In this document: positions 1 through 64,000 of the stretch, piece by piece
Layout of the letters: every line of letters starts with the position of its first letter
Position numbering within the stretch: the first letter of the stretch is position 1
Position numbers and translations under genes: made by a program
Notes under the pieces: generated by a model
What the model was told of the DNA's origin: nothing
Seen by the model: only the letters and a program-made list of their open reading frames with translations
Database searches by the model: none
DNA from: an uncultured cyanobacterium
Lineage (GTDB): Bacteria > Cyanobacteriota > Cyanobacteriia > Pseudanabaenales > Pseudanabaenaceae
Reading direction: 5' to 3'
Assembly: GCA_963703315.1 (NCBI GenBank)
Contig: OY969811.1
Location: forward strand, 3,744,001-3,808,000
DNA length: 64,000 bases

Positions 1-2
1 TG

Positions 3-272
3 GATGAATATCAACGGACTCGGAGGGTGATTCAATCAATTACAGGTCAAAAACAAGTCCTTGATAGCGATCGTGATTTACAGCGATCAGTACAGCTACG
101 CAATGGGTCGATCGTTCCCCTTGGATTCATTCAAGCCTCGCTGCTGAAGCGGTTACGCCAGCACCGTCCTGATACTGTCGATCTGCGATCGCGCTATTCC
201 AAAAATGAACTCTTGCGCGGTGCATTACTAACGATTAACGGTATTGCCGCAGGGATGAGAAATACGGGCTAG
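3..272 (+). CDS. ppc: Phosphoenolpyruvate carboxylase, C-terminal end (gene starts before the window)
   Basis: Ends in the PEPC signature [14 protein letters not shown]; frame is open back to the window start. Confidence 0.95.
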
Positions 273-275
273 CCC

Positions 276-302
276 TAGAAAGCACCCTAAAGGTGCTTTC
301 TA
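276..302 (+). terminator. Hairpin after ppc, likely terminator
   Basis: TAGAAAGCACC-ctaaa-GGTGCTTTCTA immediately after the stop codon. Confidence 0.55.
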
Positions 303-371
303 TTTAGAACGCAAAGCGTTATACATCCATGTTACGATTTTGGACAAACTGAGTGTGTTTATTGAGCGTGT

Positions 372-1430
372 GTGAGGAATATGAGCCCCAATCGTAATTT
401 CCACGATCCCATTCGGGTTGGTGTTATAGGTATCGGTAATATGGGGCAGCATCATGCAAGAGTACTCAGCTTGCTTAAGGATGCAGAATTAGTTGGCGTT
501 TCTGACGTGAACTTAGAGCGTGGACGCGATACGGCTAGTAAACACCGCGTACTTTTTTTTGAGGATTATCACGAGCTTTTACCCCTAGTTGATGCCGTCT
601 GTATCGCTGTTCCCACCCGCTTACATTACGATGTGGGGACGACTTGCCTCAAGGCTGGCGTTAATGTCCTGATTGAAAAGCCGATCGCCGCCACCATCGA
701 AGAAGCCGAATCGCTCGTTAAAACTGCTACCGAACATAATCGCATTCTCCAAGTTGGGCATATTGAACGTTTCAACCCCGCTTTCCAAGAATTAAGCAAA
801 GTTTTAAAGCATGAGACGATTTTGGCGATCGAAGCCGATCGCATGAGTCCTTACTCACAACGGGCTAACGATGTGTCGGTTGTGTTTGATCTCATGATTC
901 ACGATATTGATCTAATCCTTGAACTAGTCCCCTCAGCGATCGTGCAAGTTTCAGCTCATGGCAATCGCGTTTCGCCAGAATCTAGCTATCTCGACTATGT
1001 GACTGCCACCATTGGCTTTGAAAATGGCGTAATTGCCACGCTGACTGCTAGCAAAGTTACCCATCGTAAAAAACGCAAAATTACTGCTCATTGCAAAAAC
1101 TCGCTTACAGAGTCAGATTTTCTAAATAACGAAATTTTAATCCATCGTCAAACCACTGCCAATTGGACTACTGATTACGGTCAGGTGCTATATCGTCAAG
1201 ATGGCTTTATCGAAAAAGTCTATACCAGCAATATTGAGCCGCTTCACGCGGAGCTAGAGCATTTTGTATCCTGTGTGCGCGACAAAGCCCAACCTTCAGT
1301 CGGCGGTGACCAAGCCCTAAAAACTTTGCGTCTTGCAAGTCTGATCGAACAAACAGCGATCGATGGTCAAGTCTGGCGCAGTTGCGATTTGCAATTACGT
1401 GAAATAGCTACAGCAGGGAGCTACCTTTAA
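372..1430 (+). CDS. Gfo/Idh/MocA family NAD(P)-dependent oxidoreductase
   Basis: GVIGIGNMG Rossmann motif, EKP motif, GHIERFNP, DLMIHDID. Confidence 0.9.
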   Translation: MRNMSPNRNFHDPIRVGVIGIGNMGQHHARVLSLLKDAELVGVSDVNLERGRDTASKHRVLFFEDYHELLPLVDAVCIAVPTRLHYDVGTTCLKAGVNVLIEKPIAATIEEAESLVKTATEHNRILQVGHIERFNPAFQELSKVLKHETILAIEADRMSPYSQRANDVSVVFDLMIHDIDLILELVPSAIVQVSAHGNRVSPESSYLDYVTATIGFENGVIATLTASKVTHRKKRKITAHCKNSLTESDFLNNEILIHRQTTANWTTDYGQVLYRQDGFIEKVYTSNIEPLHAELEHFVSCVRDKAQPSVGGDQALKTLRLASLIEQTAIDGQVWRSCDLQLREIATAGSYL

Positions 1431-1465
1431 TACCTATTTTGGGGTGAACTCGATTGGTAGATTCA

Positions 1466-1753
1466 CTAATCACCCGAATGAGTAGATGAGACGAGAGATC
1501 GATGCTCACCAGAGATAACCGTTGTACTTAGTAGATGGTGTAAGGCTATCCCATCATCGAGTTCGTCCCACCATATTCCATAACCATCGGATTCAATACT
1601 AAAATTTTGTTGTTGTTCTTCAGCAGCTTGTTTAAGCCATTTCATATTCGTACAGGGAAATATGATAATTCTTCCATCGTTTAGAAAAACTGTAAGTAAG
1701 TCGTTGTGAAAGCAGGCATTCACAATTTTCGTGTTAAGAAAATAATTCATCAT
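1466..1753 (-). CDS. DUF2442-family protein (probable start MMNYF at 1753)
   Basis: L-x-V-x-L-x-DGR and W-L-x-x-A...GIWWDELDDGI pattern. Confidence 0.7.
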   Translation of the reverse strand: MMNYFLNTKIVNACFHNDLLTVFLNDGRIIIFPCTNMKWLKQAAEEQQQNFSIESDGYGIWWDELDDGIALHHLLSTTVISGEHRSLVSSTHSGD

Positions 1754-1929
1754 GAATGTGTGGCGGTTCGCCGTGATCGCTTGAATAAAACTGAAATTTG
1801 AAGCCATTAACGATTTTTGATGGCACTGCGATTTATGCCTCAATTAGATTTTATCTTTGCTAATTATACGAATACTTGTAATTATCTCTAAATCTGACGA
1901 TAATGTGATAGTCCGCAAGTTTTAGCAAT

Positions 1930-2967
1930 ATGAACGATCCCTTAGCTGAAAAAATTGGTATTAACGTTCAGGGCGGTACTGTGAATGTGCAGAACCTTAA
2001 TATTGGGATTGCAGAAAGGTTAGAGAAATCAGGAGATGGCGTCAGAATTTTAGTAGTAGCAGCTAATCCTTTGGGATCGTCGCCTCTGAAGCTAGATCAT
2101 GAGGTGAAAACCATCCAAGAGGCGTTAAGGCGATCGCGCAAACGTGATAATTTTGTGGTGGAATATCGACTGGCGGCTACTCCTTCAGAATTGCGCCGTG
2201 CTTTGTTGGATTTGGAACCGCACGTTTTGCATTTTAGTGGTCATGGTGCGGGAGAGCAGGGTTTACTGTTTGTAAGTGATGAGTCGGCAGGGGCGATCTA
2301 TCGTTCGGATAGTGGCGAGGTGCGATCGCGTTCCACTAATACTAATGAAATTAAATTTGTTCCCGCACAACCACTGGCGAATTTATTGCAGCTTTGCGAT
2401 GAACATTTGGAATGTGTGGTTTTGAATGCTTGTTATTCGGATGTGCAGGGCAATGCGATATCTGCAAATATTCCGTTCACGATTGGGGTGCGCGATGTGG
2501 TTGAGGATAATGTGGCAATTAAGTTTTCGCAGGGGTTTTATGATGCGATCGGCGTGGGGAAGGGTTATGAAAGTGCTTTTAAATGGGGGAAGGTGGCGAT
2601 CGAGTTCGATCTGGCAGACGATGAAGCTGCTAAAATTTTAGTTTTAAGGAAAAATGAAAAAACAACAATGACATCTCCGCAATCTCAAGACAATCCGTCT
2701 ATTAAACAATCTGCCCTAGAAAATGTGACGGCTGGCGGCAATATTAATGTCACTATTCATCAGGCGGTTTCTGCCCAATCTACTAAGCAAAATACAAGTA
2801 GCAACATACGACAACAGATGCAACAACGACAGATTGAATCACTCAAAGCTGAAATCGAAGCGATTAGCAACCAGTGGAAATCTGCGCTCAGTGATGAACA
2901 GCGTTTACAATTACAAAGACGTATCGACCAAAAATTTAAGCAATTGGGGGAACTAGAAAATGTCTGA
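1930..2967 (+). CDS. CHAT (caspase-like) domain protein with C-terminal helical adaptor
   Basis: ILVVAANP, L.LDHEV, catalytic HFSGHG and VLNAC motifs; C-terminal coiled coil. Confidence 0.85.
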   Translation: MNDPLAEKIGINVQGGTVNVQNLNIGIAERLEKSGDGVRILVVAANPLGSSPLKLDHEVKTIQEALRRSRKRDNFVVEYRLAATPSELRRALLDLEPHVLHFSGHGAGEQGLLFVSDESAGAIYRSDSGEVRSRSTNTNEIKFVPAQPLANLLQLCDEHLECVVLNACYSDVQGNAISANIPFTIGVRDVVEDNVAIKFSQGFYDAIGVGKGYESAFKWGKVAIEFDLADDEAAKILVLRKNEKTTMTSPQSQDNPSIKQSALENVTAGGNINVTIHQAVSAQSTKQNTSSNIRQQMQQRQIESLKAEIEAISNQWKSALSDEQRLQLQRRIDQKFKQLGELENV

Positions 2968-4240
2968 TCAAAGACGCGAATCCCATGAAATGCTAATCAA
3001 AGCGCTGCAAGAAGAAATACAGATAGCTCAGAATCAGTGGAAATCAGAGACGAGTGATGAACAGCGCGAAAAACTTCTACTCAGAATAAAACAAAAACAT
3101 GACCAGATAAGCGTTTTGAAGGTTAATGGCAATAACAATCAGCAAGAACAGAAAAGTAGTCCTCAAAATCTAGTAGCGCGAAATCCTGCCATTGAAGAAG
3201 AAAAACTTGGGTCTGGCAATGTCAAAAAACAACCATTTATCCAAACAACAAATATTAAACGCTCTTTTAACAACTTATTGAAAATTGTATTTCTGACTGT
3301 TGTTACGGTTGGTGGTATTACTTATTTCTGGCAAAGTTCAAAATTTAAATCTTCTGAACTACCATATACACCTCCTGTCACTTCTGCTCCAATTCCTAAT
3401 CCTTCTTCAGTCAGTCAAGTCAGTCCCACTCCAAGCAGTAGTCCCACACTCTCCCCCACTTCTACTCCAATTACCAATCCAAGTCAAGTCAGTCCCACTC
3501 CAAGCATTAGCCTCACACCCTCCCCCGTTTCTACTCCAATCCCTAATCTTTCTATAAATTTTGAGAAGAAAGGGCGGGACAAAGCAGCTAAAGGAGATCT
3601 GCCTGGGGCGATCACCAATCATACAGAAGCCATTAGACTAAACCCAAACTATGCTGCTGCTTATAACAGTCGTGCATGGGCAAAATACCTACAAGGTGAT
3701 TTTCAGGAAGGATTAGTTGATGTTGATAAATCTCTTCTACTCGATTCAACAAATGCCAACGCTCAACATACCCGTGGGGCAATACTATTAGAACTTAATC
3801 GTTTTCAAGAAGCTATCGAATCTTTTAACTTTGCGATTAATCTTAATGGACAGTCTGCTATAGCATACCTAGATCGTGGTTTAGCTAAAGCTGAATTGGG
3901 ATACATTCAGGAAGCGATCAGCGACTACGACGAATCTATACGACTTAAACCTGACTATTCGCCTGCTTACAATAATCGCGGATTTGCCAAAGCAATGTTA
4001 GGAGACAATCAAGCAGCGATCATAGACTATACCAAAGCCATTGAAATAAATGCGAATTGGAGAACGAATAAGGGAAGATTACCCAATGTCTATTACAATC
4101 GTGGAAATGCTAACGCTGCATTAAGAAACCCACTTGGAGCATTAGCAGATTTCAGAGAAGCGTCTCGCCTTTTTCAGCAGCAAGGGAATACTGAATGGTA
4201 TAACAAATCTCGCGATAGGATTAAAGAACTAGGAGGATGA
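2960..4240 (+). CDS. Membrane-anchored TPR protein with N-terminal helical adaptor and Pro/Ser/Thr linker
   Basis: TM segment LLKIVFLTVVTVGGITYFW, PST-rich linker, AYNNRG-type TPRs; overlaps the upstream gene by 8 nt. Confidence 0.85.
   Translation: MSDQRRESHEMLIKALQEEIQIAQNQWKSETSDEQREKLLLRIKQKHDQISVLKVNGNNNQQEQKSSPQNLVARNPAIEEEKLGSGNVKKQPFIQTTNIKRSFNNLLKIVFLTVVTVGGITYFWQSSKFKSSELPYTPPVTSAPIPNPSSVSQVSPTPSSSPTLSPTSTPITNPSQVSPTPSISLTPSPVSTPIPNLSINFEKKGRDKAAKGDLPGAITNHTEAIRLNPNYAAAYNSRAWAKYLQGDFQEGLVDVDKSLLLDSTNANAQHTRGAILLELNRFQEAIESFNFAINLNGQSAIAYLDRGLAKAELGYIQEAISDYDESIRLKPDYSPAYNNRGFAKAMLGDNQAAIIDYTKAIEINANWRTNKGRLPNVYYNRGNANAALRNPLGALADFREASRLFQQQGNTEWYNKSRDRIKELGG
3413..3549 (+). repeat. 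69-bp tandem duplication encoding the Pro/Ser/Thr linker
   Basis: AGTCAAGTCAGTCCCACTCCAAGCA at 3413 and 3482. Confidence 0.8.
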
Positions 4241-4299
4241 GGTCTGAGGCGATGGAATATAATGTTAAGTCCCAAGCAATAAGGCAATGGAGGTAAATT

Positions 4300-4557
4300 A
4301 TGAGTCCCTTATTAACTAAAGTTTTAGCCGCCGCAACTCAACTCAACCCCCAAGAGCAACTACAACTAGTTTCACATCTGGTAAATATTTGGCAGCAATC
4401 ACCACACCTCAATGAAATATCTAATCAAATATCTACCGATAAAACCACTAAAAGCCCAACATTAAGCCGCAAACATCTTTTTGGCTGTATGAAAGGCAAA
4501 ATAAAAATGGCTCCAGATTTCGATGCTCCCCTTGCTGATTTTGCTGAATATATGTGA
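4300..4557 (+). CDS. DUF2281-type antitoxin (VapB-like)
   Basis: C-terminal FGCMKGKIKMAPDFDAPLADFAEYM; overlaps the PIN gene. Confidence 0.8.
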   Translation: MSPLLTKVLAAATQLNPQEQLQLVSHLVNIWQQSPHLNEISNQISTDKTTKSPTLSRKHLFGCMKGKIKMAPDFDAPLADFAEYM

Positions 4558-4949
4558 TGAAATTATTACTGGATACTCATATTTTGATTTGGTTGTTAGA
4601 GGGCAATCAAAACCTTAGCCCTAGAGTCAGACAGGTAATAGAAGATGAAACCAATGCCCTGTATCTTAGCATAGTAAGCTTATGGGAAATTGCGATCAAG
4701 ACCAGCCTTAGCAAACTCCAATTAGAAACTCCACTAGAAAAAATTATCTGTGATTTTGTGTTGCCTAGTGGAATCAAGATTTTACCAATTGATATTGCAC
4801 ATTTACTAACACTACAAAACCTACCATTTCACCATCGCGATCCATTTGATCGCCTATTAATTGCTCAAGCAAAATCAGAAACTTTAATCTTAGTTTCTGA
4901 AGATCGCGTCTTTCGTCAATATCAGGTAAATGTACTCGGACAGAAGTAA
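4554..4949 (+). CDS. vapC: PIN-domain VapC toxin
   Basis: LLLDTHILIW, SLWEIAIK, HRDPFDRLLIAQA. Confidence 0.9.
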   Translation: MMKLLLDTHILIWLLEGNQNLSPRVRQVIEDETNALYLSIVSLWEIAIKTSLSKLQLETPLEKIICDFVLPSGIKILPIDIAHLLTLQNLPFHHRDPFDRLLIAQAKSETLILVSEDRVFRQYQVNVLGQK

Positions 4950-4951
4950 AC

Positions 4952-5075
4952 CTTATATAGCAAAAAAAGTTGTGCTTAGGACACAAAACCCAAGAAGCGA
5001 GTTGCGGCGCTCCGCGCCGCAACTCGCTTCTTGGGTTTTAGTTTGTACTAACCAACTCTTGCTTTGCTATATAAG
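4952..5075. mobile_element. MITE-like palindromic element
   Basis: Terminal IR CTTATATAGCAAA...TTTGCTATATAAG around the internal hairpin AAAACCCAAGAAGCGAGTTGCGGCGC-tcc-GCGCCGCAACTCGCTTCTTGGGTTTT. Confidence 0.6.
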
Positions 5076-5076
5076 T

Positions 5077-5200
5077 ATGTGGCGGCAAGAGCGTCGAGAT
5101 CTTGACGACAGCACAGTATGGGTACGCAATATTCGAGAAAATGAGTGGTCAAAAGGTAATGACGAATCTCACAATCATTGATACAGATATCTTGATATAG
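5077..5200 (+). pseudogene. Remnant of a second vapBC module (antitoxin C-terminus plus first 13 codons of a PIN toxin)
   Basis: MWRQERRDLDDSTVWVRNIRENEW overlapping MTNLTIIDTDILI-stop (5159-5200). Confidence 0.55.
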
Positions 5201-5288
5201 AAAAATAGATCTAGTAATTAGGTCAATTTGAGCAAGTTGCTTGGATATCCCTCACCCGTTAGCATGATTCTCTAAGGACAGAAACCAT

Positions 5289-5335
5289 TCAAAAAGCCAG
5301 AAACCCACTCAGTGAGTGGGTTTCTGGCTTTTTGA
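5289..5335. repeat. Perfect intergenic palindrome
   Basis: TCAAAAAGCCAGAAACCCACTCA-g-TGAGTGGGTTTCTGGCTTTTTGA. Confidence 0.8.
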
Positions 5336-5412
5336 TCCTTCGGGAACTCTGGGAACAATGCCAATTCTCTCCAGTCAAAAGAGTCATGTTTAGCAGGAAA
5401 TCAAACAAGCTC

Positions 5413-5913
5413 ATGAAATCTCTTACCAAAATCTCTCTAGGAATCGCGATCGCTACTTCTGTTATTACCTCTTTTAGTGCGATCGCCTCAGCCGAAGAAG
5501 TCAAGACCCCTGGAAGCTATATTGGCGCAGGTGCTTCTCTCCAAAGTTTTGCTACAAACCCTTCTAATGTTGGCGCAAACATAGCTGGTCGCTACAAATT
5601 TGATGATGCACCTGTTTCGATTAGAAGTTCGGTTCTATTTGGTAATGGTGGTACTTCCGTTGTTCCTACCGTTTCCTATGACTTACCAGTAGGCGATCGC
5701 GCCAACGTTTATCTTGGTGCTGGAGCATCAATTAAAGTTGGTGGCGACAATAGCTTGACAGGTAATCAAACCGCTTTCGCTTTACAACCTGGCGCAGAAG
5801 TTAGTCTTACCAAGAATGTTCTCCTTTATGGCAACGCGGTAATTCCCTTCAACGGTCAAACTAATGGCTCCGCAGGTACTTCCCTCCAAGCAGGTGTTGG
5901 CTTGCAGTTCTAA
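5413..5913 (+). CDS. Small outer-membrane beta-barrel protein
   Basis: Signal peptide ending ASA, alternating beta strands, YLGAG motif, C-terminal Phe (GVGLQF). Confidence 0.75.
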   Translation: MKSLTKISLGIAIATSVITSFSAIASAEEVKTPGSYIGAGASLQSFATNPSNVGANIAGRYKFDDAPVSIRSSVLFGNGGTSVVPTVSYDLPVGDRANVYLGAGASIKVGGDNSLTGNQTAFALQPGAEVSLTKNVLLYGNAVIPFNGQTNGSAGTSLQAGVGLQF

Positions 5914-6017
5914 AAAATAATTCCACAAAGAGCAATGCTCTTTGTGGAATTTAAAAACCTTAATTGGTTTGATTTCCAATTCCCTGAAGTGTTCTTACAT
6001 TTCAGGGAATTGGCATA

Positions 6018-6368
6018 TTAAGCTTCCCAAAAACTACAGCCTTGGCAAGGTCCATCAGGATTTACGGCACAACGAATTATTTCTGAACAAGCATTATATC
6101 GACAACTACTATCCCCAATAATTAAACGCCCATTTACTAAACTTCTTTCCAAATTTTCAGGGGCGATCTGAACATATACTAAAATGCTAAATAAGTTATA
6201 TTTTCCTCCACGTAACTGATAGCGATGACGGCGCTCTAAAATTGTGTAGGTTTTGCCTTCTACATCAATATAGTTACCAGGTTGAGGCATCCAATCTAGA
6301 TATATTTTACCCAAAGTGCTTTCAGGATGAAGAGTCCGCACTTCTGTTGGCACTGTCGGTATTTCCAT
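6018..6368 (-). CDS. DUF6464-family cyanobacterial protein
   Basis: LERRHRYQL and IGDSSCRYNA...RCAVNPDGPCQGC. Confidence 0.75.
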   Translation of the reverse strand: MEIPTVPTEVRTLHPESTLGKIYLDWMPQPGNYIDVEGKTYTILERRHRYQLRGGKYNLFSILVYVQIAPENLERSLVNGRLIIGDSSCRYNACSEIIRCAVNPDGPCQGCSFWEA

Positions 6369-6483
6369 AGAGTTTTGAAAGTTGGGTGGTTTAATTGCAA
6401 AAATGTTGTGATCGCCTGATTTTGATGCGTAATAGGTGTATTTCATCATAGACTGATTTTAGCTATCCCACCCGCAACTCTGT

Positions 6484-7500
6484 ATGTACCGTAAACGATT
6501 AGTAGCGATCGCCATCTTTATATTGACATTGGTGACATTAATCTTCTTGGCAGAACCAGCTAGAACTAAGGTCATCGCCGATGTCAAGCCGACAGGGACT
6601 CAAGTCAACCCAAAAAACACTAAAAAAATCGCCCAAAATCAAAATCTTAATTTCTCAGCAGCAGTAAATCAGGTTGCTCCAGTATTAGGTTGTGAAATCC
6701 AGCCCCCAGCCAATCCCCCCGATCCATCATTACCCGCAACACTTACTTCTGTTTCCATCACCTTAGATCGGTTTCGCAAACCCTCAATTTCCTCTACATC
6801 TAATATTAATTCTTCTCAAAAAGCGATCGCCTATACCCCTAAAGAAATGATTGCTTTGGCGGCGGCTTCTAACTATGGCGATCGCTATTTCAAGGATTTA
6901 TTTGGTAAACCAGCTAATAGTCAGCCGATTATCGTCCTCCATGAAACAGTCGGATCGGCAAATGGTGTGATTAACTTTTTTCAAGAGTTCCAAACTGATG
7001 AAGATAACCAAGCTAGCTACCATACCTTAATTGCTCTTGATGGAACAATTATCTACTTTGTGCCACCAGATAAACGTGCTTTTGGAGCAGGAAACTCTGT
7101 CTTTGTAAGTTCTTTAGGCAAAGAAGCAGTACAGACAAATCCTCGATATTCCAGTTCTGTCAATAATTTTGCCTATCACATTGCCCTCGAAACTCCTGCG
7201 GATGGAATACATAATGGCTATACCCATAGCGGATATACAGAAGCCCAATATCAATCCTTAGCATGGTTAGTTGCCAAAACAAATGTACCTCTAGAACGGA
7301 TTACCACTCATAGATCGGTAGACCTTTCTGGTTCTCGCATTGATCCACGTAGTTTCGATAAAAATCTCTTCCAAAAGCTACTGAGTGAATATCCTCGAAC
7401 CAATGAAATTATGATTGGTTGTCCATCAACTGTGCCAGATGCCAATGCGCCAACTTCCAAAAAAGTTTTACCAAAGAGTAAGCGATCGCCGTCAAACTAA
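6484..7500 (+). CDS. N-acetylmuramoyl-L-alanine amidase (Amidase_2)
   Basis: IVLHET, SYH, RAFGAG, TTH...DP; N-terminal membrane anchor. Confidence 0.85.
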   Translation: MYRKRLVAIAIFILTLVTLIFLAEPARTKVIADVKPTGTQVNPKNTKKIAQNQNLNFSAAVNQVAPVLGCEIQPPANPPDPSLPATLTSVSITLDRFRKPSISSTSNINSSQKAIAYTPKEMIALAAASNYGDRYFKDLFGKPANSQPIIVLHETVGSANGVINFFQEFQTDEDNQASYHTLIALDGTIIYFVPPDKRAFGAGNSVFVSSLGKEAVQTNPRYSSSVNNFAYHIALETPADGIHNGYTHSGYTEAQYQSLAWLVAKTNVPLERITTHRSVDLSGSRIDPRSFDKNLFQKLLSEYPRTNEIMIGCPSTVPDANAPTSKKVLPKSKRSPSN

Positions 7501-9228
7501 TAACTGATATTTCACCTGTGCCAATCGATAGAGTGGTCGCCACACCAGACGATTAGTCGTCACAACAAGCAACGACATGACAATTGTTGAAGCTAATAGC
7601 AGAGAAAAATCACCTACATCCGAAGCTTGGGTAATCGTCGAGCCTAAGCCCGTTGCGGTCAGTACTTTGCCCTGAAATTTAATATATTCTCCCGCGATAC
7701 TAGCATTCCACGCACCACCAACGGCGGTAATAATACCTGTAACTAGATAAGGAAAAATCCCTGGTAAAATCAAAGTTCGCCAACGTTCAAGAGATGAGAG
7801 TTTATAGACTCTAGCAGCTTCAAAAAGCTCTGAGGGGATGGCTTGCGCTCCTGCAATTACATTAAAAAGGATATACCACATACTCCCTAGAGTCATCAGA
7901 ATTACTGCGCCAATGTCTAATCCTCCTCCCACATTTGCTAAGCCTAATAAGAGAATTGGGAATAAAGCTGTAGCAGGAACAGAAGCCGCAATCTGCACAA
8001 TGGGTTGGAGAAACTGGGCTAACTTCGGACTACGCCCAATTGTGACACCAATTGGAACAGTGATTAACAACGACAAGATCAGAACTACTAAAACCCGAAT
8101 CGAAGTAAATAATGCTCCTTTAGCGACCTGTTGCCAAGAACTCAAGGGCATTTTACTCAGCAGCAAAACTGCTTCTAAAGTTCCACCTATAACAATAAAA
8201 CCAACAAAACCAATCAGTATCCAGTTCAACCAATTTAGCCATTTAGATGCTTGATAGGGATGGAGATCAGAACTTTGATGTTTAGTACTAAAGCCGCGAT
8301 TGAATGTTTCCGATATGGGCGTAAATAAGCGATCGCCGATAATTCGCATTGTGGGCGATCGCCTTAAAAAGTCGAGAACTCGCGATTCAGGGACTTGAGT
8401 TGCTTCGACAGTCTCATGTTTAAACTTTTCTGCCCAAGCGATCATCGGTCGCCAAATAAAATAATCAATGATCGTAATGATGCCAATTAAAACAATAATC
8501 CCCCAGAGAATCGCTACATTATCACCTTTGTCTGCTGCCGCCTTCAGAAATGATCCCAATCCTGGTAGCGTAAAGTTACGATTGGAAAGTGTAAAAGATT
8601 CCGTTTGCATGAGAAAGAACCATCCTCCTGCGACGGACATTACACTATTCCAGACTAGTCCTACCACACCCGAAGGTAATTCTAAAGTCCAAAAGCGTTG
8701 CCATGCACTAAGTCGATAAACTTGGCTAGCTTCGATCAGTTCATTAGGAATACTACTTAGAGATTGATAGAAACTAAAAGTCATATTCCAAGTCATACCC
8801 GTAAAAATCAGCAAGATCGAAGCAAGTTCGATTCCTAACCTTTGTCCAGGGAATACACCGACTAAGGCAAGCACCACCGCAGGTAAAAACGACAGTACAG
8901 GAATAGATTGGAGAATATCTAGTAAGGGAATTAGCACTTTCGACCATGTTTGAGAACGATAGGCAACATAGGCATAGGAGAGACTAAATAGTAAGGATAA
9001 TCCGTATGCAGCAAGCATTCTCACCAAAGTTTGCAATGCATAAGCAGGTAAGAAACTGAGTGATAGATTAATTACATATTCGCTGTCATAAGTACCTGTA
9101 AATTTACTAGCCGTCTGCACAATGATGAAAATCAAAGAGATAATTGCTAAGGGTAGTAAAACATCGCCAATGCTCCAGCGCGTGCGAAATTCTGACTTGG
9201 GATCGATAGTGGGTTGATACATAAGCAA
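7492..9228 (-). CDS. ABC transporter permease, NitT/TauT type, duplicated TM domain
   Basis: LDILQSIPVLSF; two EAA-like loops. Confidence 0.9.
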   Translation of the reverse strand: MLMYQPTIDPKSEFRTRWSIGDVLLPLAIISLIFIIVQTASKFTGTYDSEYVINLSLSFLPAYALQTLVRMLAAYGLSLLFSLSYAYVAYRSQTWSKVLIPLLDILQSIPVLSFLPAVVLALVGVFPGQRLGIELASILLIFTGMTWNMTFSFYQSLSSIPNELIEASQVYRLSAWQRFWTLELPSGVVGLVWNSVMSVAGGWFFLMQTESFTLSNRNFTLPGLGSFLKAAADKGDNVAILWGIIVLIGIITIIDYFIWRPMIAWAEKFKHETVEATQVPESRVLDFLRRSPTMRIIGDRLFTPISETFNRGFSTKHQSSDLHPYQASKWLNWLNWILIGFVGFIVIGGTLEAVLLLSKMPLSSWQQVAKGALFTSIRVLVVLILSLLITVPIGVTIGRSPKLAQFLQPIVQIAASVPATALFPILLLGLANVGGGLDIGAVILMTLGSMWYILFNVIAGAQAIPSELFEAARVYKLSSLERWRTLILPGIFPYLVTGIITAVGGAWNASIAGEYIKFQGKVLTATGLGSTITQASDVGDFSLLLASTIVMSLLVVTTNRLVWRPLYRLAQVKYQLLV

Positions 9229-9313
9229 TCTAGACTAAAAAATAAGTTAAGTGACTTACTTATAGATATAGGAATGACAACGCAATGCGTTGTCATTCCT
9301 ATATCTATAGGTT

Positions 9314-10660
9314 TTATTCGGACTCTTCAGTTTCAGGATTACTTTCTTCAATAAAGATCTCTCCTGAAGGCTCGTCATAGCTAAATAATTCAGCATAGCG
9401 TCCCCAATCCATCGCCGTCCTGAGTTGACGCTGAGCTTCTTTGCTGGTGAAATAGTTCTCTAAAATATCAAGAACTAGTTCTTCCGAAATGCGATGATTA
9501 CGCTTAGCTTGCAAAAGCTGACAAATCTGTTGGACTAAGCGAATATATTTTTGTAATAGCTCACGAATAATTGCTTTGCGCTCGTCAATATTACTATTGA
9601 TGAACTTCTCGCCGATCGCTGATAGTTGAATGTCACCTTCATTAATAGCAACTAATTCCATTAATTTACTAGCATCCACAATCGGCAACAAATCATCAAC
9701 TTCTAATAATAGTTCTTGAGCAATGCGATAAATATCTTTCTCTTGACGACCTTCTAAGAGTTCTAATAAACCTGCTACAGAACCAATTCGCACATGGGGT
9801 AAAGATTGATATTTTGGCTGAGAAGGCGGTTTGGGTTCAGCAGTCGAAATTGTGGTCGTTGGTTGCGGTAAATCAGGGAGATCAGGATTTGTGAGAATTT
9901 TATAAACTTGGTCAACTAAAGCTTGAAATTCTGGACTTTTGCGATCGCGGTAATGGGGCAGAGTAATTGGTAAGTCCGCCCGAATCCTTCCAGGGTTACG
10001 ACCTAAAACAATTACGCGATCGGCTAAAGTTACAGCTTCTTCGATCCCGTGAGTCACGATCAAAATTGATTTGGTGGGGATGCGTTTTTCTAACCAGAGG
10101 TCAAGCAATTCAAAGCGCAAGTTTTCCGCAGTCAGCACATCTAGTGCCGAAAATGGCTCATCCATACATAAAAGCTCAGGCTCCACCGCTAAAGCCCTTG
10201 CAAAACCAACTCTTTGCCGCATTCCACCCGAAAGCTCTTTAGGATAAGCATTTTCAAACCCATCAAGACCAATCACATCGATCATTCGGAGTGCCTTTTG
10301 CACTCTTGTATCTTTCGGTTCACCTTTAGCTTTTAAACCTAGTTCCACATTTTCGAGAACCGTTAACCAAGGATACAGTGCGAAATTTTGAAAGACGATC
10401 GCCACTCCTGGATTTAAACCCATGAGAGGGCGATTGTAGTACAACACCTTGCCGCTAGAAGGTGGAATCAACCCTGCAATCATTCGCATTAATGTCGATT
10501 TACCTGATCCTGAAGGTCCAAGCAAAGCAATTATTTCACCTACTTGCAACTGGCAATTAATATTTTCAATAATCGAGATAGTCTGCCCATTTGGTTGTAA
10601 GTAAGACTTCCCAATATTCTCTAAAGAAATAAAGCTGGTTTTTGCGGCGTTTTGAACCAT
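9314..10660 (-). CDS. ABC transporter ATP-binding protein (NitT/TauT type) with C-terminal associated domain
   Basis: GPSGSGKS, LSGGMRQR, MDEPFSALD. Confidence 0.9.
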   Translation of the reverse strand: MVQNAAKTSFISLENIGKSYLQPNGQTISIIENINCQLQVGEIIALLGPSGSGKSTLMRMIAGLIPPSSGKVLYYNRPLMGLNPGVAIVFQNFALYPWLTVLENVELGLKAKGEPKDTRVQKALRMIDVIGLDGFENAYPKELSGGMRQRVGFARALAVEPELLCMDEPFSALDVLTAENLRFELLDLWLEKRIPTKSILIVTHGIEEAVTLADRVIVLGRNPGRIRADLPITLPHYRDRKSPEFQALVDQVYKILTNPDLPDLPQPTTTISTAEPKPPSQPKYQSLPHVRIGSVAGLLELLEGRQEKDIYRIAQELLLEVDDLLPIVDASKLMELVAINEGDIQLSAIGEKFINSNIDERKAIIRELLQKYIRLVQQICQLLQAKRNHRISEELVLDILENYFTSKEAQRQLRTAMDWGRYAELFSYDEPSGEIFIEESNPETEESE

Positions 10661-10977
10661 AGTGTTATCTGTGCAGGTATTGTGAGCTACATAGATAGGG
10701 AAGTTTTCGCTACCCAACCCAATACATTATCAGCTAAGAGCGCTCAGAATTTGCATTACAGGCTTTTTTTGACATCCAAAGACCAAGAAACAAGTTATGT
10801 TGCTTCTCTTAGTCTTTGTCCTAGATATTTAGTTTTTGTCCTAAAATATTTGGCGATCGCTATACAAGCTATACAATAGACTATTCTCACCTTTCCTCAT
10901 TTGGCACTATTAAACCTTTGGTTGCGTCAAAGTGGGCTGCTCACCAACCAACTTAAATTTTTCGGCTTTGCGATTAA

Positions 10978-12246
10978 ATGTCCTATTCTCTTGTTCCCGT
11001 TCCTGTAGGTTCATTACAAATTAATGAACTTATCTATTCTGACAATATCTCTACAAATGATCAGGATATTCAAGATAGTTCTGGGTTGAGTTCTCAACTA
11101 TCAGTTACTTTTTCTTTAGTGATCCCAACCTATAATGAGAGCAAAAATCTAGAGAAGTTAGTTGAAGTTCTGAGCCAACTTTTAGATAGTCATTGGTATG
11201 GAGATTACGAATTAATTATCGTTGATGATGACAGTCCCGACTTAACATGGAAAGTTGGACTGGACTTGATGCCTCACTATCCGCAGTTGCGAGTGATGCG
11301 TCGGCAAGAAGAAAAAGGGCTGTCAACGGCAGTAATTCGAGGATGGCAAGCTGCACAGGGAGAGATCTTAGGTGTGATTGATGGCGATCTGCAACATCCA
11401 CCTGAGACGCTCATTAATATGCTCAATCAAATGAAAGATGGAGCCGATTTAGCGGTTGCGAGTCGCCATGTGGAAGGCGGTGGTGTGAGTGATTGGGGAT
11501 TTATACGGCGGGTTCTGTCACGGGGAGCGCAGATGCTTGGCTTACTGATTTTGCCGAATGTGATTGGCAGGGTTTCTGATCCAATGAGTGGTTATTTTAT
11601 GGTCAAGCGTAGTGCGATCGCCAATTGCCTGATGAATCCTTTAGGTTACAAAATTTTGATTGAAGTTTTAGGACGAGGCAATATTGGCTCCGTTGCCGAA
11701 GTTGGCTATATCTTTCAGGAACGCCAAGAAGGTGAAAGTAAAGTAACGTGGCGGCAATATGTGGATTATATTTTGCATTTGTTGAGATTGCGATCGCGCG
11801 GCAGAATTACTAAGTTACGCGAAAAATGGCGGCTTCCTGTCAAACGTTTTTTAAAATTTGGCATCGTTGGTTTTAGTGGAGTGTTTGTCGATATGTCTCT
11901 TCTATACCTATTGAGTGATGCTTCCACATTAGGCTGGGGATTGACACGCAGCAAAATTATTGCTTCAGAAGTAGCGATAATCAATAACTTTATCTGGAAC
12001 GATGTTTGGACATTTAAGGATTTGGCAAGTCAGCAAAGAGAAAAACAAAAACGCATCAAGCGATTTTTAAAGTTCAATTTCATTTGTTTACTCGGCATTG
12101 GCTTAAACTTGATTATTCTCAACGTTCTGTATAACTATTTTGGGATTAATAAATATCTGGCTAATCTGATTGCGATCGCGATCGTCACGGTTTGGAACTT
12201 CTGGTTTAACCTTAAACTTAGCTGGCGAGTTACCCAAACCAAATAA
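10978..12246 (+). CDS. GT2 polyprenol-phosphate glycosyltransferase fused to a GtrA domain
   Basis: VIPTYNE, VDDDSPD, DGDLQHPPE, DPMSG; C-terminal KFGIVG...NNFIWNDVWTF. Confidence 0.9.
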   Translation: MSYSLVPVPVGSLQINELIYSDNISTNDQDIQDSSGLSSQLSVTFSLVIPTYNESKNLEKLVEVLSQLLDSHWYGDYELIIVDDDSPDLTWKVGLDLMPHYPQLRVMRRQEEKGLSTAVIRGWQAAQGEILGVIDGDLQHPPETLINMLNQMKDGADLAVASRHVEGGGVSDWGFIRRVLSRGAQMLGLLILPNVIGRVSDPMSGYFMVKRSAIANCLMNPLGYKILIEVLGRGNIGSVAEVGYIFQERQEGESKVTWRQYVDYILHLLRLRSRGRITKLREKWRLPVKRFLKFGIVGFSGVFVDMSLLYLLSDASTLGWGLTRSKIIASEVAIINNFIWNDVWTFKDLASQQREKQKRIKRFLKFNFICLLGIGLNLIILNVLYNYFGINKYLANLIAIAIVTVWNFWFNLKLSWRVTQTK

Positions 12247-12366
12247 TATCTAAAGGGTTGCAAAGCAACCCTTTAGATATTAAAAAACACAATAGAGTTG
12301 CGGAGCGAAGCGCCGCAACTCTATTGTGTTTTTTGATTTTGTCTTAACATAACTGGGACAGCTATC
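12244..12366. repeat. Two abutting palindromes (12244-12282, 12282-12334) plus element tail
   Basis: TAATATCTAAAGGGTTGC-aaa-GCAACCCTTTAGATATTA; second hairpin with core GCGGAGCGAAGCGCCGC; tail resembles the reverse complement of 16363-16393. Confidence 0.75.
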
Positions 12367-12385
12367 ATCTTGAAACTTAAGTTTT

Positions 12386-12922
12386 ATGACTTTCTCCACA
12401 ATTACGCTACCAACTTGGGTTACTCTATCCCGCCTCATTGCCATTCCGATCATTTTTGGATTATTCATTTGGCAAGATAGTGAACTCACTCGCCTCATTG
12501 CCCTGAGTGTATTTATCATTGCGGCGATTACAGATTGGTTAGACGGATATTTAGCAAGAAAACTTAATCAAATTACCGAGCTAGGAAAATTTCTCGATCC
12601 TCTTGTCGATAAAGTCCTAACGATCGCCTTATTTCTGTTGTTTATCGAATTAGGGCAAGTCCCCGCATGGGCAGTATTTTTAATTATTACCCGTGAGTTA
12701 TTAATCACAGCTTGGCGCGGCGCTCCTAGCCCTACGAGTGAAGCTAGCACCACCAAAATTATTGCCGCAAATTTTTGGGGGAAAGCGAAAACTGTGATGC
12801 AAATTGTGGCGATCGCCGCTTTATTGGTCAAAATACCCTATGCGATCGCCTTTTTCTGGATCGCAGTTGCACTCACGTTAATTTCTGGCATTCTCTATGT
12901 TGTGCCAACGGCAAAGGGCTAG
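12386..12922 (+). CDS. pgsA: CDP-diacylglycerol--glycerol-3-phosphate 3-phosphatidyltransferase
   Basis: TDWLDGYLAR...LGKFLDPLVDK CDP-alcohol phosphotransferase motif. Confidence 0.92.
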   Translation: MTFSTITLPTWVTLSRLIAIPIIFGLFIWQDSELTRLIALSVFIIAAITDWLDGYLARKLNQITELGKFLDPLVDKVLTIALFLLFIELGQVPAWAVFLIITRELLITAWRGAPSPTSEASTTKIIAANFWGKAKTVMQIVAIAALLVKIPYAIAFFWIAVALTLISGILYVVPTAKG

Positions 12923-12996
12923 TTATAATCCAATGCGATATGTAAGCCATCGCATTGGATTATAATTAAACAAGTTGTGGTTGGAGTAAGGTTCTC

Positions 12997-14931
12997 ATGG
13001 CGACATCACCAACAATAGGTAAAGCGTTTGGCAATCTGTTAGGCGGACGCTTTCGAGTTGTGCAGACGATCGCTGATGATACCTACACTCAGACCTACTT
13101 GGTTGAAGATACAGTAGCGGCGGAGATGCCACGCTGGATTGCCAAAAGTTTTTGTCTAATTAACAAAACTAATCTGCAATTAGATTGGGCGCGATCGCTA
13201 TTTCGGAATGAGGTTCCTAAATTGCAACAACTGAGCGATCGCAGTGATAACTTTCCCAAAATCACTACTTATTTTGAACAAGAGGAGGAATTTTATATCG
13301 TTGAAGAAGCGATCGATGGCACAAGACTGAGTGCGGAAATTGCCACAGGCAAGTTGTATAGCGAAGCAGAAGTCATTCAATTTCTGAGAGAACTGCTGAC
13401 CAATTTGAATATTGCCCATAGTTCTAATATGGTGCATGGTGATATCAATCCTCGTAATCTGATCCGCCGCAAAAGTAATAATGGAACAGATCAGCATTTT
13501 GTCCTCACTAACTTTGCAGTTCTCAAAGGTATTTATGCAACGGCGGCTCAAAATGGAGTTGTTCTCGGCACACCTAGCTATATGCCCTTTGAGCAAGCTT
13601 TAGGACAATTCACTCCTAGCTGCGATATCTATGCCCTTGGTTTAACCGCCATTCAATTACTAACAGGTTTACATCCAAGTCAACTAGTCCGTCGTGAAGA
13701 TCTCAATCTATTGAACTGGCAAATGGGATCAGCAATTAGTCCAGAGCTAGCAACCATTCTCAATCGCATGGTTAAGCACCATCCTGAAGACCGTTATCAA
13801 ACTGCTCAAGAAGTTCTCTACGATCTTGATAATAATCTATCTACCTATCAAGATGCTCCTAGCTTTCAAATGCCTAATTTTTCGGTGAGCAACAATACTA
13901 GTAAGTGGGCGATCGCTCTAGTTTGTATCGCAGGGCTGAGTTGGGGAGCGATTAATTATTTACCAAAATCACCTCTGTTTCCTGTCGCTACACCTACGGC
14001 AACTACACCGCCTATTCCAATTGTTACAACAGCTTATAAACTACGTCTGAACCTCACAGGACATACAGGTTGGGTTAGGGCAGTTACTTTTTTCCCGAAT
14101 GGATTTAGCTTCGTAAGTGGTAGCTACGATCGCACCTTACGACTATGGAATGTCCGCAATAACCAATCTTTCGGCACTTTATCCAATCACCTCGGCTCGA
14201 TTTCGGGGATTAATGCGATCGCTGTGCATCCCAATGGCAACACCTTCGCGACCGCCTGTATTGATAAATCAATTAAGTTATGGAACTTCCGTAGTGGTCA
14301 GCCAATTCGCAATCTCGAAGGACATGAAGGACAAGTTTTTAGTGTTGCCTATAGTCCCAACGGGAAAAACCTGATTAGTGCTAGCGCTGATCGCACGATC
14401 AAACTTTGGAATTGGAATAGAGGTCGTCTCTTACAGACCTTTGAAGGACATCAGGATAAAGTAGTATCAGTGGCTTTTCATCCTGATGGTCAACGTTTTG
14501 CCAGTGCCAGTTTCGATAAAACGATTAAAATCTGGGATGTGAATACTGGCAAAGAAATTATGAACATTACAGGACATAATGCCCCTGTCAATGCGATCGC
14601 CTTTAGTCTCGATGGCAAACTGCTCGCTAGTGGTAGCCAAGACCAAACCGTGAAAATTTGGGATGTAAGCACTGGCAAAGTTGTGCGTACCCTGACAGGT
14701 CACACAGGCGGTGCATTAGCTGTAGCCTTTAATCGGGATGGTAGTGCGATCGCCTCTGGTGGTGTTGATAAAACTATTCGGATTTGGAATGTAAAAACAG
14801 GAGAAGTCAGGCAAGTTCTTAATAATCATGAAGCGCCAGTCCTATCCCTCAGTTTTAGCCCTAAAGACGACACTCTAGTTAGTGGTAGCGCTGATCGCTC
14901 AGTTAAAGTTTGGCAACTATCAGAGAAATGA
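12997..14931 (+). CDS. Ser/Thr kinase-like (probably pseudokinase) TM-WD40 protein
   Basis: Kinase fold with GTPSYMPFEQ and DIYALG; TM segment; seven GH...WD-type repeats. Confidence 0.88.
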   Translation: MATSPTIGKAFGNLLGGRFRVVQTIADDTYTQTYLVEDTVAAEMPRWIAKSFCLINKTNLQLDWARSLFRNEVPKLQQLSDRSDNFPKITTYFEQEEEFYIVEEAIDGTRLSAEIATGKLYSEAEVIQFLRELLTNLNIAHSSNMVHGDINPRNLIRRKSNNGTDQHFVLTNFAVLKGIYATAAQNGVVLGTPSYMPFEQALGQFTPSCDIYALGLTAIQLLTGLHPSQLVRREDLNLLNWQMGSAISPELATILNRMVKHHPEDRYQTAQEVLYDLDNNLSTYQDAPSFQMPNFSVSNNTSKWAIALVCIAGLSWGAINYLPKSPLFPVATPTATTPPIPIVTTAYKLRLNLTGHTGWVRAVTFFPNGFSFVSGSYDRTLRLWNVRNNQSFGTLSNHLGSISGINAIAVHPNGNTFATACIDKSIKLWNFRSGQPIRNLEGHEGQVFSVAYSPNGKNLISASADRTIKLWNWNRGRLLQTFEGHQDKVVSVAFHPDGQRFASASFDKTIKIWDVNTGKEIMNITGHNAPVNAIAFSLDGKLLASGSQDQTVKIWDVSTGKVVRTLTGHTGGALAVAFNRDGSAIASGGVDKTIRIWNVKTGEVRQVLNNHEAPVLSLSFSPKDDTLVSGSADRSVKVWQLSEK

Positions 14932-14966
14932 GAGAGAGAGAGGCGCTTCGCGCCACTCTCTCTCAT
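14928..14966. repeat. Palindrome with GGCGCTTCGCGCC core
   Basis: ATGAGAGAGAG...CTCTCTCTCAT arms; left arm includes the kinase stop codon. Confidence 0.7.
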
Positions 14967-15017
14967 CAGTTATAATTTTTGTAAAACCAGTTACAATTTC
15001 GGGAAATTACAGGATTT

Positions 15018-16127
15018 ATGGACGTAAAAGCCGCCGTCGCCTTTGCCGCAGGACAACCACTCAAAATTGAGACCGTCCAACTCGCACCACCCAGAGCAGG
15101 GGAAGTCTTGGTGGAAATCAAAGCGACAGGAGTATGTCATACTGACGCATTTACCCTCTCAGGAGCCGATCCTGAAGGCTTATTTCCCACCATCCTCGGA
15201 CATGAAGGTGCAGGGGTCGTCGTCGAAGTCGGTGCAGGCGTAACCTCTCTCAAAGCAGGCGATCGCGTGATTCCTCTCTACACTCCTGAATGTCGAAATT
15301 GTTCCTATTGTCTCAGTGGAAAAACTAACCTCTGCCAAGCGATCCGCGTTACTCAAGGTCAAGGCTTGATGCCCGATGGAACTAGTCGCTTCTCTATCAA
15401 TGGCGAAAAAATCCATCACTATATGGGAACTTCCACTTTTGCCAACTATACCGTTCTCCCTGAAATTGCCCTCGCCAAAATCCGTGACGATGCTCCCTTT
15501 GAGAAAGTTTGCTACATCGGCTGTGGTGTCACCACTGGTATCGGTGCAGTGATTAACACTGCCAAAGTAGAATATGGCTCCAATGTCGTTGTATTTGGAT
15601 TAGGTGGCATTGGCTTAAACGTCATCCAAGCCAGTCGCATGGTTGGCGCAAATATGATCGTTGGGGTGGATATTAATCCCCAAAAACGCGCCCTTGCCGA
15701 AAAAATGGGGATGACCCATTTTGTGAATCCAAAGGAAGTAGAAGGTGATCTCGTTCCCTATCTCGTAGATCTCACCAAAGGCGGCGCAGACTATAGCTTT
15801 GAATGTATCGGCAGACCTGAAACCATGCGTCAAGCCCTAGAATGCTGTCACAAAGGTTGGGGTGTCAGCATAATTATCGGCGTAGCGGGAGCAGGTCAAG
15901 AAATCAGTACTCGTCCGTTCCAATTAGTCACAGGTCGGGTTTGGAAAGGAACCGCTTTTGGTGGTGCAAAAGGACGTACTGATGTTCCTAAAATTGTCGA
16001 TTGGTATATGGAAGGTAAAATCGATATCGATAGTTTGATTACAAATGTTATGCCGATTGAGCAGATTAATGAGGCATTTGACCTCATGCACAGAGGCGAT
16101 GCAATCCGTACCGTACTGACGTTTTAA
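15018..16127 (+). CDS. frmA: S-(hydroxymethyl)glutathione dehydrogenase / class III alcohol dehydrogenase
   Basis: GVCHTD, GHEGAG, structural Zn cysteines, [14 protein letters not shown]. Confidence 0.95.
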
Positions 16128-16360
16128 AGGAAAAAGACTCTAATCCATAGGTTCTATACTTTGCGATCGCCCATCTAGAGTAATCTACAAAAAAGCGATC
16201 GCTTTTCCACAAATGTGACACGCTACCCATAATTTTAGGACTTAGGCAAAGGGAAAGAATGATGTAAAAATGAAACACCTTGTCCGCAAACAGACAAGGT
16301 GTTTCATTTTTTCCTAGGACTTCATTAGATGTAAGTACTTCTATTACTCATTTGGAAATA

Positions 16361-16474
16361 TATAGCTGTAGTCAGTTATGTTGGGACAAAACCAAAAACC
16401 AAAAGAGAGTGGCGGCACTTCGCGCCGCCACTCTCTTTTGGTTTTATATCTTAACTTGCTTGGCTATGGCTATA
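16361..16474. mobile_element. MITE-like palindromic element, same family as 4952-5075
   Basis: TATAGC...GCTATA ends; internal hairpin 16395-16445 with core GCGGCACTTCGCGCCGC. Confidence 0.6.
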
Positions 16475-19400
16475 TTAGCTGAAATTGAAGGTCGTAGAAA
16501 TGGAGCCAGCCAAGATGTTGTCATTGATATTGCTGGAAGCAAATCCAGTGACTCCATTTAAGGTTAGCAAGAGTGAGCCATTCGCAAATCCACCATTACC
16601 ACTAACACCATCACCTAAGCGGAACTGAGTGTTGCCACCGACAGTACGCACATCAATGGCAGCAATGTTATTGAACTGGAGCAAGTCACCTCCAACTCCA
16701 CGTAGGAATTGATTCACCACATCACTATCATCACCAAGGTTATAGACAACCCTATCAGTAGCTCCGTCATTGAGACCTAGGAAGAGAGTATCATTCCCAA
16801 ATCCACCAATCAAGATATCGGAACCGAGACCGCCAGTTAGGGAGTCGTTACCGAATCCACCACTGAGAGTATTGTTACCACTGTTGCCTGTAATAACATT
16901 ATTGACACTATTACCAGTACCATCAATGTTTGAGCTGCCCGTTAGAGTCAAGTTCTCGATGTTATCGAACAAAGTCCATGACACACTTGATTGAACCAAG
17001 TCAGTACCTTGGTTCAATTTTTCAATAATGGAATCACCCAAGTTGTCGATGATATAAGTGTCATTACCTAGACCACCAACCAGAGCATCTGCACCAACTC
17101 CGCCATCAAGGATATTGTTCCGACTGTTTCCAGTAATGAGGTTATTCAGATCGTTACCAGTTCCATTGATCGTACCATTGCCAGTGAGCGTAAGGTTTTC
17201 TACATTAGCTTCCAAAGTGCGGGTGACGCTTGAAAGAATAGTGTCTGTACCTTCGTTCTCCAGCTCATTGACAGTGTCATTGGCATTATCAACAATGTAG
17301 GTGTCATTGCCTAAGCTACCGAACAATGCATCAGCGCCACTCTTTCCATCAAGGATATTGTTGCCAACGTTACCAATCAGGATGTTGTCAAGGTTGTTAC
17401 CAGTGCCGTTGAGATCAGCATTACCAGTGAGCGTGAGATTTTCGAGGTTGTTACCTAAAGTCCAGTTAATGCTGGATAGAACCGTATCAATTCCAGAGGA
17501 ATCAGAGATAGTGTCATTGGTGTTATCAACAATGTAAGTGTCATTGCCTGCTCCACCAATTAAGTTGTCAGCACCTAAATCACCATCTAAGATATCGTTG
17601 CCAACTCCGCCACTAAGGGTATTGTTTCGGAAGTTACCTGTGAGGATATCGTTTCCGAAGCCACCCGTGACGTTCTCAATATTAGCGATCGCTGTAAAAC
17701 CAGATGCAGTGCCAGTGGTTAAGTTAACTGTCAGATCGGCGGTTGTAGCGCCATAGTCTAGGGTATCAACTCCACCCCGTAAATCGGCAGTCACCGATTC
17801 AACGTTGATTAATGTACCACCTGCAATCAGCGAAACTGGCGTACCGTTGAAGACTACCTTCAGAGTTTCGTCATCGACTGTACCAAGGATGTTTAGGGTA
17901 TCGTTGCCTGCACCACCATCAACGGTATCTTTACCATCGCCAATCGTATAGCGGAAGATGTCATCACCATCAAGCCCGTTGAGAGTATCGTTACCTTCAA
18001 GTCCAGCAATGATATCTTGACCGTTAGTGCCTGTGTAAGTATTGACATTAGCAGTGCCAACGAAGAAGTCCCCAGTAACAATTGTTGGGACTGAGGTCAG
18101 AGTTTCCAATGTGCCTTGATCGTCGGTGTAGCTCACTACCACTCGCAATTGGCGATTGACATGAGCTTGAGTGGGGGTAAAGGTGCTATTGGTCGCGCCT
18201 ACGATGTTGGTGAATGTTGTGCCGCCGCCAATATCTGATTGTTGCCATTGATAGGTATAGAGGGCATTAACTAAACCATCAGCATCAGTAAACAAGTTGC
18301 TAGCAACAAGCTGTTGCGCTTCCGTTGGAGTGGTATCTGAAATCGATACTGCGCCGACTGGTGCATCGTTAACAGCCGCGATCGCAATGGTTTGGGTTGC
18401 AGATACTGAGCCGCCCTTACCATCGATGACGTTATAGCTCAGGTTAACAGTGCCATTGAAGTTTGCATCGGGAGTAAAGCTGTAAGTACCGTTTCCATTA
18501 TTGGTGAGAGTCCCGTTCGTGGCTGTGAGTTGAGCCACTGATAGAACATTGTTGTTCACGTCGGTATAGCCCGCCAGTAGATCTGCTTCTGCGATCGCAT
18601 AGGTTGTATCTTCTTGACCAGCAGCAAGGATGGCAGGAGTACCTGTCAGCACTGGTGGGCTATTCGTTACGGATGTAAATACTTGATCTTGACGGACGCT
18701 GAGATTTTGGATGCGTGTATCAAGGTTAGCGGCAACATCCGCAGCATTGAAAGGATTAGTACTAAACTGATCGCCGAGGTATTCTGCAAATGCGTCCTGC
18801 TCAGAACCTGCGGCGGCAAAAGTGAATTGACCTGCGGCTAGGGCTATTGCTGGGTCAACCACACCGTTACCATTAAGGTCAATCGATTCACCGCGTAAAT
18901 CTACGCGATTAGCGATCGCCGCATTGTCTCTCACAAATTTAGGGAATGGATAGTTATCACCGCCAAGCCCACCTGTGCTGCTTGTTCCTGCGAGGAAGTT
19001 CAAGGTCACCATGCGGAAGGTGCGGCTAGCGTCGCCAACCAATACACCATCGCGAACAATTACATCCTTAATCGATCCATCGTCATTGAGTACGACCAGA
19101 TTTTGAACTCGGCTGCCTTGGGTGGTGACTTCACCAGTACTACTATTAAAGGCGATCGCTGTTTTGGTGGGGTCAAAGCTAAACTTCAAACCGCCTACCT
19201 GTGGGAACTGCCCAGGAGTACTTCCAGAACGAGTCCCAGCCACAGCATGTTCGATTACCCACTGAAGTTGTTGCGCCGTAACCGTGATCAAGCTCAACCC
19301 GTTATTAAATCGTAGGGAATTCTCAACATCCAACTGAGAAACATCACCAGTTTGTTTATTTGGCGCAAGGGGATTGGGCTGCGTTGGTAGTTTCTGAATA

Positions 19401-22400
19401 TCATCACTATTGACTGCACCTGAAGATGCCGAAACTACGCCAATGTTGTCGCGGATGCCACCACCATTTTTTAAGGAAATGACAACGGTAGGATCGATTT
19501 GCTTAGCTAGCCAGAGGTTGGCATCAGCAGTGAGATTCCCAAAATTGGTTTCTTGAGTACGCACATCATCGCGAGTTCCATTCAGGAATACGCTTGATTT
19601 GCCCACAATCAAATTGTCCTTAGTAGCAATGACATTGCGGATACCATCGGTGATTGCCACAACATTCGGATTCGCCACGTCTCTTGGATTTACATCAGTA
19701 CCATAAACGCGATCGACACCCGCTTCATCTGTAGCATAGGCTCCATTGATGCTGCTATTGAGTGCGTTGACATTGAGAATGCCATTACTGTCAAACTCAG
19801 TGATTAAGCGACCCACATACTTGTAGTTCCCATCGGTATTCGCGACCAGCACAGGATTGCCATCGGCTCCAGTTCTCACAACTGGGTAAACACCATCGCT
19901 AGCATCTCCCGATCGCAAAACATCATTACTATCTGACAGCAATGTGTTTGATCCACCTGCAAGGATAATATCCACATCACGTAAGCGAGGAGCAAGCTCA
20001 TCGCGTTCAATGTTGAACTGCTGCATATGGGACAGCAAAATGATTTTATTGATACCTTGAGCCTTGAGAATATTTACAGTAGATTGAATCTCGGCGGCTA
20101 AAGCATCATAATCAGTCGGATTAGATGGCGAGATGCCAATACTGCCACTAGATGAAATATTCGCCAAGGTAGGAGTTGTTGCACCGACAATACCGATCCT
20201 TTGATCGTCCGCATTTCCTGCAACTCCATCATTACCCGCTAAGGTAATTACGGTACTCTTCGCCAACTTACCTTTGATGGTATTGGCTTCGGCAGTGGTT
20301 TGATTGGTAGCTAGATCTGATGTACCGAGGTTGCCCGCAGTAATTTCGGGACTGAAATTCAGGTTGGTGCTGAGATAGGGGAACGCTGTGCCAGGATTAC
20401 CGCTGCCCGTGCGGATAACGTCGCGAACTTGCCTTACTCCTAAATCAAACTCATGATTACCCAAGGCCGATGCTTGAATTCCAAAAGCATTGAGAATGCC
20501 AATGTCGCCGCGACCAATTACTGGAGCAGAGTTTGTTCCTAATCCGCCCACACCGTTGAGACTAAGATCACTGGAAGCATTGAAAAAAGCACCAGGGATG
20601 TAATTGTCTCCTGAAGATAATGTCAAGGTATTGGGAATGATACTACTTGGCAAGTTAGGATCGGTTCTTAAACGATTCAGAACCGCAGAAAATCTCACCG
20701 CATCATCGATCGCTGGAATTCCACCTTCAAAATCGGAAGCATGGAGAATTTGCATTCTGAAAGGCGCATTAGGATCGGGGATTGTTGGCAGATTAAACCT
20801 TGCCACAATAGGATCGTGGTCGCTAATTTGATCGGCAAACTCAGAGTTAATGTGAACCACATCAAAACCATCTAGTTTGCTGCTGAGATTGTTGCTAGCT
20901 AAAATGTGATCCAGTGTCTGGGCGTTGCCTTGGAAGTTGTAGGTATAGCGCTCATTAGCTGGCAGAGTTTCGACTAAAGTATTCAACCCACCACTTTCTA
21001 AAATGCTGAGGGGATTAGAGAACTCGAAATCATTCAAGTCACCTGCTACCACGACATTAGCATTGGGGTTGGTTGCCAACAGTCCTTGTACGAAGTCTTT
21101 GACAATGGTGGCTTGCTGGTTGCGCTGTACTTCGCTGTTTAGCGTCGGTGATTGGTTAGGTCCAAATAGAGGTTGATCGCCGCCTTTGGAATTGAAGTGA
21201 TTACCGATGACGGTTACTTCTTGTCCATTGAACTCAAATTTACCGACGAGAGGTTTGCGGCTGCTAGCGAAAGCATCACCATCAGTCAGATTAGTGTCGG
21301 TCAAGCGTTGCAGCGAACCTTCCACAAAATTCACGCGATCGCGATTAAATAGGAACGCTACGCGGATGTTGCCACCAGGCTCGCCACCATCTTGATTGTT
21401 GACGGGGTTGATTTGACGATATTCGTATGTAGGACCGCCTGCGGCTGCGATCGCATTAATCAGCGTTTGCAGAGTTTCATTTGCATCAACCGTCCCATTA
21501 TTAGTTGCGCCATTGTTGTCCTGAATCTCTTCGAGATTGATAATGTCGGGGGACTTCATGTTGGTGACAATTGCACTGGCGATCGCATTAAATGTCGTGT
21601 CGCTAGGATCGAGGTTTTCCACATTGAAAGTAGCTACCGTCAATTGTGTGGCACTGCCCGTTAGGTTGGTGACCTCTTTTTCTAAAGTGGAGGGCTGCAC
21701 TACCGTTGGCGCATTTGAAACCAACACTTCGTAGTTATTGAAGTCGTAGCTGACCACACCTGTAATCGAGCTAAGCTGAGCGCCGACATTTACCTCAGGC
21801 AATACCAAAGAGTTATTCAGATCATCAATCTGAATCCGTTCTGGGTTGAAGTCGTTAGCAGTAATCAAGCTGCCGCCCTCGCTAGTACGGCTGGTTGCAT
21901 TAGCGCCATTGTCAGCCAGCACCCAAATTTCTTCAGATGATCCAAAGTTGGCGGTGGGTGAAGTTGCTACAGGATTGTTTACTTGCACCAGCATTCCTTC
22001 TAAACTTTCGTAGAAGTCAATCCCATCTTGAGCAGGATCGAACACAGTACCAGCATTCTCCACATTGCCACTAGCTGCATCATTGCTAATGATCTGGTTA
22101 GGAATTGCCCGTCCACCATTACCGAGAACAGTTGCAGCAGGCAAAGCATTACCACTGGAAAGCTTGGTAATCACGGGACTAACAATCTGAGTGATTGTTA
22201 GGTTGTTCGCCGATCCACCTGGACGGAACTCACTCACATTCCCGTTAACCAATATTGAATCTCCCACTTGTACTGTTGGCGCAGAAGATGTAAATACAAA
22301 AATGCCTTCAGAAGTAGCATCATTGGCATCAGGATTGGGGTCTTGCAAGTAGAAGCCGTTAGAAGCGATCGCGGTGACAATCCCTGGTACAGCCGTAACA

Positions 22401-24994
22401 GACTGACCAACTAAAGGTGATCTGTGTCCACTGCCCTGAATGTCACTAATCCGAGTTCCTGCGTTAACGTTATAAACCGCCACGGTATTGCTGACTTCAT
22501 TGGCAACTACCAGTAGAGGCTGATTGTTCGGACTATCGCTTGCAGAGATAAAGGTAAGCCCTTCGGGACCAGAGTCACCAGCTACAGCAGCACTGAAATC
22601 GCGGGTATTGAGATACTGCACAAAAGCGGGCTGATTGGGATTGGTCACTTCATAGACCATAACTCCGCCAATGCGCTCTAAGCCAATAAAGGCATAGGTG
22701 CGACCATTGATCACGCCGACGGTCACGCCTTCTGGTTCTGGACCTTTGTTGTCGCTGCGATCGTCGAAGTTGTTATTGTCGTTGCTAGCATTAAATCTAG
22801 TTGGGAAAGCCGCAGCCGTAATCTGCTCTAGATCGTCGCCACTGTCATAAACCCGATTACCGTTGCTATCCCAGATTGAGAAGGAACGAGCGCCAAAAGC
22901 TTGGATTTGATCAATATCGCCATCACCATCTAAATCGCCCGTTGCATTAGTAAGTTGAAGTCTTCCCAGATTGGCATTGTTTTTAAGCGTAGCAGCATCA
23001 GGGAAAACGGTTGGGTCAAGAACATAACCAGCAGCTCCAACTCGTACCTCTTCAGAGAAGCCAGTATATCCGCGAGAATCGCCTTCATTGGCTGTGACGT
23101 AGTAAGTTTGACCGTTAAAGCTGTAGGAAGCAATGGCATCAGGTTGATAGAGTCCAACTACCGGCCAGTTTTGAATATTGATTTTACCCGCATTGCCAAC
23201 CCCTAAATCGCGATCGCTAGCATCAAATCCATTGCCGTTAAGACTGTGATCCTTAACGCCCAATGGTCGAATTGATTCCACCGTCGCAGTAGCAATGTCA
23301 ACTACAGCGATCGCATTGTTTTCCTGTAAAGTTACCCAAGCCTTGGTTCCATCACCTGAGAAAGCGATATACTCTGGTTCCAAATCCTGAGCCACACTCA
23401 CTGTATCTGTCAGATCGGCGGTGCTGAGGTCTGGTCCAAAGATGCGAACGCCTGCTGCCTGCAAAGTAGCCTTTTGATCGTTGAAGGGAATAAAAGAGGC
23501 TTCCTGTACAGTGGCGGAGGCTATGCCATTCGCGAGATTGATGATGCTAATTGAACCTTCAGGATCAAAGGTGTAAGCATTGTTGGGTTGACCTTCATTG
23601 GCAACCAAAATCTTTGTGCCATCGGGTGTGAAGGTAAGCATATCTGGTAAGTAACCCACAGATACCTTGCCTAGAAACGCACCATCCGCAGCATTGAAAA
23701 ACTGCACTTCACCAGGATTGTCGTTAGCGGTAGTTGCATTGGTAATCGCGATCGCCACAGCGACAATTCCTGCGCTCACAGTTCCAGCTTTACCGACAGC
23801 GACACTATTAGGAACAAGTGCAAAGCCTCCTGCTGTAGCACCATCAGGATCGCCAGTAGTATCAAAAGCTAAGTCACCGATTTTGGTAGGACTTGCAGGA
23901 TTTGCCAAGTTAAGAATTTCTACTACAGAACCCGCGACAACGAAGAGGCGATCGCTTGCTGGATCGAAGGCAGGAATTTCAGCGCCGTTAGTGCTGCTAT
24001 AACCACCAATTTTGGTTAAAAAGTTAGATGCGTTAGGTTCAGTAATATTTGCGGTGATGCTGCTAATCGAAAGCCCATTGTAGTTCGCGTCACTGCTAGT
24101 AACTGTATGGGTAATATTCCCTGTATGCGCTCCCTCTGGAACGGCATCATTAATGGCTGTAACCGTTACATTTTGAGCAATATTCCAGTTAGCAGGTGTA
24201 AATGTAATTGTTGTAGGACTAGTTGTAGTTTGGGCAGTATTTCCGATCGCGATCGTGACATCTGCCGTTGGTTGAGTATTAAGAACAACCGTGTAGCTGT
24301 CACTGGCTCCGCCTTCCACTACACTAGTGTTACCACCCGACTGAGTAATGGTCACGCCAGCTAGTGGGGGGACAACGCCTGAAATCGCGAAATTTGTTGT
24401 ATTGGGAACAGTCGTAGTATAAATACCATCAGTTTGATCGACCGTCCAGTTAGCAGGATTAAAGACTAGAGATTTATAGTTTTCAATACTGGATTGTCCA
24501 TTCCTAGGGCCAGCATATTCACCATAGTCAGCACTTGTTCTTAATAGTGTTGCGTTAACTCCAACTGTCAATCCTGCATTTGTAATTGGATCGCCAGTCG
24601 TTACAGTGTCTCCCGTTGATACAGCAGTTAAAATCTTAGTTGGAACATTCGCGCTTGAACCGAGAAAAGCGTAGATAACATCACCACCAGCAGCGAGTCC
24701 ATAATTTGTACTACCTGAGACAGTAGTTCTAGAGAGCGTACCAACTGATGCAGCAAGAGAAGTGGCGTTATCAACAGCACTAAAGCGAATCACTGTTCCA
24801 GCACTGATTAAATTAGATCCTGATGTCCACTGAAAATAAGACTCGCCAGTGTTAAATGATGTCGGGCTAGTAGCTTCGTTGTCAGTGAAATAAACGGTTG
24901 TATTTGGATCTATGTCTACAAACGTGACAATTGACCATCCATCTTCATCAGCATTAAAAGATATAAATGCAATATCGCCTGAATTTAGAGCCAT
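16475..24994 (-). CDS. Giant secreted multi-enzyme: choice-of-anchor-I/phosphatase-like propeller, OB fold, ExeM/NucH-like EEP nuclease, 5'-nucleotidase, cadherin-like domains, RTX Ca-binding repeats
   Basis: DLEPEY / ANEGD / KGPEPEG; TFNVENL, GDLND, SDHDP; LHASDFEG, SSGD, LGNHEFD, RTQETNFGNLTADA, NGGGIR; GGxGxDxL repeats. Confidence 0.85.
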   Translation of the reverse strand: MALNSGDIAFISFNADEDGWSIVTFVDIDPNTTVYFTDNEATSPTSFNTGESYFQWTSGSNLISAGTVIRFSAVDNATSLAASVGTLSRTTVSGSTNYGLAAGGDVIYAFLGSSANVPTKILTAVSTGDTVTTGDPITNAGLTVGVNATLLRTSADYGEYAGPRNGQSSIENYKSLVFNPANWTVDQTDGIYTTTVPNTTNFAISGVVPPLAGVTITQSGGNTSVVEGGASDSYTVVLNTQPTADVTIAIGNTAQTTTSPTTITFTPANWNIAQNVTVTAINDAVPEGAHTGNITHTVTSSDANYNGLSISSITANITEPNASNFLTKIGGYSSTNGAEIPAFDPASDRLFVVAGSVVEILNLANPASPTKIGDLAFDTTGDPDGATAGGFALVPNSVAVGKAGTVSAGIVAVAIAITNATTANDNPGEVQFFNAADGAFLGKVSVGYLPDMLTFTPDGTKILVANEGQPNNAYTFDPEGSISIINLANGIASATVQEASFIPFNDQKATLQAAGVRIFGPDLSTADLTDTVSVAQDLEPEYIAFSGDGTKAWVTLQENNAIAVVDIATATVESIRPLGVKDHSLNGNGFDASDRDLGVGNAGKINIQNWPVVGLYQPDAIASYSFNGQTYYVTANEGDSRGYTGFSEEVRVGAAGYVLDPTVFPDAATLKNNANLGRLQLTNATGDLDGDGDIDQIQAFGARSFSIWDSNGNRVYDSGDDLEQITAAAFPTRFNASNDNNNFDDRSDNKGPEPEGVTVGVINGRTYAFIGLERIGGVMVYEVTNPNQPAFVQYLNTRDFSAAVAGDSGPEGLTFISASDSPNNQPLLVVANEVSNTVAVYNVNAGTRISDIQGSGHRSPLVGQSVTAVPGIVTAIASNGFYLQDPNPDANDATSEGIFVFTSSAPTVQVGDSILVNGNVSEFRPGGSANNLTITQIVSPVITKLSSGNALPAATVLGNGGRAIPNQIISNDAASGNVENAGTVFDPAQDGIDFYESLEGMLVQVNNPVATSPTANFGSSEEIWVLADNGANATSRTSEGGSLITANDFNPERIQIDDLNNSLVLPEVNVGAQLSSITGVVSYDFNNYEVLVSNAPTVVQPSTLEKEVTNLTGSATQLTVATFNVENLDPSDTTFNAIASAIVTNMKSPDIINLEEIQDNNGATNNGTVDANETLQTLINAIAAAGGPTYEYRQINPVNNQDGGEPGGNIRVAFLFNRDRVNFVEGSLQRLTDTNLTDGDAFASSRKPLVGKFEFNGQEVTVIGNHFNSKGGDQPLFGPNQSPTLNSEVQRNQQATIVKDFVQGLLATNPNANVVVAGDLNDFEFSNPLSILESGGLNTLVETLPANERYTYNFQGNAQTLDHILASNNLSSKLDGFDVVHINSEFADQISDHDPIVARFNLPTIPDPNAPFRMQILHASDFEGGIPAIDDAVRFSAVLNRLRTDPNLPSSIIPNTLTLSSGDNYIPGAFFNASSDLSLNGVGGLGTNSAPVIGRGDIGILNAFGIQASALGNHEFDLGVRQVRDVIRTGSGNPGTAFPYLSTNLNFSPEITAGNLGTSDLATNQTTAEANTIKGKLAKSTVITLAGNDGVAGNADDQRIGIVGATTPTLANISSSGSIGISPSNPTDYDALAAEIQSTVNILKAQGINKIILLSHMQQFNIERDELAPRLRDVDIILAGGSNTLLSDSNDVLRSGDASDGVYPVVRTGADGNPVLVANTDGNYKYVGRLITEFDSNGILNVNALNSSINGAYATDEAGVDRVYGTDVNPRDVANPNVVAITDGIRNVIATKDNLIVGKSSVFLNGTRDDVRTQETNFGNLTADANLWLAKQIDPTVVISLKNGGGIRDNIGVVSASSGAVNSDDIQKLPTQPNPLAPNKQTGDVSQLDVENSLRFNNGLSLITVTAQQLQWVIEHAVAGTRSGSTPGQFPQVGGLKFSFDPTKTAIAFNSSTGEVTTQGSRVQNLVVLNDDGSIKDVIVRDGVLVGDASRTFRMVTLNFLAGTSSTGGLGGDNYPFPKFVRDNAAIANRVDLRGESIDLNGNGVVDPAIALAAGQFTFAAAGSEQDAFAEYLGDQFSTNPFNAADVAANLDTRIQNLSVRQDQVFTSVTNSPPVLTGTPAILAAGQEDTTYAIAEADLLAGYTDVNNNVLSVAQLTATNGTLTNNGNGTYSFTPDANFNGTVNLSYNVIDGKGGSVSATQTIAIAAVNDAPVGAVSISDTTPTEAQQLVASNLFTDADGLVNALYTYQWQQSDIGGGTTFTNIVGATNSTFTPTQAHVNRQLRVVVSYTDDQGTLETLTSVPTIVTGDFFVGTANVNTYTGTNGQDIIAGLEGNDTLNGLDGDDIFRYTIGDGKDTVDGGAGNDTLNILGTVDDETLKVVFNGTPVSLIAGGTLINVESVTADLRGGVDTLDYGATTADLTVNLTTGTASGFTAIANIENVTGGFGNDILTGNFRNNTLSGGVGNDILDGDLGADNLIGGAGNDTYIVDNTNDTISDSSGIDTVLSSINWTLGNNLENLTLTGNADLNGTGNNLDNILIGNVGNNILDGKSGADALFGSLGNDTYIVDNANDTVNELENEGTDTILSSVTRTLEANVENLTLTGNGTINGTGNDLNNLITGNSRNNILDGGVGADALVGGLGNDTYIIDNLGDSIIEKLNQGTDLVQSSVSWTLFDNIENLTLTGSSNIDGTGNSVNNVITGNSGNNTLSGGFGNDSLTGGLGSDILIGGFGNDTLFLGLNDGATDRVVYNLGDDSDVVNQFLRGVGGDLLQFNNIAAIDVRTVGGNTQFRLGDGVSGNGGFANGSLLLTLNGVTGFASSNINDNILAGSISTTFNFS

Positions 24995-25420
24995 TTTTTG
25001 TTGCCTTGATAGATTTGGAGGAATGAGAGGGAATAGTTATTAAACAAAAGAAAAATATGCACTTATAAAAATGCATGTCAAAACTGCATAACAATCACTT
25101 GTAATGAGCCTTTAGAATTGCGATCGCAATTGCTAAGTAATTATGTGCAATTAGTTTTAATACTTACGAGAAGATGCTTAAATCCTCGTAGTTGAGGTGG
25201 ATTTCAGGATCAAGCCCAGAAATAGAAATGTTCTATTGATCTCCAATAAAATACTTGCCCAGTAGCAATATCAAGCAGTAATGGGGAGTATCTCACCAGA
25301 GATAAAATTAAGATTTTGTAAGCACCTAGAACCTAACTATTTACTGACACCTAAAACATATGTATTTTCTTGAACTCTAATTTTTTCCTTAATTAGCCTA
25401 CAGGAAATCTCTATAAGCTT

Positions 25421-25463
25421 GGGTTAAGAGAATCCTACAATTTTGGTTAAGAGAAGGATAAAT
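25421..25463 (-). promoter_or_regulatory. Candidate Pho box (SphR/PhoB site) upstream of the giant phosphatase/nuclease
   Basis: Minus strand TTTATCCT-tct-CTTAACCA (11-bp period) plus a further CTTAACCC 23 bp on; fits the cyanobacterial PyTTAAPyPy(T/A) repeat. Confidence 0.55.
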
Positions 25464-25773
25464 ATTGAGGCTCACAAGAGTTTATTTTCTGCAATCGTCT
25501 CTTGTTTGGGTATGAATACGATCGCTGTTGGAATTTGGTTGACGCGATCGCTATTTGATGAGATTTAAGAGCGATCATTTTTAATTTATGAAATTTGATA
25601 CTCAGGATAATTAATAGTTAGGGTAACTAATAGTCAAATTAGCAGCCCTGAGTATTAGCCACAAAACTGGGAAAAAATTTAATTCAATACCTTATAACTT
25701 TGTCAGTTTTTTTGGCAAAATTGCCATATACTAGATAGGCTGTCAAGTTTTCAACAGTAACAAGGAAGGAGCT

Positions 25774-26382
25774 ATGTCCCGTTATAGAGGTCCGCGCCTC
25801 AGAATCGTCAGAAGACTCGGAGAGCTTCCCGGTCTTAGCCGCAAACAGCCTAAGCACGCTTATCCACCTGGACAACATGGTCAAGATCGCAAAAAGCGTT
25901 CTGAGTATGCTGTGCGTCTCGAAGAAAAGCAAAAACTACGCTTTAACTATGGTTTAACCGAAACTCAACTGTTGCGTTATGTACGTCGCGCCAGACGGGT
26001 TAAGGGTTCGACAGGACTCGTATTGCTACAATTGCTAGAAATGCGTTTAGACAATACAGTTTTTAGACTAGGATTAGCACCAACTATTCCTGCGGCTCGC
26101 CAATTGGTAAATCATGGACACGTCACCATTAACGGTAAGAGTGTAACTATTCCTAGCTATGGTGTCCGCCCTGGTGAAGTAATTAGCATTAAAGATAACG
26201 AGAAGTCTCGCAAGATTGTCGAGCGTAACCTTGAATTTCCTGGTTTGTCGAATATTCCTAGCCACTTGGAATTTGATAAGGCTAAATTTACGGGCAAGGT
26301 CAATGGCGTTGTTGAGCGCGAATGGGTAGCTCTGCAAGTGAACGAACTGCTGGTTATTGAGTACTACTCACGCCAAGCTTAA
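25774..26382 (+). CDS. rpsD: 30S ribosomal protein S4
   Basis: [26 protein letters not shown]. Confidence 0.98.
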
Positions 26383-26487
26383 GGTTGAAGCGATCGGCTA
26401 CGGGCTTTGTTAATCTCAGATAAATTGCTTGTAGCTGAACGCCATCCAACTGGGTAAACTCTATTAGGTTCAACTTCACTGCGAATT

Positions 26488-27075
26488 ATGCAGTTAAATA
26501 TTTCTGCTCCCACTAACCTCGATTTACAGGTTCCTAAAGACTTTGTTAGGGGTTGTCCCCGCAGTGTCCGCATGGATATTGATCATCTGCTTCTAGCGAT
26601 CGAGGCGCTGGATTTAGAAGCAGTTGAGGTCATGCTAGTTTTGATAGAGCAGTTAAAGTTAGAAAAGACGATTCCTAGTCGTGTAGCTTTTTGGCGACTG
26701 CGTAATACTAATCCTTTGCGGCGTAACTATCAGCGAGCGAGTCTAAGCTGGGATGAGTTAAGGGCTTTGGTAAAAATTATTTGCACGATCGCTAAGCAAC
26801 TAGATACAGGTTTGCGGTTGCTAATTAGTACCCATCAACAAATGATTGAGGGCAAGATCGAGGCATTAGGTTTACAGCAAAATCAAGGTTTTTTAGAACA
26901 TTATATTGATCGCTTTACATCCTTATATATAGGACGGATGCGATCGCCCTCACCCCTCAATAAAGAAGAAATCCGCGAGTTGGCTTTGCAATTGCTGACA
27001 CGTTTATTACTTTGTAGCGGTGTGGCAGGTGAATTTCGCCTTTGGAATAGTTTGTTTGATGGAGCGATCGCCTAA
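26488..27075 (+). CDS. DUF3038-family protein
   Basis: DHLLLAIEALD, RVAFWRLRNTNPLRR, RLWNSLFDG. Confidence 0.8.
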   Translation: MQLNISAPTNLDLQVPKDFVRGCPRSVRMDIDHLLLAIEALDLEAVEVMLVLIEQLKLEKTIPSRVAFWRLRNTNPLRRNYQRASLSWDELRALVKIICTIAKQLDTGLRLLISTHQQMIEGKIEALGLQQNQGFLEHYIDRFTSLYIGRMRSPSPLNKEEIRELALQLLTRLLLCSGVAGEFRLWNSLFDGAIA

Positions 27076-27740
27076 TGATTCAGCGTAGCTATAGTTTGCC
27101 GAGTTGTACTTTGCTGATTGATGGGATCATCACGGGCGGCGATGTGGTGTCGATTTTAACTAGTTTTAGTTGTCGCTTTAGTCATCATGCGGAACCGATT
27201 GTGGGTGGGCTGGAGCTACTCAATGCGCTGGTTAAAGTAGTGGGAGCCTATGCTCAAGCTTTAAAAAGTAATACTTTGGTGGCAATTCCTGAAAAGCAGG
27301 TGCGTCTAGAGCCAGAGGGTAAACATTTACATATACTGTCAGTGTTGCTGAATGAAGCCGATGCTCACAATCCTAAGCAGTTACAAATCAAGCTCAATAC
27401 GATTCAGCTTTTTGATCTAATGGAAAGTTTGGATCGTCTCTGCTGCGACCCGACAACTTTGCCTGATCTCAAGTTAATAACGCAAATTTCTGACTATCGA
27501 TCGCAGTCTCAGTTAAATAATCAGGCAATACCAGCGATCGCGGGTGTGTTTAGTTTAGCGATCGCCGCCACAGTTTTATATTTTATCCCCACACCAAAAC
27601 CAGAAACCAAACCCACGCCAACAGTACCAGTCCAAACTAAGCCCTTACCAAAGAAGTCAAACCCTCCCACAGTCTCCCCAAGTCCTAGTGATAGTCCTGA
27701 AAGTTCTCCAAGTCCTAGCTCTAGCCCAAATTCAAATTAG
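27075..27740 (+). CDS. DUF4335-family protein
   Basis: IQRSYSLPSCTL, QLFDLMESLD, TM segment and Pro-rich tail; usual partner of DUF3038. Confidence 0.75.
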   Translation: MIQRSYSLPSCTLLIDGIITGGDVVSILTSFSCRFSHHAEPIVGGLELLNALVKVVGAYAQALKSNTLVAIPEKQVRLEPEGKHLHILSVLLNEADAHNPKQLQIKLNTIQLFDLMESLDRLCCDPTTLPDLKLITQISDYRSQSQLNNQAIPAIAGVFSLAIAATVLYFIPTPKPETKPTPTVPVQTKPLPKKSNPPTVSPSPSDSPESSPSPSSSPNSN

Positions 27741-27790
27741 CCATAGGAAAATTCTGTTGACTCAACAATAATTAATTAATCTATATAGTT

Positions 27791-29746
27791 ATGTTTGTTC
27801 AAAAATTTCAAGTCCAGAACTTTAAATCATTTCAAGACATAACTATATATTTTAATAAGGATGTCAATGTACTCACAGGAAAAAATAATTCTGGCAAAAC
27901 TACAATTCTTGAAGCTCTATCTCTATGGCATGAATGCTTTGCCAAACTTCTGACTCAGGCAGCCAGAAATCAAAAAAATTATAAAAAAGGAGATTGGATA
28001 TTAGGATCAAGATCAAATCTAAGCTATAAATATCGAAGCTATAAATTTGAACAGCTTAATAGTATCCGTATCCCCAATCTTGAAGATATATTTTATGAAG
28101 GTATATATAAGAACAAAATAAAGTTAGGCATAACCCTTCAAAACAACAAAAATGCTAGTTTAAATATTCAATTTACTATTGGTAAATCAGGAGATAATTA
28201 TACAATTGACTTAGATAAATCTGTAGATTTTGATATTCAAAAGTTTAATTCGTTTATTAAATTATTTCCAAATCCATTTAGTATTTATTACGCTTCACCC
28301 GTATCAACTATAAATACGTTAGAAAAATATATAGCATTATCTGAGATTGAAGCAGCTTGCCTAGAAAAAAAATCTGTCTCAGTGATCCGCAATAGATTAT
28401 TACAGCTCTCTCAATTCAAAGTAGCTTTTGATCTATTTCAAAGAGATTTAGCCTACATTCTATTTAATAATCAAAGTAGAATATTATTGGATTTTACTTT
28501 TGATGACGAACAAGAGAGTCATATTATTGCTAAATATAAAATTCAATCAAATGAACATCCTAAAGACATTTCATTGTTAGGTAGTGGAACATTACAATTA
28601 ATTGAAATACTAGTTAATTTCTATCTCGTAGACTTGCAAGGTAAAGAACTTCGATTGATTATGCTCGATGAGCCTGATAGCTATATTCATCGAGACATTC
28701 AAAAACGTTTAATTGAAATAATTAGTAGGTTTGCTAGCAACACCCAAATTATAATTTCTACTCATAACGAATCCTTTATTCGTTCGGTTCCTGTTGAACA
28801 ATTGTTCCATTTAGATGGCAAATCTATCGGTGAATATCACCCGATCAATGAAACTGAAATCGAGAAATTACAACCACGCTTTAAAGGAATTTATCCATCC
28901 TTAATCAATCCAATTATTCGCACAGTGGGTGAAATAACGGGGTTAGATTTTATTAATGCTATAGAATGCGATCGCTTAATTTTTGTCGAAGGTGAAGATG
29001 ATGCTAGGTATTTCAATGTGCTACTAAAACAGCAGTTAGGTATTAGAAAGCGCTATATGTTTTGGGTGTTGGGAGGCATTAGTGAAGTATTTGAAAATAT
29101 ACTCGCTTATAAAACTGTATTTTCGGCGATTAAAAATGGTCAAAATCTATGGCAAAAGTCCTGTGTAGTAATTGACAAAGATTTTCTCAATCATGATCAT
29201 AAACAAGCAATTATTGATAAGTTTAAAGAAAAACATCAACTAGATGTATTTCTTTGCGATGCTTATACATTTGAGTCTACTATTTTTGAGGATTTAGAAT
29301 TATTATCTTCTCTGATTAGCCAATGGCTAGAGATTAAAACTAATCGTGAAATCGATAGAAATGAAATATTAATATCTCTTCAAACTGAATATGCTGAGGT
29401 TAATTTAAAATTGCAGACAAAATATACTGATAAATTTATTGAAGAAGAAGCTCAAAGGTACATCAATATTAGAGAAAAAACAAATAGATTATTTGGCAGT
29501 AAGCCATCGATTATTCCAAAAACCGATAATCAATTAAATACTGTAGTCAGAAGGAATTTACAAAATACCTTAGAAACGGGTAATTATTATTGGTTAATGC
29601 GTAAAGATGATGTTGAATTGGTTATTAATGCAGTTACTCAACGATATGAAGTTAAGTTTGCCTGTGAGACTGATTTGATCGAACTCATTAAAGCTGTAAC
29701 CAAAGCTACTTGGATGAATCAATGGAATTTCTTGAATAGACTTTGA
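27791..29746 (+). CDS. ABC-type ATPase with TOPRIM-like domain (OLD-like ATP-dependent nuclease)
   Basis: Walker A GKNNSGKT, LGSGT, MLDEPD, STHN; FVEGEDD and DKD TOPRIM motifs; AT-rich. Confidence 0.7.
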   Translation: MFVQKFQVQNFKSFQDITIYFNKDVNVLTGKNNSGKTTILEALSLWHECFAKLLTQAARNQKNYKKGDWILGSRSNLSYKYRSYKFEQLNSIRIPNLEDIFYEGIYKNKIKLGITLQNNKNASLNIQFTIGKSGDNYTIDLDKSVDFDIQKFNSFIKLFPNPFSIYYASPVSTINTLEKYIALSEIEAACLEKKSVSVIRNRLLQLSQFKVAFDLFQRDLAYILFNNQSRILLDFTFDDEQESHIIAKYKIQSNEHPKDISLLGSGTLQLIEILVNFYLVDLQGKELRLIMLDEPDSYIHRDIQKRLIEIISRFASNTQIIISTHNESFIRSVPVEQLFHLDGKSIGEYHPINETEIEKLQPRFKGIYPSLINPIIRTVGEITGLDFINAIECDRLIFVEGEDDARYFNVLLKQQLGIRKRYMFWVLGGISEVFENILAYKTVFSAIKNGQNLWQKSCVVIDKDFLNHDHKQAIIDKFKEKHQLDVFLCDAYTFESTIFEDLELLSSLISQWLEIKTNREIDRNEILISLQTEYAEVNLKLQTKYTDKFIEEEAQRYINIREKTNRLFGSKPSIIPKTDNQLNTVVRRNLQNTLETGNYYWLMRKDDVELVINAVTQRYEVKFACETDLIELIKAVTKATWMNQWNFLNRL

Positions 29747-29839
29747 TATTAATGCGTAAATTAGATTAATCTAGACTTGCCAAGTTAATCAAGCAAATAG
29801 TCAGCTAATAGCCCAAAAAAAGCCCACAAGTGAGAACCT

Positions 29840-31228
29840 ATGACTAGAACTGAACGCGACTCAATGGGGGAAATGTCCCTGCCTGATGATGTTTATTATG
29901 GTATTCAAACCGTTAGGGCGATCGCTAACTTTCAAATTAGTGGACTGAAGCCCCTGCCAACCTTTGTGGATGCTTGTTTGCTGATTAAGAAAGCAACTGC
30001 CTTAGTTAATGCTGAGCTTGGTTGTATTCCTGTCGGTATGGGTATGGCGATCGCGGCGGCGGCGGATGAAATACTAGATGGACAGTTGCGCGATCAGTTT
30101 GTGGTGGATGTGTATCAGGCAGGTGCTGGCACATCCCACCACATGAATATCAATGAAGTTTTAGCCAATCGCGCCCTTGAGATTTTTGGCGATGTGAAGG
30201 GCAATTACGCAAATATTAGCCCTAATGATCATGTGAATTATGGACAATCAACCAATGATGTAATTCCGACAGCGATTCGGATTGGGGCTTTATTAGCCTT
30301 GGATCAGGTGCTGTTCCCTGCGTTAGCAAATCTGGATGAACAGCTACGGATTAAGGCGATCGCCTTTGAAAATATTGTTAAGTCTGGACGTACCCATTTA
30401 CAGGATGCTGTCCCCGTCAGACTCGGTGATGAATTTCAGGCCTATGCTCAAATTATTAGTGATCACGGGAAGCGCATTCACCAAGCTGCTAATGACCTGA
30501 AAACTTTAGGTTTAGGTGGTAGTGCTTCAGGCACTGGTTTAAATACGCATCCCCAATATTGCGATCGCGTGGCTGAGAAACTAAGCGAAATTACAGGATT
30601 TGAACTCAAGCCAGCCCCAAACCTGATGGCAGCAATGCAGAGTATGGCTCCCTTTGTGAATGTATCTGGCGCAATTCGGAATCTGGCTCAAGATACGAGC
30701 AAAATTGCTAACGACTTACGTTTGATGGATTCAGGTCCCAAAACAGGTTTACGGGAAATCCAATTACCACCAGTTCAACCGGGGTCTTCAATTATGCCAG
30801 GGAAATATAACCCTGTGATTGCGGAAATGACGAATATGGTTTGTTATCAGGTGATTGGCTATGATACGGCGATCACCTTTGCGGCACAGGCTGGTCAATT
30901 AGAATTGAATGTGATGATGCCTTTGATTGCTTACGACTTGATTCATAGCATTGAGATTTTGGGCAAGGCGATCGATACTCTGGCAACTAAGTGCATCAGA
31001 GGCATCACCGCAATAGAGGATCGATGTTTAGCCTATGCTGAAGGTAGTCTTTCCCTAGTCACAGCCCTGAATACTCACATTGGTTATCTCAATGCGGCGG
31101 ATGTTGCTAAGGAATCTCTCGCTTCTGGTAAATCTTTGCGTCAAGTAGTTTTAGATAAAGGACTCCTCACCGAAGAGAAGTTAGCGGAAGTTCTCAATCT
31201 TGAACAGATGAGCCGTCCTAATGGTTAA
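29840..31228 (+). CDS. aspA: Aspartate ammonia-lyase (fumarase/aspartase superfamily)
   Basis: GAGTSHHMN, GRTHLQDA, GSSIMPGKYNP. Confidence 0.85.
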   Translation: MTRTERDSMGEMSLPDDVYYGIQTVRAIANFQISGLKPLPTFVDACLLIKKATALVNAELGCIPVGMGMAIAAAADEILDGQLRDQFVVDVYQAGAGTSHHMNINEVLANRALEIFGDVKGNYANISPNDHVNYGQSTNDVIPTAIRIGALLALDQVLFPALANLDEQLRIKAIAFENIVKSGRTHLQDAVPVRLGDEFQAYAQIISDHGKRIHQAANDLKTLGLGGSASGTGLNTHPQYCDRVAEKLSEITGFELKPAPNLMAAMQSMAPFVNVSGAIRNLAQDTSKIANDLRLMDSGPKTGLREIQLPPVQPGSSIMPGKYNPVIAEMTNMVCYQVIGYDTAITFAAQAGQLELNVMMPLIAYDLIHSIEILGKAIDTLATKCIRGITAIEDRCLAYAEGSLSLVTALNTHIGYLNAADVAKESLASGKSLRQVVLDKGLLTEEKLAEVLNLEQMSRPNG

Positions 31229-31310
31229 TCACAATGTACAAAATGGCGTAGCCATTTTGTACATTAGTAACAATTGCCAAAACTTGACCTGAAATTGTGA
31301 CTATAGATCC

Positions 31311-31691
31311 ATGATTACTTCTATCTATGCAGCACTGTCATCGCTCTTGATTGTATGGCTGTCGTTCAATGTCGTTAAATTGCGTCAATCTGGGCGCGTC
31401 ATCTTGGGTGATGGTGGCAATCCTGATCTACAGGTAGCGATCCGCGCCCAAGGTAATGCCACAGAGTATATTCCCATTTCGTTGATTTTACTCTTGTTAT
31501 TAGAACTGAGTAAGGGCAACGCACTGATGTTACATATTGGTGGAATCGCTTTACTGATCGGGCGATCGCTTCACGCCTACGGACTAACAACAAGCAATTT
31601 AAAGCTTCGTGTATCAGGAATGGCTTTCACGTTTGGCAATATCATCTATTTGGCGATCGCCAATCTTGTGTATCTCTACTTTAGGACATAG
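31311..31691 (+). CDS. MAPEG family membrane protein
   Basis: GDGG...IRAQGNATEY, GRSLHAYG. Confidence 0.85.
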   Translation: MITSIYAALSSLLIVWLSFNVVKLRQSGRVILGDGGNPDLQVAIRAQGNATEYIPISLILLLLLELSKGNALMLHIGGIALLIGRSLHAYGLTTSNLKLRVSGMAFTFGNIIYLAIANLVYLYFRT

Positions 31692-31748
31692 AATGAGCGC
31701 CGCCCATTCTATGTCTAACTTAATTAAATCAGAAAGGAAAAACAAAAA

Positions 31749-33110
31749 ATGTTAGCAGTAGCAGTATTAGCGGCGGGGAAAGGAACTCGCATGAAATCAA
31801 GTTTACCAAAAGTATTACAACCTTTAGGTGGTAAATCCTTAGTCGAGCGTGTTCTCAAGGCAACCGATCCCCTGAAAGCCGATCGCTGTATTACCATCAT
31901 TGGTTATGAACGTGAACAAGTGCGGACGGCTTTAGCCAATTATCCAAACATAGAATTTGTAGAACAAATTGAACAACTAGGTACAGGACACGCCATTCAG
32001 CAATTATTAGAACCTTTAGCAGGATTTACAGGGGAATTGGTGGTTCTCACGGGAGATTCACCTTTACTCCGTTCTGAAACTATCCAAACCTTGATTGATA
32101 GCCATCGTCAACATCAAGCTTCAGCAACGGTACTGACAGCGATTCTGCCTGACCCTACAGGCTATGGTCGCGTATTTTGCGATCGCGATATGAAGATTGA
32201 CAAAATTATTGAGCATCGTGACTGTACCCCCGAACAGATTCTGCATCAGCGCGTGAGTACAGGTGTCTACTGTTTTGATTGGCAACAATTAGCTCAGGCT
32301 TTGCCAAAACTTACGAATGAGAATTCTCAACAAGAATATTATTTGACCGAGGTTTTTGATTATCTCACTGAAGTTTATGCCAGCGATTTAGAAGATCTCG
32401 ACGAAAGCCTTGGTATTAACGATCGCCTTCAGTTAGCCAATGCATATAACATTTTACAAAAAAGAACTAAAGACAAATGGATGCGTGCGGGAGTAACCAT
32501 GTTATTACCCGACACGATCACCATTGATGATGAAGTGGAACTTGCGCCCAATGTGATTATTGAGCCAAATTCCCATTTGCGCGGTAATACTAAAGTTGGC
32601 TCAGGTTCGACAATTGGTCCTTCTAGTCTCTTGTCGAATAGCATTATTGGAGAGAATACGACTGTGCAGTTTTCGGTAATCGAAGATAGTCAAATTGCGG
32701 ATAATTGCCAGATTGGTCCTTTTACGAGAATTCGTGGCGAGTCGGTGGTGGGTAATAAATGTCGCATCGGTAACTTTGTGGAACTCAAAAACACCAAAAT
32801 CGGCGATCGCACCAATGCTGCTCATCTCAGTTATTTAGGCAATGCCACCCTCGGAACTCGTGTGAATATTGGTGCAGGTACAATTACCGCTAATTATGAT
32901 GGCTTTAAGAAGTATCAAACAATTATTGGCGATCGCACTAAAACAGGTTCTAATTCAGTTCTGGTTGCACCGATTCAAATTGGCGAAAATGTGAATATTG
33001 CCGCAGGTTCGATCATTGTGGAAGATGTGGAGTCTAATGCTTTAGCGATCGCTAGAGCTAAACAGGTGACTAAGCCTGATTACTACGATCAAGAGGGTCG
33101 CAAAAAGTAA
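31749..33110 (+). CDS. glmU: Bifunctional UDP-GlcNAc pyrophosphorylase / GlcN-1-P acetyltransferase
   Basis: [18 protein letters not shown], hexapeptide repeats, HLSYLG. Confidence 0.97.
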
Positions 33111-33330
33111 CAAAAATTGAGAACTTAGCAACAGTGATAGAGTTGAGGCGGCGATCGCCCTATACAGTTTCATAGTTGTCTTATTTCCAATTCTATCTAA
33201 TTCTATTTTTAACGTGATGTGTAACCAATAAGATCGCGTTGATATATGTAAATGAAAACATCTTTTTGTATCTTTTTTGCTCTAAATAAATATTACCTAA
33301 AAAATCTAGCTAATCTACTTATTTAGATGA

Positions 33331-33478
33331 TTAGGCAGAAAAATTCCGTATAATTATCCTAAAACAGGATCTTAGGCAGAATTTTTCTGTATAGTACGCC
33401 CTATAAGGTGATTAGGCAAAAACTTGACTTTCAGCCTATATTGTCTATAGTCAGATTAGGCAGAATTTTTCCGCCTAA
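33331..33478 (+). repeat. Four spaced direct repeats starting TTAGGCA(G/A)AA
   Basis: Copies at 33331, 33372, 33412, 33456; the last forms the palindrome TTAGGCAGAA-ttt-TTCCGCCTAA. Confidence 0.75.
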
Positions 33479-33525
33479 TACATAGTTATGCCCCTCTTAA
33501 ATCAATCAGAAAAGAGATAGAATAG

Positions 33526-34176
33526 ATGAGTATTTATAGTAAGCGAATACCCATTTCTCCTAATTTCTTTTGTGATGGTCATGGTTATGTCCTTACCTCA
33601 TCCAGTTTAGGCGGTAGTGACTTAAATCCCAGTCAGTTTTCGGATCTTGTTTTGAATGGTTCGTCTGACGATATCGCGCCTCTTCTGACTCAAGGGATTT
33701 GTATGCCCGTTCTCTTTGAAAGTGATTGCTCTTTAGATCGCAAAACACTTTTTGTAATCGGGAATTTAACGAGTCAGGAGGAGAACGATTGGCGTGCCCG
33801 ACTTACGTGGAAACTGAACATTCCCTGTGGAAAGTTAATCTTGCTTTGTAGCTGTGTCACTGAAGATGTTGCCCATGCGATTTCTGGAAGACCGTCTAGA
33901 GAAGACTTTATGATTTTCCAAGTCATAGATGTGCCGCCCAATTTATACAAGGTTGATATTTATGCCTATCCATCAAGTCCAACCTTTGTTGAAACCCTTG
34001 ACGATAAAGACTATGAAAGGTATGAAGAAAAAATGCTTGAATTAGATTTAGACGACTATGACAATGAGGGAAACCTAACCTCAGTGGGTTATATCATTTG
34101 CCTCTCACCTCTTAATGCGGAACTTCAGCTACCAGAAACGAGTGATGCATGGCTTGAGAAATTTACTTTTCGTTAG
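33526..34176 (+). CDS. Hypothetical acidic protein
   Basis: 216-aa ORF, no recognised motif. Confidence 0.6.
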   Translation: MSIYSKRIPISPNFFCDGHGYVLTSSSLGGSDLNPSQFSDLVLNGSSDDIAPLLTQGICMPVLFESDCSLDRKTLFVIGNLTSQEENDWRARLTWKLNIPCGKLILLCSCVTEDVAHAISGRPSREDFMIFQVIDVPPNLYKVDIYAYPSSPTFVETLDDKDYERYEEKMLELDLDDYDNEGNLTSVGYIICLSPLNAELQLPETSDAWLEKFTFR

Positions 34177-34279
34177 GTGCTAATCAGGCGTTGAAGACAT
34201 TGTTGTATTCACGAAAATAAAAGAGTGTATGGGAACGGAGCATAACAAATCATTGGAGCGGACGAAACCAAGGTATAGG

Positions 34280-34359
34280 CGTAGGGTGCGTTAATGAAAT
34301 ATAACGCACCTTTTTAATACAAATTATTTGTGCGTTACGCTCTGCTAACACACGCTACG
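34280..34359. repeat. Inverted pair of GTAG-type REP elements
   Basis: CGTAGGGTGCGTTA...TAACGCACC and GTGCGTTACGCTCTGCTAACACACGCTACG. Confidence 0.65.
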
Positions 34360-34453
34360 AGGTTGGTTATGTGTTTCAAATTTCTTGAGTGCGATCGCCG
34401 ATCTTGTATTGCGATCACTAGCTGATTTGTATCTTATAGGATACACTTAAAGA

Positions 34454-34744
34454 ATGATTGAAATCCGCCAGACTGAGATCTACTCTAAATGGTTTAAATC
34501 CTTGCGTGATACACAAGCCCAAGCACGGATCAACATTCGTATTCGTCGCTTATCGATGGGCAATTCAGGCGATGTAAAACCAGTAGGGAAAGGAGTATCA
34601 GAATTGCGTATTGACTATGCCGCAGGCTATCGAGTTTATTTCATACAACGAGGAGCGCAATTAATAATTTTGCTGGCAGGTGGGGACAAACGCACACAAG
34701 ATCAAGATATTAAGACAGCCTTAAACTTAGCCAAAGAACTATAG
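34454..34744 (+). CDS. RelE/ParE-superfamily addiction-module toxin
   Basis: WFKSLRD, GDVKPVGKGVSELRIDY, GYRVYF, GGDKRTQ. Confidence 0.9.
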   Translation: MIEIRQTEIYSKWFKSLRDTQAQARINIRIRRLSMGNSGDVKPVGKGVSELRIDYAAGYRVYFIQRGAQLIILLAGGDKRTQDQDIKTALNLAKEL

Positions 34745-34753
34745 GAGAACTCT

Positions 34754-35038
34754 ATGACTATTCAAACCTATCCTTGGGATGCAGCAGACCACCTAGAAAC
34801 TAAAGAAGATATGGCAGCATATCTAGAAGCAGCACTCGAAGATGGCGATCCTGCTCTAGTGGTAGCAGCATTAGGAGATATTGCCCGATCTAAAGGCATG
34901 ACAAACATTGCCCGTGAAACAGGGCTTGGAAGAGAAAGTCTCTACAAAGCTTTATCTCTCGAAGGTAATCCAGAATTTGCCACTGTTCTAAAAGTTATTC
35001 AAGCTCTGGGTTTACGTTTACGAGCTACATCTGTATGA
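34754..35038 (+). CDS. Addiction-module antidote protein (HTH)
   Basis: AYLEAALE, ALGDIARSKGM, GLGRESLYKALS, GNPEF. Confidence 0.9.
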   Translation: MTIQTYPWDAADHLETKEDMAAYLEAALEDGDPALVVAALGDIARSKGMTNIARETGLGRESLYKALSLEGNPEFATVLKVIQALGLRLRATSV

Positions 35039-35248
35039 GACATTCTGCATACAAATGTAGAGTCAGAGCCTTAACTGCCAGACAGATAAGCGAAATAGTT
35101 ACATAAAGAATAGCCGCAGCTTTATGACCATAGCACCAACCTTAGCAAAACAATTACTGTCGAAGAATGGGTTAATCAAATAATGTCTATCCCCTTCTAA
35201 GTAGCTAGTGCGATCGCCAGTCCCGTAGAGTTCATTAAGGAAAAAGCT

Positions 35249-36910
35249 TTAAAAAATCCCCTTCTGGATCTCATCAGCAATAAACTCACTAGCTCTGGCG
35301 GTGATTGCCATTTCCGTTAAGGTGGGACTTTGCCAACCCGAAGAAGCCCAACAAGCACCATCGGTGACGAAAAGATTGGGAGCTTCCCATAATTGGTTAT
35401 GGGCATTCACGACCGAATTAGTGGGTGAAGTTCCCATTCTTGCGCCGCCGACTTCATGGATGTAATAACCAGGGGGAGCCGAAAATGCCATCGTTTCTTC
35501 CATGCGACTGACAAATTCTGAGAATATAGGCACATGGAAGATATCAGTAAGTTTCATATTCTTACCTCCCGCCAGTTTGATGATTGCATCAATTTGGCGA
35601 TGCATATGGTCTAGCATCAGATGTTCATTCTCTGACCATGCACATTCGATATGTGGCACAGGAATTCCCCATGCATCGACGACATCTTTATTTAATTGAA
35701 TGTGATTGTTGTAGCGAGGTAATACTTCCCCATGAGCAATCAGAAACCCAATGGAACCAGATCCCACTTTACGGACAATACTTGGTAAATCAAAACGCTG
35801 TACACCTCCCCAAATACCGTAACCGCGCAAAAACTGCTCCTGTTGCGATTCTAAATTGCAGAAGCAGGGAATGAAAAAACTATCACATCCTGAAAGGTCA
35901 AAGGTTTGAGGTTGCTTAATATTTGGCATGAAGAAGAAAGTAGAAGTGGATACATGATCCATCAGATATCGTCCTAACATTCCCGATGGATTAGTTAATC
36001 CCGCAGGTTGATATTGCTCAGTGGAGTGCAAGAGAATCCGTACTGACTCAATCGTGGAAGCACAGAGAACCACAGTCCGTGCAAACACCTCATGGGTGGT
36101 TTTACTGTTGCGGTCAATAAATGCCACACCACGCGCTTTACGAGTATCTGGATCGAAGATGACATGGCTGACTACGGCATCCGATCGCAAAGTCACATTA
36201 CCCGTCGCGATCGCCGCCTTGAGCGAAGAACCAAGACTAGAATACAATGGCCAGGGTTGCTCTGGAGTCGGGCGATACAGACCAAAGCCCCGTGAAGGAA
36301 TCAGACGGCGATCTGACCATTGACTTTCGACAACTTGCTTTAAATGCAACTCGGCGGGAGTGAGGGGCAATGTGGGCTGATAGTCGCCATCAGGCAGTTG
36401 TGGTAAACCTTCTTGACTACCTCGTACCTGAAAAAACTGCTCCAATTTGCTGTAGTAGGGTGCGAGATCGGCATGAGCGATCGGCCAGTCCTGCTCATGT
36501 CCATCGCGACTCGCCGCCTTAAATTCATAGTCCGACAACCGCAGAGTGATCCCCCCCCAAGTTAAGCTTTTACCTCCCACCTGACGACCACGAATCCAGA
36601 AAAAGGGCTGATCGTCTGGTGTGGTATAGGGATTATCCTTTTCATCAATGAACAAGTCTGGATTAGCCTTCCAGTAACCGGGGTGCATTGATTGGTAGGA
36701 TTGACGTTTGGAAATTGCCAGATTATAAAACCGCTTTGCCATATCCCGCACCTGATGCCCCAGATCAGCTTTGGCATCGGGAGTACGACCTGCTTCTAAG
36801 ACAAGGACTTTCAGACCGCGTTCACTCAATTCTTTGGCAGCGACACCACCATTAGCTCCAGAGCCAACCACGATCGCATCATAAATTTCTGAAGAGGAAT
36901 GGGTACTCAT
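35249..36910 (-). CDS. GMC family FAD oxidoreductase
   Basis: VVGSGANGG, GGKSLTWG, HEVGGARMG, VTDGA. Confidence 0.9.
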   Translation of the reverse strand: MSTHSSSEIYDAIVVGSGANGGVAAKELSERGLKVLVLEAGRTPDAKADLGHQVRDMAKRFYNLAISKRQSYQSMHPGYWKANPDLFIDEKDNPYTTPDDQPFFWIRGRQVGGKSLTWGGITLRLSDYEFKAASRDGHEQDWPIAHADLAPYYSKLEQFFQVRGSQEGLPQLPDGDYQPTLPLTPAELHLKQVVESQWSDRRLIPSRGFGLYRPTPEQPWPLYSSLGSSLKAAIATGNVTLRSDAVVSHVIFDPDTRKARGVAFIDRNSKTTHEVFARTVVLCASTIESVRILLHSTEQYQPAGLTNPSGMLGRYLMDHVSTSTFFFMPNIKQPQTFDLSGCDSFFIPCFCNLESQQEQFLRGYGIWGGVQRFDLPSIVRKVGSGSIGFLIAHGEVLPRYNNHIQLNKDVVDAWGIPVPHIECAWSENEHLMLDHMHRQIDAIIKLAGGKNMKLTDIFHVPIFSEFVSRMEETMAFSAPPGYYIHEVGGARMGTSPTNSVVNAHNQLWEAPNLFVTDGACWASSGWQSPTLTEMAITARASEFIADEIQKGIF

Positions 36911-37038
36911 CTTTTTTGACAAACCTTAAGCTTTTAGCTATTTGCTTAGCAACTACAGCAATTTAATATCTTGCCTGAAAATGCCCTCAGAATTGCAAGA
37001 TTTTGGCTAAATGTAGCTAAGCGAGTTACGGCGCTTCT

Positions 37039-40000
37039 TTATGCAAATACTTCCTGTTGTTGAGACTCTAAAAACTCACGGATGCGTTTGACTTGAAAAT
37101 CACGGGCGTAGTCTAGGACTTGATTAGCAAAGGGGCTAAAAATGGGATCGGTTTCCTGTAGAAGTATGACCTCATCTTGAATGGCGATAATATCTCCCAT
37201 TTTGGCTAGCTGTATCAACTTCTCTAAGATACAAGTTGGCGGCGCAATTAATGGTTGGGCGATCGCCTCTTGATCTCCAGATTTAGCATTGATTGTGGTG
37301 GTATCAACTATCTCCAAATCTTCGTATTGCCATTCTAAATTGAGTAGCGATCGCATGGTATAGAACAAAGTATCGGGATTGACAGGTTTAGAAATAAAGG
37401 CATTACAGCCTACTTCCAGACTCAAATCACGATCTTGATTGAAGGCACTTGCGGAGATCATAATGATCGCGGTTTTCTGGAACATGGATAACTGGCGTAA
37501 CTGCTTCGTAGTTTCATGTCCATCTAGTTGAGGCATCACCATGTCCAGCAAAATTAAATCTGGCTCAAATATTTGCGCTTGAGTCAGACAATCGTAGCCA
37601 TTGATGGCTTCGGTGACAATAAAGCCGAGGGGGGTCAGCAAATCCCTTAATACCATTCGATTTTCAGTTTTGTCATCCACAATTAAAATCTTACAGCGAT
37701 CGCCTAAATAACCAATAACTGTACGGTTGTCTGGAGGTGAAATACTCGTGGGATGGGGAACTTCTACTAACTCAATTTCAAACCAGAATGTACTACCTTG
37801 ATTTAACGTACTTTCGACCTGTAGTTGCCCACCCATCAGTTCCACAATTTTTTGACAAATGGGTAAGCCTAAACCTGTACCAGACGAGTAACGAGCGCGA
37901 TCGCCTACTTGCTGGAATGGTAAAAAGATATCTTCCAATTTGTCAGGAGCAATGCCCACACCTGTGTCCGCGATCGCAAAACGGACTTTATAATTTTTAC
38001 TAGATTCACAGGGTTGAGCGCTAACTGTCAGAGAGACATTGCCACAATCAGTAAATTTAACCGCATTCCCAAATAGATTAATCAGTACTTGCCGTAGACG
38101 CTTTTCGTCGCCATACATCTTAGTTGGCAATGTTGTTAGCGGTTGATAGATGAGTTCGACATCCTTCACCTTGACTTGCAATCGAAATATATCAGTGATA
38201 CTTTGCAGTAATTTAGGAAGCTCAAATTCATGGGGATTAAGTTCAAGTTTTTTAGCTTCTATTTTAGAAAGATCGAGAATATCGTTAAGTAAGGTCAGCA
38301 GATGTTCACCACTGCGCTGAATGATTTCTAAACCTGAGCGATGCTTGTCAGGATCATAACTGCGTTTGAGGATCTGAGCATAGCCGAGAATACCATTTAA
38401 GGGAGTGCGTAACTCATGGCTCATATTGGCAAGAAATTCGCTCTTCGCACGGTTGGCAGTATCCGCAACTTCCTTCGCTGATTGCAGTTCCTTTTCCGCT
38501 CGTTTGCGATCGGTAATATCTGTACCTACGGATAGAATTTCAATTAATTGACCTTGATCGTCATAAATGGGTTTATTTGACCAAGTTACCCAGACACGCC
38601 GCCCATCTTTACAGATATTCTCATTTTCATTGAGTTGATACTTTTCGGGTGTATGGCAGATTTCGTTAATCATGTTTTGCAAATCTGACCCTGTGACATC
38701 CTGTGCAGAAACAATTGTCTCTAATACCGACTTGCCCAGCACCTCTTCCAATTGATAGCCAAAAAACTTCAATCCATAATCATTTAAGAAGCAAATATGA
38801 CCTTGAGTGTCCCAGCGTAAAATGATGCAGTTAGCAGATTCCACCAGATCGCGATATTTCTTTTCACTCTCTTTAATGCTTTCCTCAATCATTTTGCGAT
38901 CGCTAATATCTTTCAGCGCATAAATAGCAAAGGATTGACCGCCAAATTCAATTAGTTCCGAAGAGATTAGTCCTGTGAGTTTTTTGCCGCTTTTGGTAAC
39001 AAAATTTGCTTCAAAATTGGCAACTCTACCTTCTAATCTCAAAAGCTCGACTACGCGATCGCGGTCTTCCAAGTTAAACCAGAGATGTAAATCTGACGGA
39101 GCCGCACCGATCGCTTCTTCCCGACTATAGCCTGTAATTTCTGACCATTTATCATTAACGTCAATATGCGTAAAGTCTTCTGTGGAAAGTAATGCCATGC
39201 CGTCAGGACTAGAACGAAAAGCTTTCGCAAATTTTTCTTCCGATTCCCGCAAGGCAGCTTCTGTACTCTCATGTTCGAGAATTTCCTGTTGTAATGCTTG
39301 AGTTCGTTCATCTACTTTTTGCATGAGTAAATGAGAATATTCTTCTAATCGATTATGAGATTTTTTCATTTGGCGACTCATCTGATTAAAGGAAGTCGCT
39401 AAGATGGCTAATTCTTTGACCAGACAAGAATATTCAACTTTTTGGTCGAGTTCTCCTTCAGCAATCAGTTGACTGGCTATGCTTAATTGAGTAATTGGAC
39501 GGCTAATCCACCGAGCCGCAATAATTCCAAAGATAGTGGTAAGTCCCAGAGCCAATAGACATAGTAAGGCAGTAGAGCGAGTATTGTCTTTAATCTGCGA
39601 CATAAAGTCAGACTCAGGGACAACAATCACAATTCGCCAACTTAAGCCATAGGCATCATTGAGTTTACTGACTTGCAGAAAGTACTTCTCGCCATGTAAA
39701 TAAACGAAGGATTGCTCGGCAAAATCATTGACATATTTGATCTGCTCTTGCAATCTGAGTGCAGAAACACGGGTTAATTCATCTTGACTTTGGGTTGCCA
39801 AAATGCGTTCCGAACGATCTTCTTTAGTAGCAATCCCCGCATCCAGATTGGAAGTTGCCACGAGTTTTCCTGAAGGTTCAATAATGAAAGTCTGTCCGCG
39901 ATCGCTGACCTTAGTTTTCTGCAAAAAACGATTGATTTCTCCTAACAGAATCGATACGCCCAATACCCCTTGTAGTTCTCCTGTAGAAGCATATAGAGGC

Positions 40001-40647
40001 TTTACGGCGGTGATCGCAGGTTCACTAGTAATAATATCGGTATATACTTCACTCCAAGTATCTTTACGCGCTCGCAGCATGGATTGATACCAGGGACGGT
40101 CATGCAAATCAAAGCTGTTTTTTGCCAAGAGAAGGGTCTGCGGTCTACCCTTCTCATCAGTCATGTAAGTACTGTTGAAGTTATCTACTGCTAGTTTGTC
40201 TTGAATTCGTCGCGCCCCAAAATATTTACCTGATGTGGTTGCCACATAAATATTACTTAGCTGTGGAAATCCTCGCAGTTGTTTCCACAAGTGTCTTTGA
40301 ATTTTTGTTTCATCAATAGTGTCAATTTGTCCGAGGTCGATACTATTGGAATTTAATTGATTAATTGTAGAAGGTAATTCTAAATAGGAATGTAAGCGAA
40401 TTTGGACTTGCTCCGTGACTTTGCTCCGCAGTTGACTGGACAGTTGCTTTACGGCATCACGACCATTCTGAAATGATAGCCAGCCAATCAATCCGACGAT
40501 GCCGAAAGTACTGAGCAAAAACGGCACGATAATCAGTACGCTCAGAGGGATTTTAAAGCCTTTACTATTCATACAAGCGGACTTGTTAACCCCTGCGGCA
40601 GTTGATACGATTGGAGTTGCTTTAGTCGGTGGGGGCGTTATAGTCAT
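37039..40647 (-). CDS. Hybrid sensor histidine kinase (Cache, HAMP, 2xPAS, HisKA, HATPase, REC)
   Basis: FLANMSHELRTPLN, NAVKFT, DTGVG, GTGLGL, LLDMVMP; start codon uncertain. Confidence 0.92.
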   Translation of the reverse strand: MTITPPPTKATPIVSTAAGVNKSACMNSKGFKIPLSVLIIVPFLLSTFGIVGLIGWLSFQNGRDAVKQLSSQLRSKVTEQVQIRLHSYLELPSTINQLNSNSIDLGQIDTIDETKIQRHLWKQLRGFPQLSNIYVATTSGKYFGARRIQDKLAVDNFNSTYMTDEKGRPQTLLLAKNSFDLHDRPWYQSMLRARKDTWSEVYTDIITSEPAITAVKPLYASTGELQGVLGVSILLGEINRFLQKTKVSDRGQTFIIEPSGKLVATSNLDAGIATKEDRSERILATQSQDELTRVSALRLQEQIKYVNDFAEQSFVYLHGEKYFLQVSKLNDAYGLSWRIVIVVPESDFMSQIKDNTRSTALLCLLALGLTTIFGIIAARWISRPITQLSIASQLIAEGELDQKVEYSCLVKELAILATSFNQMSRQMKKSHNRLEEYSHLLMQKVDERTQALQQEILEHESTEAALRESEEKFAKAFRSSPDGMALLSTEDFTHIDVNDKWSEITGYSREEAIGAAPSDLHLWFNLEDRDRVVELLRLEGRVANFEANFVTKSGKKLTGLISSELIEFGGQSFAIYALKDISDRKMIEESIKESEKKYRDLVESANCIILRWDTQGHICFLNDYGLKFFGYQLEEVLGKSVLETIVSAQDVTGSDLQNMINEICHTPEKYQLNENENICKDGRRVWVTWSNKPIYDDQGQLIEILSVGTDITDRKRAEKELQSAKEVADTANRAKSEFLANMSHELRTPLNGILGYAQILKRSYDPDKHRSGLEIIQRSGEHLLTLLNDILDLSKIEAKKLELNPHEFELPKLLQSITDIFRLQVKVKDVELIYQPLTTLPTKMYGDEKRLRQVLINLFGNAVKFTDCGNVSLTVSAQPCESSKNYKVRFAIADTGVGIAPDKLEDIFLPFQQVGDRARYSSGTGLGLPICQKIVELMGGQLQVESTLNQGSTFWFEIELVEVPHPTSISPPDNRTVIGYLGDRCKILIVDDKTENRMVLRDLLTPLGFIVTEAINGYDCLTQAQIFEPDLILLDMVMPQLDGHETTKQLRQLSMFQKTAIIMISASAFNQDRDLSLEVGCNAFISKPVNPDTLFYTMRSLLNLEWQYEDLEIVDTTTINAKSGDQEAIAQPLIAPPTCILEKLIQLAKMGDIIAIQDEVILLQETDPIFSPFANQVLDYARDFQVKRIREFLESQQQEVFA

Positions 40648-40657
40648 ACTATCTATA

Positions 40658-42187
40658 CTATTCAAACCCAAGTCTTCTTAACGCGAGTCGGCGATTTTTC
40701 CATATTTGAGGTTCTTGAGGTGAAATCTGAATTGCTTGATCGTAGGCAGCGATCGCTTCTTCGAGTAGTCCTAGTCCACTGAGGGCATTACCGCGATTGT
40801 ACCAAGCAAAATGATCATCCTGATTGATCTCCAAAGCCCGATCATGACTAGCGATCGCTTCTTCATACAGTTCCAACTTGCTCAGCACCAAACCGCGATT
40901 ATTCCATGCATAGTAGTCATCGGGACGAATTTCTAGAGCTTTGTCATAGCTGGCGATCGCCTCGGTAAAGTTTCCCCAATGTTCGAGAGCCTTAGCGCGA
41001 CTATACCAAATTTGATGATCACGGGGTTTATACTCTAGGGCGCGATCGTAACTGGCTACAGCTTCACCATATTTACCAATACTTTCAAGGGCGTAGGCAC
41101 GGCTAAACCAACCCTGTACATAGTCTGGTCTTAGGGCTAAGGCTTTCTCACAATAATTAATTGCTTCTTCATACTGCCCCAATACACTACAAACTAAGCC
41201 TTTGCCACCGTAGGAATAATAATAATCAGGCTTATGTTTTAGGGCGATGTTGTAACTATTGATTGCTTCTTCGTAGCGCCCTAGCATACTTAATGAAGTA
41301 CCCAGATTGTGCCACGCCGCATAAAAATCTTCTTTATAGGCGATCGCTTGACGATAGTTTTCGACAGCTTCCTCATGATGATTCGATAAATCTAGAGCAA
41401 CCGCACGGTTATACCAAGCCAAATGGTTATCAGAACGAATTTGCAATGCTAGATCACAATTTGCGATCGCCTCTTGACAACGATTGCCTGCTACTAATAA
41501 ACCGCCCTGCTCTAGCAATAGCTCAATCCGCCGCTCGGAAATTAAAGGCTGGGCATCAATCAGTTTTTGGAGATCGGCATATTTGCGATCGCGCTCCTCT
41601 TCACTGATTTGGGCATAGGCTTCATAACGATCCTCACTCACCCAACGAAAAGCTTCTTGACGCAGCAGTTCCATATCGGTCGGAAACTCAAATACCTCAA
41701 CGGCATCGTTAAAGAATTCGGGAGAGCTATCAATAAAAAACTTGAGCGCAAATAAGGGTAATAAAAATACAAAGCAGATCGGGAAACGCTCTTGGAGTTG
41801 GGATTGAGACAGGATCAGGTGAGCCAGTGGGCGAGGAATCTTATTTAATTTTTCGTTTAATGACGGATTTTCGAGATTATTAATTTTGCTTTCTAGAAAC
41901 TCTTCAATGCCTGTAATAAACACCAGATTTGCATCATGTAAATCTGGCTCATTAACGAACATTTCATAAAAATCAGAAATTGGGCGATCGAGTCTTAATA
42001 CCCTAACCTCTTGACCTGCTGCATCAACCTTTGTCCTCTTAATAATTTGTTCCCCTTCCGCAGGTGAACAACGCACAAACAGCATCCCAAAATTCTGCTT
42101 ATTTTTAAGTAAACCCAATAGATGCTGATATTCTGTCTCTGGATTTTTTAGAGCATCTTTATCCCAAGCGTTTCCAGTGTATTGCAT
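40658..42187 (-). CDS. TPR protein with N-terminal alpha/beta domain
   Basis: About nine AWYNRG-type TPR repeats. Confidence 0.85.
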   Translation of the reverse strand: MQYTGNAWDKDALKNPETEYQHLLGLLKNKQNFGMLFVRCSPAEGEQIIKRTKVDAAGQEVRVLRLDRPISDFYEMFVNEPDLHDANLVFITGIEEFLESKINNLENPSLNEKLNKIPRPLAHLILSQSQLQERFPICFVFLLPLFALKFFIDSSPEFFNDAVEVFEFPTDMELLRQEAFRWVSEDRYEAYAQISEEERDRKYADLQKLIDAQPLISERRIELLLEQGGLLVAGNRCQEAIANCDLALQIRSDNHLAWYNRAVALDLSNHHEEAVENYRQAIAYKEDFYAAWHNLGTSLSMLGRYEEAINSYNIALKHKPDYYYSYGGKGLVCSVLGQYEEAINYCEKALALRPDYVQGWFSRAYALESIGKYGEAVASYDRALEYKPRDHQIWYSRAKALEHWGNFTEAIASYDKALEIRPDDYYAWNNRGLVLSKLELYEEAIASHDRALEINQDDHFAWYNRGNALSGLGLLEEAIAAYDQAIQISPQEPQIWKNRRLALRRLGFE

Positions 42188-42242
42188 GGCTCTCCCATTT
42201 GACTGAATACTCCAGCTAAATCATACCAAAAAAGATTGAAGC

Positions 42243-42299
42243 CTAAAACCAAGAGTAGAGTAGTGGCGCAAAGCACCGCTACTCTACTCTTGGTTTTAG
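42243..42299. repeat. Intergenic palindrome with GC-rich core
   Basis: CTAAAACCAAGAGTAGAGTAG...CTACTCTACTCTTGGTTTTAG. Confidence 0.75.
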
Positions 42300-42371
42300 C
42301 TATAACATAGAGATTAGCTCAGGCAAACCCTGCGTTGCTCTATTTGAATAATCAAACGTTAGAAAAAGCTC

Positions 42372-43310
42372 ATGAACGATCGCTTAATTCGCGCCCTCAC
42401 CGCCGACGGCAGAGTCCGTGTCATTGGCGTGAATATCACTCAATCCCTTAATGAAGCGCATCGCCGCCATCAGTTATCGGCATTAGCCACAGCATCCCTT
42501 GGTCGAGCGATGAGTGCCAGCTTACTGCTTACATCGAATATGAAACAAGCTCAAGCCAGAGTAAACGTCAGGGTGGCAGGTGAAGGCGGATTGGGGTTAG
42601 TCTATGCTGATGCTGGTTTTGATGGGACAGTACGTGGCTTTGTCTCCAATCCCCACTTTGAGTTGCCACCCCTTGCTGATGGTCAGCAAAATGTGAGTCA
42701 GGGTATTGGACATACGGGTTTTCTCAAAGTAATGCGTGATGTTGGCTATGGTGAGCCCTATAGCAGCACGGTGGAGTTAATTGCGGGTGACATTGCCAAT
42801 GATGTCGCTTGGTACTTAGCTTCATCTGAGCAAACCTATTCCAAACTCATGCTCACGGAAGTAATTGATCAAGATAATAACGAGTCTCCTGTAAAAGTAG
42901 CCGCAGGACTGTTATTCCAAATTATGCCTAAAGCCACCCTTCGCGCCGCCAAAACTGCCAACCTGTCCCAAGAAGATTTGCTTCTACAACTAGAAGCCAA
43001 AAATGATCCGCAAAAATTTCTTGATTTACTCAACCAAAATCCAGCGATCGCCGATGTGATGACAGAATTATTTGCGGATATGCATCTAGATATCTTGCCG
43101 ATGAGTAAAGATGTGAAATTTCACTGTCCTTGCACCCTTGATCGGATGTTAGCGGCAATGAAAATGTTTGGTGAAGAAGACCTGCGATCGATGATTGCTG
43201 AAGATAAGGGCGCAGAAGCAACTTGTCATTTTTGTGGGGAAGTCTATCAAGCCACCACTGAGCAGTTAAATAGCTTGTTAACCGAACTGCGAGTTGAGGC
43301 AAAAGCTTAA
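42372..43310 (+). CDS. hslO: Hsp33 redox-regulated chaperone
   Basis: YLASSEQ; CPC...CHFC zinc centre. Confidence 0.93.
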   Translation: MNDRLIRALTADGRVRVIGVNITQSLNEAHRRHQLSALATASLGRAMSASLLLTSNMKQAQARVNVRVAGEGGLGLVYADAGFDGTVRGFVSNPHFELPPLADGQQNVSQGIGHTGFLKVMRDVGYGEPYSSTVELIAGDIANDVAWYLASSEQTYSKLMLTEVIDQDNNESPVKVAAGLLFQIMPKATLRAAKTANLSQEDLLLQLEAKNDPQKFLDLLNQNPAIADVMTELFADMHLDILPMSKDVKFHCPCTLDRMLAAMKMFGEEDLRSMIAEDKGAEATCHFCGEVYQATTEQLNSLLTELRVEAKA

Positions 43311-43418
43311 GGGATATTAATATAGAGCGCTTTGCGCTCTACAAATTCTCCAATTGTGGTAACTTCACCTTAAGAAACTCCTCACCCACAATCACAAAAC
43401 TTTTACAGATCAAACTTT

Positions 43419-44294
43419 ATGACAGTTAACGCGCAAATTGGCATCATTGGCGGCAGTGGTCTCTACAAAATGTCTGCCCTGACTAATGTTCAAGAAATTA
43501 ACATTGATACCCCCTTTGGCAAAACCTCCGATGCCTTTATCTATGGCGAACTATCAGGTACACCTGTGCTATTTCTTGCCAGACATGGGCGATTGCACCA
43601 TTTGCTGCCCTCAGAAGTCCCCTATCGTGCCAATATTTATGCGCTAAAAAGTCTTGGTGTGGAGTACATTATCTCTGCCTCAGCCGTCGGTTCTTTACAG
43701 GAATATGCACGTCCCCTTGACATTGTGTTGCCCGATCAGTTTATCGATCGCACGACTCGCCGTACCTCGACATTTTTTGGTGAAGGGATAGTTGCTCACG
43801 TTGCCTTCGGGGAGCCAATTTGCAAATCACTGCTTTCCGTCGTTGCTTCTGCGGCAGAAGGGGTCGATTTAGGGCGCAACAAAGTCCATAAAGGCGGGAT
43901 TTATCTCTGTATGGAAGGACCTGCTTTCTCCACTAAGGCTGAGTCCCTGCTCTATCGCAGTTGGGGCGCTAAGGTAATTGGGATGACTAATCTCACGGAG
44001 GCAAAGCTTGCTCGTGAAGCCGAAATCGCCTATGCCACGATCGCCTTAGTCACCGATTATGACTGTTGGCACGATGATCATGAAAGTGTGACGGTAGATA
44101 TGATCATTCAAAATTTACATAAAAATGCTTTGAATGCTCAAACCGTCATTCAAAATGCGGTAGCTAAAATTGCTGCCAACCCACCGAAGTCAGAAGCCCA
44201 TCATGCTCTGAAGACTTCGATCTTGACGGATTTGAGTAAAGTGTCCGATAGTACTCGCGATCGCTTAAAAGTAATCCTGCAAAAGTATCTTTAA
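43419..44294 (+). CDS. mtnP: S-methyl-5'-thioadenosine phosphorylase
   Basis: [35 protein letters not shown]. Confidence 0.93.
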
Positions 44295-44326
44295 ACCATA
44301 GTCTATTGAGGCTTTAAGTAGTAGAG

Positions 44327-44440
44327 ATCAATTTTTGAAAGCGCTGCGAAGCGGCGCTTTCAAAAATTGATTTGGGTTTTAATTCAGCGCAAAGCGCTGT
44401 ATCTAAAAAAGAGCAGCGCTTTGCGCCGCTCTTTTTTTAG
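44327..44440. repeat. Two palindromes with GCG-type cores (44327-44371, 44403-44440)
   Basis: ATCAATTTTTGAAAGCGC...GCGCTTTCAAAAATTGAT; CTAAAAAAGAGC...GCTCTTTTTTTAG. Confidence 0.75.
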
Positions 44441-44513
44441 TTTGTATGTCTTGTGTTATACCTTATGTATTTTTTAGTCTAAGCTACTTCATGTATAGCG
44501 ATCTCTCACAAAA

Positions 44514-45929
44514 ATGCGTAGATACTCGTTTTTACGACTTGGTATTAATATCGGTGCATTTTTACTGCTAGGAATGGGTCTGGTGGTGATATATGGGTGG
44601 TTTATCGGTTCAGTAAGTTTGATTCAGATCCAACCTCAATTTGTGCCAATGCAGTTCAATACAGCTTTAGGATTTGTCCTGATCGGCTTGTCACTTATGG
44701 GATTTATCAATCATCGGCGGAAATTAGTTAAATATCTTGGACTAGTACTAGTCTTATTGGGAGGATTAACCCTAGCCCAACATATATTTGGGGTTAATTT
44801 GGGGATTGATGAGCTATTCATGAAGCATTACATCACGATCTCGACTTCTCAACCTGGTCGGATGGCTCCAAATACAGCTTTAAGCTTTTTACTAAGTGGC
44901 TCGGCAATCTTAACTATGTCCAAACCGAAAATCGGAGTCCATCAGCTTTTGATATGTAGTGTGTTGGGATCTTTAATTATGGGATTAGGAACTGTCGCTT
45001 ACTTTGGGTATTTGTCAAAAGTAGAGACAGCTTACGGTTGGGGCAATCTCACCAAAATGGCGCTCCATACTTCGATTGGGTTCATCGTTGTTGGGTTGCT
45101 CGTAATCATCGCCATCCGACATTTGAGTTGGCGCATCCAGAAAAAAATGTCGTCTTTAGTATTACCGATCACTTCTGGGGTGCTTGGTTTCACAGTTACT
45201 CTTTGTCTATGGCAAGCGCTTTATTCATCGGAACTATATGTCAAGAATCAATATGGCATCAAACCCACAAACTTTGTTGCCGAAGGGATTTTGGTCGTTG
45301 GCGGATTATTTTCGATTGTGATTGTGATCGCGACTTGGTTTGCGATCAGATCCCATGAACAGTTACAGGATTTAAAATTAGCCCAAGCTGAAATTTTAGC
45401 GCTTAATAAACAATTAGAGAAAATATCCTATCTTGACGGTTTGACAGAAATTCCCAATCGTCGCGCCTTTGATATTGCGATCGAAAATGAATTAGGACGC
45501 GCTTCCCGATATCAACATTCTATTGCTTTAATTCTGTTTGATATTGATTATTTCAAGTCCTACAATGACTACTACGGACACCAAATGGGCGATCGCTGTC
45601 TGCAACAAGTTGCACATACGATTAATACAATGGCTAAGCGTAAAACCGATATCGCAGCGCGTTATGGTGGTGAAGAATTTGTTTTATTGTTACCTGATGC
45701 TGCCATCAGCGATGCGACGAGGATTGCAGCAATAACATTACAGGCGATCGCTGATTTACAAATCCCCCACAAATCCTCAAAGGTTAGCGATACAGTCACT
45801 CTCAGTGCAGGCGTTAGTGTTTGTATCCCCAATCAGCACATAACTTCTGAAGAATTAATTTGGGGCGCGGATCAAGCTCTATATGAAGCGAAAGCTCAGG
45901 GGAGAGCGCGTGTTGTCGCAATGACATAA
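44514..45929 (+). CDS. Membrane-bound diguanylate cyclase
   Basis: Multiple TM helices; DGLT, DIDYFK, RKTD I-site, GGEEF. Confidence 0.92.
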   Translation: MRRYSFLRLGINIGAFLLLGMGLVVIYGWFIGSVSLIQIQPQFVPMQFNTALGFVLIGLSLMGFINHRRKLVKYLGLVLVLLGGLTLAQHIFGVNLGIDELFMKHYITISTSQPGRMAPNTALSFLLSGSAILTMSKPKIGVHQLLICSVLGSLIMGLGTVAYFGYLSKVETAYGWGNLTKMALHTSIGFIVVGLLVIIAIRHLSWRIQKKMSSLVLPITSGVLGFTVTLCLWQALYSSELYVKNQYGIKPTNFVAEGILVVGGLFSIVIVIATWFAIRSHEQLQDLKLAQAEILALNKQLEKISYLDGLTEIPNRRAFDIAIENELGRASRYQHSIALILFDIDYFKSYNDYYGHQMGDRCLQQVAHTINTMAKRKTDIAARYGGEEFVLLLPDAAISDATRIAAITLQAIADLQIPHKSSKVSDTVTLSAGVSVCIPNQHITSEELIWGADQALYEAKAQGRARVVAMT

Positions 45930-45962
45930 CAAAGGCGGTGCAATGCGCCGCCTTTGTTATGT
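45924..45962. terminator. Palindrome between convergent genes
   Basis: ACATAACAAAGGCGG...CCGCCTTTGTTATGT; includes the DGC stop codon. Confidence 0.65.
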
Positions 45963-46751
45963 TTAAATTTGTGGCTCGATACCAGCCGCCCGTAATTGAG
46001 CAAGTAATGTTTCAACTCGTTGATGCTCTTGATCGGCGCGTTGACTTTCCTGCTCAGCACGTTGACTTTCCTGCTCAGCGCGTTGACTTTCCTGCTCGGC
46101 GCGTTCAGATCCAGAGAGCAATAAATTTCCCTCAGCATCCCACCAACGCAGCCAAGGGAAATCAGAATTTTGATAGCGTCCTTGCCAAATTCCTAGCTCC
46201 ACACCAAGGGATTCAATGGGATAGTGACCGCGTTCATTGGGTTCTACCAATTCAAATTGGTTGCCAACAAAATGATATAAGGCGATCGCCGCTTTTTGGA
46301 CTTCATAAATGCCATAAAAGGCAGGACGAATCACCTGTTCATAAATAAAAAATTTACCTTTCCAAGGTGTTTTGTCTCGCTCTTCTTGACCATTGCCAGA
46401 TACAAACTCCAACACAATCAAAGGCGCAATAAATTCTTGCCACAGCACATAAGATCGTCTTGGCACGCCATTGACCAAACTTGGCGATACATTCGGGACA
46501 TAAAACCAATCTGGAGCTACGGCTCCCTTTTCTGGTGGATCGGTGATGCGCCAATAAATGCCACAATCCTGCCCGATCGCATAGTTCCCATCAGGATGAA
46601 TACTTTGCAAAACTGGAGCAATGGAATCCGTCAAGAGAATACTTTGGGGATGTTCTTGAAAATTTTTCACAAATGTACCATCGGAGTCTGGCAGTTGTGT
46701 ATGGTCTGGAAATGGTACTAGAGCAGGATCTTGATCCACCGTAAAGGTCAT
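45963..46751 (-). CDS. Uma2-family (PD-(D/E)XK) endonuclease-like protein
   Basis: LPDSDG, APDWFYV, VLEFVS, WLRWWD; coiled-coil tail. Confidence 0.88.
   Translation of the reverse strand: MTFTVDQDPALVPFPDHTQLPDSDGTFVKNFQEHPQSILLTDSIAPVLQSIHPDGNYAIGQDCGIYWRITDPPEKGAVAPDWFYVPNVSPSLVNGVPRRSYVLWQEFIAPLIVLEFVSGNGQEERDKTPWKGKFFIYEQVIRPAFYGIYEVQKAAIALYHFVGNQFELVEPNERGHYPIESLGVELGIWQGRYQNSDFPWLRWWDAEGNLLLSGSERAEQESQRAEQESQRAEQESQRADQEHQRVETLLAQLRAAGIEPQI
46020..46103 (-). repeat. 21-bp tandem repeat (RAEQESQ) in the Uma2 tail
   Basis: TTGACTTTCCTGCTC(A/G)GC(A/G)CG three times plus one degenerate copy. Confidence 0.85.
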
Positions 46752-46859
46752 GGCTTTAGCTCTCAGTAAAGTGTGTAACTTCTTGATTAATTATAGCGAC
46801 ACTACTTCATAAAAAAGGCGGCGCAGTGCGCCGCCTTTTGGGGTTTGCGCCCTAGCTAC

Positions 46860-47897
46860 TTAGTATTTGAGTCCTTTCACAGTCTCGAAAAAGAAACGAG
46901 CGTTATCTTCGGGAGTGTTGGGTAAAATGCCATGTCCGAGGTTCATGATGTGACCCCTGTTACCAGCTTTCTGGACAACTTCCAAAATGCGATCGCGAAT
47001 GTAGCTTTGCTCAGCAAACAGCACACAGGGATCGAGGTTACCTTGAACAGGAACATGACGACCAATGCGATCACGGGCATCAGCAAGATCCACAGTCCAG
47101 TCTACACTGACGATATCCACGCCTGATTTAGGCATCAGGTCAAGGACACCTGCGCTACCGCTAATGTAAAGAATCAATGGAGTATCAGGATATTTTGCCT
47201 TGACTTTATCGACAACCATTTTTTGATAAGGCAGAGCAAAGGTTTTATAGTCAGTTGGGCAAAGATGTCCTGCCCAAGAGTCAAACATCTGCACCACTTG
47301 AGTGCCGCATTCGATCTGGTGGATCACATAAGTGCCGATCATTTCAGCAATCTTGGTCAAAAAGCTATGGATAATCGCTGGCTCTTTGTATGCCAATGCT
47401 TTGATTACCGAATAATCCTTAGAACCCTTACCTTCAACAGAATAGGCGGCTAATGTCCAAGGTGCGCCCACAAAGCCAAGAATAGTCGCTTGATCTTTAA
47501 CTTCTTCTTTGATGGCGGTTAAAATCTTACGGATAAAAGGCACAGCCGTGTCAGGATCAAATTCTGTTAGAGCATCAACTTGGGCTTGAGTCCTGATTGG
47601 AGACTCGATGATAGGACCTCTGCTTTCGATGATGTCAAAGTTAATACCGATACCTGTGAGGGGGGTGAGGATATCGGAAAACATGATCACGCCGTCAGGT
47701 TGGAAAGCCCGAAATGGCTGTAAAGAAATTTCGGCAGCGAGTTCAGGGATTTCTGATCGCTCTCTAAATGTTGGATACTTTTCGCGCAAATCACGATACG
47801 CCTTCATATATCTTCCTGCTTGGCGCATCATCCATACTGGTGGACGATCCAGTACTTCACCTTTTGCCGCCCTGAGCAAGCGATCATTGCCTCCCAT
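46860..47897 (-). CDS. hemE: Uroporphyrinogen decarboxylase
   Basis: [27 protein letters not shown]. Confidence 0.97.
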
Positions 47898-48273
47898 AAT
47901 TAACTCTTTCCTGTGTGTTTAAACTTTTTTATATATTGTGCTTTTGAATTATAGAACGTGACGTACAAGACACCAATGCTTGACTCCGAAAGTAAAGGAG
48001 AGGTCAAGGTCTTTGATTAAGTTTTTTTTAACTTTTTTGATCGCGATCGCATAGTCAAATCCTAGATTTAGCTATCAGTTCATGTCTAGCATCATTGACA
48101 AACTTAGTTTTTATTTAATCTCTGATGATAGCGAGATTACTTGTACTTTCTTTAAGATATGTTATTAATACTTAAGTTAGTAAAATTTAAGGGTTATGGG
48201 GAAAGATGTCTCGTTTCTCCTTGTAGCTCCTAAATTGAAAGTTTTAGCTAACCAATGGCTAGGTTAAATAACT

Positions 48274-48708
48274 GTGATTAATGAAGGGGTAAATTTGACA
48301 AAGGATGCTGATGTAGTAGGCAAGACATCAGAAGATGTAGCAGTACTGGCTACGGAGGCAAAATCGCCTTTGCAAAGGGGAGTCGCGATCGCAGTTACCT
48401 TAATAGCAGTGGTGATCGCGCTTGTGATCTGGCTATTGCGTACACCCGTTGATCCATATACCCAGTCAGTTCTCACTTTGTCAGGTGACCCTGTGCAAGG
48501 ACGTTCGATCTTTGTGATGAATTGTGTGGCTTGTCATGGAGAATGGGCAAATGGCAAAGTCGGTCCTAGTTTGCATGGTGTATCCGATCGCAAGTCCGAT
48601 GCTAAGTTAGTTCAACAGGTTGTAAGCGGCGAAACCCCACCGATGCCTCAGTTTCAACCTAGTCCACAGGATATGGCTGATTTGTTAAGCTATCTCAAAC
48701 AATTATAA
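48274..48708 (+). CDS. cytM: Cytochrome cM
   Basis: TM segment, CVACH heme motif, VGPSL, TPPMP. Confidence 0.85.
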   Translation: MINEGVNLTKDADVVGKTSEDVAVLATEAKSPLQRGVAIAVTLIAVVIALVIWLLRTPVDPYTQSVLTLSGDPVQGRSIFVMNCVACHGEWANGKVGPSLHGVSDRKSDAKLVQQVVSGETPPMPQFQPSPQDMADLLSYLKQL

Positions 48709-48737
48709 AAAAGCGGCGCATTGCGCCGCTTTTTTAT
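48705..48737. terminator. Bidirectional palindrome joining the cytM and rph stop codons
   Basis: ATAAAAAAGCGGCGCA-t-TGCGCCGCTTTTTTAT. Confidence 0.75.
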
Positions 48738-49447
48738 TGTATTTGCAGCAATTCCCCGATTCCTTTTTCGGCAACATCTAACATTTGATCTAGTTGCGAT
48801 CGCGAAAATGTATCCGACTCGCCAGTACCTTGAACCTCAACCAGCTTGCCAGTGCTGTCCATCACCACATTCAGGTCAACACTTACTGCCAAGTCTTCTT
48901 GATAATTTAAGTCCAAAATCGGTTTGCCATCGATTAAACCCACCGAGACTGCGGCGACAGCATTACGGATCGGCGATCGCGTAATTTTTCCTTCAGCAAG
49001 TAGGCGATCGCAAGCTGCCTTTAAAGCTATAAATCCCCCCGTGATTCCACCTGTGCGCGTACCGCCATCCGCTTGCAGTACATCAATATCCACCGTAAAG
49101 GTGTAATTAGCGATCGCAGTCATATCTAGCGCCGCCCGTAAACTCCGCCCAATTAATCTTTGAATTTCTTGAGTACGCCCTGATAGTTTCATAAATTCGC
49201 GTTGTTGACGGGGAATTGTGGATGCAGGCATCATCCGATATTCTGCTGTCAGCCAACCTTGATTACTGCCCGTCAGAAATTTGGGTACACCTTCTTCGAT
49301 GGATACAGTGCAGATCAATTGCGTATCACCAAATTTTGCCAACACAGAACCCGCAGGCGCTTTGGTAAATGGCTGCTGTAATTGCACGGGGCGCAGTTGA
49401 TCCCAAGCTCTCCCATCAGGACGTTGAAAAATCGGCAAATCACTCAT
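48734..49447 (-). CDS. rph: Ribonuclease PH
   Basis: [36 protein letters not shown]. Confidence 0.95.
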
Positions 49448-49687
49448 GATCACTGTTTGACTGTTTGTAAAATCTATCCAATCATATAGCAAGCACTTGC
49501 TGCTAGCGGCTATACAAAAGGTAAAGATGGCGATGCCATCTTTACCTTTTAACCCTTACTGGGTTTGGTTTTTAATTCACAAAAGTGTTGGCACATTTTT
49601 GTGAACGGGGATTACAGAGCGATCGCTACATAATTTGCAGGAAAAGATAGGCGGTGCTTTGCATCGCCTATCTTTTCCTGATTTTAA

Positions 49688-51352
49688 CTAATGTTGCAAC
49701 AAGGCAGAACGAGGAATTACCCGCATAATCTCTTTGATAGTTGTTACTCCTTGTAAGACCTTCTCGATCGCGGCAACTCGAAAGGACTGAAAATCGATAC
49801 TGCGTAGGTAAAGATCTAGTTGCGTCGATGTACCTTCATAAATAATTTGACGCATCGTGTCATTGATTTCTAATAGCTCAATCACTGCTTCACGGCCCAA
49901 GTAACCCGTATGAAAACATTTAGGACATCCTTTGCCTTGTCTGCATTTTTCCAAATTAACTGTAGATCGGTCTAATCCAATCACTTTCAATTCGGCATCA
50001 CTAGGGACATATACTTCTGCACAGTGTGGACAAACACGGCGAACAAGGCGCTGAGCAATCACCCCTAACAAAGCATCACTAACTAGACTTGAGCCAAGAT
50101 CTTTAAGTCGAGGGATAGCACTAGGTGCATCGTTGGTATGCATAGTGGTCAAAACCAAGTGACCAGTCAACGCCGCCCGAATTGCAGTTTCTGCCGTCTC
50201 ACTATCGCGCACTTCGCCCACCATAATAATGTCGGGATCTTGGCGGAGAATTGAGCGTAATCCTGCGGCAAACGTCATACCTGCGGCTTCATTGACTTGG
50301 GTTTGAGTAATATTTGACAAGACATACTCCACAGGATCTTCGACAGTAGTGACATTGACGCTTTTAGAGGCAATTACTTGCAAACTGGTATAGAGCGTGC
50401 TAGTTTTCCCAGAACCAGTGGGACCAGTAAAAATGATCATTCCCTGTGGTTGATGTAGCCAGCTTTCATAGGTTTGACGTGACTTTTCCGTAAATCCTAG
50501 ATCGGCAATACTCGAAAAGGGATTTTCTTGTGGAAGTAACCGAATTACAATTTTTTCTCCATTAACGCAGGGAAGTGTACTAACACGCATATCTAATCCC
50601 TTAGCATGATGGTCGTCACTAGTATATTTTTCACCAATACGCCCATCTTGGGGAATCCGACTTTTGGCAATATCCATTTCTGCCATCACTTTAAGCGCAA
50701 CAATAATTTTGCGGCTAATTGCTAAAGGTAATACTTGAACATCTCGCAAAATACCATCAACACGAAAGCGAATCCGTAATCCTTCTTTGGTTGGCTCTAG
50801 ATGAATATCGCTAGCACGGCTCTGCAAAGCACTAGTAATTATTGCCTTGATACGACTGATTTGATCTGCTGCTTTGGAGAGATGCATTTCTGCTGTCTCT
50901 GCGATCGCCATTGGGGCAAGTTCATCGGCAAAGGGAATGTCTGTCTCTGATAGAGAAATGAGATCGTTGCGAATATTTTGTTTGAGAAACCATTCTTGAT
51001 AACTCTTTTTCGTAATTGATACGACTTCAACAGTCATGTCCATCAAGTTACTAATCCTCTTGATGTCCAGTTCTGAAATTGTCTCAGGAACCCCAATGAA
51101 AAAACATTTTTGCCATAATAGAAGTGGGATAGCCTTTGGTAATCCTGTCTGGTTACGAGCCTGACGCAAGAAGAGTCCACTCAATTCTGTGTCCAGCAAA
51201 TTAATGTTTACACTTCCATCTAAATTAACAAGTCTAGTGATTGCTTCTTCACATGATATTTTGCCAGTTTTAAGTAATTGCCAAGGGGTTGAGGGAACAA
51301 TAGATAAATTAGGTGTGGGGGATTTAGCTTGCATAGTTTCTGATAAGTTCAA
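49688..51352 (-). CDS. GspE/PulE/PilB-family secretion ATPase (ATG at 51334 is an alternative start)
   Basis: ASDIHLEP, PQDGR, GPTGSGKT, EDPVE, LRQDPD, TGHLV, two CxxC. Confidence 0.92.
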   Translation of the reverse strand: MNLSETMQAKSPTPNLSIVPSTPWQLLKTGKISCEEAITRLVNLDGSVNINLLDTELSGLFLRQARNQTGLPKAIPLLLWQKCFFIGVPETISELDIKRISNLMDMTVEVVSITKKSYQEWFLKQNIRNDLISLSETDIPFADELAPMAIAETAEMHLSKAADQISRIKAIITSALQSRASDIHLEPTKEGLRIRFRVDGILRDVQVLPLAISRKIIVALKVMAEMDIAKSRIPQDGRIGEKYTSDDHHAKGLDMRVSTLPCVNGEKIVIRLLPQENPFSSIADLGFTEKSRQTYESWLHQPQGMIIFTGPTGSGKTSTLYTSLQVIASKSVNVTTVEDPVEYVLSNITQTQVNEAAGMTFAAGLRSILRQDPDIIMVGEVRDSETAETAIRAALTGHLVLTTMHTNDAPSAIPRLKDLGSSLVSDALLGVIAQRLVRRVCPHCAEVYVPSDAELKVIGLDRSTVNLEKCRQGKGCPKCFHTGYLGREAVIELLEINDTMRQIIYEGTSTQLDLYLRSIDFQSFRVAAIEKVLQGVTTIKEIMRVIPRSALLQH

Positions 51353-51373
51353 TATGGTTACTTACTAGATTCA

Positions 51374-51400
51374 TTCTGTCGAGTTGATAGGTTCTATGCA
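51374..51400 (-). promoter_or_regulatory. Bipartite motif copy A, upstream of the GspE/PilB ATPase
   Basis: Minus strand TGCATAG-N15-CAGAA. Confidence 0.6.
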
Positions 51401-51502
51401 GACCTTACGAAAAAACTAGCGTCATGCTCATCTAAAATTCGTTATCGCGCCTAGCAAGTAGAAGATGTTTCTACCCATTAACTTGTACTCCTAAAAAAGA
51501 AA

Positions 51503-51558
51503 ATTAGGCAAGTGGTGATGTTTATTGAATTTTCAATAAACATCACCACTTGCCTAAT
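51503..51558. terminator. Long palindrome after the ricin-M23 gene
   Basis: ATTAGGCAAGTGGTGATGTTTATTGAA-tt-TTCAATAAACATCACCACTTGCCTAAT. Confidence 0.7.
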
Positions 51559-51626
51559 CTGTGGAGTAACTTGATGTATATAGTTTGGCTGATGAGAAGC
51601 AGCAAACTTTAAGCTTGCTCAGTATC

Positions 51627-52697
51627 CTAAGGACGTGTGAGGGCTTTTCTAAAGTGATCGTTTACACCAACAACATCTGGTAAATCACCAACTCCTATAA
51701 GCTGAAATCCATTAGCTGCTGTCATGGGGACTGAATTAGCATTACATAATGCATTAGGTCGTCCTTCAATATGAATATGAGAATAGCCACCATTAACAGA
51801 ACTTGCGCGGGAAACAACTCCCAATTGCTGACCAGCATTTACTCTTGCTCCATTAGCTACTTGGCGATCCATGTGACCAATCAATAAAGCACGGTTGTTC
51901 CCAATATCTAAACAAACCAAGTCTCTGTCAACATATCGAGCAGTACCAGCGGACGGAGCTAGAACAGGCTGCCCTGCTGATTTACTAGTATTGCCATCAT
52001 AAGCATAACAACCACTGGAACCAAAATCTTTATTAGTGATTGTGAGATCTAAACCAAAAATACTACGTCCTTTATGGCTAATACCATTGTTCTGATATCC
52101 TTGACAAACAAACCAAGTCTGACCACTTTTAAAAGGCAAGAGAATCTGTCCAGGAGGGGGAGGAACTATCGTTCCTCCGTTAATTTTGAACCTCTGATTC
52201 ACACCAGAATTGCATTGCCAGAGAGTGACTGCACCTCCATCATTACGAGTAGGACTGTCAATGCAGAATCGAACATTATTCCTGATCTCAGAAAGTCTAA
52301 TCTGGACATCACCGTTGGACAGGTTTTCAACATTGAAATTTTGGTCAAGATCATTGGCGTTACAGGGATAAACATTGACCTCAGCCCCATTCCATCGACG
52401 ATAGGCATTTAGGCATTTACCAGTGCTGCGCTGACGTAAAAGTTGACCGCCTCTAGCTCCTTGCAATCTATCAAAGTGTTGATCTGCATCATTAAAGTTG
52501 TGTGTCCAAATAGACATTCTTGGATGCCCGTCAATTAGACGGAAGTTACGATTAGTGTTAAGCGCTTTATTGCTATTATTAATGACAAAAGTTTCGGCAG
52601 ATGCAGCAGCACTGAGAATAGTAACTCCAGCGAGGATCGAAAAAGAACTGGCAACTAGTGCTAAACATTGTTTAGGATTCATAATACCTTTAGCCAT
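51627..52697 (-). CDS. Secreted ricin-B lectin + M23-family peptidase
   Basis: Signal peptide; QxF/CLN/CIDS ricin repeats; H...D (HKGRSIFGLD) and HIH zinc motifs. Confidence 0.8.
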   Translation of the reverse strand: MAKGIMNPKQCLALVASSFSILAGVTILSAAASAETFVINNSNKALNTNRNFRLIDGHPRMSIWTHNFNDADQHFDRLQGARGGQLLRQRSTGKCLNAYRRWNGAEVNVYPCNANDLDQNFNVENLSNGDVQIRLSEIRNNVRFCIDSPTRNDGGAVTLWQCNSGVNQRFKINGGTIVPPPPGQILLPFKSGQTWFVCQGYQNNGISHKGRSIFGLDLTITNKDFGSSGCYAYDGNTSKSAGQPVLAPSAGTARYVDRDLVCLDIGNNRALLIGHMDRQVANGARVNAGQQLGVVSRASSVNGGYSHIHIEGRPNALCNANSVPMTAANGFQLIGVGDLPDVVGVNDHFRKALTRP

Positions 52698-52771
52698 AAT
52701 GATTAATACCTTGAAGTAGATTGAATTAGTTGAAGCAAAATATTAGAGGTGCGATTTTTGAGAGAAAATTG

Positions 52772-53080
52772 TTAGTTAATCCATCGTAGATTTTGAGCTT
52801 GAGAAGAAGAGATGCAAACTACATTTCCATCTTTCTCTCGACATACGACCTGATCGTTTTGAGTAAGAGTTTGCCATTTAGACCAATCGAAAAAGGTTGG
52901 AATAAAACCGACACTCTTATTTTGAGAGGGGTTTTCAATAAGGTTCCCATTAGCATCAGTAAATACAGATTCATCACCACCTCCAGCCAGAGCTTTTGGG
53001 GTATTGAAAATAATGCTAAGAAATCCAATAGATGATAGAAGTAGTAAACTTCTTTTAAGAGATACTTTGTTTGAGTACAT
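52772..53080 (-). CDS. Small secreted hypothetical protein with two Cys
   Basis: Signal peptide ending ALA; SD-like GAGGA upstream. Confidence 0.7.
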   Translation of the reverse strand: MYSNKVSLKRSLLLLSSIGFLSIIFNTPKALAGGGDESVFTDANGNLIENPSQNKSVGFIPTFFDWSKWQTLTQNDQVVCREKDGNVVCISSSQAQNLRWIN

Positions 53081-53160
53081 TCATAGATTCCTCTATATGA
53101 TGGTTAGCAAATTAAATGATTCAATGTTTATGAGTCCTTATTTCAGAACCTACATATTCT

Positions 53161-53186
53161 TTCTGTAAGGATTGAGAAGCTATACA
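53161..53186 (-). promoter_or_regulatory. Bipartite motif copy B
   Basis: Minus strand TGTATAG-N14-CAGAA. Confidence 0.5.
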
Positions 53187-53241
53187 CTGAACTTAAATAT
53201 TTTTTGTTGAGTGGATTTGCTTCATCGCTTACATTTATTTC

Positions 53242-53268
53242 TTCTGTGGAGTTCATGGCACTTATGCA
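53242..53268 (-). promoter_or_regulatory. Bipartite motif copy C
   Basis: Minus strand TGCATAA-N15-CAGAA. Confidence 0.6.
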
Positions 53269-53361
53269 GCGATTAACTAAAAACTTTTTTTACTTGCTTT
53301 GTGAGTTGACAAAAATAGGAGAGTCTACAACCATTGCAGCCTCTCCTATGGGTTTACTAAT

Positions 53362-53571
53362 TTAGCGGAAGCCCTCAATAATGACCAGAATCAAAACTAG
53401 GCAAATCACTATAAACATGGTGCGCCATAGTCCAATTAAAAAGGTGGGTAATATTTCAATAACGATCGCATAGCCACCAAAAACTGTGGGTAAAATAAGA
53501 GCGATCGCTAGTCCTGCGATCGCAAACATCAGAAACTTAAGTAAATGAGGGACAAAACGCAACATAGACAT
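53362..53571 (-). CDS. Small two-TM membrane protein
   Basis: Hydrophobic 69-aa ORF with GGAG SD just upstream. Confidence 0.65.
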   Translation of the reverse strand: MSMLRFVPHLLKFLMFAIAGLAIALILPTVFGGYAIVIEILPTFLIGLWRTMFIVICLVLILVIIEGFR

Positions 53572-53615
53572 AACAACTCCACAGATTGCCTGTTCCGATC
53601 CTTACGAGACTTATA

Positions 53616-53641
53616 TTCTGAGAGGTTATGGTTTTATTGCA
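53616..53641 (-). promoter_or_regulatory. Bipartite motif copy D
   Basis: Minus strand TGCAATA-N14-CAGAA. Confidence 0.5.
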
Positions 53642-53670
53642 TTGCTGATTGAGGCTAATTTGAACCCTAC

Positions 53671-53697
53671 TGCATAAAAGGCGATCGCTGATCAGAA
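53671..53697 (+). promoter_or_regulatory. Bipartite motif copy E, upstream of the sigma-like gene
   Basis: TGCATAA-N15-CAGAA. Confidence 0.6.
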
Positions 53698-53748
53698 TAT
53701 GTAGATGTATAGCTAGAGCGATCGCTTGTTAGCTAAAATATTAGTAAT

Positions 53749-55239
53749 ATGCGATCGCTACAGTCAGTCATTTTTGAGCAGGGAAAGCGCATGAGCTTAG
53801 CAAAACGCAGTTTGAGAAAAAAATTTTCAACATTTAAAGGATCGGGATCGGAATGGAGCAGTCCAAATTCAACGCTACTAAAAAATATAGAAAGACTCCT
53901 AAATTTGGAAGACTTTCGTGATGCTAAGGAAGAAACTGTAGCTCTTTATTTCGTAAAGTGCCTGAGTAGTAGCAATGAAAAAGTTGTTGAACTAAGTCGC
54001 CAACACCTAATTGCTTATGCCCAAGAGCATTGCTATCATGCTTGCAAAGAGCTATGCAAGAAATTTAATAAGAACGAAAAAGACGAGATTTTTGAAGATT
54101 GTTTTCAAGCTGGCAATATGGCAATCTGTCAAGTTAATTTCTTTACTAATTACAGACCACAAAGTGGCAATACACTTGGGACTTACATTAGTAACGCAGT
54201 TAAGAAGAAAGCTATTGAAATCTTGACTGGCGGTGGGAATAATGTCAGAAGTAATTGGGGATTATTAGCTATTGTGTCAAAAAAACAAATAAAAGAAATT
54301 TTACCTTTAATCCCAGAAATATCTTCAGGTCGAGAACAGCAAAACTACATTCAAATACACAAATTCTATAAGGAAATTTGCAAACCTTCAAAAACTGGCA
54401 AGAAAAGAGAAAAACCATCTGAACAACAACTTCAAGCAATTTGTGATTGTTTCAATAAAGTTTACCCTCACAAACTACAAACTGAAGAAGCACTAGAAAT
54501 GCTCCGTGATTGTATTGCTGCACTTAGGGAACAACAGAATTTTATTGACTCACGAGGATTAGATGCGCCATTGGGGGGTGAAGATAATAGTACTTTGCTA
54601 ATTGATACTATCTCATACGATAGTGAGCCAAATATTATCGATGAAGGTGATGATTCTTACTTCGGATCAATTCGTGAAGGATTAGTTCAGATTGTTGCAC
54701 AAGACTTAGACTCGTTGGACAATGATAAACAAGGAAAATTCACTTTTTTGCATGGATTTGATTGTACGACAACTGAAGTTGCGAATCTTTATAAAGTAAA
54801 TCAATCAACTATCTCAAGGCTTTATAATCCAATTGTTGAGTCCTGCTTAAATTACAGCAAAACTTTTGTTAGTGATTTTACTGATGACACATTCTTAATT
54901 AAGGCTTTACGTGATTGGCTGAAGCAACATCTTGCATTTATTTACACTAGTTTGCTTTATGAAGTTGTCGATTCACTGGTTATGAGTCAATTGCATAAGA
55001 CAGAAATATCTTTTTTGAATGATTTGAGAGTAACTGGGAGGACGGAGCAATTGGCGCAAAATTTGAATCAATCAACAGAATATATAAATGAGGAAAGGAA
55101 AAGATTAAAAGATGCAATTACAGGACTGGTAGTTAATCATTTAAAAACCAATTTTAATATCCTTGCACCACTTTATCCTGTAGCTCCAAAAATTGATGAA
55201 TTTATCGATAAGTGGATGTGCGATCGCCCTACCAACTAA
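53749..55239 (+). CDS. Atypical sigma-70-like factor (cyanobacterial, HetZ-like architecture)
   Basis: Region-2-like EDCFQAG...YRPQSGNTLGTY; region-3.2-like GLDAPLGGED; region-4 HTH TTEVANLYKVNQSTISR. Confidence 0.7.
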   Translation: MRSLQSVIFEQGKRMSLAKRSLRKKFSTFKGSGSEWSSPNSTLLKNIERLLNLEDFRDAKEETVALYFVKCLSSSNEKVVELSRQHLIAYAQEHCYHACKELCKKFNKNEKDEIFEDCFQAGNMAICQVNFFTNYRPQSGNTLGTYISNAVKKKAIEILTGGGNNVRSNWGLLAIVSKKQIKEILPLIPEISSGREQQNYIQIHKFYKEICKPSKTGKKREKPSEQQLQAICDCFNKVYPHKLQTEEALEMLRDCIAALREQQNFIDSRGLDAPLGGEDNSTLLIDTISYDSEPNIIDEGDDSYFGSIREGLVQIVAQDLDSLDNDKQGKFTFLHGFDCTTTEVANLYKVNQSTISRLYNPIVESCLNYSKTFVSDFTDDTFLIKALRDWLKQHLAFIYTSLLYEVVDSLVMSQLHKTEISFLNDLRVTGRTEQLAQNLNQSTEYINEERKRLKDAITGLVVNHLKTNFNILAPLYPVAPKIDEFIDKWMCDRPTN

Positions 55240-55283
55240 AACCTAACTTTTTATTTAATTTTATCTAAACAAAACTGAGGTAT

Positions 55284-56744
55284 ATGATGTTAATTCTAAA
55301 AAATGGGCTTGAACTTGAATCTATTCTCGAAGACCAGATATGTTTATCTATTCCTAAAGAATATCAAACAGAAATATGGGATAAACTACAAGGATATTCC
55401 TATCCTACGGCAAAGTGGACAGCTTATCTCAATCGCTTGACTTTAGAGTTTATAATTCCATACTTTAAACAAACCTATGATTGTGAAATAGCACTGGCTC
55501 CAATTCCTAGAAATCCTGATAGTGTTTGGGAATATGTGACAGGCTTTGCGCTGACGATTGACGGTAACCGGGTAATCGTGATTCCTGATGAGACTGATAG
55601 TGATGAGTTTGAGATCCCCTTTGAATGGGTTGATATTCCTTCATGGGCTGGGGAATATTATCTAGCGGTGCAGATCCGTCCTGATAATGGTTGGTTGAGA
55701 GTCTTTGGCTTTACGACACATCAGCAGATTAAACAGAAAGCTGAGTATGACTCTGTGATGAAGACTTACACTTTGTCGCAGGAGCAAATCATTGATGATA
55801 TGGAGGTTTTGTTGACATCATTGGCGATCGCCTCTAACCAAAAAGTAGCAGTCCCCGCACTGACAGTGATCGCCACACCTCAACAGAATCAATATCTGAA
55901 TACTCTTAAACAGCCTAAATTATATTCTCCTCGCCTTGAGCTATCCGCCGAGCATTGGGCAACCGTTGTCAGTGATGATGACTTGCGGGAGAGACTATGG
56001 CAGATGAGAATAATTGAATCATCACGATCGCAGAAAATTGTGCAACAAAAAACAACTTGGCTAAGTCTATTGCGTGAAAAGCAGAAAGTATATGGGGCTT
56101 ACTTTGCTGATGAATTCATGAGAACTAAGGAAGAAATTGCGGCACTATTTAATATTGAACCAGAATTGCAACTTGTAAGGTCAGTAAGACGATCAACGTC
56201 AACTATTGATAACTCAGAGAGAGTTGCAGAATTAATTGCTTGGGATAAATCGGAATCTGATCTAGGTATTAGGCTTGACTTCTTAAAACTCTTAGCAAAA
56301 GTGGGTGAAGGCAGTAATGCAGCAATTGAGTACTTCAGTTCAATACAAGAAAATGAGACAGAGGATCTAACAATTCGCCGTGAGGCTGCAATTTGCTTGA
56401 GTGAGATTGATCCATCTCATCGTAATGCTGGTATCAGGCGGGTACAATTGATCGATATTACTTATCGACTTAAAGATATCAAGCTTTCTTTAGAAGTGAC
56501 GATGATCCCATTTACTCAAGATAGAGCGCACGTTCACTTTCGTTTAACTGCACCAGAAGAAAGTTCTTTGCCAGATGGTCTTGTTTTGGCAGCGATCGAC
56601 CTTGATAGTGATGTAATCTTTGAAGAACATAGTGGAGAATCAGATCCATTTTTGGAGAGAAGTCTTGATGAAGAATATGGTGGATATTTCTACATCAAAA
56701 TAAGTCTTGATGGTGTCAGCGTTCGGTCAGACTTTAGAGTTTAG
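55284..56744 (+). CDS. DUF1822-family protein with HEAT-like insert
   Basis: WTAYLNRL; EIPFEWVDIPSWAGEYYLAVQI; GFTTHQQIK. Confidence 0.8.
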   Translation: MMLILKNGLELESILEDQICLSIPKEYQTEIWDKLQGYSYPTAKWTAYLNRLTLEFIIPYFKQTYDCEIALAPIPRNPDSVWEYVTGFALTIDGNRVIVIPDETDSDEFEIPFEWVDIPSWAGEYYLAVQIRPDNGWLRVFGFTTHQQIKQKAEYDSVMKTYTLSQEQIIDDMEVLLTSLAIASNQKVAVPALTVIATPQQNQYLNTLKQPKLYSPRLELSAEHWATVVSDDDLRERLWQMRIIESSRSQKIVQQKTTWLSLLREKQKVYGAYFADEFMRTKEEIAALFNIEPELQLVRSVRRSTSTIDNSERVAELIAWDKSESDLGIRLDFLKLLAKVGEGSNAAIEYFSSIQENETEDLTIRREAAICLSEIDPSHRNAGIRRVQLIDITYRLKDIKLSLEVTMIPFTQDRAHVHFRLTAPEESSLPDGLVLAAIDLDSDVIFEEHSGESDPFLERSLDEEYGGYFYIKISLDGVSVRSDFRV

Positions 56745-56753
56745 AGGTGTATT

Positions 56754-59270
56754 ATGAAAAGAATCTTTCAAAGCATATCAACTCTGTGGCAAAAATCTTT
56801 TGCTGGTTCTAGCTCACCATCACAAATTTTTCTAGGTTTGAAGGGTGAAGATGTTTTAGAATCGCCCAAAAATCCAAATGAGACTAAAAGTTTATCAGTT
56901 TCATTGTATGAGGGGCATTCTAGGATTATTGAAGATATTAACTTGCCTATTACAAAAGAGCTTTTGGATGTTATCAAACAATTTCCTACTCTTTTGGAAG
57001 GAAGAAATTCAGGCACTCCTAGAAAAGCTAAATCAACTGAAAACGAACAGACTAGCAGTAAGCAAACTGATGCCAGTAGTTCGTCTGATAAAATTGCTGA
57101 AAGGTTAGAGAATGTGATCAATGAATTAACTACTGGTCACAAGGGATTCAGAATAGTAAGAGATAAAATTCGTGACAAATTAGTTAATAGTCAATTGGCT
57201 TATAGTCTGCCACAACCAGAGTTTTTCATTCAATATAAAGATCCCAATATTGCTCAAATTCCATTCCATAAGTGGGAAATCTTAGAATCATTTGAGATCG
57301 AGCCTGTGTTTAGTGAATTTAATGTTAAACTTTGTGATCATTCTTACAGCAAGAGAAAAAATCCTCGCATCCTGATTGTTTTAGGTAATGCGTACAATCA
57401 TGGACAAGATAATCTTAACTTACAGGCTGATATTGAAGAATGGAAAGCTGATTCTCTACCTAATGTGGATATAACAACTATTACACCTTTGAATTATAAA
57501 GATATCGATTCTCAATTATGGGAAAAGAAATGGGACATTTTATATTTTGCAGGTCACAGTGATACTAAAAATGGTGAAACTCTGATTGAGCTTAATAACG
57601 AATTTAAAATAAGTTTAAAAAAACTGCAAGAGGGTCTAAAGATAGCAGTAAAGAAGGGCTTAAAATTAGCTATTTTCAATTCCTGCGTGAGTTTAGGGGC
57701 AGCAGCCGACCTACATCAAGCTGGTGTGCCAGCAGTTATAGCTATGCGTTATGCGATCCCTGATACTGTTGCTCATACTTTTCTGAAATTCTTCTTGCAA
57801 GAACATTTAAACGGAGGTAAATCGGTTAGTGCGGCAGTACAAAGAGTTAGAAAACGTTTTAAAGGGCTTGAAGATCAAGGTGATAAAACCTATATATTCG
57901 CTAGTTGGTTGCCTGTTGTTTTTCAAATTCCTAGTATTGCAAATCCTCCTAGAACTTCGCTGTTGCCAGTAATTGCCACCTCATTTTTTGTAACTTGCCT
58001 AGTTTTCTTTCTCCATACACAAGGCATATTTCAAGGAGCCGAGCTATCTCTATACGATCACATGATGAACTCTCGACCTGCCGAACCTCTCAATCCCAAT
58101 ATAATATTAGTGAAGCCAACACTAGCTGATCAAGTATGGCAGAAAGAACAAGGTGAACAATTGCAGGGGGATGAATCAATAGGTGATAAACATTTATGGA
58201 AACTACTGGAGAAATTAGATGAAGCGAAACCAAGAGTGATTGGTATGGCTCTTTGGCGAGGGTATTCAAAATCCGTAGATCCTGAGAGTAAAAAAAGAAT
58301 TGATAATAGGTTAGCAAGTACTCAATCGCCAATTTTAGTTTCTAATTGTGCAACTAGAACCAAAAATGATGAGCCAGATCGGCTTCCTCCTGAAACTATC
58401 AAACTTGGTCATCCTCATATTGGATTTACAAATTTTTCCATTGATAGATATTTTGACAATACCCTGAGAAGATTAGTATTGATTAGAAGAGATGATCAGA
58501 GTGCTTGCAGTAAACTCACCAATATTTCTTTCCCATTTCAAATTGTCTTAGACTATCTAGGAATATCATTTCAAGAAGTAATAGATGGATTAAAACCTTT
58601 AGAAGGGAAAGTAAGCATTGAGATGAAAGGTGTTTATCTTTCCAATATTACAACAAAGCAAGGTGGGTATCAAGTTAATCCTTCAGATGAAGGATTATCA
58701 AATCAACTAACAATTCTTTTTAATTACAAAAATCATGATGGTTACAGTCCCGATACAGATTACAACCAAATTTTTTCCTTAAAAGAAATTCTTTCCCTTG
58801 ACAAAGAATCATTGAAAGACATGGTTCACGATAAGATAGTTGTAATTGGTGGTTCTGGAGAAGAATCATTTAATTTCCCTTCCAGTAAGAGCAACATTAA
58901 ATCTATTGCACATTCATATGTTCATATTCAAGCTATTGATTATTTGTTGAGAATTTTTAATTCTAAAGGAGCCAAGATATTAGATATTCTCAAAAATAAT
59001 CTATTTCTTTTTTTGTATAGCTTACTTTATATATCGTTTGTATCAATTATCCTACAAATGATAATTCATAAGTTTGATAAACATCAATTTATTTCTTTGT
59101 CCATAGCAATTTTACTCGCCACGCTTATCATTTTTTATACTCATCAAATTATTTTGGCAAAATTATTATTATGGATTCCCTCTATACCAATACTATGGGG
59201 TATTATAGTCTCCAGTTTTGTTCTATCTTTTTACAAATTTATAAACATCTACTACAATAGAAATAATTAG
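56754..59270 (+). CDS. CHAT-TM-CHASE2-3TM membrane protein
   Basis: IPFHKW, catalytic YFAGHS and IFNSC; TM; ELSLYD...RP, PRVIG, LRRLVL, DKIVVIG CHASE2 motifs; three C-terminal TMs. Confidence 0.85.
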   Translation: MKRIFQSISTLWQKSFAGSSSPSQIFLGLKGEDVLESPKNPNETKSLSVSLYEGHSRIIEDINLPITKELLDVIKQFPTLLEGRNSGTPRKAKSTENEQTSSKQTDASSSSDKIAERLENVINELTTGHKGFRIVRDKIRDKLVNSQLAYSLPQPEFFIQYKDPNIAQIPFHKWEILESFEIEPVFSEFNVKLCDHSYSKRKNPRILIVLGNAYNHGQDNLNLQADIEEWKADSLPNVDITTITPLNYKDIDSQLWEKKWDILYFAGHSDTKNGETLIELNNEFKISLKKLQEGLKIAVKKGLKLAIFNSCVSLGAAADLHQAGVPAVIAMRYAIPDTVAHTFLKFFLQEHLNGGKSVSAAVQRVRKRFKGLEDQGDKTYIFASWLPVVFQIPSIANPPRTSLLPVIATSFFVTCLVFFLHTQGIFQGAELSLYDHMMNSRPAEPLNPNIILVKPTLADQVWQKEQGEQLQGDESIGDKHLWKLLEKLDEAKPRVIGMALWRGYSKSVDPESKKRIDNRLASTQSPILVSNCATRTKNDEPDRLPPETIKLGHPHIGFTNFSIDRYFDNTLRRLVLIRRDDQSACSKLTNISFPFQIVLDYLGISFQEVIDGLKPLEGKVSIEMKGVYLSNITTKQGGYQVNPSDEGLSNQLTILFNYKNHDGYSPDTDYNQIFSLKEILSLDKESLKDMVHDKIVVIGGSGEESFNFPSSKSNIKSIAHSYVHIQAIDYLLRIFNSKGAKILDILKNNLFLFLYSLLYISFVSIILQMIIHKFDKHQFISLSIAILLATLIIFYTHQIILAKLLLWIPSIPILWGIIVSSFVLSFYKFINIYYNRNN

Positions 59271-59306
59271 TTATCCTTGACACGAGACTACATCTAAAAT
59301 AATTCT

Positions 59307-60134
59307 ATGGCTAGTAACATTTTCAAATTTCTTACTAAACACCCAACTGCCATCAAAATTCTATGTGTATCGATATACATGATTTTATTCAGTTTTATAC
59401 TAACTAAAGAAGATACTTTTGCAAATAAGAAGACCAAACCTTCACGTAGTCTACCAATTAAGTCAGTCGTATCAGATGGAAGCCAAGGTAGAACAAGAGG
59501 TGAATGCTTGATTATCCCAATCATTCCAATAACCGAAGTATCTATTACTCATTTGTCTAATCCGTTTATTTGGGTGTATGTAGTACCGCCCAAAACAACA
59601 AGTAATAATGAGCGGGCTAAGGTAGATATATTCTATTCTGATTCCAATCAAACTATAGGTTCAGAACCACAGTATATTAATACTAATGAGCCACAGTTCC
59701 TTAGATTCCAGATCCCTATTACCAGAAAGAAAGAACTTCAAAATAAACTGGAAGTAGATAAAGAGTATGATTTCAACATTAGATGTAATGGAGATGGCAA
59801 CTCTATCATTGTAGCAGTTCAGAAAAAGAATAGTAATATTTCGTTTGCTAATCTGCCATTAGATAAGCGCGTAGTAGAATTTAGCAAGCAGACTTGGTGG
59901 GCTGAGACTGTAGATGCTCTGTTTGATAAAGAATTTTTATGTAAAGATAAACCAAACACAGTAGAGCTATTTGATGATCTTGTTCGTAATAAGCTACTAA
60001 TTGAAGATGTATTCAATAAACCAGTTCGAGCAATAGCAGCAAATCCTACTGAAGATGTTGATATTGTGAATATTGATAGGATGGTTAGAACATTCAATGA
60101 AGCCTATTCTAAGAAGATCTGTATCCCAAAGTAA
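59307..60134 (+). CDS. DUF928-like exported protein
   Basis: N-terminal hydrophobic segment; GRTRGEC, THLSNPFIWVYV, WWAETVDAL. Confidence 0.65.
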   Translation: MASNIFKFLTKHPTAIKILCVSIYMILFSFILTKEDTFANKKTKPSRSLPIKSVVSDGSQGRTRGECLIIPIIPITEVSITHLSNPFIWVYVVPPKTTSNNERAKVDIFYSDSNQTIGSEPQYINTNEPQFLRFQIPITRKKELQNKLEVDKEYDFNIRCNGDGNSIIVAVQKKNSNISFANLPLDKRVVEFSKQTWWAETVDALFDKEFLCKDKPNTVELFDDLVRNKLLIEDVFNKPVRAIAANPTEDVDIVNIDRMVRTFNEAYSKKICIPK

Positions 60135-60192
60135 AGAATATACAAATAAAATCAGGTAGATTACAAGATTTGTGACTACCTAATTTTATTTA

Positions 60193-61470
60193 CTACCAAG
60201 GGTTCCCGATGAGTGTAAAGGCGCTCCACGAAGATGGATGAGATAGCTTTGGATCTTTGGATAGACTAAGGCTAAGTTGCGTATTTTTTAAAGCATTGGC
60301 TTTGATGATTTTAGTATTAAATTTAAGTTCTTGATATAACTTTTCCATAAAAACAGGGGATTCTTTATCTCCTATTTTCCATAAAGTGCCAATTACAGAC
60401 TGTACACCTATTCTTGCAGCTAATCCTGCAAATCCCTGTTCTGATTTGATATTGCCTTGAGCCGTTTGACAAGCACTAAGAACAAGCATAGCTACTGTAG
60501 GATTATTCCAATTAAATTGACGAATCTCATTAAAACTAAATGAACCATTTTTAAAGTATATTTCTCCAATCCCATTTGTCTCATTAAATTTAGCATGAGT
60601 GGCTAGATGAATAAGACCAAATCCAATCGGATTATATAATTTGTCTTTTACTTGCTCAATATCTTGATTTAAATTTTGTTGTGTCATCCATATTTTAGTA
60701 ATCTTGGTTAGCTCTTCTGGAACACCAGGTAACTGCGTTTGTGATATGGGTTTTTCAAATCTAGACGCTCCAATTGCTAGGAGATTTTTATCGTGTATGC
60801 TAGAGAGCCTTGTATCAGTTAAAGATAAGCTTGGCATTACCCCAACGCTGTAATCCGAAATAATATAATTATTCTGTTCATTGATCAAAGCAGCAAATGG
60901 TGTTTGTCGTAATGCATCAGGTAAGACAAGAGTGAGATTATCAATAGCTTGATTTTTTAAAGAATCATATAATGGCTTGATGAGCCATCGGTATAATTGC
61001 TTAGAGGAATCTATATGCTTTGTTTGATTTCTAGGATTGTAGTTAGATATATTTGTTCTGAAATTCTCGACACGATCTTTTAAATCCTTTCTGCGGATAT
61101 ATTGACCAGAATCTTTAACAGGAATATACGCAGGTTTGCCTTTGGCGGTTACTAGGGTTAGTTCTAGAATATCGCAAGAGTCAACGTCTTTAGTAGTTTC
61201 TAGCTTGACTGGTTCAGGATATGGGAGGGTGGAATTAATTGGAGGATTGTAACAAGGATCTTTAGGATCGCGTTGCGCCTTCCGATCGCCCATTCGATCA
61301 GGAAGGAAAGTTACATAGAGTAAAGCAGGATTCACTCCAGTTTCATTTTGCACACGGCGCAAGGTTTCTTGGATTTCTGCAAGTGTCATCACCTTAACTG
61401 GTTTGAGATCGGGAATAGAGTCGCTGAAAAACTTTTCAAACTCTCTGGTGTAAAACTCTTCGGGGGGAAG
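60193..61470 (-). CDS. CHAT domain; C-terminal part of a haemagglutinin-CHAT fusion split by a frameshift
   Basis: LYRWLIKP, PFAAL, catalytic IHLATHA and LVLSACQTA, GTLW, WSAFTLIGNPW; frame is open upstream of the called GTG as PEEFYTREFEKFF. Confidence 0.8.
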   Translation of the reverse strand, partial: LPPEEFYTREFEKFFSDSIPDLKPVKVMTLAEIQETLRRVQNETGVNPALLYVTFLPDRMGDRKAQRDPKDPCYNPPINSTLPYPEPVKLETTKDVDSCDILELTLVTAKGKPAYIPVKDSGQYIRRKDLKDRVENFRTNISNYNPRNQTKHIDSSKQLYRWLIKPLYDSLKNQAIDNLTLVLPDALRQTPFAALINEQNNYIISDYSVGVMPSLSLTDTRLSSIHDKNLLAIGASRFEKPISQTQLPGVPEELTKITKIWMTQQNLNQDIEQVKDKLYNPIGFGLIHLATHAKFNETNGIGEIYFKNGSFSFNEIRQFNWNNPTVAMLVLSACQTAQGNIKSEQGFAGLAARIGVQSVIGTLWKIGDKESPVFMEKLYQELKFNTKIIKANALKNTQLSLSLSKDPKLSHPSSWSAFTLIGNPW

Positions 61471-63998
61471 GGGGCGCGATCGCCTTCATCTACCCACTGC
61501 ACTCTAGGCGGCTCTTTGAGTGGCTGTGTTGCTAAGAAAATCGTGAAATTTGGGGCGGTGATAATCTGGATATTACCCTGTGTATAGGGACCTGGAAACG
61601 ATCGCGCTGTAAAGATGGTGTTTCCTGCGCCAGTAGTCAGAACTCCATCAGTTCCATTAATCAAGGAGCTAAAGACATTAAAAGGCTCAAACCTTGTGCC
61701 GCCGTCATGACGAATGATAATCACCCCGTCTCCTGCTGTCCCTGCGGTACTGATACTGGCTACCAATCCATTTTGGTCAATGAAAGTACCACTAATCCTA
61801 ACAAACCGATTCGATGTCAGATCGACAGTCCCGCCAACACCTCCAAACCCTTGAGCATTGATCGCCCCAGTGAATATATCTAAGAGAGGATCGAGGAAGA
61901 TATTACCGCCACTGCCTGATAATCCCACAGCACTGAGAGTTCCAGTTGTGATGGAGGTGAGTGCTTGGATGTTGATGTTACCGCCCGATGTGCCATTGAC
62001 ATTGAGATTGCCTGTATTGACGATGCCCTGTGGTGCTAATAGGGTCAGGCTATTCCCAGCCCCCACCGCAGAGGCGAGGTTGATATCTTGAGTGGTGACG
62101 TTGCCTGTGGCTGCGTTGATGGTGAGATTGGCGGCGGTTCCTGCTTGAATGTTGATGGGCGCAACAATATTAATATCGCCATTGAGGGTGCTGAGGGTGG
62201 AAGTACCTGTAATTGTAGTGGGATTGGAGATCTGCAAGCCATTAGTTGTGTTAATGCCGCCTGACATAGAGATATTGCTGGCATTGAGGCTGATGGTAAT
62301 TAGGCGATCGCTTGCTCCAAGTGCGCCATTGAGATTAATGTTGCCAGTACCAGCATCGAGTGTTAATCCAAAGTTATTTCCAGTCAGACTATTAACAGTT
62401 CCATTGGTGCTAATGTCGCCGTTATTGCTATTGATTGCGATGTTTGTGCCAAGTCTTGTATTGCCCGTGAGTGTTAGTGCTTGACCAGTAGTTGTGATAT
62501 CAGCATTGAGATTAATCCCTACTGGAGATATTAAAGTGGCTGAAGTGTTGAATGTGATCGGAGCAGTAACTGAGATACTGCCAACACTAGCATCACCAAT
62601 GGAAAGCATTACACCAGTAATCGAGGCGATCGCAGTTGATGTCAGGTTAAATGAGTTGGAATCTGTACCACCTAAAACGATATTTCGATTTGCTGAACTA
62701 GGTTTTAAGATGAGAGTATTCGTTCCAGTAATCGGTGCGGTTAAATTGATCTGATCAGCAATCGCTGATACAGCATTACCTCCTGCGGCAAGTCCTCCAT
62801 TGAGTGAGATAGTTCCAGTTCCTGCATTGAGGGTTGATGCTGCTGTAGTAGTTAGCAATGAGTTAAGAGTAATATCGCTATTAGCTGTAGTGATATTGCC
62901 TTTCAGGTTTGTGGTTTGGGCGGCTATCGTCACTCCTGTGAGGGGAGTTGTACTTCCAATTGCTCCTTGTAAGTCAACAGTTCCTGTATTGGCGATTATA
63001 TTGAGAATTTTTGCGCCATCAATGGTACTAGTAAAGGTGATATTTCCGCTATTTATCGCACTAGTATTTAGGGTGACTTGAGGTTGGATTTTAGAAGCCA
63101 AAGATGTATCTAAGTTTGGATTTAGCAATGGATCTAGAATAAATTTGCCATCAAAAGTAATATTTCCTCCTGCTATGCCTAAACTAGAACCTGTGACTAT
63201 GGATTGTACAAAAGTAGGATTACTGGAATCTTGAACAAAATAAGCACCGATAGTTCCATTTCTTGCACTTAGAGAAACATCTCCACCTCTACCAGAATAT
63301 GAGCTAGAGTTTAAGTTAAATACGGTGATATTGCCTTCAGAACTAGTGATATTTATATTACTTGCGGTCTGATTGTTGTTATAACTTACATCTGTGGCGA
63401 TGCCTCCTAGTCCAGTAACGATATCTCCTTTTGCTTCTATTCTCACCGTTCCAGAATTACGGATTGCAGTACTTGCTGCTGCTACGCTTTGACTATCAGC
63501 ACCAGCATCTAAGATAGAGTTACCGTTCATCGTGATAGAGCCATTGGGACTCAATAACTCTATATTGCCTGCCCGAAGACTAACGGCTATATCTGTACTT
63601 TGGGGAAAGGTCTCAACCCCACATTTACCTGCTAATGTAGTTGCACAACTAAACAAGATATTTCCATTATTTGCTTTGACAGATACATCTGCTCCATTAC
63701 CAGATTGAGAAAATGCTCTTAATAGACCCTCAACAGTTACACTTCCTGCGGATTCAATGCTAATTTTCCCAGCATTGCCACCCAATACAGAGGCAGGTGT
63801 AGATATAGAGGAGGCGGTTGTATCAATGGATGTTACCGTAATATTTCCTGTTGTAGTCTTGAGACTAAATGCTCCTGAATCTCTGCCTCCAGAAGTCTGT
63901 AAGCCCCCAGAAGTTGCTGAAGCATTGTTTACATTAAGATTGATATTGTCAAAAGCATTAATAGATACTGCTCCCCCCTGACCACTGGCGGATCTGGT
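61389..63998 (-). CDS. Filamentous-haemagglutinin-like beta-helix exoprotein (partial; starts beyond the window)
   Basis: Gly/Asn/Thr/Ile-rich GGNI.L repeats; frame open to the window end. Confidence 0.85.
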   Translation of the reverse strand, partial: TRSASGQGGAVSINAFDNINLNVNNASATSGGLQTSGGRDSGAFSLKTTTGNITVTSIDTTASSISTPASVLGGNAGKISIESAGSVTVEGLLRAFSQSGNGADVSVKANNGNILFSCATTLAGKCGVETFPQSTDIAVSLRAGNIELLSPNGSITMNGNSILDAGADSQSVAAASTAIRNSGTVRIEAKGDIVTGLGGIATDVSYNNNQTASNINITSSEGNITVFNLNSSSYSGRGGDVSLSARNGTIGAYFVQDSSNPTFVQSIVTGSSLGIAGGNITFDGKFILDPLLNPNLDTSLASKIQPQVTLNTSAINSGNITFTSTIDGAKILNIIANTGTVDLQGAIGSTTPLTGVTIAAQTTNLKGNITTANSDITLNSLLTTTAASTLNAGTGTISLNGGLAAGGNAVSAIADQINLTAPITGTNTLILKPSSANRNIVLGGTDSNSFNLTSTAIASITGVMLSIGDASVGSISVTAPITFNTSATLISPVGINLNADITTTGQALTLTGNTRLGTNIAINSNNGDISTNGTVNSLTGNNFGLTLDAGTGNINLNGALGASDRLITISLNASNISMSGGINTTNGLQISNPTTITGTSTLSTLNGDINIVAPINIQAGTAANLTINAATGNVTTQDINLASAVGAGNSLTLLAPQGIVNTGNLNVNGTSGGNINIQALTSITTGTLSAVGLSGSGGNIFLDPLLDIFTGAINAQGFGGVGGTVDLTSNRFVRISGTFIDQNGLVASISTAGTAGDGVIIIRHDGGTRFEPFNVFSSLINGTDGVLTTGAGNTIFTARSFPGPYTQGNIQIITAPNFTIFLATQPLKEPPRVQWVDEGDRAPFPPKSFTPESLKSFSATLFPISNQLR

Positions 63999-64000
63999 AA

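Follow-up and report, generated by a model that had tools for sequence, protein, structure and literature searches.

A conserved, gene-facing two-block motif marks candidate promoters of a sigma-70-family operon and export-related genes in a cyanobacterial genome

The window, the whole 64-kb stretch of DNA that was analysed, holds an island in which a sigma-70-family gene leads a four-gene unit (sigma, DUF1822, CHAT-CHASE2 and DUF928, with gaps of 44, 9 and 36 nt) and in which genes for a small membrane protein, a secreted protein, a lectin-bearing hydrolase and a secretion ATPase lie on the opposite strand (Table 1). The sigma, DUF1822 and CHAT genes adjoin in the same order in two further genomes of the genus, G062 and G028. 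On the opposite strand, the 69-aa membrane protein is conserved in G062 and G028 and truncated in G019, and the 102-aa protein has orthologues in the form of 108-aa ORFs in G062 and G014; scans of profile libraries, Pfam among them, found no family match for either protein. The cargo gene that follows varies by genome, encoding ricin, B_lectin and CHAP domains in G062 and M23 and ricin domains in G019. The GspE/PilB-family ATPase is the third paralogue in this genome (G000), and 7/48 genomes of the genus have copies at 73% identity or above.

Table 1. Features of the island and of the unlinked site F; positions are those of the window unless a contig is named.
Feature	Position	Strand	Description
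Accessory GspE/PilB-family secretion ATPase	49688..51334	-	Pfam T2SSE 9.9e-123; gene behind copy A
Copy A	51374..51400	-	TGCATAG-N15-CAGAA; 39 nt from CAGAA to the start codon (ATG, 51334) of the ATPase gene
Terminator-like hairpin	51503..51558	-	Perfect 27-bp, then T-run; between the hydrolase gene and copy A
Secreted ricin-type lectin + M23 peptidase, cell-wall hydrolase type	51627..52697	-	Pfam Ricin_B_lectin 1.9e-11, Peptidase_M23 1.3e-07
102-aa protein, signal-peptide-like N-terminus	52772..53080	-	First gene behind copies B and C
Copy B	53161..53186	-	TGTATAG-N14-CAGAA; CAGAA 80 nt before the 102-aa secreted-protein gene
Copy C	53242..53268	-	TGCATAA-N15-CAGAA; 161 nt from CAGAA to the start codon of the 102-aa gene
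69-aa hydrophobic membrane protein	53362..53571	-	Gene behind copy D
Copy D	53616..53641	-	TGCAATA-N14-CAGAA; CAGAA 44 nt before the 69-aa membrane-protein gene
Copy E	53671..53697	+	TGCATAA-N15-CAGAA; 93 nt from CAGAA to the start codon (ATG, 53791) of the 482-aa sigma form
Sigma-70-family gene	53791..55239	+	482 aa, or 496 aa from an in-frame upstream ATG at 53749; extra segments at the N-terminus, in the center and at the C-terminus
DUF1822 protein	55284..56744	+	Pfam DUF1822 8.6e-62; C-terminal HEAT-type repeats
CHAT-CHASE2 protein	56754..59270	+	Pfam CHAT 2.7e-12, CHASE2 7.5e-25; caspase-like protease + membrane sensor domain
DUF928 protein	59307..60134	+	Pfam DUF928 8.3e-07; last gene of the four-gene unit
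Copy F	G000:C1:4557148-4557174		Found with the strict pattern of the sequence-only reading; intergenic, 759 kb from the island

A sequence-only reading of this DNA had described five copies of a two-block motif, here called A to E. Re-reading the sequence returned all five at the positions and on the strands claimed, and the ORF map bore out that each is intergenic and aimed at the next gene. Copy C lies 81 nt upstream of B, in tandem with it, and copies D and E stand back to back. The ATGTA said to follow B, C and E within about 12 nt was found 2-8 nt downstream of them. B is likely the proximal promoter of the secreted-protein/lectin-hydrolase unit and E the autoregulated promoter of the sigma operon, both putative.

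The comparison with shuffled DNA that had been proposed for the motif came out in its favor: the strict pattern TGCATAR-N15-CAGAA occurs three times in the window against a shuffle mean of 0.03, and none of 100 dinucleotide shuffles of the window reached three. Across the genome (4,565,174 nt, both strands), the same pattern has five matches, three of them within 2.3 kb at this locus; TGYATAR-N14-15-CAGAA has 10, four at the island, and TGYAWWR-N14-15-CAGAA has 34, five at the island. The Poisson probability of the clustering within 2,324 nt is 1e-9 to 1e-11, for a pattern chosen after the data had been seen. No longer repeat common to the motif copies was found, indicating that they are not copies of a duplicated segment, and a repeat or mobile-element origin of the motif was rejected on this ground. 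A weight-matrix scan, in which the scores of A-F themselves are circular, returned three further hits at 20 bits or more, mostly inside ORFs, which is no more than in four Markov-simulated genomes (1, 3, 10 and 4 hits) and suggests that the regulon is small; a reversed-genome control gave 0 hits at 20 bits or more and proved too lenient. One match that recurs in 13 genomes, TGCATAGCGATCGCCAATTCTTCAGAATAAA, was rejected as a promoter: in G006, the genome checked, the match sits antisense within a conserved Uma2 gene, pointing to coding conservation.

Both blocks are conserved in the genus. Across 21 orthologous sites in six genomes, the T, G and A of TG.A were present at 21/21 sites and the C at 20/21, CAGAA was present at 21/21, and a C stood five bases before CAGAA at 19/21. 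The distance from the T to the C was 22 at 12 sites, 21 at eight and 20 at one. As judged by reading the alignments, spacers diverge while the blocks hold, for example at copy A, whose orthologue in G019 (L154:3631-3657) has a diverged spacer and both blocks intact; a second orthologue of A lies in G062 (L034:6386-6412). Copy B has orthologues in G062, G019 and G014. Copy C has them in G062, G014 and, with a spacer 2 nt shorter, G028, and is degraded in G019 (CGCATAG ... CAGTA). Copy D recurs in G062 and G028, and copy E, which stands before the sigma gene in all three genomes with this sigma, is identical in G062 and carries two changes in G028, both in the spacer.

Scanning the genus, we found orthologues of A-F in 6/48 genomes; other matches were single, mostly at one site in the conserved Uma2 gene. 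The association between motif and sigma across these genomes (3/3 vs 3/45) reflects mostly physical linkage on one island and is not independent evidence. Sites are also retained where no sigma of this type was detected. In G019, which is 96% complete, A and B stand before intact genes for the ATPase and the lectin-M23 hydrolase, and neither a sigma of this family nor DUF1822 was found; no such sigma was detected in G067, which keeps F, or in G014, which keeps C and B and where the ATPase gene is in pieces, fitting decay. At 80 distant sigma-family loci (22-37% identity), the 700 nt that precede each sigma match held no motif on the gene strand, indicating that the motif is specific to the close sigma subfamily; the 1.19 Mb of these loci contain 19 matches to TG[CT]A[AT][AT]-N15-16-CAGAA. 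The idea of a family-wide upstream motif in the distant loci was dropped, as the only candidate was the conserved leader of a divergent gene at Nostoc-type loci.

Copy F, the unlinked site, stands 134 nt before a giant gene that encodes 29 RTX repeat stretches together with an M10/reprolysin-type peptidase region, and it is kept in G028, as two tandem copies, and in G067. Orthologues of the RTX gene in G070, G064 and G001 have the same conserved leader with TTGACA-N17-TATGTT/TATGGT in place of F (computed for G070 and read by eye for G064 and G001), and no island-type sigma was found in these three genomes. Presence of the unlinked F set against presence of the sigma gave 2/2 vs 1/4 (P = 0.4), counts too small to carry weight.

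The gene behind copy E encodes a true sigma-70-family protein, by profile and by fold. Its 482-aa form scored 43.0 bits against TIGR02937 (NCBIfam; cut-off 42.9) and the 496-aa form 42.8, while the relatives P0012 and P0045 scored 105 and 82.6 bits. Compared with the PDB, the family profile matched FliA (7.5e-14), SigF, cyanobacterial SigA and sigma2 of RpoS. Sigma2 is present, with profile positions 72-150 aligned to sigma2 of the RpoS and SigA chains, and so is the helix-turn-helix of sigma4, which is covered by the FliA match over positions 297-369 and in which V.Q..ISR is conserved among alleles. The 50 PDB matches that Foldseek listed for an AF2 model of the protein (pLDDT 88.4) were all sigma factors; where these sit in polymerase complexes, the alignments cover 309-398 columns with probability 0.89-1.0. 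Positions 3-160 of TIGR02937 are spread over residues 74-351, so the central part exceeds that of a minimal ECF sigma by about 120 residues; about 70 residues precede sigma2, and a helical C-terminal segment spans residues 366-477. The gene is single-copy in the genome and the sole DNA-binding candidate among the island genes scanned. Its alleles have diverged strongly: the G062 and G028 sigmas are 36-37% identical to that of G000 and 49% identical to each other, so that specificity for one motif would have to rest on few conserved positions, V.Q..ISR for example.

In searches of the order (3/71 genomes) and of the class (3/401), this close subfamily turned up in G000, G028 and G062 only. A word-based search for relatives of the sigma returned five proteins and a metagenome scan two distant loci; relatives of this sigma weakly match a type III-E CRISPR sigma model (1e-8, below cut-off). 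The sequence-only reading had likened the protein to ECF sigmas, a label that calls for qualification, since the profile is closest to FliA/SigF-type and primary sigmas and the layout resembles that of sigma-HetZ. Autoregulated ECF sigma promoters in general have a consensus with AAC at -35 and CGT at -10. The island is similar in having a private two-block element, putatively a promoter, that also precedes the operon of the sigma itself, and a small candidate regulon. It differs in the blocks, TGCATA and CAGAA, with AAC in some spacers only, and in the size of the sigma, which is about three times as long as a minimal ECF sigma.

The second protein of the operon is a predicted binding partner, and likely an anti-sigma, of the sigma. 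A complex model of sigma and DUF1822 scored 0.82, and the best of three controls 0.00; in a calibration with rough counts, for which our own alignments were used, that mark was reached by 116/157 solved complexes and 2/215 mismatched pairs. Runs agreed in at least 97% of contacts, with a partner pLDDT of at least 83. The modelled interface joins sigma residues 139-148, 160-224, 326-353 and 364-374 to DUF1822 residues 13-217, such that DUF1822 is predicted to bind over the sigma4 helix-turn-helix, the central insertion and sigma2, as an anti-sigma would; the HEAT/alphaRep matches lie at residues about 300-380. Complexes of sigmas with anti-sigmas in general have been solved, and part of the model's pass may reflect likeness to them. 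The CHAT protein, here and in G062, has a His motif (FAGHS) and a Cys motif (FNSC), which we take to be the catalytic dyad of CHAT, and residues 1-240 before the CHAT match gave no Pfam hit.

The private set of promoter-like sites is real; the sigma/DUF1822/CHAT gene set beside it is widespread in cyanobacteria and had already been catalogued by computer in 2021, as EACC2-caspase/sigma/DUF1822 neighborhoods (Kaur et al., 2021; PMC8195603). In the sections of that paper available to us, a caspase/CHAT protein with a variable C-terminal part, of which CHASE2 is one form, lies beside sigma and DUF1822 genes, and a sensed stimulus is proposed to activate the peptidase, after which the sigma would regulate many genes. 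Those sections name no promoter, target genes or test, whereas here a motif, six putative targets, a predicted interface and an allelic mosaic were read from DNA. Within the open-access literature and bioRxiv, we found no experimental study of the gene set beyond the HetZ pathway.

By analogy, the experimentally tested HetF-PatU3-HetZ pathway of Anabaena PCC 7120 is likely the working model for the island operon: both would pair a CHAT protease with an inhibitor that binds a sigma, and in both the sigma has extra segments. According to the available portion of the HetZ paper (PMC13342950), HetZ is a sigma with three insertions that is inhibited by PatU3 and reads a -35 TCCGGA, about 16 nt and a -10 TGnA, in which the G is essential and replacement of T-13 by A is tolerated. 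The CHAT domain of HetF is described as cleaving PatU3 after Arg117 (excerpts of PMC9457339). The island sigma is similar in layout only: like those of HetZ, its extra segments precede sigma2, separate sigma2 from sigma4 and follow sigma4. PatU3 contacts sigma4 and insertions, as DUF1822 does in the complex model. The promoters would share a geometry of -35 hexamer, about 16 nt and short -10, in which AGAA fits TGnA only with A for T-13; the -35 sequences differ (TCCGGA vs TGCATA). Unlike HetF, the island protease carries a membrane CHASE2 sensor in the same polypeptide and its gene belongs to the sigma operon, the outputs here are secreted enzymes rather than heterocyst genes, and the organism's relatives carry the genus name Pseudanabaena. 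NCBIfam contained no HetZ/PatU3 model match to the sigma at E up to 10, and no chain named HetZ was among the best 60 of 96 PDB profile matches or the 50 Foldseek matches listed.

CRISPR-linked protease/sigma relays, Craspase-Csx30-RpoE and CalpL-CalpT-CalpS, reportedly sense RNA or cyclic nucleotides in the cytoplasm. In DdvA-DdvS of Myxococcus xanthus (PMC11506125), the CHAT-type domain of DdvA is reported to be periplasmic and to lack a complete active site, the anti-sigma being part of the same polypeptide. What the island operon would share with these systems is a dedicated sigma, freed for conflict-related genes when an anti-sigma-type partner is cleaved or itself cleaves; none of them is reported to involve DUF1822 or CHASE2.

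A-F are real, conserved sites (TGCATA, 15-16 nt, CAGAA), and we consider it probable that they are promoters, read by the adjacent sigma, that would drive its own operon and a few export-related genes. The earlier claim that the motif is the promoter of this sigma stands as to a real, directional two-block element with promoter-like spacing at the island and at one unlinked gene, a copy before the sigma gene in 3/3 genomes and a neighbor of the sigma-70 family. That this particular sigma reads the motif is what we infer, and some observations speak against it: G019, G014 and G067 keep the motif with no sigma detected, and one and the same motif precedes sigma alleles that share only 36-37% identity. 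These same observations (the intact genes of G019 and the F site of G067 in particular) favor a promoter class read by a sigma or activator encoded elsewhere, for example a primary or group-2 sigma acting on a weak -10 CAGAAT with a helper factor at TGCATA, the island sigma then controlling something else or nothing nearby. By eye, CAGAAT equals TATAAT at 4/6 positions, and F overlaps a 9-of-12 sigma-70-like match, one that uses other bases. We give this explanation an appreciable but clearly smaller chance. A host-wide factor would be expected at core genes in all genomes, yet in the genus scan orthologues of A-F occur in the six genomes only and no other intergenic site recurs; the copy before the sigma gene is retained in every sigma-bearing genome. 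Against a housekeeping reader, the C first and the G third in the -10 are invariant (21/21 sites), and none of A-E passes a sigma-70 consensus scan (TTGACA-N16-18-TATAAT, at least 9/12 consensus positions, A2 and T6 in the -10), which in 51300-53850 gave four matches vs 7.5 in shuffles, none of them on the minus strand in intergenic regions.

It is unlikely that the blocks instead form an operator for a repressor or other DNA-binding protein, with the real promoters beside them. The conserved spacer of E holds a palindrome, GATCGCTGATCAG, and B and F have in common a further element just downstream, GGTTCTGAAATA; both make extra regulators plausible. The blocks, however, are unlike each other, non-palindromic and always gene-facing, and an offset of 20-22 nt is tolerated as in sigma promoters. 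The sigma gene is also the sole transcription-factor gene among the island genes scanned, the motif replaces a canonical promoter at the RTX gene, and the sigma-70 scan saw no other consensus promoter in the gene direction. Chance likeness, or functionless remains of duplicated or mobile sequence, has hardly any probability left: the pattern was defined post hoc and a degenerate extra copy lies at about 51559-51585, before the hairpin, but the shuffle and genome-wide counts, the lack of extended similarity among the copies and the block-specific conservation in six genomes all argue against it.

If the adjacent sigma reads the motif, the HetF-PatU3-HetZ analogy suggests how the island might work. 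A cue perceived by the CHASE2 domain, which faces outward, would switch on the CHAT protease in the cytoplasm; cleavage of DUF1822 by this protease would then release the sigma. Freed sigma would then initiate at E, driving its own operon in positive feedback, at D for the 69-aa membrane protein, at C and B for the 102-aa secreted protein and the lectin-M23 hydrolase, at A for the GspE-like ATPase and at F for the RTX metalloprotease. Should the sigma-HetZ geometry apply (-35 hexamer, 16 nt, -10 'TGnA' at -13 to -10), TGCATA would be the -35 and AGAA the -10, and the start site would fall about 10 nt past CAGAA, on the ATG(T/A) that the sequence-only reading had spotted.

The nature of the targets (lectin-bearing peptidoglycan hydrolases, an RTX protease and a secretion ATPase) suggests a switch for attacking or lysing cells and not for housekeeping. 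More tentatively, and with some doubt on our part, the island may serve a filamentous cyanobacterium as an inducible weapon or as a switch for self-lysis. A fast-diverging receptor-caspase/inhibitor/sigma cassette would have its alleles swapped between species while the promoters stay fixed, and an outside cue would be passed through one private promoter to an interchangeable arsenal: M23/CHAP lectin-targeted cell-wall hydrolases, an RTX metalloprotease, a dedicated secretion ATPase and a small membrane protein. If this is true, new effector genes could join the response by gaining TGCATA-N16-CAGAA, a step that the RTX gene appears to have taken. Fixed putative promoters set against strongly diverged sensor and sigma alleles are, on the sequence comparison, a lead on the evolution of such modules. 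With its output side legible from DNA, in the form of a promoter-like motif of 27 nt, six candidate targets and a predicted interface between sigma and inhibitor, a catalogued neighborhood becomes open to experiment.

A search of positions 49000-61000 for known RNA families gave no match above gathering score, and the 27-bp hairpin upstream of copy A is present in a single copy in the genome.

We read the five copies of the TGCATA-N-CAGAA motif (A to E) directly from the sequence, and all five stood at the coordinates and on the strands claimed by the sequence-only reading; as it had also held, each of the five is intergenic and directed at the next gene, even though the intergenic share of the 2.3-kb stretch that holds them is 32%. 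The window is part of a genome (G000) that forms a single 4.57-Mb contig of 42% G+C, in which GCGATCGC palindromes are numerous; close homologues of the window's proteins bear the genus name Pseudanabaena in NCBI. In the genome-wide scan against a shuffled background that had been proposed as a check, the strict pattern TGCATAR-N15-CAGAA occurred five times in the genome and three times within the window, where 100 dinucleotide shuffles gave a mean of 0.03 and none reached three. TGYATAR-N14-15-CAGAA had 10 matches in the whole genome (4 in the window), and the loosest form had 34 (5 in the window). Poisson P values for the clustering were 1e-9 to 1e-11, which are upper bounds on significance because the pattern was picked after the data were seen. 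One strict match elsewhere in the genome is a sixth copy, F; the fifth (4268930) lies within an ORF and is probably chance. No longer repeat common to A-E was found, no Rfam family reached threshold at the motif stretch, and a weight-matrix scan of the genome gave no credible additional sites, matches beyond A-F being as frequent as in Markov-simulated genomes. The sigma gene's 3' end also contains a weak motif-like site (CGCAAAA ... CAGAATATAT; 19.1 bits), located 199 nt ahead of the start of DUF1822; its score falls in the chance range.

Coordinates of the motif copies, the sigma operon and neighbouring elements (plain positions refer to the window; L-numbers denote extracted loci)
Feature	Position	Strand	Remarks
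Motif A	51400-51374	-	39 nt upstream of the ATG of the GspE/PilB-type ATPase gene
Motif B	53186-53161	-	in tandem with C, before the gene of a 102-aa secreted protein, then a ricin-lectin/M23 peptidase gene
Motif C	53268-53242	-	in tandem with B, before the 102-aa secreted-protein gene
Motif D	53641-53616	-	44 nt upstream of the gene of a 69-aa membrane protein
Motif E	53671-53697	+	back to back with D; 93 nt upstream of the sigma-like gene's ATG
Motif F	G000:C1:4557148-4557174	+	strict match, intergenic, 759 kb from A-E
Sigma gene	53791-55239	+	head of the four-gene unit
DUF1822 gene			second in operon; Pfam 8.6e-62; HEAT-type repeats at about 300-380
CHAT-CHASE2 membrane-protein gene			third in operon
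DUF928 gene			fourth in operon
Weak motif-like site	55055-55085	+	score in the chance range
Conserved stretch of E	53671-53712	+	GATCGCTGATCAGAATAT
Element after B and F	53125-53160; L118:3176-3210	- (window)	ATGTRGGTTCTGAAATA, then GRACTC
Hairpin with seventh motif-like copy	51503-51585	-	counterparts L154:560-650 (G019), L034 about 6480-6590 (G062)
TGCATAGCGATCGCCAATTCTTCAGAATAAA match	L155:5294-5324		G006; rejected
CHAT-domain ORF	60193-61392	-	399 aa
ORF upstream of it	61389-63998	-	more than 869 aa; extends beyond the window
Counterpart of both ORFs	L034:15494-18655		G062; one 1,053-aa ORF

Outside G000, a search of genomes from the genus (48), the order (71) and a sample of the class (401) turned up the close sigma subfamily in two congeners only, G062 and G028. 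All five copies A-E are present in G062; in G028 we found E and D, a copy that resembles C but has 2 nt less in its spacer, and F twice in tandem ahead of the orthologous RTX gene. A genus-wide pattern scan also placed the motif in G019 (A, B), G014 (C, B) and G067 (F). When 21 sites from six genomes were aligned on CAGAA, this block and the T, G and A of TG.A were invariant (21/21), with C in 20/21, a C five bases 5' of CAGAA in 19/21 and a T nine bases 3' of it in 18/21. Measured from the T of TGCATA, the CAGAA block's C lay 22 nt away at 12 sites, 21 at eight and 20 at one. Spacers and flanks vary freely; at copy A of G019 the spacer is nearly all changed while TGCATA and ACAGAATGAA are intact. 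Judged from this alignment, the pattern is that of two putative contact blocks at a slightly flexible distance, like sigma-70-family promoters. Matches to the ordinary sigma-70 consensus numbered four in 51300-53850 against 7.5 in shuffles, with none at A-E and none on the minus strand in intergenic regions; the sole plus-strand match upstream of the sigma gene (9 of 12) lies about 400 nt before the ATG, and F overlaps another 9-of-12 match, TTGACT-N16-GAAAAT.

Some elements beside the motif are also conserved. The spacer of E, unlike those of other copies, is conserved between G000 and G028 and contains the palindrome CTGATCAG and two GATC, which hints at additional control on a putatively autoregulated promoter. 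Directly after the motif, B and F share an element that includes an inverted CAGAA (TTCTG); it is also present at B of G014, F of G067 and F2 of G028, partly altered at B of G062 and lost at B of G019, and may be a leader or operator element of both secreted-enzyme units. The TGCATAGCGATCGCCAATTCTTCAGAATAAA pattern match, present in 13 genomes of the genus, was rejected as a promoter site: where examined (G006), it is antisense within a conserved Uma2-family gene, so conserved pattern matches can be coding sequence.

The proposal that the neighbouring gene encodes a sigma factor was borne out by profile and structural matches. No Pfam family matched the protein above threshold, and TIGR02937, its profile spread across residues 74-351, scored 43.0 or 42.8 bits with a cut-off of 42.9. 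HMMER against 1.84 billion representatives returned 147 relatives, four below 1e-30, which form a highly divergent family of 400-500 aa, some called sigma-70 family factors by NCBI. A profile from 63 relatives matched solved FliA (7.5e-14), SigF, cyanobacterial SigA (sigma3-4) and RpoS (sigma2), and Foldseek against the PDB with the AF2 model (pLDDT 88.4) gave sigma factors exclusively among the 50 matches listed. Relative to an ECF sigma of minimal size, the protein carries extra sequence in three places: about 70 residues at the N-terminus, about 120 inserted between sigma2 and sigma4, and a C-terminal segment of helical structure (366-477). Distant family members have different upstream sequences. 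In Nostoc-type loci of distant homologues (L035-L092), a strongly conserved CCTTGTAGTAAAGTTTGTG stands about 90 nt ahead of where the sigma gene is estimated to begin; in many loci from heterocyst formers it adjoins the beginning of a divergent gene for a small secreted protein, of which it is probably the leader.

We infer, with moderate confidence, that the adjacent sigma most likely has this motif as its private promoter and belongs to a protease-gated module. Of what the sequence-only reading proposed, the conserved two-block promoter-like sites and the genuine sigma stand, but no sigma of the close subfamily was found in the motif-bearing G019, G014 and G067, and these genomes, together with the divergence of the sigma alleles, challenge the link. 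In G019 (96% complete), A and B still precede intact genes, with neither the sigma family nor DUF1822 found, its small membrane gene truncated and C degraded. G014 (99% complete) retains C and B with its ATPase gene in pieces, a state that looks like decay after loss, and G067 (91% complete, 750 contigs) retains F. Moreover, one motif stands before three sigma alleles, of which the two others show only 36-37% identity to that of G000 and 49% to each other.

The RTX gene also bears on this link. The ORF that begins 134 nt downstream of F is very long and contains 29 stretches of RTX repeats as well as a peptidase region of the M10/reprolysin type. Orthologues of this giant gene with the same conserved leader occur in G070, G064 and G001, where F is absent and no sigma of the close subfamily was found; they carry TTGACA-N17-TATGTT or TATGGT farther upstream than F's position (10 of 12 positions in the consensus scan for G070, judged by eye for G064 and G001), so that the motif occupies the place of a standard promoter elsewhere. 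Among genomes that have the RTX gene, F precedes it in both of those that bear the sigma and in one of four without detected sigma (P = 0.4; small counts).

Divergence between G000 and G062 is mosaic. DNA identity is 82-86% in the flanks and 92% in the promoter region (53080-53800), with no detectable DNA similarity in the body of the sigma ORF (53800-55177; 36% protein identity). The DUF1822 gene shows 82% identity over its first half and is strongly diverged in the remainder, as are the CHAT-CHASE2 (38% protein identity) and DUF928 genes, and the hydrolase gene is replaced. With the promoter region conserved, the sensor-sigma cassette and its cargo thus look as if they had been exchanged as alleles, or were fast-evolving, behind fixed promoters.

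The operon itself is compact, with gaps of 44, 9 and 36 nt after the sigma, DUF1822 and CHAT-CHASE2 genes, and G000 has one copy each of the sigma and DUF1822 genes. A modelled complex of their products scored 0.82 (median of 0.77, 0.82 and 0.89) against 0.00 for the best of three controls, with at least 97% contact agreement between runs and partner pLDDT of at least 83; the score mark is attained by 116 out of 157 complexes of solved structure and by 2 out of 215 mismatched pairs, counts that are approximate here given our own alignments. The predicted interface involves the N-terminal half of DUF1822 (residues 13-217) and sigma residues 139-148 (sigma2), 160-224 (central segment), 326-353 (sigma4 helix-turn-helix) and 364-374, stretches that hold many allele-invariant sigma positions. 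The model supports binding of DUF1822 to the sigma, although resemblance to solved sigma/anti-sigma pairs may add to the score.

Protease-gated sigma modules have been catalogued before, and the one with HetZ has been tested. In Anabaena, as described in PMC9457339, PatU3 sequesters HetZ and is cut after Arg117 by HetF's CHAT domain. PMC13342950 has since shown HetZ to be a sigma factor with three inserted domains, inhibited by PatU3 via two insertions and sigma4. In its promoters TCCGGA spans -35 to -30, and positions -13 to -10 are TGnA, where A can stand for T-13. As far as these accounts go, the likeness lies in layout and promoter geometry (hexamer, 15-16 nt, short G-containing -10). On the HetZ geometry, TGCATA would fall at about -36 to -30 and AGAA at -13 to -10, and transcription would start about 10 nt past CAGAA, on the A-T-G(T/A) seen by the earlier reading after B, C and E.

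The putative outputs of the motif, including the RTX protease, are export-related and lytic. The gene behind A encodes an accessory ATPase, the third GspE/PilB paralogue; 7 of 48 genomes have copies with at least 73% identity, and the motif stands ahead of only those in G000, G062 and G019. Cargo behind B/C varies, from lectin and M23 (G000) to ricin, B_lectin and CHAP (G062) and M23 and ricin (G019), and both the 102-aa protein and the lectin-M23 hydrolase have signal-peptide-like N-terminal segments.

The hydrolase gene is followed by a perfect 27-bp hairpin with a T-run, single-copy in G000; in G019, which lacks the sigma side of the locus, the element sits at the junction. A seventh, degenerate copy resembling the motif precedes the hairpin, and its defect differs from genome to genome: TATACAT-N14-CAGAT (G000), TGCATAA-N14-TAGAA (G062) and TGCTTAA-N14-CAGAA (G019). 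The element may correspond to a very small hairpin transcript, or it may be a relic. Farther along the window, the CHAT-domain ORF and the end of a longer ORF without Pfam match share 4 nt, and G062 has a single ORF with the CHAT domain at its end; the pair may represent either one gene that is split or two that are coupled.

Follow-up and report, generated by a model that had tools for sequence, protein, structure and literature searches.

A putative CHASE2 receptor-protease cassette for release of a divergent sigma factor in an uncultured cyanobacterium

The 64,000-nucleotide stretch of cyanobacterial DNA analyzed here (the window) contains a cassette for which we prefer the following reading, at a probability of about 0.5: the cytoplasmic CHAT protease of a CHASE2 receptor frees a sigma factor by cutting the DUF1822 protein, while DUF928 and a two-partner-secreted CHAT protein provide the input from outside. 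Mechanistically, CHASE2 would receive a signal from the periplasm in which DUF928 and the exported CHAT protein take part, and would activate the cytoplasmic CHAT domain. This domain would then cut DUF1822, likely after the arginine of the R299 column by analogy with the cut that HetF makes in PatU3 after Arg117, and the freed sigma factor would guide RNA polymerase to its regulon. Kaur et al. (eLife 2021) have already published the core of the cassette (EACC2-caspase, ECF sigma factor and DUF1822), as a prediction made by computer.

Layout of the cassette and domains of its proteins

The ORF map of the window shows four co-directional ORFs on the plus strand followed by a convergent pair on the minus strand. 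The plus-strand operon encodes a divergent sigma-70-family protein of 496 aa (53749..55239), a DUF1822 protein of 486 aa (55284..56744), a receptor-protease of 838 aa (56754..59270) and a divergent DUF928 protein of 275 aa (59307..60134), with intergenic gaps of only 44, 9 and 36 nt. A gap of 58 nt separates its last gene from the converging minus-strand ORFs 60193-61392 and 61389-64000+. The sequence-only reading had described a tight operon of sigma factor, DUF1822, CHAT-TM-CHASE2-3TM and DUF928 converging on a haemagglutinin (TPS)-CHAT gene, and this arrangement is confirmed by the ORF coordinates and by Pfam. In the Pfam scan of the cassette and adjoining ORFs we found no effector domain of the nuclease, TIR or pore type and no Cas family.

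In the receptor-protease, Pfam places a CHAT domain (PF12770) at residues 242-369 and a CHASE2 domain (PF05226, 88.4 bits against a cut-off of 26.3) at residues 414-749. Hydropathy analysis finds a single hydrophobic stretch ahead of CHASE2 (402-420) and a further three behind it (753-771, 784-802 and 808-826), so that CHASE2 is flanked by a single TM segment and a three-TM cluster, with the output domain at the N-terminus. This segment topology backs the earlier placement of CHAT in the cytoplasm and CHASE2 outside. Residues 1-200 may form an EACC2-like N-terminal region, as judged by alignment with 80 homologues, of whose consensus residues many are absent here; the C-termini of the same 80 homologues vary between CHASE2, periplasmic-binding, nSTAND-WD40 and pentapeptide types. 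H268 (in AGHS) and C311 (in FNSC) are invariant in all 81 aligned homologues of the receptor-protease, and in the second CHAT domain, encoded on the minus strand, HLATHA and LSAC align with the catalytic His and Cys of the family. The His/Cys dyad is thus kept in both CHAT domains, as had been claimed.

The haemagglutinin-CHAT protein had been taken as the product of a single gene, while the window reads it as two ORFs with a 4-nt overlap. One is a 399-aa ORF starting from a GTG at 61392 and carrying the CHAT domain (PF12770, E 3.8e-51). The other is a 1617-aa ORF with a TPS domain (PF05860, E 8.7e-33), which encodes the TpsA-type exoprotein body with its beta-helix repeats (61389..64000, minus strand) and reaches beyond the window end to window coordinate 66242; the TPS domain is in the part outside the window. 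We attribute the split to a one-nucleotide frameshift near 61461-61468 in a run of C residues (61455..61470, minus strand), because a single fused homologue of 1965 aa (P0007) can be traced through the TPS frame and on into the CHAT frame. Over 397 aa the TPS body shares 90% identity with P0007. Ahead of its GTG, the CHAT frame extends the match from P0007 residue 1548, and both frames match P0007 around “...DEGDR.PFPP”; the exoprotein's C-terminal linker and its CHAT domain accordingly occupy 60193..61485 on the minus strand. An independent contig of run X1 (depth 9) has one extra base behind 61461 as its sole difference over 61250-61700, and is without the frameshift. A neighboring gene outside the window (66358-68154) encodes a TpsB protein of 598 aa (PF03865, E 3e-30, with POTRA_2). 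Judged by their domains, namely the TPS domain on one side and an ShlB/FhaC-type protein with POTRA on the other, TpsA-CHAT and TpsB are a two-partner secretion pair.

The divergent sigma factor and its predicted complex with DUF1822

The product of 53749-55239 matches TIGR02937 (NCBIfam) over residues 88-365 with an E-value of 4e-11 and 42.8 bits, 0.1 bit under the cut-off of 42.9, and Pfam gives no sigma-domain match for it even at E 10. Its relatives pass TIGR02937 with 91-113 bits, and a profile of 36 such relatives (A6) matches the solved structure of SigF (1l0o_C, E 1e-10) as well as FliA and WhiG, strongly for region 4 and weakly for region 2. In the alignment the protein is extended at both ends, at the C-terminus by a stretch resembling a second region 4, and a long insert separates regions 2 and 4; one relative (L105) has two region-4 stretches. 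The earlier label of a sigma-70-like factor stands in so far as regions 2 and 4 are recognizable, on matches that are weaker than it implied, and by these profile comparisons the protein is a divergent, ECF-like member of the sigma-70 family. Two classes of sigma factor partner DUF1822 proteins: the profile of the long type matches SigF/FliA, and that of the short type (213-255 aa) matches the ECF factor RpoE (2q1z, E 4e-4).

The DUF1822 protein matches PF08852 over model positions 1-369 of 370 (E 8.6e-62, 209.8 bits against a cut-off of 25), and profile comparison detected no relative of it among solved protein chains. Hydropathy analysis shows no hydrophobic segment, and the predicted anti-sigma protein would be soluble. 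A complex prediction for the sigma factor and DUF1822, proposed as a check by the sequence-only reading, gave ipSAE values of 0.86, 0.85 and 0.79 in three runs, where the best control reached 0.17, with partner pLDDT of 75-78 and at least 50% of the contacts agreeing between runs. Of 157 solved complexes, 116 reach the mark applied to such predictions, as do 2 of 215 mismatched pairs; these figures are approximate here since our own alignments were used. The modeling supports binding of DUF1822 to the sigma factor. In the predicted interface, residues 14-218 (the N-terminal half of DUF1822) lie over region 4, including the recognition helix 340-367, and over the insert between regions 2 and 4.

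Conservation gives a mixed picture of this interface. The interface columns of the sigma factor are more conserved than the remainder of the protein (0.50 vs 0.40, with 8 of 5000 random sets reaching 0.50), while those of DUF1822 are no more conserved than its remainder (0.29 vs 0.35, with 4904 of 5000 random sets reaching 0.29). In a comparison with the congener G238, identity is 81% for the DUF1822 interface and only 37% for the sigma interface, values that fit poorly with a tight interface evolving in concert.

DUF1822 could instead be a positive partner or scaffold, presenting the sigma factor for trimming by CHAT in the manner of pro-sigma processing, or aiding its binding to polymerase. 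The N- and C-terminal extensions and the second region-4-like repeat of the sigma factor could be auto-inhibitory, and an identity of 74-92% for the DUF1822 N-terminal half between congeners, against about 34% for the sigma factor, suits generic docking. We nevertheless regard such a role as quite unlikely, since the predicted contacts on helix 340-367 and on the insert would block promoter binding, as PMC13342950 describes for PatU3 on sigma(HetZ), and since the short ECF-type partners pair with DUF1822 despite having little room for extensions.

The preferred role of DUF1822 as a protease-sensitive inhibitor finds a candidate cut site in the R299 column, which holds K or R in 68 of the 71 DUF1822 proteins with a downstream CHAT gene and in 4 of the 16 without. 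The column of a control arginine, R96, holds K or R in 68/71 of the CHAT-linked and 16/16 of the unlinked proteins. By analogy with HetF, a cut made by CHAT in DUF1822 would likely fall at this position. The contrast may also stem from descent, the CHAT-less proteins being mostly from one Nostocales-type clade.

Recurrence of the cassette and its relation to known systems

A neighborhood survey was anchored on 41 DUF1822 genes, chosen as the best match in each of 40 genera. At 37 of the 41 loci the gene is immediately preceded by a same-strand sigma-like gene (21 of the long type and 16 of the short ECF type), and 25 loci have an EACC2-CHAT gene on the downstream side, in 16 cases with CHASE2. 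In 16 of the 41, the sigma-DUF1822 pair has no adjacent CHAT gene, suggesting that the pair is able to work without one. It is clear from the 37/41, together with the DUF928 counts given below (14/16 vs 0/25, and 68/74), that the cassette genes co-occur in cyanobacteria far beyond chance, which was the outcome expected by the sequence-only reading.

The statement that no functional description of such a pathway was known does not hold. Kaur et al. (PMC8195603) describe in their main text EACC2-caspase proteins with CHASE2 or other C-termini beside ECF sigma and DUF1822 genes, and propose a flow from sensing over protease activation to a sigma output. The window shares with these systems the three-gene core, the proposed direction of the flow and a probable common architecture, in which a constant N-terminus leads into a caspase/CHAT domain and then into a C-terminal part of variable type, TM-CHASE2 being one of these types. 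That work differs in being computational and, in its main text, in labeling DUF1822 a TPR protein and giving it no anti-sigma role; DUF928, PatU, HetZ and HetF are absent from the same main text.

Kaur et al. read their systems as agents of conflict or programmed death. Applied here, the EACC2-caspase would process itself on a stimulus, the sigma factor would drive defence or suicide, and DUF1822 would be an adaptor, not a substrate. The distribution within the genus suits such a system: DUF1822 turned up in 16 of the 40 other congeners and the sigma factor of the window in 0 of 18, the congener G238 carries all six genes in unchanged order but elsewhere on its chromosome, and the G+C content of the cassette is below that of its flanks. 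Between the two congeners the cassette is moreover a mosaic, in which neither the sigma body nor 56750-60810 shows nucleotide similarity. We still consider this account unlikely. All seven genes of 11 Nostoc-type loci diverge evenly (median identities 84-89%), which resembles vertical descent and not diversifying conflict, the cassette is devoid of the effectors sought above, and both the R299 pattern and the predicted interface better suit a substrate or inhibitor role for DUF1822.

For the preferred reading there is a precedent on the bench. The HetF-PatU3-sigma(HetZ) switch of Anabaena (see also Du et al. 2020, PMC7377430) works by the same logic, in that a CHAT protease has been shown experimentally to cut a potential anti-sigma factor. 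HetF joins a cytoplasmic CHAT, through a TM segment, to a domain in the periplasm, and it cuts PatU3 after Arg117 (Xing et al., PNAS 2022, PMC9457339). PatU3 is a potential anti-sigma factor of sigma(HetZ), which is of the ECF type and has three insertions; it contacts region 4 and the insertions of this sigma factor and blocks promoter binding (Hu et al., PNAS 2026, PMC13342950). The likeness to the window lies in the membrane-tethered cytoplasmic CHAT with a periplasmic domain, in the gene of an inhibitor (a predicted one in the window) just downstream of that for an ECF-type sigma, in the extra domains of the sigma factor, in inhibitor contacts with region 4 and insertions, which the complex prediction gives for the window, and in a cut after an arginine, which is a proposed one in the window. 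HetF differs in having periplasmic TPRs instead of CHASE2, and no DUF928/TPS arm has been described for it.

This precedent is an analogy and not a case of homology, because a comparison by hhalign gave a probability of 0.08% for the DUF1822 profile (A4) against two PatU candidates, in a low-power, sequence-only comparison, and 5.5% for the sigma profile A6 against six HetZ-type sequences (E 0.007, in region 4 and the C-terminal part). At this sensitivity DUF1822 was not recognized as a PatU homologue; its HMM gives E 0.5-0.9 on the PatU candidates. The receptor-protease was likewise rejected as a HetF orthologue (NF045509, 25.3 bits against a cut-off of 1200, with only the CHAT part matching). 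The layout of the sigma factor does resemble that of sigma(HetZ) in its N-terminal extension, region 2-4 insert and C-terminal extension. A pattern search for the published sigma(HetZ) contact residues gave no match in the family of the window's sigma factor, and the HetZ paralogues of three genomes have no Pfam-detectable DUF1822 gene adjoining.

Two further systems are relevant for comparison. In the type III-E Craspase the TPR-CHAT protein Csx29, activated by the RNA-guided Cas7-11, cleaves Csx30, a protein with a link to an RpoE-like sigma factor. Here too the substrate of a CHAT protease is tied to a dedicated ECF-like sigma, while activation is by Cas7-11 and not by a membrane receptor as in the window cassette. 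The Csx29/Csx30 analogy drawn by the sequence-only reading holds for the logic only, DUF1822 having no solved homologue that we found; three relatives of the sigma factor (L032, L035 and L065) stay below the CAS_III-E_sigma cut-off of 100 bits, at 25.6-30.6 bits. In the proteolysis of membrane anti-sigma factors, of RseA by DegS and RseP and of the FecR type, an envelope signal releases a sigma factor by destruction of its anti-sigma factor. The window differs from these in the predicted solubility of the anti-sigma protein and in a protease of the clan CD cysteine type that is fused to the receptor.

A possible extracellular input arm

The DUF928 protein is a weak member of its family: it scores 29.4 bits on PF06051 (E 8.3e-7; cut-off 26), or 29.7 bits when the genome was searched, and shares only 14-22% identity with 15 other DUF928 proteins. 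A hydrophobic segment at residues 14-32 (hydropathy) would be a signal or anchor, and export is predicted. In the DUF1822 survey a DUF928 gene is found at position +2 or +3 after 14 of the 16 CHAT-CHASE2 genes and after none of the 25 others, in most loci as the immediate same-strand neighbor 3' of CHAT-CHASE2. In a second sample, of the 80 loci most like one DUF928 query, the gene immediately upstream encodes CHASE2 in 68 of 74 assessable loci, and a large CHAT gene lies at most three genes downstream in 29 of 78; this sample leans towards the cassette because the query itself came from one. Pfam identified the neighbors in this set as TPR-CHAT, TpsA and TpsB.

CHASE2 proteins with three different outputs are accompanied by the TpsA, TPR-CHAT and DUF928 set. 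Besides the receptor-protease, they are a CHASE2-cyclase in the same genome, next to TpsA, TPR-CHAT and DUF928, and elsewhere AAA_35-CHASE2 proteins adjoining DUF928 and the exported CHAT/TpsA/TpsB set. From these gene neighborhoods, DUF928 with exported CHAT, TpsA and TpsB looks like a portable input arm. We know of no ligand for a CHASE2 sensor domain. Nor did we find a paper on an input-arm role of these proteins, where the main text of PMC8195603 was covered for DUF928 only. It is possible, if on the whole somewhat doubtful, that the arrangement is a protease relay spanning the envelope, in which DUF928 and the TpsB-exported CHAT protein are a portable extracellular input or ligand system for CHASE2 receptors with interchangeable outputs. 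Such outputs would be a nucleotide cyclase and an AAA_35 ATPase, and in the window a second CHAT protease removing an anti-sigma protein. If this relay is real, a caspase-like cut outside the cell is answered by a caspase-like cut inside it and a change of sigma factor.

The cassette could also be two unrelated neighbors, an operon of sigma factor, DUF1822 and receptor-protease on one side and on the other a TPS system whose CHAT-tipped exoprotein acts outside the cell in its own right, for instance in adhesion or competition, with DUF928 belonging to the secretion system only. Such a division would agree with the five DUF928 genes of this genome, four of which have a CHAT gene as neighbor, of the TPR-CHAT type at three loci and of the TPS-CHAT type in the window, and only two of which lie beside CHASE2, and with the many sigma-DUF1822-CHAT loci that have no TPS genes close by. 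It is made very unlikely by the position of DUF928, which never follows the receptor-proteases lacking CHASE2, by the company that the TpsA/TPR-CHAT/DUF928 set keeps with CHASE2 proteins of all three outputs, and by the six-gene set having moved as a whole between congeners.

Layout of the cassette and its published core

The cassette opens with a sigma-like ORF on the plus strand (53749-55239, found by ORF calling), which is followed on the same strand by ORFs for DUF1822 (55284-56744; Pfam E 8.6e-62), for an 838-aa receptor-protease carrying CHAT and CHASE2 (56754-59270; Pfam) and for DUF928 (59307-60134), the last with a weak Pfam match of 29.4 bits against a cut-off of 26. The gaps between these four ORFs are 44, 9 and 36 nt. 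Two minus-strand ORFs are convergent to them: a 399-aa CHAT ORF (60193-61392) with a strong Pfam match, and a TPS frame found by ORF calling (61389-64000+), which stays open past the window end and belongs to a protein of 1617 aa that carries a TPS secretion domain. Past this gene comes TpsB, divergent and of the ShlB/POTRA kind, followed by a gene for a TPR-bearing Ser/Thr kinase. The G+C content is 32-39% over 53-61 kb, against 42-45% on both flanks and in the body of TpsA, the TPS exoprotein. The gene set is thus present as the sequence-only reading had it, with two corrections: the assignment to the sigma factors is weak in this copy, and the assembly has a frameshift within the exoprotein. 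An Rfam scan of 52500-64000 gave no match above threshold, and neither the number of promoter-like sites (39; shuffles 31 +/- 4.5) nor that of terminator-like sites (4; shuffles 4.6) was informative.

All 81 aligned homologues of the receptor-protease have His268 and Cys311 unchanged, showing that the His/Cys dyad noticed earlier in this CHAT domain is indeed kept. The 200 residues preceding CHAT are conserved as well, across homologues with differing C-termini that include CHASE2, periplasmic-binding domains, nSTAND-WD40 and pentapeptide repeats (Pfam). Judged by sequence, this architecture resembles that of the EACC2-caspase proteins of Kaur et al. 2021, EACC2 being the constant N-terminal domain in front of the caspase/CHAT domain. 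[quoted passage not shown] The three-gene core is therefore already in print as a computational prediction; PatU, HetZ and HetF are not named in the main text (PMC8195603). Hydropathy places one hydrophobic segment before CHASE2 and three after it, which puts the CHAT domain in the cytoplasm provided that CHASE2 lies outside. By the same measure DUF928 has a single N-terminal hydrophobic segment, and the sigma-like protein, DUF1822 and the 399-aa CHAT ORF have none.

The sigma-like protein and DUF1822 as its putative holding partner

Even at E 10, Pfam finds no sigma domain in the sigma-like protein of the window, which reaches 42.8 bits on the NCBIfam model TIGR02937, just under the cut-off of 42.9. 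Since this match covers residues 88-365, sigma regions 2 and 4 are present; they are parted by a long insert, and there are extensions at both sides. The same model is passed by five long-type relatives (91-113 bits) and by the orthologue in G238 (45.1 bits), a congener genome with a second copy of the cassette. From related loci, 35 relatives could be aligned over their full length, and a profile of this family, built with one group 1/2 sigma (L151) left out so that it held no canonical sigma, matches the solved SigF (E 1e-10), FliA and WhiG. The C-terminal extension (residues about 385-496, window 54900-55239) looks from its sequence like a second region 4, and two region-4 stretches are reported by NCBIfam in a Nostoc relative (L105:2400-4043). 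The source annotation gives the names “sigma-70 family RNA polymerase sigma factor” and “DUF1822 family protein”, nothing more specific. At E <= 1e-10 the window sigma had no match in a search of 30 further genomes, including 18 congeners.

Of 201 genomes sampled across the phylum, 127 have DUF1822, frequently in more than one copy (as many as 10 matches in a genome). Taking the best match per genus in 40 genera gave 41 anchors, whose neighbours within 8 kb on each side were annotated with purpose-built profiles and Pfam. A same-strand sigma-like gene stands directly upstream in 37 of the 41, being of the long type in 21 cases and of a short type (213-255 aa), whose profile matches ECF RpoE, in 16. 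Downstream, an EACC2-CHAT gene was found in 25 anchors, 16 of which carry CHASE2, and DUF928 follows at +2 or +3 in 14 of the 16 anchors with CHAT-CHASE2 versus none of the 25 others. It is clear from these counts that the co-occurrence of the genes, which had been said to recur in cyanobacteria, is conserved, with sigma and DUF1822 as the core pair, the protease as a frequent third gene and DUF928 following CHASE2. The cassette sets a bacterial caspase-like protease beside a dedicated sigma factor in a gene set that is widespread in cyanobacteria.

In five Nostocales loci (L095, L111, L118, L121, L146) a CHAT gene of TPR-CHAT size (about 870-930 aa) lies upstream of DUF1822-CHAT-CHASE2-DUF928 and takes the place held elsewhere by the sigma gene. 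Matches to DUF1822 that are weak but above the Pfam cut-off (E about 1e-5 to 1e-13) occur in 64 of 73 genomes of 1.6-2.3 Mb in another family (f26) within the same phylum.

The sequence-only reading had cast DUF1822 as an anti-sigma factor that the CHAT protease cuts. In controlled complex prediction with both alignments, sigma and DUF1822 gave ipSAE values of 0.86, 0.85 and 0.79 versus 0.17 for the best control, with a partner pLDDT of 75-78 and at least half of the contacts shared among runs. In the calibration of the method this mark was reached in 116 of 157 cases for solved complexes and in 2 of 215 for mismatched pairs, counts that hold only roughly here, since the alignments were our own. 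In the predicted interface, DUF1822 residues 14-218 contact sigma residues 153-180, 202-238, 340-367 (the region-4 helix-turn-helix) and 378-388. Such masking of region 4 and of the insert would, if the model is right, be the behaviour expected of an anti-sigma factor. Conservation gives a divided answer: the sigma interface columns are conserved above the remainder of the protein, which speaks for the interface, but those of DUF1822 are not, and between G238 and the window's genome interface identity is 81% in DUF1822 and 37% in sigma, both of which speak against it. A profile of DUF1822 found no solved relative (best E 0.9), and a protein atlas gave no usable match.

An Arg/Lys column, R299 in a “laf.fRs” motif, lies between the sigma-binding half and the C-terminal domain of DUF1822. 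It is K or R in 68 of the 71 DUF1822 proteins that have an EACC2-CHAT gene after them versus 4 of 16 without one. Since most of the CHAT-less proteins belong to a single clade, this contrast is a lead rather than proof. A second conserved Arg is retained with and without a CHAT neighbour. The R299 column is thus best regarded as a candidate cut site, and we infer that the CHAT protease would cleave DUF1822. For this large family the outcome is a testable anti-sigma role, with a predicted interface and one candidate P1 arginine.

To our knowledge the HetF-PatU3-HetZ switch of Anabaena is the only experimentally shown protease/sigma pairing of such kind in cyanobacteria. HetF has its CHAT domain in the cytoplasm, joined by a TM segment to periplasmic TPRs, and cuts PatU3 after Arg117 (Xing et al. 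2022, PMC9457339), and PatU3 binds HetZ (Du et al. 2020, PMC7377430). Cryo-EM has shown HetZ to be an ECF-type sigma with three insertions, and in cross-linking the potential anti-sigma PatU3 is joined to i1, i3 and region 4 of HetZ (Hu et al. 2026, PMC13342950). The logic is alike in the cassette, whereas the families differ by the tests run here: hhalign gave a probability of 0.08% for PatU versus DUF1822, with two PatU sequences only, and 5.5% for HetZ versus the window's sigma family. In three genomes HetZ-type genes, identified via the published contact residues, had no detectable DUF1822 neighbour. A Nostocales pair of a 390-aa sigma and a 382-aa DUF1822 protein was considered as hetZ-patU and ruled out, since the published HetZ residues do not fit there; they fit another gene with an offset of -5, and the paralogues of that gene do not neighbour DUF1822. 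As a side observation, the HetZ-type sigma frame at L043:3906-6716 (L158, genome G041) runs stop-free into a transglutaminase-like membrane protein, giving 936-943 aa, and the orthologue in genome G020 has an open frame of 403 aa. Taken together, the proposed route from an exported ligand through CHASE2 and CHAT to the release of sigma appears as a reasonable sharpening of the published computational model, with HetF as a working experimental analogue, but its cleavage step and the parts given to DUF928 and the exported CHAT protein stay putative.

The putative DUF928/TPS-CHAT input arm

Little is known about the ligands of CHASE2, a common sensor domain. The arm made up of DUF928 and the TPS-CHAT exoprotein, which we found in no paper, is the part of the cassette most worth testing, and DUF928 and the exported CHAT protein would act in it as input. 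Searched with an alignment of seven DUF928 sequences, the genome collection gave 409 relatives, and the best 80 loci, which lean towards the query's own type, were used; the anchor was called in 78 of them and the upstream side could be judged in 74. Among these best 80 of 409 loci the gene next upstream of DUF928 is a CHASE2 gene in 68 of 74, and CHAT-CHASE2 in 57, with DUF1822 further upstream in 48 loci and sigma in 41. On the downstream side of the same set a large CHAT gene lies at most three genes away in 29 of 78 and TpsB at most four genes away in 7, the genes found there by Pfam being TpsA (TPS domain), TPR-CHAT and TpsB. Because most TPR-CHAT proteins have a basic and then hydrophobic N-terminal stretch, they are probably exported or anchored too.

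The window's genome has 5 DUF928, 7 CHASE2 and 22 CHAT matches. Apart from the window, DUF928 lies in a paralogous operon at G000:C1:2679000-2695000 (L154) after a beta-helix protein, TpsA and TPR-CHAT and before a CHASE2-adenylate/guanylate cyclase; in a second locus after TpsA and TPR-CHAT and before a hybrid histidine kinase without CHASE2; in a third between a TPR protein and TPR-CHAT; and in a fourth alone. With the window locus included, DUF928 is accompanied by a CHAT gene in four of five cases and by CHASE2 in two. At nine loci (L085, L086, L096, L097, L110, L112, L117, L119, L122) DUF928 comes after CHASE2 proteins that are 725-804 aa long and have no CHAT. Pfam, run on that of L085, shows an AAA_35-CHASE2 fusion; stand-alone AAA_35 proteins precede the CHASE2 protein in L085 and L096, and L096 and L117 have TPR-CHAT and TpsA downstream. 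CHASE2 receptors sharing the DUF928/CHAT arm thus have at least three kinds of output, and CHASE2 gains candidate periplasmic partners, DUF928 and an exported CHAT protease, that are found with several kinds of output domain. Our literature searches found no description of this association, and nothing on CHASE2 together with “CHAT domain”; a single CHASE2-DUF928 cluster has been remarked in Nostoc punctiforme (PMC5587647).

Just past the export signal most DUF928 proteins carry the motif “P..P...G.P.GR..GGGSRG.C”, which from its sequence and place could be a processing or recognition site; it is degenerate in the window copy. The DUF928 profile found no solved relative (best E 0.05).

The frame break in the exoprotein could be located. 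The CHAT frame is open upstream of its GTG start, and the match to fused homologues goes on there. When longer proteins were searched, 946 relatives came up at E <= 1e-10, and nearly all of the best 120 of these have TPS and CHAT in one chain. The best fused relative, a 1965-aa protein, is 90% identical to the TPS frame as far as “...DEGDR.PFPP” and then matches the CHAT frame, placing the frame switch in a C-run at about 61461-61468. A contig from a public sequencing run, whose sample may be where this DNA came from, covers 61250-61700 at a depth of 9 and differs solely by one extra base in this C-run, which makes an assembly error or a population variant the likely cause of the break. The organism likely makes a single TPS-CHAT exoprotein, and that of G238 is intact (1969 aa). 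A profile of TPR-CHAT C-termini gave no match over the linker upstream of the GTG, and the fused homologues were used instead.

Distribution and mosaic in congeners

Among 40 other congeners, 16 have DUF1822, for the most part as the short type. In G238 the six genes recur with their order kept, but at a different place in the chromosome (locus L153). Identity between the two copies is about 75-80% for TpsB, 68% for TpsA and 64% for DUF1822 (N-half 74-92%, C-half 28-64%), and falls to 34% for sigma, 36% for CHAT-CHASE2 and 23-29% for DUF928. There is no nucleotide similarity to L153 (G238:C2) over the sigma body (53800-55220) or over 56750-60810, the second of these blocks extending from the DUF1822 C-half through CHAT-CHASE2 and DUF928 to the CHAT domain of TpsA; both are flanked by segments of 70-86% nucleotide identity. 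This mosaic suggested a general diversifying (hypervariable) system, an explanation that we rejected since divergence is even over all genes in 11 Nostoc-type loci, and the mosaic is therefore local and not a property of the system.

Upstream of the cassette, window 49688-52697 (-) encodes a T2SSE-type secretion ATPase (554 aa) and a ricin-B lectin/M23 peptidase protein (356 aa; Pfam), both of which are missing from the flank of the G238 copy. A 69-aa ORF with two hydrophobic segments (53362-53571, -) is divergent from the sigma gene, in a stretch with 78-86% nucleotide identity to G238 (blastn), and may be a small membrane protein of the cassette.
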